Position numbers and translations under genes: made by a program. From assembly GCA_051362555.1 (NCBI GenBank), contig CM120640.1:46664788-46728787 (forward strand): a stretch of 64,000 nucleotides of DNA, written 5' to 3'. The notes beneath the pieces were generated by a model. It was given only the letters and a program-made list of their open reading frames with translations, searched no databases and was not told the origin of the DNA. The first letter of the stretch is position 1; each line of letters starts with the position of its first letter. Source of the DNA: Lingula anatina (lineage: Eukaryota > Animalia > Brachiopoda). Positions 1 through 64,000 of the stretch are shown piece by piece.

Positions 1-322
1 TTATTTTGAGGAGCAAATATTAATGCCATTGGTTCACATGGACAGAATCTTTTGTTTTGGGCCAAAAAGGAGAGCAAAAATAACTTGAATACTTTGTTCA
101 CTCTGCAGATTCAGGAATTTTGGGAGTTGGTTTGTTTTTGGAGGTCAGAAGGCCACAGGTGCTAGAAGCACTAAATAAGTCTTGTACCAGCTTCAACTAT
201 GGAAAACTGGAGAGTGGCAGCGCAGCTAGCTGGGGCATTGAAAACATTAGGGTGGAGCATCACCACAAGACCTCTGGACTACTGATTTAAAATACATATT
301 CAATCCCATTGACTGTGCAGCC

Positions 323-3300
323 ATGAATGGCCAAGTGGACACCGTAAACAAGGCTATAAGTTATAATGTCCAGGTAGTGACTGAGAAACTCAACAGGACT
401 ATGGGCTACACTCATCTCCCCCCCCCCCCCCCCTCCTTTCATCCCCTCCCTCCCTGGTCCACCTTATGAATTGGATTTGGTGACTAATTTTCTCTGCAGA
501 TTTTAACTAATGCCAGTGTGTACTGTAGACTTGTCACTTTCCTTCTGCATTACTGTTTATCTTTCTATAGTTCACCTGTATCTCAACATAGATGTAAAAG
601 GATTTTTTGTTGTTTGTTTATAAAAAAAGATATATCAAACATTCATTGCATATCTAAGGCAAGAGTATAAATGGCGCTGCTGATGGTGTGTATAGTATCT
701 TTTTGTCTATCTTAGTGCATATTATTAAAACGGGAAGGGTGGTTTCTTCAACCTATCATCATGTATAATTTGTAGCTGTAGCTGTGACGCACACAAACCA
801 GCAGCTGCTTGGAGAGAAACTGCTGCTTCTAGGTAGTATGGGTGTAAAATGCAATTCTGAAAAAAAGTGTATCTCAAAACTATTACCTCTGAAGTCAAAA
901 CAGGTCCCTCCCATACTTGCTGCTCCAGCAGCCACACTTCTTTGCTCAACATATTTCACTAGAAATTTTGAGCACTTTTTTTATTTCAGGGGATTAATTT
1001 GTTGATTTTATTTTACTTATTTTTGTTATGTGATTAGCTGTATGTGACTGAATTGAATACTATAGACAAAATGTACTTACAACATTTAAAATATCAGCAC
1101 CAGGTGAAAAAGATGTGTGCATGTTTTGCACCTACATGTACCTCATCACAGGGCAAAGACAGTGAATGACATATAAGTGCAGAAGCCACCTTCCTTAGTT
1201 TCATGGATGCATATAAATCAGATTGAAACATAATTTATTTAAAATTGAATGCAAGCTGTAGTCTAAAATTGACTTTGATGACAGGTGAAAAATATGTTTT
1301 TGAAAGTTTTCACCTTTGTAAGCTTTCTTCTTGTTACATGTATAAATGTTTCATTCGTTGATACTTTTCAACAAGATTGTCCCAACCATTTGTCATTGAT
1401 TCTTATGAGAACTTTAACTATTTCCTGTGACAACAGAATAATTTTTTTTTTCAAATTCTCATTGCAGTTTGCTGGTATTATACCCAATGTTCCAGTACAT
1501 CTTGATTCTACGAGCCGCACAGATATCCTCAGAGTGATAGATAGGGGAAAGGTAACTTTAATATTTATACATGTAAATAATTATAAATACAATCACTCTC
1601 AAGTATGATATGAAAATTTCTCTGTGTGTAATGCACATAGTGTTTTTAAATCTCAATGCATGAAGCCAAGAGTACAATCATTATAAAAAAAATACGGAAA
1701 GAATAACATTTAAATAGTAAAAGATGCTATGAATAGAATTTGATACGCTGCTCATCATCTTATAATGAAAAAAAAAAACGTTAGTCTGTCTACATTGCAG
1801 TTTCTTCTTGTCATTTATTCATATGCTTCAGTTGCATGTGCAGAAAAATAATGGCTTTGACATTTGGGGTGGAGTAAATGTTAACCCTAATTAGTCTCCA
1901 TCAGACAGAAGCTCGTGATTATAAATATTTCACTATCGTAGTACATGTACAACTGGGAGCTCCCGTTCTTTGTGAATAATGAACACTGACATATTTATCT
2001 TTTAGTTGGCAACTTAAGGATTGATAAGCATGCAGTATTCTTATTTGTCATTTGTAATGTAAGAATGCAGAATGGAGAGGAACTGTGTTAATTACAGTTG
2101 TTTATAAGATAAAAAAAACTTAAGTTTCAAAGAAATTGTTTTCTAAATTAGTTGATACATTTTCAGAAGGATGGTACAATCCCTTGGCACACAACTTACG
2201 AACAAGATGCCATCTTTAGCTTAAGCGTTAACAATATCAAAATCTCAAGGAGAGATGGAAATGAAGTAAGTCTGTCTTTACCTCTACTTTCTATTGAAAT
2301 TCAATCATAGGTCTTTATAAACTGTATGTCTTGTTGTTAGGTTAACTGTCTTCAGCAAATGAACAAGTAAGCCCAGTGAGCACAAACAGTATAATAGAGA
2401 TTGATGATGAAAAAATTAGCAGCGAACATTAAAATTTCAAAACACGTTTCACTTTATTCAGACTTTACAATTTCCTTTTAAAAGGCATATGATCAGGAAG
2501 TATTTCCTGTTTTGCTAAATCCCAAGAACACCCCTCCTTTACTTTTCTCCACAGGGTCTCAGTTAGAAATTTTGTTTAGTACTTGAAAAATTTTGAATTA
2601 TTTTGGTGCATTGGTACTTTAAAGTTTATCAACAGTTCTTTGAATTGGTAATGCTGATAAACATGCCCTTGAGAAATGTCAGGCTTGAATTGGATAAGCA
2701 ATAGAAATGTTTCAGCTGCTGTTTTACTGCCCATCCCTCCAGATAATGTAAAACAGTAGGAACAACACAGGACACCCACACTTTTAATGCAATTTATTCC
2801 TCTTTATATGATATGGACAATTTATGTCTAGAGTGATTAAAAAAAAAGAAAGAAGGAAAAAAATCTTGTAGGTTAATTAAAATGGATTTATGTATTTTTT
2901 TTTCTATATGCTAAATGTCAGTTCTCCTTGTAAGAGTATTTTAAATCTAGCTTCCTTTCAAAATTGCCATAAAATGTCAAAAGTGACCGCTTTTTTTTTT
3001 GACAGATGTCAGTATAATCAATTAACTTGTTGATAAAATTCTAAAATGAAACACAATAGGGTTTGTACATATTGACAATACCTGAGTGTCTTTGTTATGC
3101 CCATTTGTTGTACTTGTTACAGCAATAACTGGGAAGCAATTTTCTTGATATTTAAAGTGAGATAGGTTGTCTGTACATTGTACAGTTTCAGCTGTCTTGT
3201 TGAACAATTAGATGGGTTGTTTACTCCTCTCATGAGGTTGGTTAAGGTCTCTTTCTCCCTGCATCTTTTATTATTCCAATTCATGACCTCTTGTTCTTTA

Positions 3301-6300
3301 GGATAGAAAGTCAATGTTTAACTCCCATGCCAGTGGCGATGGAACACTCAAAAGGAATATTAGGTTATCAACCTGTCAAAAAATCATTGTATAGAAAACA
3401 TTCAAAATTTGCATATTTTACTTTTACATTTGTTAGAAATGAAAACTGCAGCCTTCTTTGTTATTTTTGCCTTTGTTGCTTTACATACAGGATTTATTTG
3501 TTAGATTTATAACTTTATAATGAGCCTAGACTATTTTATTTCTTGACTAGACGGGGTTGTTTCATGATGAAAGAAATGTCCAGTAATCAGATCAGATACA
3601 AAGCTTTGCAAAATAACTGTCCGAGACTGAGATATTCTCAGATGTATTGATAAGACAAAGCAGAAAGCGTGTCATTATAATGCCATCTTGACTATATAAT
3701 GGCCCATGTGTGATGAAATAGTCATAAATGTTCCTCATTTGAGGGAGTTTTTGGTTTTATGAAACAAACATTAGTGAGAGATATGTCAGTGTCCTTTTTC
3801 TTCCAATCTACACACTTTGAAGTGAGAATAACAATGTTTTTTTTTTTTTTTTTTTCAAATAATAGGTCTTGGATGGTCATTTTCAACTTTAAGTTGGATA
3901 AAGATACTTCTGACTAAGGTTTAAGAATTTATATTTTACATGTTTACCAATATATGTATTAAATGTGTTCTTAAAATGATTAAACATTTAATTGTAGTAT
4001 TTTTGATGATTAAAAATCCACCATAATATGTGTTTATACTTAGGATGCCAAAAATGTTATCAGGCCAGATTTTGATATAGTAAAGGGAGAAAAACTAGCA
4101 ACTTTATTAATTGGAGTGGGTGTTTCAAGGGATAACAACTGTTCATTTTGGCCAAAAAACATATTTTCCTGGGGAGCCTCCGAGGGGTAAACGAGGATTT
4201 TCCCATACTAACCAATGGTTAATGAATCCATTCTGACATTCAAAGTTAGTCCATTTTTTTTTTCTAAAAAGTTTTGTTTTTTTGTAATAATCTCTTCAGA
4301 GATATCTTTTAAGAGATTATTACAGAGGTATGGTTATCTACATGTAAGAAGGTCCATTTGGTCTGATGGCAAGCACAGATTCAAGAACTATTGCACTAAC
4401 TGCTGTTTTGTGATCTTTCTGTAAGACTTTGTTCATCATTTTTAGGAGCTGATGTTACGGGTACCCATTCATGAAATAGCTACAATTTGTTACATACAAG
4501 ATGATGCATCTTTTATCTTAATTTTGAAATTTGGTAAGTGCCTTTAATTATATTTGCATAAGAGCATAAGAGAGATTATTAATTGTATATTAAGTAGAGT
4601 TCATTAACTTTTAACTCCTATTAAGTTGTTATTAACATTTGGAAGAGTACTAAAAATGTGTATATTGATGATATGATCTTTTTCCAATAATGGGATATTT
4701 TAATCATCCAATTAGGGAATCCTGAAGAGAGTCGAGAAATGTGCAAGTTGGCAGTTTTCCTTTGTGATAGCAGAGTAAGTAAAATGTTAGACACTGTCTG
4801 ATATTAAATACCAAGTATCATCATATCGTGATATACAGTAGATTCCGTAACTTGATGATTTATACAATTTGTAAAGAACCATTCAGTGATTCTGTTGAAT
4901 CATAAAATTTCTTTTTTTTTTTTATCAAATTTGAATCATTACTTACTTTCAAATATCTTTTTTGTGTGAATGAATGAGCATCCGTAGTTCTTTCTACACT
5001 TAAGATTTGAGTAAAACATTTCATGGTCTTCTTAGAGTTTGCATAGTACTCCGAAGCAAACGGATCTAATTGTTTTGACAGAAATGTTGGGTACAAGCAT
5101 AGAGATGAAATTGCTCTCTGTATTGTTCAAAACTTGTTCTTGTGACTGCACAAATGGGTTATTTCGGAAATAACTTGATGACTGCACAAAATGTGCCATG
5201 ACCCTGCAAGTGCAACAGTCAGATCTGAAGTGCATTTCAAGGTGGGAATTCAGCTTCATTTTATCAGTAGGAGTTGTTCTGATTATGCATCCTCAGGTGT
5301 GAATGAAAAAAATGAATCAGAAACTGGATAACAATTCTACTCCAGTAAAATGGACAAATCCATCACACTGAACATCCATGCTTATTCATACTCAGGTGCT
5401 GTGAATGAAAAAGAAGAAGCAAAAAAAAAAAAATTCATTCTATAGAACTCCACGACAATACTGCAAAAACCATATCACCATTGATAAAAAAATTTAGAAG
5501 ATCTATTTTAGTTATGATGTTCTCAGTGATCTAAGTGTTGCTATTAATGTTATCTCTTGTAGATTAAATCTACCTCATTCTGCCTATATAATAGGGATTT
5601 ACTAGGATTGGTGCATTAAATACATGGGTGGGCTGACAGTGAAGCAGACATTTCTGTTGGGTGTTGCCTCCTTTTGCATACAATTATTGGATAAATAGGT
5701 ATTGTGAAGATGCATTGCTGTTTGGACCAGGGAGATTTATGAGGGCATTGCTGGAATGTGGTCAACTTGTTTTTAGTATGATTTGAGGGTCAAAGGTCAA
5801 CATTAGGGAGGGGTGTTCTTGTCAATAGGTCATTAAGGGAAAGTGAAGGTCTTTGGTGCTGCTAGCAAATACACTTGATGGAAGACCTGAATCCTGTAGA
5901 CAAATACTGAGGATGGCATTTGAAAGAGAATTAAGCTCTGCAGCAAGCTGTACCCTCTTTATTTTCAGAATATTATTTTTAAGGAAAAACAGAGAAAAAT
6001 AAATACGGGAGGGGAGTTAAAGAGGTAAAACATTCAAAAGGTCAACGTTCAATAATTGAAAATCCCTGGTGTTGGATGGAGTTGTGTTTTATAAAATAAA
6101 AAATAGGGGATGTATAGGAAATAGTTCCAAATTTTCTGTTTGTAAAAGACATACAGGAATAATAAAAAGAAAATTGGATTTGAAACATAGAGCTTTACTT
6201 TGAATGAGGAATTTCATTTTAAGTTTAGGGATGTGTATCAAGGGGAAAAAATTTGGCAATGTTAGGGCAATAGCAGTATTGACTTTTGCAGGTGCATACC

Positions 6301-6804
6301 AGCTACAAGAGATGAATGAAGAAGAAATTTCATGAAAGGGGAAACTTGCAACAGAGGATACAAAGCACACTTATTTATTTGATTTGCCATATTTTCTTCC
6401 TGTTTCAGCTTTTGAAAAGTTTTGTTTAGGGTATGCAGAAAAGCTTTCCTGGTGGTTTTTAAATGCTTTGAACACCTTTGCAATGTATATTAAAGTCCTA
6501 ATGTCATCATGGGATTGATGCGCAAATGTCCAATGTCAATTTCAATTCTTTCTGGTCCTTTGCCCCTGTAATGCACCACCCTAGTTAATTTCCTGTATTA
6601 GTTGATTACTTATGACAGCAGAACAATATCTCTTATGATGTGGAACTGTTAACGGAAACATTACATCATGAATTAAGTTACGAAGATTTTATAGATTTAT
6701 GAGGGAGAACCTATGGTTCAATGTGGGTGGGATCCATGAATGAAATTGAGAGAAATGTTTAAATATGGTTTAAGACATTTTGCCCCCTCCACACCAAAAA
6801 ACAA

Positions 6805-6844
<40 letters not shown>

Positions 6845-9774
6845 TTAAGCAAACTAATACAATCATGATGTTCAATTTTTTTGTTGACCATGGTACTACT
6901 TTATAAGCTGTCTTTGACAAAATGATATAAGCCATAAAGATTTAAAACATATTTTGTTGCAGTCTGCCTCTGAGGAGTTGTGTTCACTGGTTGGACAGTG
7001 TTTCCAGTTGGTGTACACAGATGCCACCATGCAGTTCTTTGATAGGAAAGTCAATGAAGGAGCACGCGGGGTGTCTGGTACATCCTCTGTTACCCTAAGC
7101 AGTGGTGAGTTAGATAAAGCATTGTATGTTTGTAGTTGTATTGTTTGTTGGGAATTTGAAATATTTTTGTTGATAATATAATATAATATAATATAATATA
7201 ATATAATATAATTGGCATGCAGGGATTCTAGACGACAATTTTAAATAATGTGTTAAAAGATGTGAAAATTTTTTAACATTTTTAGGATGCTTAGGTGTAT
7301 ACATCACTCACTACTTCTGTGATAATTTTTTTCAGATTATTCCACATCTACACCTAAGAACCTGGACAAATTACAGGATCCTTCATTGTAAGTTATTAAT
7401 TTAACTTATTACATGTTCATGTAAGGAGGCTTAGAACCATTCTTGAAATTGATCTTTTTAATATTCCCTGAAATTTTAAGTGTTTGCTTTAAGACATAAT
7501 CAAAGTCAAAATTTGCCTCTCTGCTTTCAATAACTTAGTCCCCTTGCAGAACAAAATTGAAGAGCACTTCTCACACTGGTTTAATTCATTGAATATATAA
7601 GACATATTTTCACTTTTGTTTTGTGATGTTTTCAGTTTGTCTCAGTCAGCACTCCACCTAGATCATAGTCAGACATCAACATTAAACAGACCAGCTCACA
7701 GGCGGAAAAGAAGCACTACGCAGAGCGTCAGTGACCTTAGCACCTCGGCAGCAGATCTGTTGCATGATTATATTAGAAAGGTAAAATTAATGCATTTATA
7801 ACTTGTTGAGATTGGTCATGATGAAAGAAAGCAAATTTTCTCTGTTTGATAATCAGAAGTGGCAAAATGAGGGTAAACTCAATGTATTGCACTTCTCTCT
7901 CAAAATGTGTAAAACAAAATGATCATTGCCAATCGCTTTTGCAAGATTATATAGATAGAATACTGATAAGATGGGAATTAGTGATGTTTTAAGATTGACA
8001 ACTATTTGTAAATTGCTTCAAGTGGTAGCAATGCTTGTTTTGGTGTCATTTGAGGTGAAATTGGGAGTTTGCTTTATCCCCACTTTCAGGTGACTTGCTA
8101 ATTTGTCACTGGTTAAGAATTGCATTTAAAAAAGTTTGCGGTGTGTGCCAGAACACATCCTTGCCATTAACCTTACTGGGGACATTAAATAGTTGTGGTT
8201 ATGAGTGGCTTGTCATCAACCAGTATTTGAGGGGTATTTACTGGTTAAGATTTATACATGAAAACATATTTAATATATACAGTGTAAATAGATTCATGAG
8301 CTGTGTAGTTGGATCATCCAAGAAAGGTACACAATATCCATAGATAATTTTTCCTAAAAATACTTTTGCAGGATTTTATGAATAATGTTAGCTCTTTTAC
8401 AGAATTTATGAAGTTAAAAGAGAAATATGAAAGAGTGGTAGAAAATAAATATATCATACTTGTTATTTTGGTTCCAGATGCAGAGAGTTTTAACTGATGA
8501 TGAATTAAAAAGGTTTGCCTCTTTGTGTAAAATGTGGCAAGAAAATATGCCTTTTAATGAATATTGCCAGAGGGTGCTGGAGCTTTATGGACAGGAGAGA
8601 AAATATCTTTTAGCAGGTAATTCTTTTCCGAAACTTTACTTCCATAATTACGTTATTTCTTACACCCCATTTCCATAGAATTTTCGATCGATCTATCCCT
8701 GTGGGGAGTCTCACTAGATTACTGTCAGCTTGGCCGGCTTAAGCGTCTGTCCCGCCTACTAAAAGCTGTAAGGGGGTAATTAACTATGGTGCCCGCTCGG
8801 CTGACTGCAATTTAGTGTGAACCCCCAGGGAGTTAGGTCGATCTAAAACTTAATCTTTAGATCTATCTAAATCTCTGGGAAAGCACCCTTATTAAATAGC
8901 TGTCAAATATCTGTGGTATAAATTAACAGGATAACATGTATCATTTATATGGTGGACTCGGAACCATGATGTATGAGATAAATACTTTATACATCTAGGA
9001 GAGCAATCAATATTAAAGTTATTATGTAAAGTTATTATGTAAAATTATCATTTTTTGTATGTTTTTTTTTTTTACCATTTCAGATATGAGGGATTTTATA
9101 CCTGAAAAAGACTATGAATTTTTTGAGTCATTCTTGAAAAGTATAGGCATTGTAAATAATGGAAGAGGAAGTCAAAGATCAAGATACAGGTACCCAAAAC
9201 CATTCGATACCTCATTCATTTTAAGAATTGACAAATGAAAAATATAAGGTTACCTTTAATGGATAACTTAACATGCTGAAATCAATTGTGTAAAAAAGAT
9301 TGGGAATACTTAAAAGGAGGAATGAAAAGAACTGGGTGGTGAAATTTGAACATGTTTCCTGGTCTGTCTTTTGGCTGCTTGTGCAGTGCTACAAAGGGGC
9401 AAATGAGAACAGTATTCCATGCATGAGCATGATAATAATTAATGAAAATAAGTGGGATGTCTTCCATGATATCTATATGACTACTAAGCATTAATGATTT
9501 TTTTCTATCATAGTAAAGTTTACACATGTGAATGTTGGTAAAATAATATGATTTTTATTATAATTCATTGAAAATTAAATTTGGACTTGTACTTTTTTCC
9601 AGACGGACAGCGAGCGATGTATCTGGTTTAACAACAGGAAGTGCTAGTGACACTACATCTTTAGCTGCAGATGAGTTTGATCGCAGCATGAACATAATTA
9701 CCTCAAGTATTGCCAATATGGAAACAAGTGTGAACATTAATCCCAGCTCATATCTTGGAATGCAGCAAACGTGA
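323..9774 (+). CDS. CCM2: Cerebral cavernous malformations 2 protein (malcavernin): PTB domain, LD-like motif, harmonin-homology domain; ~378 aa, 11 coding exons
   Basis: Exons 323-373 (tentative first: gccATG, in-frame stop upstream), 1468-1551, 2167-2265, 4446-4533, 4716-4774, 6963-7104, 7336-7387, 7636-7780, 8478-8616, 9084-9189, 9603-9774; all GT-AG, 1137 nt in frame. Peptides [72 protein letters not shown] and DEFDR match recalled human CCM2 ([60 protein letters not shown], DEWDR). Confidence 0.93.
4127..4330 (+). mobile_element. Partial copy of the ~330-bp TTAA-flanked MITE family (other copies at 23053 and 46446)
   Basis: Starts AAGGGATAACAA and shares TTTTGGCCAAAAA...TTTTCCCATACT.ACCA.TGGTTAATGAATCCATT with the other copies; no right TIR seen. 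Confidence 0.65.
5600..6588. mobile_element. Possible decayed ~1-kb DNA transposon in a CCM2 intron
   Basis: Imperfect inverted ends TTACTAGGATTGGTGCATTA and TAATGCACCACCCTAGTTAA; no TSD or coding remnant recognised. Confidence 0.3.
6806..6845. repeat. (ATT)n microsatellite
   Basis: Direct reading. Confidence 0.95.
7173..7212. repeat. (ATAAT)n microsatellite
   Basis: Direct reading. Confidence 0.95.
8661..8888. mobile_element. Degenerate foldback MITE in a CCM2 intron
   Basis: Arm GATCGATCTATCCCTGTGGGGAGTCTCACTAGATTACTGTCAGC is an imperfect reverse complement of GCTGACTGCAATTTAGTGTGAACCCCCAGGGAGTTAGGTCGATC; GC-richer than its flanks. Confidence 0.6.
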
Positions 9775-12700
9775 TATATGTTGTGAGGGACACATGCTGA
9801 ATGTGTACCTTTAGGATCCGACTCAATGGTGTCATCTTTGTTGTTGTAAAGATCTGATCTGGTGCTAGTTCATCATCAGCTAGTGACATCAGCCTGTTTG
9901 ACTACATATGTTTAGCAGTACTGTACCCTTAGTGTCAAAGGGTGATTGGATGTAGAGGATTTCACAAACCCTGGGATTTTAAAGCTCAATAATAGGACAC
10001 AAAGTTGTGGATATGAACTTTCGTGGGGTGCACTTGACACCATGGGCTTCACAAGGTGACAAAGTCCATTAAATGGAAACACGAAGAAAATATACAGGAC
10101 CCTGCAACTCTTTCACACAGTTTGGCACTAAGCGTCCTTTTAACATCATCCACATTGATACTCGGCATTGATTCAACAATTGATAGGATGTGATGGACAA
10201 AGGGCAAGATACCACATTGTGTTACTCAGTGAAGGGTGGGTTTAGGTTTAAAAAACTGTGATAACATGAACTAAAAATTTGCATCTGTACAGTGGTGTCA
10301 GGTGTCTTGTGCTGGAAAATAAGGTAAAGGTTCTTATGGCTTGAATATGATGCTGTTTATTTGCCAGACAAATGATATAAGTGATAGGGAATCATTTTAG
10401 AAATATCAAGCCATTACAACAAACAAAATACATTGGATAGAAAATCCCAATGCTGCTGCTGAAATAGCAGCATTATTGATTTTTAAACGGTGTTATCACC
10501 CTGTTTTAAAATATTAGGTATGTTTATGTAGTGAAATTTAGGATTTAATGTTGGATTTTGATTTTTTTTAAATCCTCAGAGGGTTAGTTTTATATAAGAG
10601 GACAAGGGAACTTTGGGATTAGTCGACTTGAGGACCATAAACCATTGTAATATAACTGCTGTAAGTCTGAGGGATATTGTACAGGTACTTTCAGTAATGT
10701 CTGTGAAGAAAATCTCTATGTTTTGTCAGGATTTAATGATGATAGTCTGATTGTGCAGGTGTGTATGTCTATTTATGTAGCAAATGTTTATCACTCGTGT
10801 GTTTTGTTTTCTGGTATAGTTCCACTTGCCTTTCACAATGTGATCTCTCTCGGTAATTTTTTAGTTCAGTGATTGAGCAGTATTTTGGTGCTAGGTAGAA
10901 CTACAAATTGCTGAGATCCATTAGGAAAATGGTTTTGCCACTGTAAAAAAAGCTACACTGCACTTTAGGACCTTTTCTGTAAGGGGTCAAAGCATGGGTG
11001 TGTTTAAAAATTCTCAGGTGTCATGATGGCCCTTGCTTTTCATTCAAGTGATTGATAACAAACAGCAATGGCAACAGGCCGGTAATCAAAATTGAAAACT
11101 AAGAAATTACCCTGAAATAACAGAGATGGCTTTTCACTCAATTAAGGTTATTGATACTGCTGGGTCCACCCAAGTTAATTGTGACAAGCAAGGGACCCAG
11201 CCTTAAGTAATGAAAGTTAATAACCCATGAAGGGGGCATCTCATAGATGCTATGAGCTGGTTAAAATGGTGATTGAGTTCCTGCAAACTTTTTATTTTTG
11301 GTAAAGCTAAAAGAAAAAAATTGAGGACAAAACTGGTCATGAACTGGGGAAAAATCAAAACCTTTTGGCTTTTTGTCAAAATGAATTAATTTACGCTATT
11401 GGGGAATAATTTACCAGGGTCAGGAAAGGATCCTCTAGGGTAACACATGCACTGTCATTTCCTACCATCAGGCATATAATGGGCGTATTCTAGTCCCAAG
11501 TCACTGCAGCATTGTCTCATTTTCAATACATCTGTCATAATAATAATATCTGCTTTAGGGGATGTTTGTCATTGCACGGATTTTAACTACTATTATTTAA
11601 AAGGACTGCTGGAGGAGATCTGATTTTTTTAAATATCGTAGTCACATCAGTTTCAATGTATCTGTTGTGTTTTTTTATTTATTTTCTTGAATTATATGAT
11701 AATTTCAGCATAAAGATATTTGCTGATGTTTCACTCAAGTAATTTATTGTTGTACATTTTTAGTAAATAAATTGTACATAGGTTTATTGCAATATGTTGG
11801 AAAATTGTATTATAGGTTTGTTTTATATGGGAGGTGTGACGTAAAAAGGTTGAATAATTAATCAAGATGTGTTCATTTGTGAGGGATCATCACTTTCTCA
11901 GTATTACTATGTAATAATGGGTAAAACAATCCTGACTTTGTGCAAATATAAAGCAAACACTTCCAGTCTGAAGTGAAAGTGTGTGCATTCAAGTTGACTG
12001 ACATCATTGCTTATCGTGTTATTTTAGGTAATGCTCATGTCACCTTCATTTTTAGAATATTGAATTATGTTGTAGAATATTCAACTGAGCATCCTGTGAA
12101 TGGAATAAAATTGCTTGATTTTTTTTTTCAATTTGTTGGCATTCAGTTTTTATTTCAAAATTAGCTCAGTCAAGAAATTGTTTACTGACATAATTGTCTG
12201 AAGATGAAAAATAAAATTGTACCCAAAATTCTTTACAGAAAGGACTTTCAATCACCATCAGATTCAGATTGCGTGATTTGCAGTGCAAATGTTTTAATGT
12301 AATCCTGAAAGTTAAAATTTGGGATTTGTGATAAAGTCTCATATTGAAAAATACTAACGATAAAATATCAGATGAAATGCTTTGATTTATTTGCAAGAGC
12401 ACCCAGAGAACCATTTCTACATTTCTGTTTGGTTCAATATAAACTGTTACGTCTACCAAAACCATTAAATGTATCTCCAATTTAAATTGCTTTGAAGAGT
12501 ATAAGATAATCACAATACAAAGGCAAAATGTTATGGAGCATTTGGGACTTTCAGATATAACTGTGTTTCAGTCTAATTTTGTTTTGAATACTGTATACTC
12601 CCAATTAGCTAAAGCTGAATGTCCACAAGACCATGAAAGTAAGAAGCGCACCTTATGCCTATTCTGAATATTTTACCCTCAATGTCATATACACATTTTA

Positions 12701-13317
12701 ACTTTGAAACGGTCCACCTCTACCACCTCACACTGTAAAGTACATTAACTGCTGCAGTTAAGTTCTAGGCATCTTCCAGCAAGGGTGCACCTGTTGACCC
12801 CATAATGATACCTTCGACACACCCAGGGCTGACAATTAAAAACGCATAAATTCATGATTTACATTAACAAGTGGAGCATGGGTTTAGAAATTATACACAG
12901 ACATGATGTGTATGAAAAAATACACAGAGGTGCATAGGAAGCAGATACACCTGTACATAAATATATTAACTGACCATTCAAACAGTATATGTCCCATCTT
13001 ACAGGTGTGCATAATTTGTCACACTGTTATAAAGCTCAGTTCCCCTTTCCTTTCAATTTTGATTTGCAAATACATGCTTTTTGACATGTCGGCTAAATCA
13101 CCGCAAACACTGGGTGAACACTAAACAACTCTCTTCAAGTACCACTTCTAAACATTACCTCACAGCAAAAAGCTTCTACAGTAAGTTTACACAGAAAAAT
13201 TGTTTTCTGGAATGAATAGTGCCTGAGGTTACTTGGCAAACCATACAAGAGGTCTGCAGGCACACCTAGGATTCCTCCCATGTTCTAGTACATGTAAGTT
13301 GTCCTTGCATCTTTTCC

Positions 13318-16300
13318 TCATGATCTCTGCATTAATGCTTGGAACATATTACTCAAACTCAGACAGATCTTCTGGGACTGTTCCTATGGAAAAAATGATA
13401 TAAATGTATTCATTTCACTTTATCTTGATACTAAAAGGAAATAAAAGATCCACTTGTTTTACCATTCAGGATTTGACTCATCGGTAAATAACAAAGGGAA
13501 AGTCATTCAATGTTTTCTCTTAATCGGAAAATGCATCTTTAACATTTCCTTCTTTTTGCCAAGGAAAAATCATTTGGTAATTCATTCATGCATTCATTAA
13601 TTTTCAGACCTAATAGTAACTGCATGCATTACAGCACTAGTTCTTTATTTAGATGATGAGGATATCGCTGCATAATACCAGCCTTGTAGTAATCGCATTC
13701 AACATTTCAGGTCATCTTTCAACAGTGTTCTAAATGCCAAAATGCCACACACAGTCAGAGATGTCAAATCACCAAGCAGTGAACATTATTTCTGGGTGGT
13801 GACTAGCATTCAGACAAATGCCAAATAGTGCAATATCTGAGGTGCATATAAGCCTACTTCAACATTAAACAATTAAGGAAACAAGCCATCAATTATCTAA
13901 GGCTTCATTCACATGCAATGTCTATTTTCTAAATTCTATTTTCTATTCGCGGTATGTCTTATGATCACGGTCTGTGCCCTGAATATCCCGCGGCGTAATT
14001 ACTGGCAGTGCGAGCCAGTTACTATAAGTTACTATAAGTAACTGGCTCGCGCTGCCAGTAATTACGCGGCGGGATATTCAGGGCACAGACCGTGATCATA
14101 AGATAGCGCGAATAGAAAATAGAATTTAGAAAATAGACATTGCATGTGAATGAAGCCTAAGACACCGTTTTGGAAAGGCAAACGGTTTTAAATTGTAAGT
14201 GTATAAGATGATAATCAAGTTGCTAGAGACATAGGCCCCATTTGTATAGACATCATTGGCCTATGTAGATTGAACCAACTCTGTAGGGATTCTTGCTAAG
14301 TGCAATCAGCTTAATTGAAGGACACCCCTCTTCTTGTTTTCAAAATACTCATATAATCACCAGCTTTTCTGTATTCTACTCAAGATGAAGTGTATCATTC
14401 AGTTAAGCTGATCACACTCAGCCAGAGTCCCCACAGAGTTGAAATGATCTATGTAAACAGATGGTGTCTGTGGGAATGGGGTCATAGTGCTAAGGCTCTA
14501 GCAAATATTTCATAAAATTCTCAATTTAATTCATGAAAGATATATATTGGATAACATTTTGCAAAAAATGTCATAAATGTGTAGCAAATATGAATTTTGT
14601 TGAAAACAGAGGTTTCGCCTGTAATTTTAATAATTTTCCTTGCTCATGTGCACATACTTCATTCTGACACTGGAACACGTGGCAGCTGTACGTGGTCTTG
14701 CCAACTTGTCCCGTCTTCACTGCAATGTTGTGTTTCCCTGCCCCATCACTAAAGGCCATCATTTGTGCCACTGTGTGGAGGGGGTGACGTTCAATTATTT
14801 CCTGAAATAATACAATGCATAATAGAAAGTCTAGTGCTTGTACCCCTCTACTGTATCATCGTAGGCCAAGAAAAAACTAATCCTTAAGATTATTTTATTT
14901 GACTAATGTAAAAGAAAAATATTTTGACTAGACACAAAAAGAAACTACTAAATCCAAAGCAATTTAGCTTAGTTTCTAAATCATCCTACCATATCTGTAT
15001 CAGCATTTAATGTATCACCCATTTCTTTGGACAGAAATATAAATTTCAGTTTCATTAAATCTTACAAAGAAAAGCCTTGCACCTATTCATAGTCAGAGGA
15101 CAATAAAGCTTTCTCAAAGAGCAAGGATATGACACCTGACATTAATAGTTTTCTATAGAAATAACTACAGAGACATTCAAATTATGATTTCTTTTACTTT
15201 CCCTAAAATACAAAAAAATCAGACCTATTTTACCAGAATTTCATTTAAATGCTTACATTTACCAATGAAATATTTTTATGAAATAATTTTCAATACAAAA
15301 TAATTTCCCAGGCAGAGAAAATCATTTTTCTACTTTATAAGACCCATTTGATTTTTTTAACCATATTGATCAATAATTTCTTTTTAATAAATTCCCACAA
15401 TGTACATTGTGAAGAATTCATCTTGGCTTCTACTTTTACTAGTCCTGGTCCAGAGGTGTCATGTTTGTTCCTTAATATCATCATTCATCTCCATGACATT
15501 TTTCTAAGATATTTTTTACTTAAATCAATATGAGAATAAACTTGGAGTCATATAGCAGATTTTTATTTCAAAAAGATGAATCAACACAAATCCAATTTAT
15601 TGCCCTTTGCAATTTCAGTTTCTAGCCAAGTGAAGTGCATGCTTGAGAAAATTGCACTGCTCCAAAAGTCCAGAACATTTCACATGGTTTGTCAACAATT
15701 TTGAGGTCAAATTTTAGGTGGAGCTGCAAAATCTACATAGACCCTGACACTAACTATAATCACCAATGTCTGACAAAAAACCCTGCTCCAACTGCAATAG
15801 GGGAGATACAGGTGAAACCAAAATTTCGTAAACTTTACACAAACTTTCACTGCAATCAGCATGTAAAATGTCCAATATATATAATTTGTCTCACCTTTAT
15901 CATTATTTATTCATTAATTTTTAGATTTCATTTCCTGATTTTGGATTGCAAATTGGAAAAAAATCCTCAAACAAACTCTGAATATTTGTTTAATTCAAAA
16001 TATCTTTCAAAAGTTGTCACGGAAATAAACTGAATATCAATATTAAATACACTAATAATAAAATTTTGTATGTGTAGTACAATGATCATAACTGTTATTG
16101 CAAAGGTTAATAAAATCTAAATTGGTGATTGCTTTTAGCTCTCTCTGTAGAGTAAAGCCCCACACTTAATACTCTGCCACTGGAAATCCTGGTATATATT
16201 AGTTTCAGAGCTCAGCCAATCAAATCTGGGTTACACCTACAGAAATGTTTTGAATGATTAACTTTCAGACTGATTACAAAGTCAGTAACAACAGTATAAA

Positions 16301-18974
16301 TTGACACCGCTAAATACAGCAGGCACTTTATCAGCTACAATGAGGAAGTAGAAGTGACAACTGTTATCTAAAGTAAAGGTTATGAAATATTGAAACATAC
16401 CCTTCACAGCAAATGCAAATTTATAAATTACCTTTAATCCAGGGCAGGTACTTCAACAGTAATACATTTGTGTCTACTAATTTTCCTACTTATGTACTAC
16501 CTAACTATGCATTTTTTCATAAATTTACTATACTTTTCATTTCTTCTATAATACTGTGTTCTGAGGACATTCTAGGAGGGGCATCCCACGTTTAGTATTT
16601 TTAACCAACATTAACCCAGACATCTGTGCCCTATCAAAACTCTTCAAATTTTACATCACACCATGCTGTTTTACTGCTGTCCATAACACTCCATACATCA
16701 CTTGAACTGTACAGACTTTGACTTTGATAAACATCCTTAGTGAAACACCCATGCATGGAATTATAACAAAACATTTTTTCACATAAACTGCACAACAAAA
16801 AAAAATTAAAAAATTAAAAAATTTAGAAAAAAAAAAAAAAAAAACCTTACCTCTCTCCTTGACAGCCTTATGCCATGTTTTGATATCAAAATGGTAACTA
16901 TGTCATCCTCCTTAGGTAAAAAAGGTAACTTTCCCTGAATCTGAAATCAGATTTTGATACTTTATTCTACTACTGTGATTTCAAATTATTTCAGATCTCA
17001 AATAAACCACTCACAGCTGAATAAGCAAACTATAATACAGCATTCAATAATTTTACAACTTTTAAAGTGCTACAGACAGGAGTTAGTTAAAATTTTTGTT
17101 GGACTGGAGCAAGATAAAATCATAACAAAAACCTTGCAAAACATTTAATATCATTACAGTGTACTGCGCTTAAAGTTTTTTTAAAATTACACTTAGGTAA
17201 ATACAGTCATAAGTTGCAAATGTTTTTATTTTGCATGCTAAATCCCCCCCCCCCCTTCTTTTCAAACTTATTCATCCACAGAACTCTTTTGTCCATTCAA
17301 TTTCTTCCTGTTTACTCTAAGCAAGTTAAGATGAGAAAAACTGCTCATTTCATTTCTCTTTTACTAGTAAGTGCTTCTTTCACACAAGGGTATGAAAATG
17401 CTCAATGGAGGAGAAATTTATCATGGTGCAGTGAAATCCTGTGTAGTGGTCCTTAAAATTAGCCCTACACAGGATTTCACTGCGCCATCATCATGATATA
17501 ATTTCCCTAAAAAAATTGTAAGATGGTGTGGAGCAATGAACAGTGCAAAAGAAATAATCCAATCAATTTACCACATTAAAGTTGCCTAATTGCCAAATAT
17601 AGCAATAAATTAAATTTCTTATGGAAATTTGAGGGCAGGATAATTTTCCACCAATCTAACTAAAAATATATTCTCAGCATTAACTAGGAACAAGGAGACA
17701 TAATTTCCTTTTTTTTTGAAAAAGTGTTGATGTTGTTGCTGTTGTTTTTTACTCTGCCAGCAGGTCAGTGGCATTTATTATTTCAAACAGAATCTACAAC
17801 CTTATAATCCCACCTGTGCTTCTTCTATTTTGTCAACTAACTGGGTAGATGCAATCTTTTTGCTCCCTGTGACACTGCTAAAGCTTTGCAAACTTCCCAG
17901 GTAGTGAACATGGTACTGTGCAGCTTTGTTCAATATATTAGGCCCAGCCTCCAGTAACATCTCGCGGCTGCCAGATAGATTTTCACTTGATCCTAGAGAC
18001 TGAAAGATAATTTCACAGATATGTAGCATGTGGTCATCTGCTAAAATGAACCTGTATGCCTTAGGATGTTACAGTATGTATCAATACACAGTACTTTCTA
18101 ATTTGTAACATATTTCAACTTCTGTAAAAGTCAATTTATGCGTGCCCAACAATATTGTTCAAAGAATCTAAGACAAGATCTGTCCTTCTTAAAATGTTTT
18201 TCTTTACTGTGAGACATGCAGAGAAGAAAAGATACTGATAGATGTATGGAAATGATGTAACAGAGAAAAACATATGCTGTGGAGGAACCTATGTGATATT
18301 TGCAATGTTACACTTTGACTGATTCGTGTAAGAATTTTCAAGGCAACAACTTTGTTTAAGAAAAGTCTCTGGATGCTAATATAAAAAACTCAGACTAAAT
18401 AAACAAAATATTTAAAGTCAATCAAATCACAATCGAAAATGTTCAAAATGAACTTGATAAAATTGTCATATTCAGAACAAATGACATATAAAATTGAGAG
18501 AAACAAACTCTATTAACAATTCTTCAAACTTTACCCACAAACTTATTTCCTTTGAAATACAGGCTTTATCAGGCCATAAGTGCTTTCATAAAATTATTTT
18601 TATGGTGATGACTCGATCTTTTCAATGGGGATAATTGTGAATTTTACAAATTGGAAATTTTTTAAGTCCTAAATTCTCTAAATTAGAACATATTCCCATC
18701 AAGTGGTAGCAACAAAATTACAAGCAGACTATCCTATTGTTCTATTCTATACAACACAAATGCAATACAGAGATATCACTTTGAATGATTCCAAATTTAT
18801 ATATCTGCAAGATTGATAACTTTCCTCAATAAAAAATAGTCATTACTGTATATCTTACAAAACTAAATTGTGCATAAAACCATTTATCAAATATACATTT
18901 AGCATTGATTGGGTATAGAAACCAAATATTATGGACTTTCGGTCTAATTTGATGGTTAAATCATCTATATGCCA

Positions 18975-19010
<36 letters not shown>

Positions 19011-19399
19011 GTGTGTGTGTGCGTGTGGAGGGAGGGGGGGGGGGGGTAGAAATAAGCATACCAGTAAGTCCAGGAAAATGATAAATACTGACAAGGCAGC
19101 TACATGTAGCTTGGAACAGAGAGTAGTGCCAAAGAGGAAGCACACCAGTGGCAGTGCGAATTCAGAGCGATAGATGCAACTTACTTCACTGTTACTGCCA
19201 GTGTTGCTAGTACTGTACATGTACCGTACTATTCACTACAAGCACTACAATTTAATTAACAGCAGAAATGTGTCAATGTCACATTGTCAGTGTCACGGCT
19301 GAGAAACATTAAAACACTTACCTGTGAACCTTCTTTGCTATTAAGAGATTCCTTGCTTCCAAAATTGACATTTGTTTTAGACTTGGTTTTTCTAAACAT
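13318..19399 (-). CDS. ITGB1BP1: Integrin beta-1-binding protein 1 (ICAP1), PTB-domain adaptor; 187 aa, 5 coding exons
   Basis: Exons 19399-19322, 17999-17814, 16940-16851, 14801-14658, 13383-13318; all introns phase 0, GT-AG. MFRKTK..., EEAQIQGKLPFLP, ISKHGI, RHPLH, DGAGKHNIAVKT and FQCQNEEQSQKICLSLS match recalled human ICAP1 (MFRKGK, DVAQQDGKLPFVP, VSKYGI, RHALY, GAGKSLLALKT, YQCNSLEQAQAICKVLS). Confidence 0.93.
13901..14157. mobile_element. 257-bp near-perfect palindromic MITE with TAA target-site duplication (PIF/Harbinger/Tourist-like) in ICAP1 intron 4
   Basis: taa|GGCTTCATTCACATGCAATG...CATTGCATGTGAATGAAGCC|taa; arms of about 120 bp with few mismatches; a 3-bp TWA TSD is characteristic of Harbinger. 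Confidence 0.88.
17423..17488. other. 66-nt hairpin (24-bp stem) in ICAP1 intron 2
   Basis: ATGGTGCAGTGAAATCCTGTGTAG / CTACACAGGATTTCACTGCGCCAT, one mismatch, 18-nt loop. Confidence 0.8.
18979..19025. repeat. (CT)n then (GT)n compound microsatellite, followed by a G tract
   Basis: Direct reading. Confidence 0.9.
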
Positions 19400-19760
19400 A
19401 TCCTGGCACTACATTTTGTTGACCTGCCACAATTCATCGGCAGCTCATTTCCCCTTCGAGACCCCCTCCATTTTGATGCAACCCCTTCAGTCACATGACT
19501 AAAATATAGTAAAATGTCAAATCAGTTTGAAAAATAGTTTCATATTTAGTCATGGCGCGTCATATTATCCTTAAATTATCGTAGAATGTGTTTCATTACC
19601 TTATTTTACTCGTTGTAAAAATAATTTTGAACGAAGTATTTTTCCCATCATTCCCATAGACCGCCATGTTGGAAGAGATCTAAGTTCTGAGTAGACTTTT
19701 GTTGATTTCATTTGGCGGTTGTTTCCTTCTTTCTTTGTTGCCCTTTGCAAAGGTGCAAAC
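19400..19760. promoter_or_regulatory. Probable bidirectional promoter between ITGB1BP1 and TCEA
   Basis: Divergent ATGs separated by 361 bp; locally more CpG; YY1-type CCGCCATGTT at 19661-19670 and CATGGCG at 19551; no clear TATA box. Confidence 0.7.
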
Positions 19761-28407
<8,647 letters not shown>

Positions 28408-30498
28408 GTAAACAGAAGAAATCTCTTATGGTGCAAGCCGTAGAATTAACTACCAACATTACTCCATGGAAAACATTGTCCAAGACTGCAGAAACTCTGG
28501 AGCAGCAACTCTGTCTTTACATCAGATGATATTCAAGAGAAGATCTTCAACTGTCAAGTGCAAATGCTATAGCCTTGTTTATTAAACAGATGGAAGTTTA
28601 AAACTTATTTAGAATTGCTTATTGAGAGGAAACTACTTTAACCTAATTGAATATTGTTGTTCAAAGAAGTTATTCCACAAATAAGATACATGTTACTAAG
28701 TATAGTACAAAAATATAATTATCATCAATCAGAGTTTGCCAATGAAATTTCAAAAGTCCAAGTCTGATGGTAATCAAAGTGGAGTTCTGCTAAACTAAGG
28801 TACTGCACAAATGTTTCAGTTTGATGGGTCGGAAAAAAAATAATTTTAGATGTATGACTCAAACTTGGTATGTCGCAACTTGTTTTATTCCTGATTAAGA
28901 AAATGGTATGTCATGGATAAAATTGCTATTGTACTTCAGTTTAAGGAAATCTCAGAGTAAAACATTTTGGTGCTTTGGGACAGTTTCACCTCTAAGATAC
29001 AGACCAAAATCTCTTCTTTAGATTTAACCTTAAATGCAGATCAGGAGTGCTTTTTGCAAAAATGTGGCCAATTTGTCAAATATTTTCATATTTAGAGAGT
29101 TAAAAAGGTGTAAGAGTTTTAAAATTAGACATACATATAAAAAATGATGAATATTCTCAGCACTGATTTAATCTTAATTTTGGTTTAGGTAAGTCCAGTC
29201 AACATGTGAAACTGGCCTTAATGTTTTATAGATTATAAAAGCGGCAGTGAAAGGAAAAGCAAGTTGCTGCATCTCTGTGTGAAGCCCCTTTTTTTCACCA
29301 GTGTAGTTATGTAAACACGTGAAAGAAGATTAGTTGTATAAATACATATTTGTATAGTTTTATAAATAAATAATTGATCTAGAAGATTTTTTTAATTCGT
29401 TTCATGACAAATTATAACCATGGTGTGTTAAGATTCAAGTGTACCCTGAGCCCCCATTTCTCCAAGTGACATTCGCTTTCAGTAGATCTGCACTGCAAAA
29501 GCTTTGGTAAAGGATCAGTAAAGGGTTATAAAGTAGTCTTACCCTTTAAGATCTAATTTGAGAAGAGAAATGGTATAAATGAAGATGAGTAATATTTTCC
29601 ATTCCAATTTGTAATTGCAAAGATGAATGGTACTGCACTTTTTTTTTCTGTGATTGTGCCCACGAGGCCCTTTACGTCTGATGACAAATTCTGATTGTGA
29701 CATGGAAATTCCAAGAAAAGTGTTCAATATGCTTTGATATCACCAAATGAACATATGCTGCCAATCATGTTAATTGAATAAAAGATAATCAAACAGATCT
29801 GTGTTCACTGCATTCCTTCAGGTAGTGCGCTCTTCAGTAAATAAAGGCGAGAAAACGCTTAAAAACAAACCAGGGTGAGGCTGTAGAAATCGACCATAAA
29901 CGGATATCATGACTTATTTGGTTCATCTATTCACGACAATATAGTGAGTACGTTGATGTATTGATTTTAGGCTTCTTACGTGTTATCATCAGTGTCTTTA
30001 CTTACAGAAACGTATGGAAAGTTTCCCGTGGATTTTATTGCGTGATAATGATTAATGTTCGAGCCTCCTACTCGGTCCACCTACATTACTATCTATGTCA
30101 TTAGTCCAGGAATACACCCAAGACTTGTCTTAAGGAAATAGTTCATTGTTGAATTAATAAAGATCCTGTTTTTAACATTTCGCGCTTATTGGAATACTAT
30201 GGGTTTTGGATATGTTCATCTACTTTGATTGCATGTTCTTAGTTACATTATCCAGATCAAAATACGTAACTAATATGTAAAGATTATAATCATAAAGGAC
30301 AACACTAAGAATTCCTTACCATACTTTACCGTACCGTGTTTTAATACTACGTCGTGTAGATAGGATAAGATGAAGATTATAGGATAGAACTTGTATTAAT
30401 CATATTTACTGCATATTGTTGTTATTTTTAATTAATATTTTACTGTAAACGCTGTCATTGTATTTTCTTAAGAAACTGCCCAAGGAATAATTATAATT

Positions 30499-33400
30499 AT
30501 GGCCCAAGTAGTCAAGTCTGGATGGCTGAAGAGATTTAGTCGTAAGTACAACATTTTGTTGAAGTTTGCAGATTTTGTTTATGAAAATTTATTTGTCTTA
30601 TAAAGCCACAGCTGGATTTAATTTTTCTTCAGTTTATTGATAACGATAATTAATTCTTACAAGTAAGTAAACATCAGTAAAGTCAAGTGTGATATATTAG
30701 TTCATCATTAATAGTCAATACCTTTCTCTTATAATATCTTCTAACAAATGTCAAATATTGTGTGTATGGTTCTCTTATTCCAGGGAGTTTATTTAGTGGA
30801 GGATGGAAAAATGTATGGGTAGTACTACATAAAGACAGTGCTTTAGTATTTTACAATAACCAGGGTGATCATACACCAAAGGGAAGTGTTTATTTAAATG
30901 TAAGTACATTTTTGTCACTTTTCATGAACATTAATTGTTGTAGTGAAAATAAACATTTTTAGAGTTACCAGAAATCATCTGTTACCAGTAAGAAAGGATT
31001 TTTCAAGCCATTAGCAAGCACCTAGTACACTACATGAAACAAGATTTAGTTTCAATTATTTCACAATGTGGGTTTTTTATCATTTTAGAATGTATGCAAT
31101 TTCCTAGCTGTTGGTAACTATACCAGTGTCATACCAGACAGGCCAACAGGGGTACAGGTAGAATGCCTGATAGCAGTACCACAAGAACCAAGCAAAACAG
31201 CTAAAATCAATTGGTTTCTGTGTAATTCACAACAAGAAGTAAAGTAAGATTTTTCAGTGTCAACAGCCAGTGTGAAACATTTATGCAGATTTACAGTAGT
31301 AACCTAGTTAGTTTAATATCATTTGTTAAGAAGACCTAAGGCTTATAATTCGTATAGGTGAGGTCTGCTAACTTAAAGATGGGACTATTTGCATAAGACT
31401 GCAAATTAGCTTAACATTGCATCATCCCATTCTTTTTCATTTATGTGGCATATGTAGTCTGTTGATTTAAGTTACATCTGCCCAGTCTAAAATTGTTCTT
31501 GTCTGAGTGCAACTTTAAGAGCTTGCAAATATAAAACAACTAAAGGTTTTGAATAAAAAAAATGATGATATCCAAAATTGATGATATACAAGTTGAATAG
31601 TGGATTACATTTATTTAATGATTTTTGTAACTACTTTATTTCAGTGATTGGATGTCTGCAATTGTATCAACAGTAAGTACTTCAACACAGGTGTAATTTT
31701 CAAACCTTCACATCACCAATCTTTAGGGAACAAAATTTTATTGATACAGGTTTGACAGATATTGTGCCTATGGTGCTTTCAATATTTCATGTTACTACTT
31801 TCTTCAATTTAATGAGACTGAGGCTGCTTTCACATTTATTTAAAACAAGTGCAATTTTTCTTTAGTTTTTGGAGTGATATTCATAATAAGGTATCTTATC
31901 ATTATTGTGAAAAAAAATTACACCTCAGCTTTCATCACAACCCTGGTGAAAAAAGGCCCGTAGTGCATCATTGTTTCAGTCACCCGTCATTACAACCATA
32001 CCATATTTATACTTTGATTCACACCAGCACAGAAATTGTTCTTGACAAATGGCAAAATGTATAGGTCAAATCGATGCAGGATCACAGGCAAATGGTTAAA
32101 TTACATTTATTTATACAGCATAGGCTTTAAAACATGTCTTTGTGTCATATTTCCAGCTCCCACCACCACCACAACAGCAGCAGGCAACGGCTCCAAGTGC
32201 ACCTCCATTTACTGCTAGCCAGCCACCAGCCAGTGGAGCAGCTCCTCTAGGATTTGGAGCAGTAGCAGGTATAAGATTAGTTTAGATGAAGTTCAGGGTA
32301 CACATCTAAAATATCATTATATTGTTAGATATTTTTTACTCCATTAATATGATTTTTTTTTCAGTATGGAATGGTCTTTTGATGTAATAGCGCACATATG
32401 AATTTTAATTTAACTAAAATACGGATTGGTCAAATATGGTTTATAACTGTTTGCAGTCTTATCTTTTGCAAATTAAAATCATTAAAATACCTTTTCCATA
32501 TTATTTCAGTAATTTTGCACCTGTAACATTTTAATTGCTCGTTACCTCTAAACATATCCTTGTTTTTGGATATGCTACAAATTTACTGTTTTTTTTCCAT
32601 TACAGGGGCAGCAGCAGCAGGCTCAGCACCCCCACCATATCCACAACCATCACAACCATATCCCTCAGGACCCCCAGGGGGATACCCAGCACAACCTCCA
32701 GGGGGATACCCTCAACAACCCCCTGGGGCATATCCACAACAGCCCCCTGGGGGATACCCACAACAACCCCCTGGAGCATACCCAAGGCAACAACAACCAT
32801 ATCCACAGCAGCAAGGTTACCCTCAGCAGCAGTATTACCCACAGCAACAGCCTTACCCAGGACAGCCAGGTACTGTCTGAAACTCATTTCTTTTGATAAT
32901 TTTCTACAGTTAATGTTTCACATATTTTGATAGATGAACAAACTGTATTTTGTGATCTATCTGTCTCTATATCCTTCTTTTGAAAGATTAAAAAGCAATA
33001 TGCAGATCATGTTTAGTTTAAGTGTTGATGTAAGGTTTTTCACAAGGTGAGATATGAATGGCTGGTTTTAAATCAGATTTTTGCAAGTTTGTTTCTTGTC
33101 CAGGCTGCCATCGCCTCAATTTTTATTGCTCACTATTTAGGCAGTTCTGAATTGCAGAAGTCAGATATCACCCAAATGACAGTGCACACAAATGTTACTG
33201 TACAAAGAGACCAGTGTACATTATCTGATTGCATTTCTTGCGTGCATCTGGTCTTGGAATAAGGCATCTGTAAATAAAACTGCATATTAATTCAACAGGT
33301 CCCTCTGGGTATGCTCCACCTCCTGCAGGTTACCCCCAGCAGGCCTATGCTGGTGCCCCCCAGGGAGCATATGCTGGTCAACAACAAGTGTATAGAAAAA

Positions 33401-33943
33401 AGAAGAAGAAGGGAATGTTAGGGGGCAATGCTGCAAAGATTGGTGCAGGTAGATAGCTTTTTTGAGAGAATTGTCTCCTGGAGAATATTCATGGAAGTAG
33501 TTTTCTTTTTAAGAAAACATTAACATTCCATTTGAAATTGAAAAATATTGATAGACCCTTCGGACTAACGGATTAGTCCTAGTTTATATGTAGAAAATAT
33601 TTGTCATAAAGCTTGGGAACAAATCTAGCTGACCAGGTTGAAATTCATTAAATAAAAAATTAAAACCAATGATACCCATTATAAATATTCTGGCTTTTTG
33701 AAAATATTGAAACTTTTTTCCTGATTATTTTGACTAGTTCTTAAAGTCCATGTCACTTATGTTCCAGGTCTTTTAGGAGGTGCAGCATTAGGATACGGAG
33801 CGGGTAAACTGATGGGTCACGGCATGGGCTGGGGATTTGGGGGTGGCTGGGGTCACCATGGCAGCTGGAGTTCACTGGACAGTTGGGGCAGTGGAGGAAG
33901 CTGGGGAAGTTGTGGAAGCTTTGGAAGTTTTGGTGGGGATTAA
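30499..33943 (+). CDS. PH-domain protein, PLEKHB/evectin-like, with Pro/Gly/Tyr/Gln repeats and a Gly-rich hydrophobic C-terminus; 347 aa, 8 coding exons
   Basis: Exons 30499-30541, 30784-30899, 31089-31243, 31645-31672, 32157-32268, 32606-32869, 33299-33448, 33768-33943; 1044 nt in frame. PH signature VKSGWLKR...GWKNVWVVL...LVFY...EVNDWMSAI; probable non-coding exon ending at the GTGAGT donor at 29944. Confidence 0.85.
32671..32790 (+). repeat. Coding 24-nt tandem repeat, 5 x PPG(G/A)YP(A/Q/R)Q
   Basis: Translation of PH-gene exon 6. Confidence 0.9.
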
Positions 33944-35343
33944 AGAGTCTGTATTGTTCACTCTCTTTACACAGAATGCCATTTTAGACACAAATGGATT
34001 GAGGTTAGATATATTGCTGAAAATCTATAAATATTCTGTATGCTTTAAGGATGATATACTCCATGTTTTTTATTTAGAGAACCATGGGCTAGAAAATAAT
34101 AGTTCAACACCATATATGTAATAATATTTCCACAAAGGGTTGTGTTTCTTAATTTTTTGTGTCAACACTTGTGAAAAAACTGATAATTTATTTATGAGTC
34201 ATAAAAATGAATTTGTTTAACTACTTTGTGTTCAACAGCCTGTTGCTGAAATGACATAAATTGTCTAGCAGAAATATTCTTGTTGAATGCCTTTCTCTTG
34301 TGAAGTCACTGAATTTTTCTGCATGATGACATATTTTGTATTCAGCATATTCTCACTAAATCTGCAATTTTAAGGTCCTTTAGTTCATATAAATGATTGT
34401 AAATATATTTTAGGCAAGGATTCCATTTACCTTTAATATTTATTTGAGACTGAATACAAAGATCTGTCTTTGTGAATATTACAGGTGTACACGTTTTCAA
34501 ATGGTAAATTTACTGCATTTGCATGTTGTTTTGATATATTTTGTGTAAATGTGTTCTTTAAAAATATATGTCACGGTAAAGACTTAATCATTTCAACCGG
34601 GGGAAAAATAATCAATTTTTCAGATACCTAATTTAAGAATAATAAAAAATTCATTTCTGTGTAGCAATTTTATGCTTATACTGTATAGAATGAAACTTTA
34701 AGGTAGTCTGGTTTTCCACTGTGTTGCTACCACTCAATAGGAGTGTTCTCATTTCAAGAATTTATCTCTTACAAAAAATACAGTATCTCAAAGTCAGGTT
34801 GAAATGATTGAGCCATTACTGTATCACTGCTTTCCATTCATATTGAAATTATATTATTCTGCTCTTCGTGTTGGATTTTTGTCCATAAGCTTGAAAACTT
34901 TATTTACAACAGGGAAGTTAGTCTCTTGTTCTTCCCCTTTGTGTATAATTGTCATTATATGTGTGTGTTATTCTGGAGAAAATATATCTAACCTATAATA
35001 TATTATAAAAATGCTATATAAAGGGTTTTGTGTAGTCAAGATTATGTAAATGGCCATGCACTGATTAAAAAAGTGAAGTTGGCTGAATAACTGTAAGAAA
35101 TTAGTTTTACACCTACCCAGTAGAATGTCTGTGAAGTTACATAAGCTCTTAAAAGTATGAATAGTTGGAGGAAATGTTAAAAACAGTGATAACATTTTTA
35201 ACCGTTTTTATATTATTATTATCAGTCATTAAGTTTTGGAGTAAATGTTTTATCTACGGGTTTATGTTCTTTGTTATGAGAAATTACTAGATTTGCTTAT
35301 AAGACAAGCATCCAACAAACCTCTGAAAAACTAGGAGATGCTT

Positions 35344-35573
35344 CGGGCTCTTTCTCAGTAAAACTCTGTAGATTGATCTTACTCTGCAGGGAATGCAATC
35401 AGATAAACAGATTGACACGCTTCCTCTTGGCATTGAGTAGAATGCAGGAAAGCTGATGTTTATACGAGTACTTTGGAAACAAGAGGAGGCATGTTAATCT
35501 GATTGCATTCAGCAAGAGTCCCGGGGAGTAAGATCAATCTACATAGAACCATAGTTTCATTGCAAATGAGCCC
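35344..35573. mobile_element. Degenerate foldback MITE between convergent 3' ends
   Basis: Nested inverted blocks GGGCTC/GAGCCC, TGTAGATTGATCTTACTC/GAGTAAGATCAATCTACA and GAATGCAATCAGAT/ATCTGATTGCATTC. Confidence 0.65.
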
Positions 35574-37038
35574 TTAGAGAGCCCAATCTGACCCCTCAAA
35601 AAGTAGGAAACTGCATTCTTTTTTTTTTCAACTATTTAATAACAATACATTTTGACTAATCTGATAAATGTCTACCACTGCAGCTCAGGCTTACTATGCT
35701 AAAAAGCAGACACATTGAAGGAAGTGGGGCTTTTTTTTTTTCAAAACTTTAAATGAATAAACTGAAAACATGGGTTGCAATTTTCTTAAAGTAATTCTTA
35801 CTCTGAATCCTAAATTGTTTTAAAGGGATTGGAATCTTGAAAAGGTTCCAGAGTCCACCCAACGTGGTGAGCTGCCCCACCCCTATCTAACATCCTTGAT
35901 CCCCTCGGTGAAATGTAGGATTTGGTTAACAATAGGCGTTTTTTTTTTTTGTTTTGTTTTTTTTTTTTTTTGTTTTTTTTTTTCTTTCAACATAACAGAT
36001 TGTCAATATACAAGTAGGATTATACAAATTCATTAAAAGACGAGACCGATAATGGAAATTATTTTATTTCATAACGTCATCAAACAAAATATAAGAATAT
36101 ACACTATGTACAACGAATATAAATTCAGAAAATTACTCTGAAGAAAGCAGATGTTTTGATCCTGGTCTACTTTCATTTCAACACCTCACTTAAGTCATAT
36201 TTTATCATTCATAGAATGAACTGTTCATGATGTAATGTTTAAGTGTCCAGAAACAGTGTCTTAATTTCTTTCTGTCATTATTTTAACCAGATTGACATTT
36301 CGAAAAAAGTGTCTCATACGCACGTTTAATTTGTTTTCATTCTTGATGGTTGTTACTCTGCTTATGGCTTAACCTTTTCCACAGAATAACATTTACGTTT
36401 GGTTTTCATTTGTAAAGTGACCATATACTAATACTGTCTAGATTTCTTACGAATTAACATCTTTACAGCAAATGAAAGCGTCTCGTTCACATGATGGCCA
36501 ACAACCTCCCTATAAGAAGGGGTATAATGACGTACATTTTTCTTTTTATATAAAAGATATTCATATCACACATTTAAGTGATGTCAGTTTGCAAAAGGCT
36601 ATCAACAGTTCACTGTCGCATCTCCATCTAGTTAAGCTGGACCCAAAACAGAACTATCTAGAAATTTTGCATCTAATGCTCTGTCCTCATCCACACACGT
36701 CGAGGGGGGTCTGCTTAGACTATGAAACACTGCACCACGTTTTGACATAGTTGAGCAAATGTTCAGATAACTTGGACGGATGAAATGCCCTACAAAAAAT
36801 GGAAACTTAATAAATATATAAACATAATATGCTTCTCAATCTAATATTTTAGAAGAAATATCAGAAATATAGACATATATCAACTCCCTATTCGGAGAGA
36901 GAAGACCAGTAAAACTTGCCGTAAATCAAGTATTTGCTCAAAATAGGAAAAATCACCACTGCAAAATTTCCAAAACTCTCCGCGTGGTTAAAACGGTTTC
37001 ATACGTATGTCAACTTACCAAGAACTTGGGTTTCCATT

Positions 37039-39790
37039 TTAGGACGTGGTCGTTGTTATACGTGCAGCCTCACTCCAGTAGCCCCCACGACCTGGTTTTG
37101 CTTTAATAGATACTTTATACAGTGTGTTGGGAATCAAACCATCTACTCTTGCTCCTTCTTGACGCGTTTCTATTTCCTGAAATAAATACATAGGCGTATC
37201 GTTATAAGGTTCATGTGTAATTAATTATCACAAGCATTTAAAGGTCGTAAGTCATAAACCAGTAACGTGGGATATCCCAACCACATCCCAACGTGGGTCC
37301 GTTTTGAACACTGCTATGCATTTTGTGATTCTATTTTTTCTTTTTTGTCCAAGGCAAAGCAGATATTTCAATTGTTTTACCCTTTGATCACATCCGGATT
37401 GATCTCAATTCCTTCAACTAAAAGTAAGTTCCTGCATGACTAACACTACTATCACTATGCGCCACACTGAAAGTGTTGTACTGATGCTTTACTCAAATCT
37501 AGCGTTCGATTAAGACAGTAAAATGTAATAAAATGTCCCCTTACCTTTATTGTACCGTGTTCGCTCTCCAATAAGACATTGTACATAAGCCCAGAATACA
37601 GTCTATTTGAACTTAGATTCTCGGGATGCGTCCACGACAACTGCAAATGCGACTGGCCCTTGTCCAAAGTTTTCAACTCTCTTACTGGTTTTGGTTTCAC
37701 TGAAAAAAAAGTTCTTTTTATTGTAATGTTTCAGTTGTTTTAGCAGTTTTACATGAGTGCATGAGACCTACATGTAGCAATATATCTTTATGCTCTTTGC
37801 GCGTACGTCAGACGCCTGAGATATCATATCAGTGTCATATCTTATAAAACGGTATTTGAAAGATCTTCCTACCGATTTCATACGTGTTGACCATTTCGTA
37901 GCTTGAAAAGGATTCTCCATGTTCGGGATGGGTGCCTCTGACGATGACATAATAGATGAACCCCGCCTTGAAACTGTCTATGCCGTCATCCTGTTGAAAC
38001 CTGCAGGTATTTCCTTTTGTGTGTGGGCACAGGTTCAATGACCCTGGACTGAAATAATAAATTTCAACTCAATTCAATTCAGTTCAATTCAAATCAATGC
38101 ATAATGATCTAGTTAAAATGTGCCAATCAAGAAGTACATGTTTATGATTGGATGGATATAAACATTCTGTATATGTGGTAACGTATGACGATCGTTCGGC
38201 GTCACTAAAATGAATTCGTGATTGTGGCTGATTCATTGTAGTCTATAAAACACCTGATAAAATAAAATCTCTGTGCAATGTGTTAAGATCTTGTTTGAAG
38301 AGTAGGAAAATATGTAGACTAGCGATCAATTGTTCTTGTAACGTTTCCTGGTGCAAACTCCACCTAATTTTTAAAACTCATGTGGTGACTTTATTCAGAA
38401 ATCCGAAACTCGGTGAAAATTAAGGGCAACAAGAGCGCTCTAGGATTCTTTTCGACGTGAAAAAATTTACGGCATGCATGATTTCAAGAGAACCTCACAC
38501 ATGATACCCTGACCCAGGGGTTTCGCTATCTTAAGCTACTTCACCAGCTGTTTCTTTTCCCTGGTCGATTTCTTTTTCAAATTTAAACGGCCACCTGCTA
38601 CATGTACATGTTACAGGTGTGAGTAGGCGTCTGGGGCATTCACTAGTTACTACTTGGCATTCGTTTGGTTTGTTGAGTTTCCTTGTATTAAATTTTCAAC
38701 TACATGTCGCTTCCCTGAAGATAAATAATTTAGTTTGTCGTCTTAAAAAGCGGGGGTGCTTTATGACGGAAGCTACTCATAATAGTTTCCCTTACCCTTT
38801 TTATCCAGCAAAACCTTTATAACAATATCATCTAAGCTTATGACAAACTATCACACTACTTACTGAACGGTCCAAAGAAGTGTGTAGTTAGAGTCCCGGG
38901 CAATTTGGGCGCTGTCGACCACTTCCCAACTACATATCATGTCTTCAAAGTTATTAGATATGCAGCGAATGTTGTCTGCCACTTTTGGTTTGACTGAAAA
39001 GAGCATAACATTCATAAATACCATCGAAATAAACCTACTGAAAAAAATCATTATAGTGGTATACAGGTCAAATACTTCAAGGGTCCCATTTCACAGGTCG
39101 ACCAAAACCCATTGCTAACCATCGAAAAAAACCCGACCCAAAACCAATTTCGCGCTAAGTCTTATCAAGACAAAAATGTGAAATCATTCTTGTGAAATTG
39201 GAGTCCTATTGTTGCTTTTGGGGTGAGCCATTGGACGCGGAGAAAACATTTCAATTCCCAAAAAGTAAACATGACTGAAGGCCATTGATCAAGTTAATGC
39301 GAGGTTAGATTACTTTGTTTAAATTTTACGTCTCTTAGAAATATTTTCGGAATTGTATTTCACCACAATTTGTGGTTTGATCAAGGAAGTCCATAAGTGC
39401 CAGTCTTCGATTAACTTCTCAAAATCCAGTTAGATTATTTAATTGTGAATGTTCATATTTGCCTCATACATGCATGTATTCGACACAGGCATTAGATTAC
39501 AACTTTCGCAGAAAAGAGGTGTAAATTAAAACAGCGGCGAAAACATTTTGAATAATTACGAATCGATTTACATCCTTGTACTTTCTTTAGTTCTGAATTG
39601 GTACCGAAATTATCAAAATCAATATCATAGATAATAGATTTAAGAGTCATTTTTTACGAAGATAAATACATCAAAGTATATCATTTTATCAAAAAAACTA
39701 ACACGTACCTCCCATGGGTGCTGCAAACACTGCACAGGGAATCAAGATAGCCAGATAGACGGTTGTCATCCTCATTCGTAAGCTTTCCAT
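37039..39790 (-). CDS. Secreted class I cytokine receptor-like protein: signal peptide plus one cytokine-binding module (two FN3 domains), no TM; 226 aa, 5 coding exons
   Basis: Exons 39790-39709, 38993-38864, 38048-37873, 37699-37545, 37176-37039; 681 nt in frame. Hydrophobic N-terminus VYLAILIPCAVFA; C-x9-C-x-W (CISNNFEDMICSW); second Cys pair CPHTKGNTC; VKPKP hinge; LSWTHP; LIPNTLYKVSIKA; WSxWS-like GGYWSE; TAA after ITTTTS. Confidence 0.88.
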
Positions 39791-39905
39791 TCTCACAACA
39801 ATTCTTTTCTCAGTGATGAACTTCAAATAACTGTCTTCTAAAACTTGATCAGTTGCCTCTGTATATTCTTGAGTAGGTTATGACTACTATTGGCTCGCAG
39901 GTCTC

Positions 39906-39962
39906 TTTTATAGACATCTTAATTTCCGGTTCCTGAGAAACGGCGGGGTGACAATGATGTCA
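39906..39962 (-). promoter_or_regulatory. Proximal promoter of the cytokine receptor-like gene: TATA, ETS, STAT, GC box and CRE/AP-1-like sites
   Basis: Minus strand: TGACATCA (39955-39962), CACCCCGCC (39942-39950), TTCTCAGGAA (39930-39939), ACCGGAAAT (39922-39930), TATAAAA (39906-39912), about 115 nt upstream of the ATG. Motif matches only. Confidence 0.68.
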
Positions 39963-42288
39963 CAAGCGTTGTGGACATAAGCACTCGAGGGCCTCACTCA
40001 CGTTTTGTTTGGATAAAATGTTTATGTTAACCCGCTACCGAGACGCATTCTTAAAGCGTGTTATTTCTATTTTTAGAATTTATGAGGCGTTGATTTCGCT
40101 ATACTTATGATCTCGTCTCTCTAACTTTATGTAGTATATTTTAATATAGACTTATCACATACTATTGTAAAGTGACAAATTATTATTTCACGTGAACTGT
40201 TTTGTGGCACGTTTTGAAGAATTTCGAGGATTTTGAAATTTAAAATCGTATCTAATTCGACCCTGATGAACATGTATCTGCATGTACTAGTATGTATAGG
40301 AGATTTTAAGGAGACCAAAAAATGGAACACCACCAAAATGAAAATGTTTAGCGATTCCGAAAATGTTTGGCAATATTTACCTCACGAAGTTGAGTTGAGC
40401 TCACGAAGATGGAAATCGTACTTGGGTTCTTTCGAAATAAACACGAAATTTGAGCAATTAAACAATTAATGGTTTTTAATGGTTTGGTTTCGCAATATCA
40501 ACGTATTCCGCCTAAGAACTTTAAAGATCAAATGAGACGATCATATTACATCACACCTTTTTAAAGACAAAAAAATTGTTAAAAAATATTATCCCAGTTT
40601 CCCATTATCGAATTAACCAATGATACTGTCCAATTATAAGTTCCCTTACAATTGCTTGAAGACTGTGTCTTGTTATGATAAATTGACTCACTCCATAACT
40701 TTCTTGTGTGTCTGTTGATATTCAAGCGGTATAGATATTTCACAATTAAAGGTGACTACTTACACGGACCGTTAAGCAGGTACCATAGACGACCAATTCA
40801 CTTGTCGTCACTCAAAAACATATGTCACCATGTTGGAATGGGGTCAGGGTCTACCTGGTATTGTACACCTGGGTGAATAAGCATTTTCTAGAAAATGTTG
40901 ATTATTTAAGAGGGATACAGACTAAAAATATACGCTGCAAAGCGACATTTTTTATAAGAACCGTTTATGTCTTTTTCCTAAACCGGATAATACATTTTTC
41001 AACCAACGCCCATCAGGTGGGTTATACTCACTACATATGTATTGTGCGTGTGTGTACATAATTAAATAGGCAGAAGCACGGAGATTGAGAGAGACGGAGT
41101 ATTTTATTATCATGCTACGCATAGAGGAAAGCGGAAAACAAAATTCTTGGCGGTTCTTCCTTCTCCCATCCATGGTAGCACACCGCACCCTTTTCTTTAA
41201 ATTGCAGAAAGAAAAAAATTGAATGGAATTATTTTAATCGTGTTGATTTTGGTTCGGTTTGGTCATTATCTTCTTCCAAGGGGTACAGGAATGCCCGTGT
41301 TGACCCCTGTATGCGCCCACTTGCACATAGATTTCCATGAAAACAGCTCTTTAAAGACACGGGCCCTGGTTTTAAGTGGTCAACAGGCTGGCAAAGAAAG
41401 CAAACACCTGATTTTGACACCACAAGAAATATAGTTTTTGCACAACATCGTGAAAATTTTATAGGTTTTATGGTGAGGTGCCACTCTTCTGGGTATAGGA
41501 TTTCTCAGACCCTAGCACAAAAGTATCTTTTCTTTGTTATTACGATCGCTTCTTAATTATTATTTTAAGAGTGTTTTTTTCGAAAAAATACATTTGAACT
41601 GCATTTTATTGTTAAGGACTGCTGTGAAATCATCCATTGTTTATTGTAAGCGCATATTTTCAAGAAAAGTAACAATCTTAAATTGCCTATTTGAAAAATT
41701 ATAGCATCAAGGGTATGTCCACGGGTGCGTGCTTGCAGCTAAAATCATTTAATTACTGGTAAATGTTTTCTTCTTTTTGGTCAAATTTTTCCAGTTTTCA
41801 TACCCACAGAGTTTTTAAAAAATTGTTAGATCATGGAAATAAAACCACATTGCGGGACAATTTCCAGTAATCGTAATGCCTAAGACACTTTTGTGTGGAG
41901 TTTCTAGAAATTAATTAATCAACAGCTAAAAGCATGTATAAAGCAGGGTATTCTAGGTACTACATCAAACTCCATTGCATTGTTTTTAAAGCTTTTGTTT
42001 TAAAATGTTTACCAGTCTCACATTATAAATTGCGCAATTCGCTTGATATGTTCCCTGGGTAAAACATAGATCTTCTCCCGCTGACTTTGATATTGAATGC
42101 AGTGGAAACAGACCTCAAGCTCAGGCAAACTGCAATTGCCTCACTCTTACTTCGTAAACACCAATGCATGCATAACAATTGAAAATAGTTATTGTTGCCC
42201 TGAGTCTTACATCATGCACGGCTGGGATGTTTTACGAAGTAGGGAGCTAACGTTTTACAACACTTCACATTTAAACTCAACTGCACTC

Positions 42289-42325
<37 letters not shown>

Positions 42326-44015
42326 ATACTGCAAAGGTAGAAAATACCGCTTTAATCTTTCAGCAAAACTAAAAACACATTTGCATTCTTAATTATAATT
42401 ACCGCTCGACCGCATATAGCCCAAGAAAGCAAAACTTTGTTATCTCACCCCTATTACTTGTACTGACTGACGCTGCGCACCGACTTAACCCAGTCGCTAG
42501 CGGGTTCCAGGTCGTCTTGGACCAGCTAGTGCTGTTTAAATAAGCGCATAACAAATAAGCCCAAAGTTTATGAAAATCACAATTTTTCTGCTTAAAAGGA
42601 AACGACCAACCTATATCTATTCCAGTCAACCTGAACCAAAGAGAGGTTTATGATTTGGATTTGGGTGCGAATGTTCAATTATAGTTCGCCTGGATCATTT
42701 CCGCTGATGCGCTTGTAGTAAAATCTAGGAACCTGTCACCAAAATAATGACAGTTTTTGACAGGGATAGATGTTGAATTCGTTCTAAGGGTTTTTTCCTG
42801 CCAAAATAATTTAAAAGTGCACATTTCTGTACATGTTCAGCGAGTTAATTAACGGCTGATTTAAAAGGTTAAGAAAAAGGGGAATCCGAGGAAGGTGAGA
42901 GAGGAGGTTATGACTTAAAAATATTTTCACTGTCCTTATAACTTGGGTAAAATCAGTTGTTTTGTCATCCATTTATAGCACTTAGTACACAATAATAGGT
43001 AAAGTTAATAATATTCTGTTCATGAAATTAACATTTGATTGCATCCAATGTGCATAGACCTGTAATGTATGTTTAAATAAACGCATGACAAATAAGCCCA
43101 TACAATGTCCTTGTCCTTGTGAACAGATTATGATGAAAATATGATGAAAATATTTTCATAATGTCCAGCGACTAGATTCTACAATGTAAATGATATATTA
43201 TGATAAGTTTTTGTTTGAAACTATTCTAAAACACGTGTAGAAACCAAATTTAACATATTATTTATGTCTTTTTCGTTTTCAAATGGAGGAAGTTAAGTTT
43301 ATATAAAGCAAGGAGGGGGATTGGAATAATAACAAAAACTAAAACAAAATGTGACAGTAAAACTAGAATATATATAAGTCTGTGATGGGTTATGTAAAAT
43401 GATAACGTAAGTTTGCTTTTGCTGACATTAGGTTTGAGTAATACACATGCAGTGAATAATAATAAAAAAAAACAAATTTGGTGGGGCTTTAATAAAAGAA
43501 ACCCCACTCATCCTACGTAAATTGTTCAGTTGCTGAAATATGTTGAATCATGCTTGGACTGAATATTAGGATAAAAGAACTATTGATTCTCTTATTGGGT
43601 GGTGGTGGTGGTGGTGTGTGTGTGTGTATGTTTCAGTGTGCCGATGACACCGTTGTTTTATATGAAAGCAGCGAATGGAACTTAGGCTTTCTCTGGTAGA
43701 ACAAGTTGCCACTAATTCTGACCTAAAACTAAAGCAGAAAGTTCTCTGATATAAAGAAATAATGCACAGAAGAAATGCAGAAGGAGGAGACGAGTGGGAC
43801 AGAAACTGTAAAAACAGGTCGCTCCAGATCCTCCTTATATCCTGGTTCTATTGTACTGAGTCCAACCTATGCACTGGCTTACTAAAAATCATGAAACAAG
43901 TTACTGGAGGCAAATGTATATATCAAATGTCATTGGAAAATCAGCCTGTCAAAACATTTTATACTATCTGTTTCCAGTTTTCTTCAGTGAGTCAACCGCA
44001 CCTCATGTACATCGG

Positions 44016-46292
44016 GCGATTGTCAAGGATTAAAAACAGCAAATTTTGAGTTTGTTAAGCAAAGGTTTATTTCAAAATATATTTAAATGACATAAGTGAT
44101 GGGGTAGTGGGGTAGTGAAAGACGCAAGGGTGGAATGAGAATGAGTTTAATGATTTGCTGGTCAAATACACGAGTAGTCATCTCATCTCTAAATTTTGTT
44201 TTGAACTTTAAATAATCATTTGATGTCCATTTTTTAATTGATTATGAACAATGTTCTTTTTTTTTATTATTTGGTAGTTATCAGCAGGATTCACACCTGA
44301 CACGTACTGCGTGGTGGGATATATATTGGCGGGACAGATGCGCTTCCACCAAATGCTTTCACGTACATACAAATGGCCGTGCGTGTGATTACCGGTTCTC
44401 TTCTACAGCTAAGGTTTACATATCTGACCTAGTTCAGTTTCCATTGAATGTTGTTTCGTTGAATGTTGCTTTGACTATTTGTTGCTTCCTGAATTGTGCT
44501 ATACGGAAATAAAAAAACGTAAGGAGAAACTCGCAACCTTTCCGCCGCGCCGGCTCATAGTTCGATCGGAAACAGAAACTTTGTTATGTAATTCTCAGTA
44601 AGCTATTGCATCAACACTAATTTCTTGTTTCTTGCTTCAATATCAGATTAATGAGGTAACAGAAAAATAATTTATGTTCAATAGATATTTGATGTCGGGT
44701 TCAATGTCAAAGACGCTAGAGCGACTGAAAGGCCTATAGAGGTATACGGGAAAAAAATTAAAATATATTTGATATTATATTTAATAAAAAGAAACTTTTT
44801 AGTAAGCATGTTTGATTATCTGATCTGATATCCAGGACTTTTCTGAATTCATTCTATCCAGTAACAACCGAGAACCAGAACAGGAGAACCCATGTACCGA
44901 TTAATTGACTGATGTCTATTGATTAAAATGCAACTTTTCAAAAGCATTTGGTCGCCCAGAATCCATGGTACTCAAGGACGATTACATATTCCATAATGAC
45001 ATACGTTCTCTGGCATATGCCACTGCCAACTTCCCGCTCTCAGCGCTTATTCACGTCTTGTCTGTTTTGAGCCAGGCAAAAGGCATTAGCCCCCACCCCC
45101 TCAAAAAATTGAGCCAGGCAAAAGGCATTAGCCCCCACCCCCTCAAAATATTGTGCTAGGCAAAAGGCATTAGCCCCTACCCCCTTCAAAAAAGTGTGCT
45201 AGTCAAAAGGCATCAGCCCCTGCCCCTTCGAAAAAGTGTGATGTCCTAGCTTGTTGCCTACTCCATTTACAAATTTTTGGGGTGGTCTGGTGCTCTGATT
45301 TCAGGGAGGTGGGTGGACCACAAATGTGATACCAGGTCGACAAATATTTTCTACATTGGCGTCTGGAGGGCCTCATGACCGAGGCCTATGAGTAGGCGCA
45401 GATTTTTTTATAGTGTGCGTCTTCATCATTTCTGTCACGGTTTTAAAAAACGAAAACATGCGCCCGTAGTGTTTTATGGGTCCTAGGCACAACGTTGTAC
45501 TTGGTAAACTTTGGTTTCTAAAAGGAAAATAGTTTGTGGTCCTCATGCTTTTATCATCTTGTGCTTGCTGTTCGTCGTTACAAAATAAAGTAATATTTAA
45601 AGTGTGAGGAGCGTTTTGATTTAAATCTATTTACAAAATGTGTTTCAGATAGGTATTATTGATTTAAATCGGAAACCACACACGCACCTTTACATTTCTA
45701 AATCGGGTTAAACTGTTGTTATATTTTGATCACGGTCTCGAGGTTCTTCATTTTGTTAGATTTCATTTTCACATATCATAGCTTGTGTTGGTTATTTGTA
45801 AGAAAAGCAATGAATCATTTGAAACTCAAAGTGCCTGAGAATTTGGCAGAAGATGAGGAAAGTTATGTCTTGAAAATCTAGGCCAACATGATCGAAACAG
45901 TATTACTTTCGAAACAGTCATTGTACAAGATATCAAGCCATAGAACATGAAGTTTTATTCAGCATACGTAAATATGCCCATCCGTGCTTTCATATCAGAA
46001 ACAACAGCCGTTGTTAAAGCAATTCCTAATTTATTGGCAAAGCAGGCCCACATAATTTCAACAGCAGTGGTTTATTTATTTACCATAAAGATTCTTCTTT
46101 TTGATTTTGTTTGACATCATTAGATAGTTACCATAAGACGATGAGTCACAAAGTCTCTTTTTTAAAGCTGAATGAACAAGTTAAGATAAAACGACTTAAT
46201 GAAAAAATCATTGTTCAGATTACAGAAGATTTTGAGGGACCCAATAAGAAAGTGGTATGTATTGCATCAGGTGTGAAGCTCTACTACTGCAA
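44016..46292 (+). repeat. Copy 1 of a ~2-kb diverged direct segmental repeat (copy 2 at 57360-59202)
   Basis: Collinear shared blocks, e.g. ATTAAAAACAGCAAATTTT, CGTAAGGAGAAACTCGCAACCT, GTAGTGTTTTATGGGTCCTAGGCACAAC and AGGTGTGAAGCTCTACTACTGCAATA. Confidence 0.93.
45068..45240 (+). repeat. Minisatellite, 4 x ~40 bp (GGCAAAAGGCATTAGCCCCCACCCCCTCAAAA)
   Basis: Direct reading; a single unit sits at the homologous 58381-58418. Confidence 0.88.
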
Positions 46293-46445
46293 TAGACTAC
46301 GGTAGAATTCCATGGTTCGATAGATTGTGGTTGCTATGTTGTCATGCTTAGTTGACGAATGCTGTCTATTTTGGTAAACTACAAAACACACACAGTAATG
46401 AACTACATCAAACACAAGCATGCTTTCCCAACTCTGTAAAATTAA

Positions 46446-46778
46446 AGGGATAACAACCGTTAGTAAGATATTCATACTTCACAATAAATACATTGTAAAT
46501 AACTCAATAAAATAAATTCTATTTAACCCTTAAACGGCGGTTAACACAATTATTTTGGAATTTGTGCTTTGCCATCACATCACGTGACCTCCATAGATGG
46601 CTACACTCTGTAATAACTTCTCAAGAGATTATTACAAAAGCCAAACTTTTTAGAAAAAAAAAACAGGGACTAATTTTGAATGTGGGAATGGATTCATTTA
46701 CCATTGGTAAGTATGGGAAAATTGTCCTTTACCCCAGGAAAATTCATTTTTTGGCCAAAATGAACGCTTGTTATCCCT
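46446..46778 (-). mobile_element. 333-bp MITE with TTAA TSD (Kolobok-like), complete copy
   Basis: ttaa|AGGGATAACAA ... TTGTTATCCCT|ttaa; interior is the reverse complement of the 4127 and 23053 copies. Confidence 0.78.
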
Positions 46779-46943
46779 TTAAGTGCACTCTTTCCTAATA
46801 ATTTTTGTATGTGTTTAATGTTACATTTTCCAAAATTTATGGATATAAAGCAAAATATGATGCATATTATAAGCGGAGAGCGTGCTATCAAGATCAGCGC
46901 CATGTTGCCCATGTCCCAGTGTTGTTACCCAGTATCGTGGACT

Positions 46944-46947
<4 letters not shown>

Positions 46948-47014
<67 letters not shown>
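46948..47014. repeat. (TA)n microsatellite
   Basis: Direct reading; source of the YIYI ORFs. Confidence 0.97.
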
Positions 47015-47018
<4 letters not shown>

Positions 47019-47200
47019 TGTATTACTCTGTGAATAAAACCTATAAAACGTTTTTGAATGAAAGAGGCTGCACTGAGGATTTAACCACAGTATTTCCGCT
47101 TCAACATTCCAACGAGTACAATAAACTTTAAAAAGTTCACGATACATCTGACTGATAACAAAAGCAGTGCAGTTAATGTGGTTATGGATATCGTCACTGT

Positions 47201-49392
47201 TTAACCTCTACTAGCGACATCGGGTCGAGAAATGTTAATGTGGCGGCTGGTTCTTCCATTGCTAGACCTAGATTGAAGGGAAATTCATTTACGTTAGATG
47301 AAAAATTATGCCAATGTTGTATAAAAAAGTATTCAGAAAAGGACAGGGGAATAAGAACGGTGTGATTGTCGCGAGCGGTAAACACGTACCCTGTTGATCT
47401 TCAACTTTTGATAGTAACCAATGAGTGTATTCTTATAACGTTTCACATTTTTTACATTAGTCTGTATTCTCGAGGGTTTTTAATTTCGAATTCTTGCAAC
47501 TTTCCACATTATTGAGCGTTTTTCAATGTGTGCGGTGTCTGAATTACAAAAAGAGGCGACGTATGGGGAAAACTGTCCATTTGTTTATCTATTTAACTAT
47601 TTATATAATATTTAAAAATGCAGCCAACTTGCTAAACTAACCTTGTTCTCAGCATGGCTTTAGGTTTGGCGTCACTTTTAGCGTCTGTGTTTAAATCTGC
47701 CCAAGTCTTCCCACTGTCGTCAGAAATCTGCACGGTCAACCCGGGGAAAGCAACATTGGCTTGCAGAGTGTTGCCATTATATCTAAATAAGTCAGATAAT
47801 AATAATAATAATAATAATAATAAGGGTATATTTAACGATTTAAAGACTAATGTGGCTTTCTTAAATTCTATTCATTATTCATTATTTGCGAGTTTAATTT
47901 CTTGAAGATTTCAAATGATGAATATTTCTTGGCTTCTTTTTCTGGGATATCGAGAATGATTCTTGCACCACATTTTTGAAGTTTGTATATGTTTTCTAGT
48001 TTTCCACAGCTGCCCATATAATGGAGCAGTAATCTAGATGAGGTAGTATATGTGCATTATAAAATAGTTTTCTTGTTTCCAATGTTAGATAGCGTTTTAG
48101 TTTGGATAGAAGGGAATCAACTAGGGATGGTTTATTGTAAATTCTTTTTTCATTCCAGTTAAGATTTTCGTTAATATATACCTAAAAGTTTTTCTGATTG
48201 TACATTACCTAAAATTAAAATTATTAATTTTAATTTGATGCCAGACCTGTAGCCAGCAATTTCAGGGGGGTAGGGGTGGGGGTTATGAAAAAGTGGGCCT
48301 ACGTGAGTTCATAAGACCTAGATCAAATTTTGATTCAGAACGGGTGTTTCCGACCAAAGGGGTGGTTCCTCCACACCTTGAGGCATGGATACAAAATGCC
48401 TTAAATAAAAGATGATCATTATGCACTGAAAAAATTAGTATGCAATGAAATATTGAAACATGGGTTGATATATTTCAAGTTATTCACTTTACCTAAAGAT
48501 AGTTTCAAAGATTGATTCATTGTTTTACAACGCTCAACGCGACATCAGTTATGAATAGTTAAGTATAATTTTAAAGTAATTTAACTGGCCACACCATTGT
48601 ACTTACTTGGCGCCGGGACACGGCAGGTAATAAGACACGCCCATTTTGTCTAGGCGTGGCTGTTCCTTATAGCCTAAAAGATTAGCAAATCTTTCCCAGT
48701 CTTTCTTCCTCTGTTTTTCCCTCTCCACTTTGTTTGTAATATCTTCCCAGCTTGCCTTGTGCCACGCTCTTTCAGCTAGGGCCAACAACCGAGGGTAGAC
48801 ATTGAAATCAAATTGTTCGCCAGTGCGCATTGTTTCACTCCATAGATGTCCTTGCATGCCTGTAAAAAGCATGCAATAGCATTTAGAATATTGTACTTAC
48901 TTTTTCAAAATAAATACATAAAAATACGACGCCATTTTTTCTATATTATCTCTTTTAATTATGTATTCTATCACCTTCAACTTCTTGCGTACATCAATGT
49001 CTATTTAATCTCCTCTTCTAGAGCGTAGAATCACGGCTCACTACAAACGGATGATACGTTAGTTTATATTTATATTTACCTATGATATTCTCTGGTTTCT
49101 CTAAAGGCACGCACTGCGTTGAGTCCTTACAAAACTCCTCTTCAGTCAAAGGCTCGCCAGATCGTTTGTAGTCTACATTGGCAAAGAGGTTGTCCGGCAT
49201 GAACCCAAAGGTCTTTCTGGTATCGGTGAACCTAGGCCCCCAGTAATACCCCCTCTCCAAAGGATCTGGTTCTTGAGGGTGATCAAAATACAAGTGTGTG
49301 ACCTGGGACATCACTACCTACAAGCAACAAAGGTGTGCAATTAAGAACTTTCCACAATCCCGTTGATGTGTTTGAACTGGAGGAACAAATAA

Positions 49393-49441
<49 letters not shown>

Positions 49442-52400
49442 ACTTTTCTACGGTCATTTTATATAAGAATATATATCTCCACAGAATTTATTTTTGTGCG
49501 ACATCGTACTTTATATCCCGCATTTGCCAGGTCATACGCACGCCTCGCGGTTCCCCATTCCCAGACGTTTTGCCAAGCATTGCCATAAATTCGACCACTT
49601 TCTAGTTCTGTACGGTTAAAAGGAATCCCTTTTTCGCCTAAAAGTCCATCTTCCCAGGCAGCGAGGCCAAGGCCATGTGTGTCTGTAATAAAAAGAACAG
49701 TGATTAGGTGTATACTGCCAATTTTCAAAGCAAAAACCTTATTTTACTGTTTTGACTCTTTTGACTAGTAGTTTTGATATTATATGTCTTCCTTTTCAAT
49801 GATGATTGACATGCCGATATATAAATCTTTTGGCAATAAATTTATAAATTCACTGTATGGTGATAATTTCATACGTTACACCCTAATAACATAAAAAGTT
49901 CCGACCTGTTATATTGGATACTTTCTTCAAGAACATTTCCATTAAGTGTTCCTTGATACTAGCACTTGTGGCATTGACAGACGGAAAGTAATTTCGGCAA
50001 ATCGTAGAATTTATCCATATCCCATCTGGAACTTCATCACCGCCATAATGAAACCACTTCAATGGCTGAATATCCCGATGCATGTCTATTAGCGCCGATA
50101 CAACATGTTCTACAAATCTATAGGACGACTCTTGACAGGGGTTCAAAGCATTGTCATCAAAATATTGAATTGAAAGATATGTAGAAGTATCATTTGGTTC
50201 GGATAATAAGTATTGGTCTGCTACTGAATCCGGTTCCCCTTTTTCTTTAAGTTTGGCGCTTCTTGCCTTCATAGCGATAATGGCTGCGTGTGAATGGCCA
50301 GGAGTGTCTACCTCTGGTATGACTTCTATGTGCCTGTCGTTTGCGAATCGAAGTATTTCTTTATAATCATCTACAGTGAAATATCCGCTTCCAAGTCCTA
50401 CTCCGTTTGGCAGTGATCCCAGTTGGGATACGACACAGGTTTTCTCTGTAACATCATGACACCGCTTGGAACCAACCTGTAACGATGAAATATCATAATG
50501 CGACAAGAAGGTGGTTATATCTTTATGGTAATTTCAGGGGAATTTCTCATCAATGTATGATTTGAAATCACATCACATCTTTTTATATGATACTGCTTTC
50601 CCACCCCAACAAAGAATGGATAGACATTTTGAAACGCACACAATCAGAGCGTTTTTTTTTTTTTTTCAAATTAAACTTAGGTTTAAGTGAGCCTAGCCTG
50701 AATCAGTTGGAAAAGTGTTAGCAGTACTTACTGATGTCAACTCTTCTAATCCAGGTATTTCCAATCTCCACCCTTCGTCGTCTGATAAATGAAGATGGAA
50801 CTTATTCAATTTATATGACGCCATTACTTTAAGCAGCTTCAAAATATCTTCCTTCGTCCTAAAATTCCTAGCAACATCCACATACATTCCACGGAATGCA
50901 TACCTGGGGGCGTCCCTTACTGCTATTTTAGGTAGTTTATTGTCCAGTGTTATCAAGCTCAGCAATGTCTGTATGCCATAGAAAATTCCGGGAGCGGACG
51001 CTGATTGAATTTCTACATTTTTATTGCTATCGCTTATAGCAATGCTGTATGCCTCTGTGCTGGAACCCAAGCCACCTACTTTCACGTTCCCTTCTCTTAA
51101 AATGATAGCTTTCTGTTGCGGCCCTGGGGCAGAGTCCACCACAGTCAGAGTTAAAGCATCTAAAAAATTGATTTAAAAAGCTAAATATAACAAATGAGTT
51201 ATTGGAAATTTTGATAATTGACAGCGAAACAATACTGAACCCTTGGTTCAATACTCAAAGTTTCATTTCTACATAGGCCTGTGATTCAATACTCATTGTT
51301 TCATTTCTACATAGGCTTCATAATGTATAAAATGGCTTGCTGCTCGATTCTCATTTGATACACAGCCGACACAAAAATGAAATTTTAGATATTAAAAAGA
51401 AGAAATGCCTCATACCCGTCAAACTCCACGTCTCGTTGGAAAACTTAGGGTCAGCATACAGCATCCAGTCCCCACTTCCCAAATCCAACATGACGTTCGA
51501 GTCAACCGTCAACTGCACAGGTTTTGGAATCACTCCCAGTGGACTCTTCCCGAGGTTTGATATGTCGTTCAGTTTGTATCGCTTTTCAGGGGTGTAAGGG
51601 TCGTAATAATCCTTCAGATCTTCGTAGTTGTATCGCTTCCATTTGACGGCTGAATCCAGGGGGCTGACAAAGTTGAGGCTTTCACCTGAAGTACTTTGTA
51701 TGACCCGAGGACTTAAAGATGAATTCGAACTCGCTACGTACCTGAAACCGGCATTTAATCAACATTCAAAAAAGGTGTATTCAGATTGTACTTTGTCTGC
51801 GCAGTAAGGGATTGAAATACAATTTAAAGTTATGGTCATTTCAACCAAACGCTTGTTTTCAGTCAAATGAAAGGTTATGTTTCTGTTGATATAGGATGGC
51901 AATTATCATAATAATAATTACGAAAATATTGTAACCGATTAACACCCACAAAGGTTTCATTTGTCATTATAAACATTATTAGAGAAATATTACTCGATAA
52001 ATATGCATGAAATCATTAAGAAATCAGACAAAAATATTGTACATTGTATAATCACTCTTTTATCAAATATATTTATGGCCAGTTTGTTTTTAAACCTTAC
52101 CAATTTGGCATAATATCTGTCACGGCAACTGACCAGTATTCTCCCTTGAACTTAATGTCAAGTCGTTGTCCACCTGATAAAGTTTTAAAACCGTCATCTG
52201 GCTGCAACTTGAAAAGGCAACCCTTAATGTGGTAAATCTCTATTCCAGCTGTTTTATAAGCTAGACCATCTGGGTACGGCAGGTTGTCTGGCTCTATAAG
52301 TCTTATGTGACAAAAGTATATGGCCCAGTCGCCTTTATCAATCGGTTTTAAACCTTTATTTGTCAGTGAAATCTGCGCGTCGTAAGTCTTCCACGTATCT

Positions 52401-55400
52401 ACGGTGTTGTCTATAATGTCATAGCGGATTTCAAGGTTATCACCCACGTAATCCAACGTTTGCTGCGTCTGGCCCAATACTGAAATCAAGAAAGAAATGA
52501 CAAATCAATAAATAACTTTTACTATTTGTCAAATTATGGGATAAATCGAAAGGGCATTTTATCCACAGTAATGAACATATTGGTGTTTTCTAACGATTAT
52601 ATGCGTAATAAATCTGCTTTAAGGTTCCCTTGGTTGTTGCACGAGATACAAAATTACCGTCCATATTAAGATAAATGGTGTAATATTATTTGCGATGGTT
52701 GTCGTTATTACTATTACCGGATCACAATAACAATCACTGAAGTTGTGAGATAAACGTACTAACTGTGTCAAAGTATACATTCTCCTGTAGTAAGGCCTGT
52801 CTATTCCATGTTTTTCTCTCTCTTTCTATTCCTTGTTTGTCAACCATATTTACGAATATATACCCAGAGCAGAACAAGAGATCCAGGTGTGTACATGTAG
52901 GCTATGTGGCTGGCAATCATGTCTGTTTTCAAGACGCTTTGAAAAATTGTGTGCACTTTGTTTCTCAATTAAAACGTGTCTTGAACAGTCCTCTCCCCCC
53001 CCCCCCCCCCCCAATTGCACCATAGCATCAGGGACTGGCTTAGTCGCCGCTCTGTTTTTCTAAATTGAAATTATTTGCTATCGTGGCATCAGCGCAACGC
53101 CGTTAGTGGCTTTGGACACACAGGGTTAACAGGCGGTACAAACAGTGAACTGTAAGCAGCATAAGCAGCATAAATAACCTTAGATAAATTACGTGACCTG
53201 AATCCATGATTTAGTTGTAATTGCTATTTGATCTCTAAGGTGGGTCCATTGCCTGCTTTATTTCACAAACAGTCTTATTACTTTTTTTTTTTTTGAAAGT
53301 TCGCATTAAGTGCGCTACTATCAAAATCTCCCTCTCCGAGTCGATCTCGGGTCTTTCTGGTATGTCCTATTACCAGGCTGTACTCTTCGATATACACAAG
53401 ATACTGTGCTCTACTTGTTTAATGTAGGCCCTCACAATTAAGGCTTTTGGATTTTTTCTTTTTAGATATTGCTGATTTTTATTTTACGTTAGTAAAAGTG
53501 AATGTACTGTTTCTGACAATAAGGGAGTCAAAAAAATACGGCACGAAATTGTCACTCAGAAGGTCGCACTCCATGCAGATATTTAATCATGTTGTTCTAT
53601 AAAATAACACACCGATAAAATGATATGACAATTAATGGATGGGACTTTAGTCTACTCAGATAAATTAGTGTAATAAAAATTCCATAATATATACAGAGAA
53701 GAGAACGAGACTGATTATTGGAAACTGGATAGTCCGAAAGGCTGGATAATTGGGCTAACTGTGAGACATGGGATTTCACACTTTGCTAATAAATTTAGCA
53801 TCTTAGTCATTTGAAGGTACCAAAACTACTTGCACGAATAAGAATAAAATGGAGATTTACTATGCATAAAATATTTAATCTCACATGTCGTAAAATCGGA
53901 ATTTATGAACAGAAATGTAAATTTCAGAAAGACGGATAAGAAAGGGGTTACAGGAGATTTGAATGAATGAATAAAAAGAAGTCAGCCTGAGCATTAGTGG
54001 TAAGGCATCGAAAAATCTGGTCCGAAAACTATGAGGTTTTGACAATGGGTTACATATTTTAAGCAGGTTTCAGACCATTAAATTTTCTTAATCTGGACAA
54101 TAAAATACCAACGTTCAGGTTTATATGTATATTTTTATTAATGCTGAATAGTGTAAGCTGATCCAAACGGGCAAACCTCAATATTTGTTTGTTTATTTGT
54201 TATGTTTGACATTAAGGAAGTTCAAGGAAAATCCAAAACAGAAACATTCAGTTAATATCAGATAGGTCAAGGGCTTTATAGTCCGGTGGCTTAAGGAAAA
54301 AATCGTGACACGGCGGATAAAAGCACCAAATTTTGCATGTGGGTACCTTTTGACATTCTAAATCAAATAAGAGCCGTAGCCCACGGAAAAAATTTACCGT
54401 TTGGCCAAAAAATCCAAAATGGCCGCCAATTTATTGAAATCTTTAGAATTATGTACATACCTATGTTGATTTTTATCAAATAAATTATTTTCTCAGAGTT
54501 TTCCACACCCTTATTAACCATTTTATTCATATATGTCAGATAGCAAACAAGTTCCCTTGGACTTTTTGAAAAAATCCAAGATGGCTGTCATTTGCCATAG
54601 AAACAGCCATAGGAATACTAGTGCACAACTATTACCAGCTAGAACGATACGTTGTCCACTATCAAATTAAGTCTGTTTCTCAGATCTTTGTTACCCACAT
54701 AATATGTTTGTGGTGAGTAACTACGAAATGTTCTTGGGCATTTTGGAAAATCCAAGATGGCTGCCATGTGCCACAGGAGTTCTAGTAAACGGGGGATTCA
54801 ACTAATGGCAACTGGAAAGATTAGTTTTTCACTATCAAATTAAGCTGGTTTCTGAGTGTTTTCCACATCCTTTCTACCCACACAATATGTATGTGGTGAG
54901 TAACTAACAGTATTCTTGAGCATTTGAAGAAAATCCAAGATGGCCGTCATATGTAATAGGAATACTTCTAGTATTACAAAGGGTTGGAACTAATGCCAAC
55001 TAATTCACTATCAAATTCAGTTTATTTTTTTAGTGTTTAACACATTATTATTATTACACTGTGATACATATCTAGCAGGTAATAAATGTGCATATTTGAT
55101 CATTTTGAGAAAACCCAAGATGGCCGTCACTGGCCATAGGAATACTACTGGAATTACAACTGCACATCCATGGCTTTTCATCTACTACCAGGGTGAATTT
55201 GTGTTTGCTTATCAAGTTTTGCCCATCCTTAAAAAGTGTGCATTCTTGGATATTCTGAGAAAAAGATACCTACAATTTAACATAGGAATACTAGGTGGGT
55301 TTCAATTGCTGCTAGAGAGGCATATGGTTCATTATACAATTACATTTCCATGGGTTTGTTTTAAAAATAATTCATGATTTTCATTCCATTTATTATTACC

Positions 55401-56998
55401 CCTATGATGTATACCTGGTCTGTAGTATAGCATGTGTGTATCTTTGGGTATTCTGAAAAAATTCAAGATGTCTGTCTTTTGTCATTAGAATATTCGAACA
55501 CATAATCAAATAATGCTAGAGATACACTGAGTACGATTTAAATGTAGTTAACTTTGGGTCGTTTTTAAATGTTTTTCATATCCTATTTATCCTTATGAAA
55601 GACTCTGTGTGTTTTGAAAGTGTATGTATCCTTGAGTATTATTCGGAGAAAACCCAAGAATAGTACATTCAGCTACTGCCAGAGAGACATTGGGTTCAAT
55701 ATAAAATGAATTTTGTTTCTCGGTATTTCCCACGTTCCTTTTGGACTTTTAGATATCTATCTGGTGGGTAACAAGTGTATACCCTTCAGTATTTTGAAAA
55801 AACATCATGATTACCCTCATTTGCCTTAGAAGTGCCTATAAAATCTAATGCACCAGTTTTCCTATGGGGAAAAGAAGGCCATCTTGGATTTCCCCAAAAT
55901 GATAAAATATGGACATTAATTACTTAGCAGATATGTATCATGGGATAATAATACTAAAAAAAAAAACAGAATAACAACTGAATTCAGCTTCATTTTATTT
56001 GTAAGCCTATCTCTAGCAGGTATTAACTGAACCCCACCTTCTATGGCTAATGGCAGCCATTTTGTTTTGTTTTGTTTTCAAAAAGGATACACATAACATT
56101 CTCATCACATATGTATTATGTAAATTAAAAAGATGTGGAAAATACTCAGAAAGAAACCTAATTTATCAATTAATATTATATCTCCATGGCAGAAGAAGCC
56201 CTATGTGTATACTAGTATTCCTTTGATATGGGGGCCATCTTGGATTTTTCTCGAATTTCCTGTGAATAAAGGTCAGTTACTCACCACAAATATATTATTT
56301 GTGTAATAAGAAACAAAACTAATTAGATAGTGGGCAATGCATCTTCCTAGTTGGCATTAGTTAGTTGAAAACCCTTGTACCTTGTACATGTTCTAGTATT
56401 CCTATGTCATATGGCGGCCATCTTGGATTTTTCAATAAGTCCAAGGACACTAGTTTGTTATCTGACACATATGCATAATATGGGTAATAAGGATGTGGAA
56501 AACATTGAGAAAATACTTAATTTGATAAAAATCAACATAGATATGTATATATTTCTACAAAATTTCACAAATTGGCGGCCATTTTGGATTTTTTGGCCAA
56601 ACGGTAAATTTTTTCCGTGGGCTACGGCTCTAATTTGATTTAGTATGTCAAAAGGTACCCACATGCAAAATTTGGTGCTTTTATCCGCTGTGTCACGATT
56701 TGGCCATTTTTTTGCCCTAAGCAACCGGACTATTACCTCGGATAGCTGAATGACCTTACCGCAGTTTGTCTACCCCCTTGCAAAAACTTTTCTTGATAGA
56801 TTATTGAGATCATCATTCCAAATCTATAAGTCTTACAGCGTTAAAGAACGAATGCTAAGCTTGTCCTATTTCTAGTAAAAAAAAACACGGTTCCGCAACT
56901 TGTATTCCGATCGTCTTACCTGTATTACTTGATATGCAGACCAAAAACAATGCCAATAAGACGTAACTTAACGGCGTTTCTCCCCAAGATTTTGCCAT
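47201..56998 (-). CDS. Secreted GH20 beta-N-acetylhexosaminidase of chitobiase architecture; 884 aa, 10 coding exons
   Basis: Exons 56998-56920, 52479-52101, 51741-51416, 51159-50732, 50476-49906, 49682-49510, 49317-49080, 48859-48607, 47782-47642, 47267-47201; 2655 nt in frame. Motifs DAPRYAFRGMYVDVARNF, NKFHLHLSDDEGWR, IPEVDTPGH, catalytic FHYGGDE, LYFD, QGHLWSET and YPRLLALAERAW. Confidence 0.95.
47796..47823. repeat. (AAT)n microsatellite
   Basis: Direct reading. Confidence 0.93.
49396..49437. repeat. (CT)n microsatellite
   Basis: Direct reading. Confidence 0.95.
54279..56732. mobile_element. 2454-bp non-autonomous foldback DNA transposon with long TIRs and 3-bp TTA TSD (Academ-like, tentative) in hexosaminidase intron 1
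   Basis: tta|TAGTCCGGTGGCTTA ... TAAGCAACCGGACTA|tta; TIR similarity over about 300 bp; AAAATCCAAGATGGC repeats every ~165-185 bp in the left arm and inverted in the right arm; no transposase. Confidence 0.85.
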
Positions 56999-57054
56999 TT
57001 TTCTGCCAATGGCCTATCGTTTCTCCTGCTTATGATTTCCGTGCTGACGCCTCA

Positions 57055-57060
57055 TTTATA
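57055..57060 (-). promoter_or_regulatory. Candidate TATA box of the hexosaminidase gene
   Basis: TATAAA on the minus strand about 57 nt upstream of the ATG at 56998, with a TGACG half-site just upstream. Confidence 0.55.
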
Positions 57061-57359
57061 TGCTAACGTCAAGAAGCCTGCTTATCATGTTGTCAGGCGT
57101 TCAGTGTATTAATGACATAGCTAACTAACAGGTCTACTGATAAAAAGTATAGCAAAAATGATTTGCAGAATTAAATTATAGTGTTCACCAATGGGAACAG
57201 CATTTTACCTGGACCACTAAAAAACGCGCAATCACGTTTTGATAAACGTTAATCGCTTACACCACATTGTTTATTTGTATACCACCCTGCTGATAATTGA
57301 TTATATTTGATCTTCTTATTTTTATCACTGCTGCAACGCCTGCCAACATGTGCGCGTCA

Positions 57360-59202
57360 GCGATTAACAAAAATTAAAAACAGCAAATTTTAATTTTGTT
57401 CAGCAAAGTTTTATTTCAAGAGATATAAGTGAACTAACAAATAGCCGTAATGGGGTAATAAAGACTAGAGGGTGGAATGAGAATCATTTAAATGTTACGC
57501 TCCCCAAATACACGGTCGTGCAAACAGCCAGTTCCAGACTGAAAAAAATTTCATCAAAATGATACCATCTTAGTCATCTTATCTCTAAAATATATTATGT
57601 CCATTTCAAAATGATAATGAACGAAGTTTGTTTTTCATTTCGTAGTTTTCAGTAGAATACACATCTGATACGTACTGCGGATCTGTTATGGAACCTACAT
57701 ATTTTGGCGGGGCACATGCGCTTCTACTTAATGCTTTCCTGTATAAATGGCCGTGCATATGATTACCAGTTCTCCTATATAGCTTAGCTATACATTTCTG
57801 ACCTGGTTCAATTTCCATTGAATGTTATTTCGTTGAATATTCCGTTGACTCTTTGTTGCTTCCTGAGTTGTGCTATACGGAAACCAAAACGCGTAAGGAG
57901 AAACTCGCAACCTAGTTCAATCGGAAACAGAAACTTTGTTATGTAATTTTAAGTAATCTATTATATCAACCCTAATTTCGTGTTTCATGTTTCAATATCA
58001 GATTAATGAGGTAACTGAGAAAAAAAATATGTTCAATAGATATTTGACGTTGGGTTCAATGCCAAAGCTGCCAGAGCGGCTAAAGGCTTTCGGTAGCCTA
58101 TAGAGATACAGGATAAAAGTTTTAATATATTTGACATTTTATATTAATAAAAGAAACCTTTTAGTATAGCATGTCTGATAATCTAATCCGATATCGAAGA
58201 CTTTCTTAATTTCATTCAATCAAGTATCAACCAAGAACTGGATCAGGAGAACCCATGTACCGACTAATTGACTGATGTTTATCTTTTCATAAGCATTTGG
58301 TCGCCCTGAATAAGAATCGATGGTACTCAAGGACTATTATATATTATTTTAAGCGCTTATGAACGTCGTGTCTATTTTGAGCCAGGCAAAAGGCATCAGC
58401 CCCCACCCCCTCAAAAATGCTTGATGCCTACTCCATTTACACTTTTTGGGGTGGTTTGGTGTTCTGATTTTAAAGAGGTCACCAAAAATGTGATACCAGG
58501 TCGACAAAAATGTTCTACATTTGGAAGGCCTTATGACCGAGGCCTATGAGTAGTTGCAGATTTTTTTTACTGATGTTGCAATGTAGTGTGCGTCTTCGTC
58601 ATTTCTGCCACGGTTTTCATAAAAAAAATGAAAACATGCGCCAGTAGTGTTTTATGGGTCCTAGGCACAACTTCGTACTTGTTAAACTTTGGTTTCTAAA
58701 AGGAAAATAGCTTGTGTTCCTCATGTTCGTGTCACTTGGTGTTTGCCGTCCGTCGTTACAAAATATAGTAATATTTTAACTGTGAGGAGCGTTTTGATCT
58801 AAAACTATTCACAAAATGTGTTTCAGATAGGTATTTGTGATTTAAATCGGAAACCACACACGCACCTTTACATTCTAGTTATTAATCCAGGTTAAACACT
58901 TGTCCTATTTAGACCATTTTCACATATCATAGCTAGTCTTGGTTATTTGTAAGAAAAGCAATGAATCATTTGAAACTCAAAGTGCCTGGGAATTTGGTGG
59001 AAGATGAGGAAAGTTCTGTTTTGAAAACCTCATGACATGACCGAAAAAGGATTGCACTCGAAACGGTTATTGTACAACATATCAAGTTATAGCATTTCTA
59101 TTCAGCATACGTAAATACATTGTATGTCCATCGGAAGATTTTGAGAGAGGCAATAAGAAAGTGGTATGCATTGCGTCAGGTGTGAAGCTCTACTACTGCA
59201 AT
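57360..59202 (+). repeat. Copy 2 of the ~2-kb direct segmental repeat
   Basis: Collinear with 44016-46292; offset 13344 nt at the left end. Confidence 0.93.
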
Positions 59203-59575
59203 AAAGTACAGTGAAACTCCTCTACATATTTGTGCATACTATTCGAGCATCCTTCGTGTGAATTTCTCAAAATATGGTATATCACCACTTCATGGAACAA
59301 ATGCTCTGATTTTTCTGACAAATCGACTTCATAGGATAAAATGCGACTTCATCTCCACATAAGATATTTCCTGCGACTTCATGGGATAATGGTGAAAAAG
59401 TACTTGTTATTGGCCCAACGTTATGAGAGTTAACGTTTTTGAAATATAATGTTTTTGTACTGTAAATATTATCCAACATAGGTAAACTGTACGTTTTTAT
59501 TTACTTGTATGACTGAATAGGTTTCTTTAGTGTATTGGGTGTAGGCCCTATGTTTTGACCAATTTTAAAATACAC

Positions 59576-59696
59576 AGGCATATGTAGGTGAGGATCCAGG
59601 ATTTCTGAAAAATCAGTACATTATGGGAAATTATGGTCAGCGTTGAAAAAAGGGGGTCCAGACCCCCTGGGCCCTACCTTTCCAGACCCACTTGAT
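59576..59696. mobile_element. Short GC-rich MITE-like fragment
   Basis: GGATCCAGGATTT ... AGGGGGTCCAGACCCCCT hairpin ... CCAGACCCACTTG; resembles common short hAT-type elements, from memory only. Confidence 0.35.
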
Positions 59697-60236
59697 ACAT
59701 AAAATTACTGGATCATGTAAACCAGGCTATGAAAAAATAATTTACGCGTAGGTTACTGGATTATAAGAAAGATAAATTAACAAATAGGAATCAAGTATTA
59801 AACATAAATAAATAGATAATAGTGTTGAAAAAGAAGCAGAGAAGGTACATATATATAATTGTGCACTACAATCGTCTTGATCAAGTCGCGTCCCACTCTG
59901 AAAAGACTAATTTTTCCATGAGGAAAGACACTCGCAGGTGTAATGCTTTTAGCAACCAATTTCTTTAAAGTAACTGGAACAATTTGAAATAATTTAGAGA
60001 TAGAGTCGGGGTGGGAACGGGGTTGCCCTAACACAATAGGCTGAATCTGGTGTCTGCCCCCGGGGTGGATGATTTATATTTTATGCATATCACAATTTTA
60101 GTCATCTCCCCCAAGAACACAACAATCAGTTTTTAATTGGATTCCTTGACCTACATTCAAGCACTCAGCTGTCCAGTGCTGTGTGCTGCCTTTTTCTTTT
60201 TCAAATTAAGGGCCCATTCACAATCATAATGACAGT

Positions 60237-62937
60237 TGTATAGCCGCATTTTGCAACTGCAACGCATTTTGCAACCAAAGAAAAACGCGTTTTGCAACTG
60301 CAATGCATTTTGCAACTAGGATTTTTTTTGTAAGTTCCTGAAACGGTTTGAAGTAGGCCTATGGGGTGTGGTTGTCCCATAGGGTGGTTGATTGTAATTT
60401 TTACATCGTAATTTCTTCTATCTACCCGAGGATCTTTAGTAGTGTGACTTTGCAGTCATTTTTTTTTTTTTTTTTTTTTTTTTTTTGGGGGGGGGGGGTA
60501 TATTTTTTTAATATCGTTGTTACTGTTATCCCCTATCCATTAAAGTGAGGAACATAAGACGTTGGGGATATTTATACTTGCCATTAGGCAAGTGCGCGTG
60601 TCCTTAGGATTTTTAGTGACTATGGGTATGTGTTGCCGTCCCTAGGGATGGTTGATTATTATCTTTACATTGTATTTTCTGCTGTTTACCCATAGGTCTT
60701 AAGGTTGAGGAAACTAAAATGTTGGGGTGTGCATAGACACCTTTTTTGTGACTTGGGGTATGGCCGTCCCTAGGGGGTGGGGTGATTAGTAGATTGTCAG
60801 AAAATGAAGCTGATTCCATAGATTGCACTAGAGTCAGATTCACCGCAGAGCTGGACCGACCCAGCTTGTATAGTACGATGTGTGAATCTGAAGGCGGTCT
60901 TCGAGTTAGGAAGGAAGGGGAAATTAAATGCAGAGAAAGAAGCATACAGTACTTTAAAATAACAGACCTTCAGTCGTATTCTTGAATGTAGGTCAAGTTA
61001 ATTAAAACCCATTCAAGACCCCATACTCTCAGGAATCCTAGGGTCCAAGTCCCGTTGTTCTTTAACATAAAACACACATGTTAATCACTGCTCTTGGCAG
61101 TTGAACGCTAGGATTCCTGAGTGTGTGTGGCCTTGAATTAGCTTTTAATTGGATTCCCTGACCTATATATTCATGCATATGGCTGGAAGTCCATTTAGTT
61201 CTGTACATGCTTCTGCTGTTCTCTACATTTCTCAAGGACCCATGCACTCATTAAAAATGACCGGTTCATCAAACTCCAACATTTCATGTTCCTTAAAATT
61301 TAAGGGTATACTGTAGATGGCGGAAATAACGATGTGAAAAATAGAATCAACTACCCCCGAGATAGCCACACCTGAAATATCATATACTAACATTCTCGGA
61401 AACCTATGCATTTCCTCAAAAGCTTATCAGCCCGGAAGTTTTCATGTTCCTAACTGTAATGGCGTAAGGGTAGAAGCACAAATAACGATGTTAAATTTAA
61501 AATCAATTAACCTCCCCAGGGACGGCCACACCCAATGTCACAAAAACCCAGAAGGACCCATACACATCCCCAAAGACAGGTTTTTCAATCCCCATAGCCT
61601 TGCGTTCCCAACTTAATTGGTCTAAGGGTAGATTGCAGAAATTACAATGTCAATTAAAGTCAACCGCCCCCAGGACCCCCCCCCCCAGGAAAAAATCCGA
61701 AGTGCCCTTCCACATCCAAAATGGTATGATGCCACATTTCATGTTCCTAGTATAAAATACGATGTAAAATAAGAATAGTCCACCGCCAGGGTCGACCACA
61801 CCCCAAGTCACAATTAAATTTTGCAAATCCCTAATGATAAGTTAATTAATCCCCGACGTATGAAGTTCCTAACTATGATGGTCTAGGAAGTAACAATGTG
61901 AAATAGATTATGCATGTATATAATTGTCCCTCATCTGCAAAAATGTCTCTTTTTGCAATACAATACAATACAATAAATTTTATTTCATGTCGGTTTTAAA
62001 TTGAATGGAAACATTAGCTGTTAAGCTATTCGCCGACTAGGTAAGGACAAAATACATATCTACAATAATGCAATATTGACACATGAAGTCTAGTAAGAGA
62101 GTAAAAAGAAAATCTTTCTACGAAAGAGTATACAGAAACACGTGAAAAACTTTCTACAAAGAGTATACAAACACACATGAAATCTATTAAGATAGTAAAT
62201 TTTAAAAAAGTTTTTTTTATGGGAAATGTGCAAAATGCTATACCTAAAATCAATTGTGAAAAACAGACAATTCTACATACAATGCTCACTGATACAGATA
62301 TATAAATATAAAAATAATGTAAACATGTCGAATTATTACACAGTTTCACCAAGGAGTTATAACAGAGTCTGTTATAACTCCTTGGTTTCACTAAAAGCAT
62401 ATAGGTTACACAGGCTACATCTGCATTTGGGTCCTTCCCAAAGCCTTAAAAGTGATTTAAACTCATTTGAATTGATGCTTTGCTTTAAGTCATTTGAGAG
62501 ATCATTCCATATTTTTGGCCCAAGATATGACAAGGATTTTTTGCCGTATGTCACTGCGTTAAATCTGGGTATATTTAGAGTCTTTTCTCCTCTAAGGTTG
62601 TAACTTGTTATTCTTTCCTGGAAAAGGTCGGAGATGTAGGAAGGTGCAAGTCCATGTATAGCTTTGTAAACCTCAAGTGCAAGCATACGTAGCCTGTTCA
62701 AGTGCAGAGTGCTGAGGCCTGACATATTTAAAAGCTCGTCGTAACTGCTTGTGTGGCTGTCGTAGACAAATCTTAGATCCCTTTCCTGTATCTTTTCTAA
62801 TTTTTTCATATTTCCCTTACCACAAAAGTGCCATACTAACGGACAATAATTAAAGTTTGATAATGTAAAGTGCCTGAAAATGGCCGCATTTTGCAACTGA
62901 ACGCATTTTGCAACCGGTTGCAAAATGCGGCTGTACA
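60237..62937. mobile_element. TGT...ACA-ended non-autonomous DNA transposon (Ginger-like, tentative) containing a foldback repeat and a LINE
   Basis: TIRs TGTATAGCCGCATTTTGCAAC / GTTGCAAAATGCGGCTGTACA; repeated GCATTTTGCAAC; flanks acagt and ccagt (imperfect 5-bp TSD); inverted internal blocks about 60330-60850 versus 61300-61900. Confidence 0.68.
61957..62877 (-). mobile_element. 5'-truncated LINE (CR1/L2/Crack group): ORF2 C-terminus, 3' UTR and (TATTG)n tail
   Basis: ORF 62372-62977 has NYCPLVW...KLEKIQER...LALEVYK...APSYI...YNLR...GPKIWNDL, typical of post-RT ORF2; minus-strand AATAAA followed by a TATTG tail at 61957-61986. Confidence 0.9.
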
Positions 62938-63892
62938 CCAGTTTTATGAATCCCCAGCATTTCATTCTCCCCAACATCTATCTGGACAATTGAACCTTTC
63001 AAATCATTCAGATTTCAGACTTTCCGACCTTAAACGTTTTCATTAAGTATATATGGCAGGGGGTCTATCTTTTCAAACGAGCGAGATATTCTCAACATAT
63101 TATGTTGCATATTAAAAGAAAAATTTCAAGTCATAACATTCATGTCATAGTTACATAAGAGATACTTCTATAACAAGAATAATGGAATAGACGGTTTGTT
63201 AAAGATATTAATGTACAACTAATGTGGGGCAAAATTAAAACCTCGATCTCTGCCTAGTAGAGCTCTCTACCTACAATGGATAGACACACATTCTTGCTAC
63301 TGTGTACTAGCCAATACTATAAACCTGCGCCGTCAATCAAATCACACATGGTCAGCTTATGTCCTAGTTTAAAGGTAGGCAAAGTGTTTATTGATAGACT
63401 TTGTTTGTCTTATAGTGCCTTAGACCTGCCGTGATTAATCGTCCAAATATAGTCATTTTTTAATCGTCCTGAAATCTGAAAAATCGCAAACACTAAATGG
63501 GTAAAACAAAAAACTAGCTTTATGCTATTTATAGAATTTAATCTCACGGGTATCTACGAGAACATCTGAAAATAACAGCTTCAATAAACTCCAAATACGC
63601 TCTATCATGTGAGTGAGTAATGTTACTCCACCCCCACCCCCACCCCATTGCAAATACACGCGTCACTCAAAATCATTGTCTAGAATGAAACATCATATCG
63701 ACCTTTACGCCTAATTTCCACATCCAACCAGAACTGAAACATGTATGGATACAATGTCCCATGAAGTGGTAATATACTATGAAGTCTCCTAAGGGTCCTT
63801 ATTTTTTAACCAATGAAATCGCCTTCTATCATGAAGTAGTAATTCTTATCCTATGAAGTGGTAATACACTATGAAGTATCTTAACATATATA

Positions 63893-63985
63893 CACTGTAT
63901 TATTCCCATTCTGTGAAAAAACTTCTTGAATGAAAGAGGCTACACTGAGGATTTAACTAGCATGTCCTCCTTTAACATTCCAACA
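63893..63985 (+). repeat. Copy of the sequence just 3' of the hexosaminidase stop (47016-47113)
   Basis: TTGAATGAAAGAGGCT.CACTGAGGATTTAAC...AACATTCCAAC at both sites. Confidence 0.85.
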
Positions 63986-64000
63986 TTAAACTTAAAAGAA

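What the first reader, a model, noticed from the sequence alone, without database searches (positions are those of the whole stretch)
323..19399. CCM2 and ICAP1, the two KRIT1-binding PTB proteins, are tail-to-tail neighbours sharing three intron positions
Established: CCM2 and ICAP1 each bind KRIT1 NPxY/F motifs through PTB domains in the CCM-integrin pathway, and they are on different human chromosomes. Seen: here the stops are 3.5 kb apart with no gene found between, and three phase-0 introns fall at equivalent PTB positions: IDRGK|KDGTIP vs IEEAQ|IQGKLP; SRRDGNE|ELMLRVPIH vs SRRE|EIIERHPLH; FLCDSR|SASEELC vs FQCQNE|EQSQKIC. Inference: the two genes may descend from one local inverted duplication retained as a functional mini-cluster. 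I do not know of a description of this linkage.
Basis: partly seen in the sequence, partly recalled or inferred. Interest (0 to 1): 0.82.

Follow-up and report, generated by a model that had tools for sequence, protein, structure and literature searches.

The report
Ancient linked CCM2–ICAP1 gene pair
The genes for two partners of the human brain-vessel disease protein KRIT1 sit end to end in this lamp-shell genome and in two other animals that are likely annelid worms, likely a relic of the very old gene duplication that made them, though nothing shows that staying together matters.

Summary
CCM2 (+) and ICAP1/ITGB1BP1 (-) are expressed, tail-to-tail genes 3,543 bp apart, identical to RefSeq Lingula anatina proteins; their 3' UTRs fill the gap. 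All three ICAP1 PTB introns match CCM2 introns at phase 0. New here: the same tail-to-tail pair occurs in 2 of 2 testable metagenome contigs, whose ICAP1 groups with annelids (brachiopod, mollusc and nemertean placements rejected), so the linkage crosses phyla. It appears broken in the snail Gigantopelta (same scaffold, far apart), probably in Capitella, and in humans. CCM2 and ICAP1 are each other's nearest PTB domain among solved structures, by sequence and by fold, but no outgroup tree could be built. The intron argument is weak: papers place NUMB and DAB1 introns at two of the three sites. Best reading: a relic of an ancient local duplication of one KRIT1-binding PTB adaptor (0.7). 'Functional mini-cluster' is unsupported.

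The parts
323..373 (+). CCM2 alternative first coding exon (RefSeq isoform X3 only); the main isoforms start upstream of the window
   Evidence: model equals P0042; joint to 1468 not listed in RNA, upstream exon seen instead
1468..1551 (+). CCM2 PTB exon (beta1 to alpha2); ends at shared intron 1, phase 0
2167..2265 (+). CCM2 PTB exon (beta2-beta3); ends at shared intron 2, phase 0
4446..4533 (+). CCM2 PTB exon (beta4-beta6); ends at a phase-1 intron absent from ICAP1
4716..4774 (+). CCM2 PTB exon (beta7); ends at shared intron 3, phase 0
6963..7104 (+). CCM2 exon for PTB helix alpha3
   Evidence: hit to malcavernin 4wj7, E 4e-4; joints
7336..7780 (+). CCM2 linker exons 7336-7387 and 7636-7780
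   Evidence: joints; model
8478..9189 (+). CCM2 harmonin-homology exons 8478-8616 and 9084-9189
   Evidence: Pfam CCM2_C 76.8 bits, cut-off 27.3; joints
9603..9774 (+). CCM2 last coding exon with TGA stop
9775..12110 (+). CCM2 3' UTR (end approximate; AATAAA at 11766, 12104, 12210)
   Evidence: stranded depth by bin; signals
12380..13317 (-). ICAP1 3' UTR (end approximate; minus-strand AATAAA at 12386)
   Evidence: stranded depth and read differences from 12477 on; signals
13318..13383 (-). ICAP1 last coding exon (helix alpha3, stop); follows shared intron 3
   Evidence: joint 13383|14658
14658..14801 (-). ICAP1 PTB exon (beta4-beta7), between shared introns 2 and 3
   Evidence: ICAP1 4dx9 E 1e-4; 100% to P0001
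16851..16940 (-). ICAP1 PTB exon (beta2-beta3), between shared introns 1 and 2
   Evidence: joint 16940|17814
17814..17999 (-). ICAP1 exon for the end of the N-terminal region, beta1 and alpha2
   Evidence: joint 17999|19322
19322..19399 (-). ICAP1 first coding exon (basic, Ser-rich N-terminus)

Best explanation
CCM2 and ICAP1 are two expressed, tail-to-tail genes whose adjacency is shared with two likely annelids, and they likely descend from one ancient local duplication (with inversion) of a PTB adaptor gene that likely already bound KRIT1-type NPxY/F motifs. Shown: gene structures, expression, adjacency in three animals, homology, matching introns, mutual nearest-relative status among solved PTB domains. 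Inferred: the duplication predates the bilaterian radiation (a CCM2-type protein is named from a sponge and from nematodes; C. elegans icap-1 appears in print); one copy kept or gained the harmonin-homology domain (CCM2), the other is a PTB-only integrin/KRIT1 binder (ICAP1); the pair has stayed together by slow rearrangement, perhaps helped by abutting 3' ends, and is free to separate, as in a snail and in humans. The proteins are predicted to work as in vertebrates, on different NPxY/F motifs of KRIT1; this was not tested here.
For: Linkage: L001 (stop gap 922 bp) and L005 (about 3.5 kb) carry ICAP1 tail-to-tail to CCM2, 2 of 2 loci with enough DNA, out of 8 found. They are different species (ICAP1 65% identical) and group with Capitella, Lamellibrachia and Paralvinella (SH-aLRT 97); AU tests reject placement with Lingula (p 1e-4), molluscs (0.004) and nemerteans (5e-4). 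A likely third case: a CCM2 exon ORF (P0022) and an annelid-like ICAP1 exon ORF (P0092) are both ENA records on 2 contigs with longest contig 7,261 bp. Kinship: ICAP1 to PDB, best other PTB is CCM2 (E 2.9e-4, next X11 0.013); CCM2 profile, best other is ICAP1 (6.5e-7, next GULP1 0.097); CCM2 scores better on Pfam ICAP-1 (6.9e-5) than on PID (0.0059); fold of the ICAP1 model: ICAP1 Z 19.9-20.8, CCM2 19.1-19.2 (rmsd 1.6-1.9, 124 aligned), next EPS8-like 16.7; CCM2 model: ICAP1 Z 16.2-16.9 (24% identity), next AIDA-1 15.4 (13%). Gigantopelta has both genes on one 102.9 Mb scaffold, as expected after local dispersal. A CCM2-type protein in the sponge Ephydatia and in nematodes. That mutual nearest paralogues would be neighbours by chance is unlikely, about 1e-4 genome-wide or a few 1e-3 within one linkage group (my rough estimate).
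Against: No tree with outgroup PTB families could be built, so sisterhood rests on nearest-hit ranks in the PDB, which lacks some families. With the ICAP1 profile, CCM2 leads GULP1 by only 1.3 bits (29.2 vs 27.9); 7 of 12 invertebrate CCM2s score above 27.9 and 5 below. The ESM Atlas rows shown for ICAP1 list EPS8-like and PID1-like clusters and no CCM2. Adjacency is shown only in two lophotrochozoan phyla, although the genes are older; no deuterostome, ecdysozoan or cnidarian locus was seen. Both linked contigs carry the same assembly prefix. Two of three shared introns are not diagnostic.
Confidence: 0.7

Rival explanations
1. The pair arose by local duplication and is held together by selection, for example by shared enhancers or coupled 3'-end processing that balance the two KRIT1 partners.
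For: Same orientation and a short gap (0.9-3.5 kb) in a brachiopod and two likely annelids; the 3' UTRs end within a few hundred bases of each other; in vertebrates ICAP1 draws KRIT1 to the nucleus and CCM2 to the cytoplasm, and loss of CCM2 lowers ICAP1 (PMC7729028, passages).
Against: Apparently separated in Gigantopelta (accessions 828 apart against 16-18 in Lingula), on different scaffolds in Capitella, and on different human chromosomes (CCM2 7p13 in PMC8005105; ITGB1BP1 2p25 recalled). Tail-to-tail genes share no promoter. Gap sequences share only 26-27 bp matches at different places, none common to all three. ICAP1 reads are about ten times deeper than CCM2 in stranded runs and about three times in the others (a weak measure).
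Confidence: 0.14
2. The genes are old relatives that were brought together secondarily by a rearrangement in a lophotrochozoan ancestor and then inherited as ordinary microsynteny.
For: Adjacency is seen only in Brachiopoda and Annelida; the gene families are older than that; at least two of the introns are general PTB features.
Against: A chance meeting of exactly the two mutual nearest PTB genes is improbable (rough estimate 1e-4 to a few 1e-3).
Confidence: 0.11
3. CCM2 and ICAP1 are not sisters; they are survivors of a larger ancient PTB gene array or look alike through binding the same KRIT1 partner.
For: Narrow margin over GULP1 in one search; shared introns also in NUMB and DAB1.
Against: Mutual first rank in three sequence searches, Pfam and two fold searches, with 24% against 18% or less identity for the next-ranked families; similarity spans the whole domain (hhalign 97.9%, 138 columns).
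Confidence: 0.05

Closest known systems
Human ICAP1 / ITGB1BP1 (PDB 4dx8, 4dx9, 4jif; Pfam PF10480)
   Same: About 190 aa, basic Ser-rich N-terminus plus one PTB domain; E 2e-21 to the solved domain; Pfam 84.3 bits. Human intron positions match the three here (recalled).
   Different: Human gene is unlinked to CCM2 (2p25, recalled). Ile139 of the human peptide groove (recalled as a binding residue) aligns with Ala130 here.
Human CCM2 / malcavernin (PDB 4wj7, 9pvg, 4fqn; Pfam PF16545)
   Same: PTB plus harmonin-homology domain; Z 22.8, 44% identity over the PTB; residue equivalent to Phe217 kept (Phe190).
   Different: Lacks the long beta6-beta7 insert of the human PTB. The human gene has 10 coding exons at 7p13 (PMC8005105) and, as I recall its exon sizes, has lost shared intron 2.
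Ancient conserved microsyntenic gene pairs (Irimia et al. 2012, PMC3514665; Luo et al. 2015, PMC4595640)
   Same: Two genes adjacent in the same orientation across phyla.
   Different: Those pairs are mostly unrelated genes tied by shared promoters or bystander enhancers (recalled); this pair is paralogous, convergent and lost in several lineages. The Irimia lists could not be seen; the one Lingula supplement held has no CCM2 or ITGB1BP1 entry.
Dab-like PTB genes NUMB and DAB1
   Same: Introns at the end of helix alpha2 (NUMB) and before strand beta4 (NUMB, DAB1).
   Different: More distant in fold (Z 12-15) and 9-16% identical. Their intron before helix alpha3 lies two codons later than in CCM2 and ICAP1 (recalled), whereas ANKS1A and NOS1AP have it at the CCM2/ICAP1 position (recalled).

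Membership tests
ICAP1 / ITGB1BP1 | Pfam PF10480 above the curated cut-off; ICAP1 is the best solved relative | tested here: met
   84.3 bits against 25; 4dx8 E 2.3e-21; Z 20.8
ICAP1 / ITGB1BP1 | Short protein: basic, Ser-rich N-terminus plus one C-terminal PTB domain | tested here: met
   187 aa; disordered residues 1-40, PTB 53-186
ICAP1 / ITGB1BP1 | Binds integrin beta1 tail and the first KRIT1 NPxY motif | not testable with these tools
   No KRIT1 or integrin sequence of this animal was in hand
CCM2 / malcavernin | N-terminal PTB plus C-terminal harmonin-homology domain | tested here: met
   PF16545 76.8 bits against 27.3; 4wj7 E 1.5e-49 and 4ykc 9e-37 for the profile
CCM2 / malcavernin | Binds KRIT1 NPxF2/3, CCM3 (LD-like motif) and MEKK3 | not testable with these tools
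   Only residue conservation seen (Phe190 equivalent to Phe217)
Conserved cross-phylum microsyntenic pair | Orthologues adjacent in the same orientation in two or more phyla | tested here: met
   Window plus L001 and L005, placed with annelids
Conserved cross-phylum microsyntenic pair | Adjacency reaches the bilaterian or metazoan ancestor | not testable with these tools
   No deuterostome, ecdysozoan or cnidarian locus was reachable; supplement searches gave no entry
Tandem-duplicate sister paralogues | Homologous over the whole shared domain | tested here: met
   hhalign 97.9%, E 3.6e-13, 138 columns
Tandem-duplicate sister paralogues | Form one clade against all other PTB families | tested here: inconclusive
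   Mutual nearest hits, but no outgroup tree; one margin is 1.3 bits
Tandem-duplicate sister paralogues | Share introns that other PTB families lack | tested here: not met
   Two of three sites also carry introns in NUMB or DAB1; the third was not checked by any search
Co-regulated cluster (bidirectional pair or genomic regulatory block) | Shared promoter (head-to-head) | tested here: not met
   Genes are tail-to-tail; ICAP1 is head-to-head with a TFIIS gene instead
Co-regulated cluster (bidirectional pair or genomic regulatory block) | Conserved non-coding elements between or within the genes | tested here: inconclusive
   Only 26-27 bp matches, none shared by all three gaps; distances are too deep for blastn to exclude elements; introns not compared
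Co-regulated cluster (bidirectional pair or genomic regulatory block) | Co-expression across tissues or cell types | not tested
   Seven RNA runs were laid at 6-30% depth without tissue labels, too few for a correlation

The most novel reading that the evidence does not exclude
The pair is the original duplication site of the KRIT1 adaptor module, kept since the first animals, and is held together because the abutting convergent 3' ends couple CCM2 and ICAP1 output and so set the balance between cytoplasmic and nuclear or integrin-releasing KRIT1; vertebrates lost this coupling.
Probability: 0.12. Interest if true: 0.75.

Novelty: new member of a known kind. Interest (0 to 1): 0.5.

Why it matters
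It gives a testable origin for part of the cerebral cavernous malformation pathway: CCM2 and ICAP1, treated as separate KRIT1 partners, would be one duplicated adaptor that split the NPxY/F motifs of KRIT1 between its copies. That predicts an ancestral PTB able to bind several motifs and points to swap and ancestral-state binding tests on these ordinary adaptor domains. The kind of thing (old paralogues still adjacent in slowly rearranging genomes) is well known, and no function of the linkage is shown, so the interest is moderate.

Tried and rejected
Literature: six searches for a description of the linkage or of a common origin listed no paper with both gene names and synteny or duplication terms; the library lacks most subscription journals. 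Supplements: none held for Irimia 2012; no hit in 1 file of Luo 2015, 3 files of an amphioxus atlas (one picture PDF unsearched) or 2 files of a Nematostella atlas. The supplements of a coral atlas, the CCM2-KRIT1 structure paper and the text of the C. elegans CCM paper were not seen; unseen microsynteny tables could already list the pair. A PTB structural survey (PMC4985636, passages) does not mention either gene. A search for LDLRAP1 splice variants gave nothing usable. NOS1AP (PMC10763988, passages) shows a symmetrical PTB exon 3 and a phase-2 intron at c.344|345, but not the position of the third intron. Scans of prokaryote genomes and viral contigs found no relative. A search with the single ICAP1 protein found only itself; an alignment with exons of L001 and L005 found 60 proteins. 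No RNA holder was listed by index; same-species raw runs were laid instead. No whole genome is held for this window, so KRIT1, other PTB genes and the upstream CCM2 exons could not be read. TFIIS exons gave no hit in the 8 loci, but only about 3 kb beyond ICAP1 exon 2 is held, so this says nothing. The scan's earlier notes held nothing relevant. Rejected: an assembly artefact (RNA joints, RefSeq match, same arrangement in other animals); a hidden gene in the gap (UTR coverage, longest ORF 99 aa); introns as proof of sisterhood. No complex prediction was sent, as no direct CCM2-ICAP1 binding is claimed.
Full report
Observation. The 12 quoted peptides lie at the stated places beside canonical splice sites. 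Exon models built by coordinates translate exactly to two RefSeq proteins named from the brachiopod Lingula anatina: CCM2 isoform X3 and ITGB1BP1. The stops are 3,543 bp apart. RNA reads from seven runs of three studies list 9 of 10 CCM2 introns and 3 of 4 ICAP1 introns; the ICAP1 joint 14801|16851 is not among the 15 of 58 rows shown. In the two stranded runs, + strand RNA covers the gap to about 12.0 kb and - strand RNA starts near 12.4 kb, so the gap consists of the two 3' UTRs, which nearly touch; overlap is not resolved. One correction: the start at 323 is a minor isoform; reads join exon 1468 to an exon outside the window.

Identity. ICAP1: Pfam PF10480 84.3 bits, PDB 4dx8 E 2e-21. CCM2: PTB plus CCM2_C 76.8 bits, 4wj7 E 1.5e-49. 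That both bind KRIT1 through their PTB domains in vertebrates (ICAP1 the first motif, CCM2 the second or third), can form a ternary complex and pull KRIT1 to different compartments is from PMC7729028 and PMC8005105 (passages). A KRI-1/CCM-2 complex in C. elegans is from the listing and abstract start of PMC6470173, where 'icap-1' occurs 6 times. Binding was not tested here.

Introns. On the profile-profile alignment all three ICAP1 PTB introns fall on the same columns as three of five CCM2 PTB introns, all phase 0; chance is about 1e-6. On the predicted structure they lie at the end of helix alpha2, between strands beta3 and beta4, and at the start of helix alpha3. The same positions occur in the ICAP1 genes of L001 and L005 and the CCM2 genes of L002 and L005. 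They are homologous, but not diagnostic. NUMB exon 3 is an 11-residue extension of helix alpha2 (PMC11889595, passages) and NUMB exons 5-6 code beta4 to alpha3 (PMC6778778, section 10 and part of the text). DAB1 has a phase-0 intron before Ala103 (c.307-2A>T, p.Ala103_Gln105del, in a beta-sheet of the PTB; PMC7830234, passages); that Ala103 corresponds to ICAP1 Glu119 is consistent with the aligned ranges (end offset 22 to Dab1 and six fewer residues in Dab2) but was not seen residue by residue. For the third intron I recall that Numb, Dab, GULP, X11 and ARH have it two codons later, while ANKS1A and NOS1AP have it at this position; no call checked this.

Kinship. ICAP1 and CCM2 are each other's best non-self PTB hit in the PDB with a single sequence, a CCM2 profile and an ICAP1 profile (by only 1.3 bits over GULP1). 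CCM2 scores better on the ICAP-1 Pfam model than on the general PID model. In fold comparison the ICAP1 model gives ICAP1 Z 19.9-20.8, CCM2 19.1-19.2, next 16.7; the CCM2 model gives ICAP1 16.2-16.9, next 15.4. The ESM Atlas rows shown for ICAP1 did not include CCM2. No sequences of other PTB families could be fetched, so there is no tree; sisterhood is likely, not shown.

Linkage elsewhere. A metagenome scan with the harmonin-homology exon gave 8 loci from 37 pattern matches. Two are intronless transcript-like contigs (L003, L004) and four hold only 252-806 bp beyond the last CCM2 match. The two that could be tested, L001 and L005, both carry a spliced ICAP1 gene tail-to-tail, with stop gaps of 922 bp and about 3.5 kb. 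Their ICAP1 proteins are 65% identical to each other and group with Capitella, Lamellibrachia and Paralvinella (87/83 in a 33-row tree; SH-aLRT 97 in a tree of 15 named rows plus the two loci; the unnamed rows and six named molluscs of the first tree were left out of the second). AU tests reject grouping with Lingula, molluscs or nemerteans. A CCM2 exon ORF and an ICAP1 exon ORF share source, contig count and a longest contig of 7,261 bp, a likely third case; it is 1 match among 10 CCM2 exon clusters and 19 ICAP1 exon rows, and non-matches are uninformative. Against: in Gigantopelta both genes are on a scaffold of 102,884,749 bp but their accessions are 828 apart, against 16-18 for the adjacent pair here; accession distance is only a proxy. 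In Capitella they are on scaffolds of 61,779 and 1,120,146 bp, which suggests separation but could be fragmentation. In humans CCM2 is at 7p13 and ITGB1BP1 at 2p25 (recalled).

How it most likely arose and works. Shown: two expressed convergent paralogues, adjacent in a brachiopod and two likely annelids. Inferred: adjacency in their common ancestor (Cambrian or earlier, recalled dating). Inferred further: because the two are mutual nearest PTB relatives, adjacency most simply records the duplication itself, which must be older than bilaterians since CCM2-type proteins are named from a sponge, nematodes and a priapulid. The pair then persisted where rearrangement was slow and broke elsewhere. 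I put this at 0.7; selection-maintained coupling at 0.14; secondary joining at 0.11; non-sister survivors or convergence at 0.05. Nothing supports co-regulation: no shared promoter, no shared element in the gap, and losses in several lineages.

Novelty. Six searches found no paper describing the linkage or a common origin, and four supplement look-ups found no entry or no files; large microsynteny tables that I could not see may list the pair without comment. The scan's earlier notes held nothing on it. It is a new instance of a known kind, an ancient linked paralogue pair, of real interest for the origin of the CCM complex. Interest 0.5.

Noticed in passing
window 19399-19761: ICAP1 is head-to-head with a TFIIS/TCEA gene (Pfam TFIIS_M); the start codons are about 360 bp apart and read ends cluster at 19465-19775, suggesting a bidirectional promoter. 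Human TCEA paralogues, CCM2L and ITGB1BP1 lie in regions I recall as paralogous (8q11, 20q11-13, 1p36, 2p25).
   Followed up: partly
P0041 (other scaffold, 86,641 bp): A second ICAP1-like RefSeq model of this species is identical up to shared intron 3 and then diverges; likely an allelic or truncated assembly copy.
   Followed up: no
window 13896-14162: Near-perfect hairpin element (arms 67 and 60 nt, 97% complementary) in the last ICAP1 intron; related copies are expressed elsewhere. MITE-like.
   Followed up: no
window 8660-8860: Repeat in a CCM2 intron with very deep RNA coverage on both strands and strand-switch joints; a transcribed dispersed element.
   Followed up: no
window 24054-27656: Tandem repeat of about 1,353 bp period, two near-identical copies and a decayed third.
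   Followed up: no
window 44016-46311 and 57360-59220: Two copies of a 2-kb element about 13.2 kb apart, 78-93% alike, flanking the hexosaminidase gene region.
   Followed up: no
window 30735-33950 (+), 37000-39900 (-), 48600-52500 (-): Other genes: a PH-domain protein with a Pro/Gln/Tyr-rich tail, an FN3 cytokine-receptor-like gene, and a glycosyl hydrolase family 20 gene.
   Followed up: partly
P0065, P0109, P0071: Short ICAP1 isoforms of Gigantopelta and Aplysia resume just before the first PTB strand motif, implying a molluscan intron about two codons from the CCM2 intron at R66|F67.
   Followed up: no
L001 4060-4203, L005 14121-14264: A short acidic-aromatic loop signature in ICAP1 separates pleistoannelids from Owenia, molluscs, nemerteans and Lingula; usable as a taxon marker.
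   Followed up: yes

What the first reader, a model, noticed from the sequence alone, without database searches (positions are those of the whole stretch)
37039..39790. Stand-alone secreted cytokine-receptor module with EBI3-like architecture in an invertebrate
Seen: intact 5-exon, 226-aa gene with signal peptide, four-Cys FN3 domain, WSxWS-like FN3 domain, then stop; no Ig, TM or Box1. The ORF track shows only three fragments of it. Established: this layout and size match vertebrate EBI3 (IL-27/IL-35 subunit) and resemble IL-12p40, CRLF1 and soluble IL-6R, whereas the characterised fly receptors Domeless and Eye transformer/Latran are membrane-bound. Inference: a decoy, carrier or subunit of a heterodimeric helical cytokine, pointing to an uncharacterised extracellular layer of JAK/STAT control in molluscs. 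Orthology to EBI3 is not claimed.
Basis: partly seen in the sequence, partly recalled or inferred. Interest (0 to 1): 0.88.

Follow-up and report, generated by a model that had tools for sequence, protein, structure and literature searches.

The report
Secreted cytokine-receptor module in a brachiopod
A lamp shell (the brachiopod Lingula, not a mollusc) transcribes a complete small gene that encodes only the ligand-binding module of a cytokine receptor with no membrane anchor, so it likely makes a secreted protein that binds and buffers the still unknown signal of this animal's JAK/STAT receptors.

Summary
The gene is real. It has five coding exons on the minus strand and encodes 226 aa: a signal-peptide-like leader, a four-cysteine FN3 domain, a second FN3 domain with a half WSxWS motif, then a stop. 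RNA reads from 3 of 7 laid runs confirm all four coding junctions. They also show a fifth intron 20 nt after the stop, spliced to a non-coding exon, so no transmembrane exon is used at the depth seen. The protein is 225/226 identical to a Lingula anatina record auto-named 'cytokine receptor-like factor 1', so the animal is a brachiopod, not a mollusc. The EBI3 likeness is architectural. Its closest sequences are spiralian Domeless/gp130-type receptors (27-35%), EBI3 is not among the best 60 solved-structure hits, and a clade with CRLF1 is weakly rejected. Lingula also has at least three transmembrane class I receptors. One unnamed 253-aa protein has the same stand-alone layout, and amphioxus has a published soluble Ig+module receptor. 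Best reading: a secreted ligand-binding regulator, likely a decoy or carrier, derived from a truncated Domeless-type duplicate. Ligand, secretion and direction of effect are untested. New variant of a known kind.

The parts
39709..39790 (-). coding exon 1: ATG and signal-peptide-like leader (aa 1-27), phase-1 intron follows; RNA depth continues upstream into the 39748-39931 bin (5' UTR, start not mapped)
   Evidence: junction 38993/39709 in 10 reads
38864..38993 (-). coding exon 2: first half of D1 with C38-X9-C48-X-W50, phase-2 intron follows
   Evidence: junction 38048/38864 in 13 reads; Pfam IL6Ra-bind above its cut-off
37873..38048 (-). coding exon 3: second half of D1 with C78-X7-C86 and the aromatic loop residues F97/F101, phase-1 intron follows
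   Evidence: junction 37699/37873 in 10 reads
37545..37699 (-). coding exon 4: first half of D2 with W152 and Y164 (aligned to PRLR W139), phase-0 intron follows
   Evidence: junction 37176/37545 in 13 reads
37019..37176 (-). exon 5: second half of D2 with the half WSxWS motif, TAA stop at 37041-37039, then 20 nt of 3' UTR up to a GTAAGT donor
36790..37018 (-).
   Evidence: 29 spliced reads in X7, X8, X9
36436..36789 (-). exon 6, non-coding 3' UTR; no TM-like open stretch in any frame; the 3' end is approximate (low depth reaches about 36070; ATTAAA at 36330, AATAAA at 36068)

Best explanation
This is an expressed, spliced Lingula gene for a predicted secreted, stand-alone class I cytokine-receptor module that likely arose by truncation of a Domeless/gp130-type receptor duplicate and likely binds the ligand of one of the animal's transmembrane class I receptors, lowering or buffering JAK/STAT signalling as a decoy or carrier. 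Shown: gene structure, splicing, stop before any membrane segment, the two-FN3 receptor fold (as a confident model), and the existence of transmembrane paralogs. Inferred: secretion (from hydropathy), ligand binding at the D1-D2 elbow (aromatic residues F97/F101 and Y164 sit in the loops that carry PRLR W72 and W139), origin from a receptor duplicate, and an inhibitory or buffering outcome.
For: RNA junctions match the model, and the stop is followed by a spliced non-coding exon. tblastn with 20 longer relatives finds only these exons in the 64-kb window, and a convergent PH-domain gene lies close downstream. Three genomic versions all end at the same residue. Of the coding variants shown in reads, 7 of 10 are synonymous where 78% of sites are non-synonymous, p 0.0015; all 5 indel rows lie outside the CDS. 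The AlphaFold2 model has pLDDT 88.7 and matches PRLR, CRLF1 and gp130 ligand-binding modules at Z 17-18, rmsd 2.4-3.2 over about 190 residues. The best CHD-level scores are to an unnamed long receptor and to Mytilus, Haliotis and Patella Dome-type proteins. The C-X7-C spacing is shared with 25 of 54 relatives and the single-Trp motif with most of them; only 11 of 55 keep the second Trp. Y164 aligns with PRLR W139, a ligand-contact residue (PMC10312770 passage); position 97 is aromatic in 29 of 54 relatives. Lingula has at least three TM class I receptors. Soluble receptors can compete with their membrane counterparts (PMC8780587 passages).
Against: No ligand is known or was identified here, and the direction of effect cannot be read from sequence. 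Soluble modules are often agonists or secretion chaperones (PMC8780587). An intact-looking module need not bind ligand: fly Et/Lat does not (PMC4751595 section 8). The tree does not resolve the parent receptor; grouping with two Lingula receptors is merely not rejected (p-AU 0.315 and 0.237). RNA depth is low (about 1-12x), joints under 3 reads are not listed, and 14 variant rows were hidden; if all were non-synonymous the selection signal would vanish (p 0.35). No ortholog above 50% identity exists in the searched collections, so long-term conservation is not shown.
Confidence: 0.5

Rival explanations
1. It is an agonist subunit, as EBI3, CRLF1 or soluble IL-6R are: it would co-fold with or capture a helical cytokine and present it to the long gp130-like Lingula receptor, forming a composite cytokine evolved independently of vertebrates.
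For: Same layout as EBI3, and an IL27B cluster is the top ESM Atlas feature hit (0.94, 193 of 256 features). There is no spare cysteine in the mature chain, which fits a non-covalent pair as in IL-27 (recalled) rather than a p40-type disulfide. Lingula has one long Ig-bearing receptor plus shorter ones, which would allow heteromeric complexes. The amphioxus soluble receptor binds a helical GH-like ligand, and such a route is discussed for it (PMC9010856 section 5).
Against: EBI3 is not among the best 60 of 71 solved-structure sequence hits. The Pfam IL27B N-terminal model does not match. A clade with CRLF1 or with the amphioxus protein is weakly rejected (p-AU 0.043 and 0.047). The Atlas margin over unrelated receptor fragments is 0.01-0.02. 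IL-6-family cytokines were detected only in vertebrates in a recent survey (PMC13203501 passages).
Confidence: 0.27
2. It would act on the receptor rather than on the ligand: a soluble counterpart of fly Eye transformer/Latran that docks on a Dome-type ectodomain and blocks productive dimers.
For: Et/Lat has a homologous module, binds Dome and binds no Upd ligand (PMC4751595 section 8). The protein's nearest sequences are Dome-type receptors.
Against: Et/Lat is membrane-bound and also binds intracellular JAK and STAT, which this protein cannot do. The elbow aromatic residues are retained.
Confidence: 0.1
3. It has been co-opted outside JAK/STAT signalling (for example binding a non-cytokine protein or a microbial product), or it is a weakly constrained remnant of a receptor duplicate.
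For: No close homolog outside Lingula. Expression is low and was seen in one of three studies. CRLF3 shows that a module of this kind can diverge in function (PMC1963337 passages).
Against: All structural hallmark residues are kept, variants are mostly synonymous with no coding indel, and a second protein of the same layout exists (P0015).
Confidence: 0.09
4. It is an artefact: the short isoform or a broken piece of a transmembrane receptor gene whose other exons lie downstream.
For: This doubt is raised for the amphioxus soluble receptor (PMC9010856 section 5). RNA depth here is low, and no whole genome was held.
Against: The stop lies inside exon 5, before the only donor used. Exon 6 has no TM-like frame. 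No further receptor-like exon is found in the window, and an expressed gene on the opposite strand fills the downstream region.
Confidence: 0.04

Closest known systems
EBI3 (IL-27B; beta subunit of IL-27 and IL-35)
   Same: Leader plus two FN3 domains, four Cys, no Ig, no TM, similar length (EBI3's 229 aa is recalled); top ESM Atlas feature hit.
   Different: No detectable special sequence affinity. This protein keeps the first Trp of the motif and lacks the second, whereas EBI3 is recalled to do the reverse. No partner cytokine is known.
CRLF1 (NCBI's automatic name for this gene)
   Same: Soluble class I module from its own gene; top Foldseek hit (8d7h_A, E 1.3e-13).
   Different: CRLF1 is 422 aa with nine exons and a conserved WSXWS (PMC8780587) and an N-terminal Ig domain (recalled). 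Identity is about 22-23%, and a shared clade is weakly rejected (p-AU 0.043).
Amphioxus GH-receptor-like / GH-binding protein (PMC9010856); Branchiostoma 'prolactin receptor-like' P0055 has the described layout
   Same: An invertebrate soluble class I receptor with only an extracellular part; reported to bind a helical ligand.
   Different: Chordate; has an Ig domain; its stand-alone status is questioned in the review; separate clade (p-AU 0.047). That P0055 is the same gene as the published GHRl was not verified.
Spiralian Domeless/gp130-type receptors (Mytilus DOME P0012, Haliotis P0018, Lingula P0054, P0153, P0102)
   Same: Closest sequences (27-35%); same C-X7-C spacing in many and the same single-Trp G[YF]WS motif.
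   Different: They carry an Ig domain, a TM helix and a cytoplasmic tail, most with further FN3 repeats.
Drosophila Eye transformer/Latran
   Same: A shortened Dome relative acting as a regulator.
   Different: Membrane-anchored, binds Dome and intracellular components, does not bind ligand (PMC4751595).
Unnamed protein P0015/P0157 (ENA and Logan contigs of 2179 and 1699 nt)
   Same: 253 aa: leader, short linker, the same two-domain module, stop 11 residues after the motif; 29% identical; this protein is its second-best match of 54.
   Different: Organism unnamed and gene structure unseen; a shared clade is neither shown nor rejected (p-AU 0.415).

Membership tests
Class I cytokine receptor homology domain | two tandem FN3 folds | tested here: met
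   AlphaFold2 model pLDDT 88.7; Z 17.8, rmsd 2.8, 189 aligned to PRLR; Pfam IL6Ra-bind and fn3 above cut-off
Class I cytokine receptor homology domain | C-X(9-10)-C-X-W-X(26-32)-C in D1 (PMC1963337) | tested here: met
   C38-X9-C48-X-W50-X27-C78
Class I cytokine receptor homology domain | third to fourth Cys spacing of 10-15 (PMC1963337) | tested here: not met
   X7; the same spacing occurs in 25 of 54 relatives, so the vertebrate-derived rule is too narrow
Class I cytokine receptor homology domain | WSXWS motif in D2 | tested here: inconclusive
   Half motif G-Y-W-S-E-A; of 55 aligned modules 48 have the first Trp and 11 the second
Class I cytokine receptor homology domain | intron phases 1-2-1-0-1 around the module | tested here: met
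   1-2-1-0 for the four coding introns; the fifth lies after the stop. The pattern is cited for a class II receptor in PMC8863823; for class I it is recalled
EBI3 / IL-12-family beta subunit | leader plus module only, no Ig and no TM | tested here: met
EBI3 / IL-12-family beta subunit | match to the EBI3-specific D1 profile (PF24031) | tested here: not met
   not listed at E up to 1; cut-off 42 bits
EBI3 / IL-12-family beta subunit | orthology by phylogeny | not tested
EBI3 / IL-12-family beta subunit | forms a heterodimer with a four-helix cytokine | not testable with these tools
   no candidate partner and no genome
CRLF1 | N-terminal Ig domain and intact WSXWS | tested here: not met
CRLF1 | one clade with vertebrate CRLF1 | tested here: not met
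   p-AU 0.043 with P0129, a CRLF1 ortholog; borderline, long branches, one of five uncorrected tests
Domeless/gp130-type signalling receptor | module sequence most like Dome-type receptors | tested here: met
   top scores to P0016, P0012, P0020, P0018, P0023, P0021; tree placement unresolved
Domeless/gp130-type signalling receptor | membrane-proximal FN3 repeats, TM helix, cytoplasmic JAK site | tested here: not met
Soluble cytokine-binding protein (functional class) | is secreted and binds a receptor ligand | not testable with these tools
   leader and elbow aromatics are present; needs experiment

The most novel reading that the evidence does not exclude
This protein and the unnamed 253-aa protein P0015 are members of an old, undescribed family of secreted cytokine-receptor modules in protostomes that pair with a still unknown helical cytokine to form a composite ligand for Domeless-type receptors. 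That would be an IL-27-like design evolved independently of vertebrates, and the protein would be a ready bait for the missing spiralian JAK/STAT ligand.
Probability: 0.12. Interest if true: 0.85.

Novelty: new variant of a known kind. Interest (0 to 1): 0.45.

Why it matters
Dedicated genes for soluble class I cytokine receptors are a familiar vertebrate device (EBI3, p40, CRLF1), with one published and still debated case in amphioxus. An RNA-supported case in a brachiopod, beside at least three transmembrane paralogs, suggests that spiralian JAK/STAT signalling has a multi-receptor system with extracellular control, richer than the fly's Dome plus Et/Lat. The ligands of spiralian Dome-type receptors are an open question, and a small soluble module is a convenient affinity bait. 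The limits are that a recombinant Dome ectodomain could serve as bait too, the gene is already annotated automatically, and truncation to a soluble module is a common evolutionary outcome.

Tried and rejected
No whole genome was held, so there was no genome-wide paralog or ligand screen. No indexed RNA holder was listed; nine same-species-label raw runs were listed and seven laid. Word-indexed homolog searches found only the protein itself and P0015; they are insensitive at 30% identity. Complex prediction of the module with the Ig+module of the long Lingula receptor P0054 gave no answer (score 0.00, alignments not used) and is not evidence either way. The 55-row careful tree did not finish and the quick tree left the protein unplaced; the 28-row careful tree also left it unplaced. 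A STAT and NF-kB motif scan of 3 kb upstream showed nothing beyond chance: 3 against 1.36 expected, 1 against 1.27, 0 against 0.23. One hydrophobic stretch near 36134 ends in a stop at once and has no RNA joint, so it was rejected as a TM exon. A GPI anchor was rejected because there is no C-terminal hydrophobic tail. Literature: the four accessions occur in no paper of the library. 'Lingula anatina + immune + cytokine receptor' gave one paper on IL-1 (listing only). Searches for soluble invertebrate or mollusc receptors gave no description of such a protein in a protostome (listings and abstract starts). The library lacks most subscription journals, and no supplements were read, so tables of PMC13203501 or PMC12162339 could list this protein. 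Earlier scan findings: none returned.

Full report
Observation. The minus strand of 37039-39790 holds five coding exons (39790-39709, 38993-38864, 38048-37873, 37699-37545, 37176-37039) with GT-AG introns, giving 226 aa and a TAA stop. Intron phases are 1-2-1-0, the pattern reported for helical-cytokine receptor ectodomains (1-2-1-0-1-0 for a class II receptor in PMC8863823, passages; recalled for class I). The only hydrophobic stretch is the N-terminal leader. The mature chain has four cysteines, C38-X9-C48-X-W50-X27-C78-X7-C86, and two N-glycosylation sequons. Pfam gives fn3 and IL6Ra-bind above their cut-offs.

Expression. Nine RNA runs with the same species label were listed and seven laid. 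X7, X8 and X9 (one study, apparently unstranded) show all four coding junctions exactly as modelled, with 10, 13, 10 and 13 reads. They also show a fifth junction, 37019 to 36789, with 29 reads; these five are all the joints listed. The fifth intron starts 20 nt after the stop and leads to an exon with no TM-like frame. X1, X2 and X4 cover the neighbouring gene well but not this one, with about 6% of each run read; X5 is no test. Depth is low, and joints under 3 reads are not listed, so a rare isoform is not excluded.

No hidden receptor body. tblastn with 20 longer relatives hits only these exons in the window. The next gene downstream is an expressed PH-domain gene on the opposite strand, ending near 35.4-35.9 kb.

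Constraint. Among the 40 base differences shown (14 more hidden), 10 fall in the CDS: 7 synonymous and 3 non-synonymous, against 78% non-synonymous sites (p 0.0015; 0.003 with transitions weighted twice). If all hidden rows were non-synonymous, p would be 0.35. The 350-nt 3' UTR exon shows 15 substitutions and three indel events; the CDS shows no indel. This is polymorphism, not dN/dS.

Organism. An exon-3 query retrieved one protein, P0005, which is 225/226 identical to the window model. It and its cluster mate P0006 are Lingula anatina records XP_023931107.1 and XP_013418713.1, auto-named 'cytokine receptor-like factor 1'. Lingula is a brachiopod, so 'molluscs' is wrong. All later work used P0005.

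Relatives. The exhaustive search gave 173 hits at E up to 0.001, of which 150 were listed and many are unrelated multi-FN3 proteins. I examined 65 by coverage and left out nine (seven without the CxW motif, two without a test). The other 56 were aligned with the query and two cluster mates, and four rows were dropped as near-duplicates or truncated, leaving 55. The best module-level scores are to an unnamed long receptor (P0016), Mytilus DOME (P0012), P0020, P0015, and Haliotis and Patella proteins, at 27-35%. Names were looked up for 20 hits. Three are Lingula TM receptors: P0054 (1360 aa, Ig + module + FN3 repeats + TM), P0153 (746 aa, short tail) and P0102 (740 aa, Ig + module + TM). Five of 54 relatives end within 25 residues of the motif. 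P0015 has a leader and no Ig, like this protein, and comes from two short contigs with the same length of product. P0021 (Patella) and P0055 (amphioxus) have leader + Ig + module. P0088 and P0115 look partial by eye. The C-X7-C spacing is shared by 25 of 54 relatives, and only 11 of 55 modules keep the second Trp, so the 'degenerate' motif is the usual invertebrate form.

Phylogeny. Neither tree places the protein with support; the nearest rows by path are P0016 and Haliotis, Owenia and Mytilus receptors. AU tests on the 28-row tree gave: with CRLF1 (P0129, identified) p 0.043; with amphioxus P0055 p 0.047; with P0015 p 0.415; with Lingula P0054 p 0.315; with Lingula P0153 p 0.237. The two rejections are borderline, uncorrected, and involve long branches. 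EBI3 was not in the trees.

Structure. AlphaFold2 on the 59-row alignment gives pLDDT 88.7 and pTM 0.79 with two beta-sandwich domains. Foldseek ranks CRLF1, gp130 and PRLR first. VIA-align gives PRLR Z 17.8 (rmsd 2.8, 189 aligned), CRLF1 17.6 and gp130 17.1. A 200-residue chain of the IL-27 complex (7u7n_C, probably EBI3 by its length; my inference) scores 16.0 with rmsd 3.8. By sequence, PRLR, CRLF1, LIFR, IL-13R and gp130 lead, IL-12p40 appears at E about 0.01, and EBI3 is not among the 60 shown of 71. In the other direction, the ESM Atlas feature search ranks an IL27B cluster first, 0.94 against 0.92-0.93 for others; for P0015 it ranks third. In the PRLR alignment Y164 matches W139, and F97/F101 flank W72; both PRLR residues contact hormone (PMC10312770, one passage).

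Mechanism. The module keeps what a ligand-binding ectodomain needs and lacks everything needed to signal. The simplest working model is a secreted binding protein for the ligand of a Lingula TM receptor, acting as decoy or carrier (0.5). An agonist, composite-cytokine role is the main rival (0.27). Receptor-directed inhibition as in Et/Lat (PMC4751595, outline and section 8), co-option, and artefact are less likely. The ligand need not be a helical cytokine: shrimp Domeless is reported to be activated by a C-type lectin and by peroxiredoxin 4 (PMC5645147 and PMC9195186, search listing only).

Prior knowledge. Soluble class I receptors from dedicated genes are established in vertebrates (PMC8780587 passages; PMC1963337 passages). 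A soluble Ig+module receptor that binds a GH-like cytokine is published for amphioxus, with doubts about a split gene (PMC9010856 passages and section 5). Surveys trace EBI3 to cartilaginous fish (PMC12162339 passages) and CRLF to cyclostomes (PMC13203501 passages). My searches found no description of this protein or of a protostome leader-plus-module gene; the library is incomplete and supplements were not read.

Verdict. New variant of a known kind; interest 0.45.

Noticed in passing
window 29900-35400 (+): Convergent, well-expressed gene for a PH-domain protein with a long Pro/Gln/Gly-rich C-terminal part; exons from RNA joints, PH match.
   Followed up: partly
window 48600-52500 (-): GH20 beta-hexosaminidase/chitobiase gene with a CHB_HEX domain.
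   Followed up: partly
window 14571-14855 (-): Exon matching ICAP-1 integrin-binding protein, PF10480.
   Followed up: no
window 21240-21548 (+): Exon that looks by eye like part of a TFIIS-type elongation factor; no Pfam match at E 0.01.
   Followed up: no
window 27065-28126: Very deep RNA pile-up with many loose ends and differences, probably a transcribed interspersed repeat.
   Followed up: no
window 62372-62977 (-): 201-aa open stretch resembling by eye the C-terminal part of a LINE-type retroelement ORF; no Pfam match.
   Followed up: no
proteins P0005 and P0006: Two NCBI records on different scaffolds (86.6 kb and 828.8 kb) differ by one leader residue, and the window differs from both at residue 60: haplotypes or a very recent duplicate.
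   Followed up: partly
proteins P0054, P0153, P0102: Lingula has at least three transmembrane class I receptors of different build (long gp130-like, short-tailed, and Ig+module+TM); two are annotated as uncharacterized.
   Followed up: partly
proteins P0012, P0018, P0020, P0028, P0029, P0039, P0090: These Dome-type receptors (P0012 and P0018 named as molluscan) all end in T-E-L, a possible PDZ-binding tail (the PDZ reading is my inference).
   Followed up: no
protein P0021: Patella vulgata model with leader + Ig + module and no TM, ending right after D2; a soluble form or a truncated gene model.
   Followed up: no
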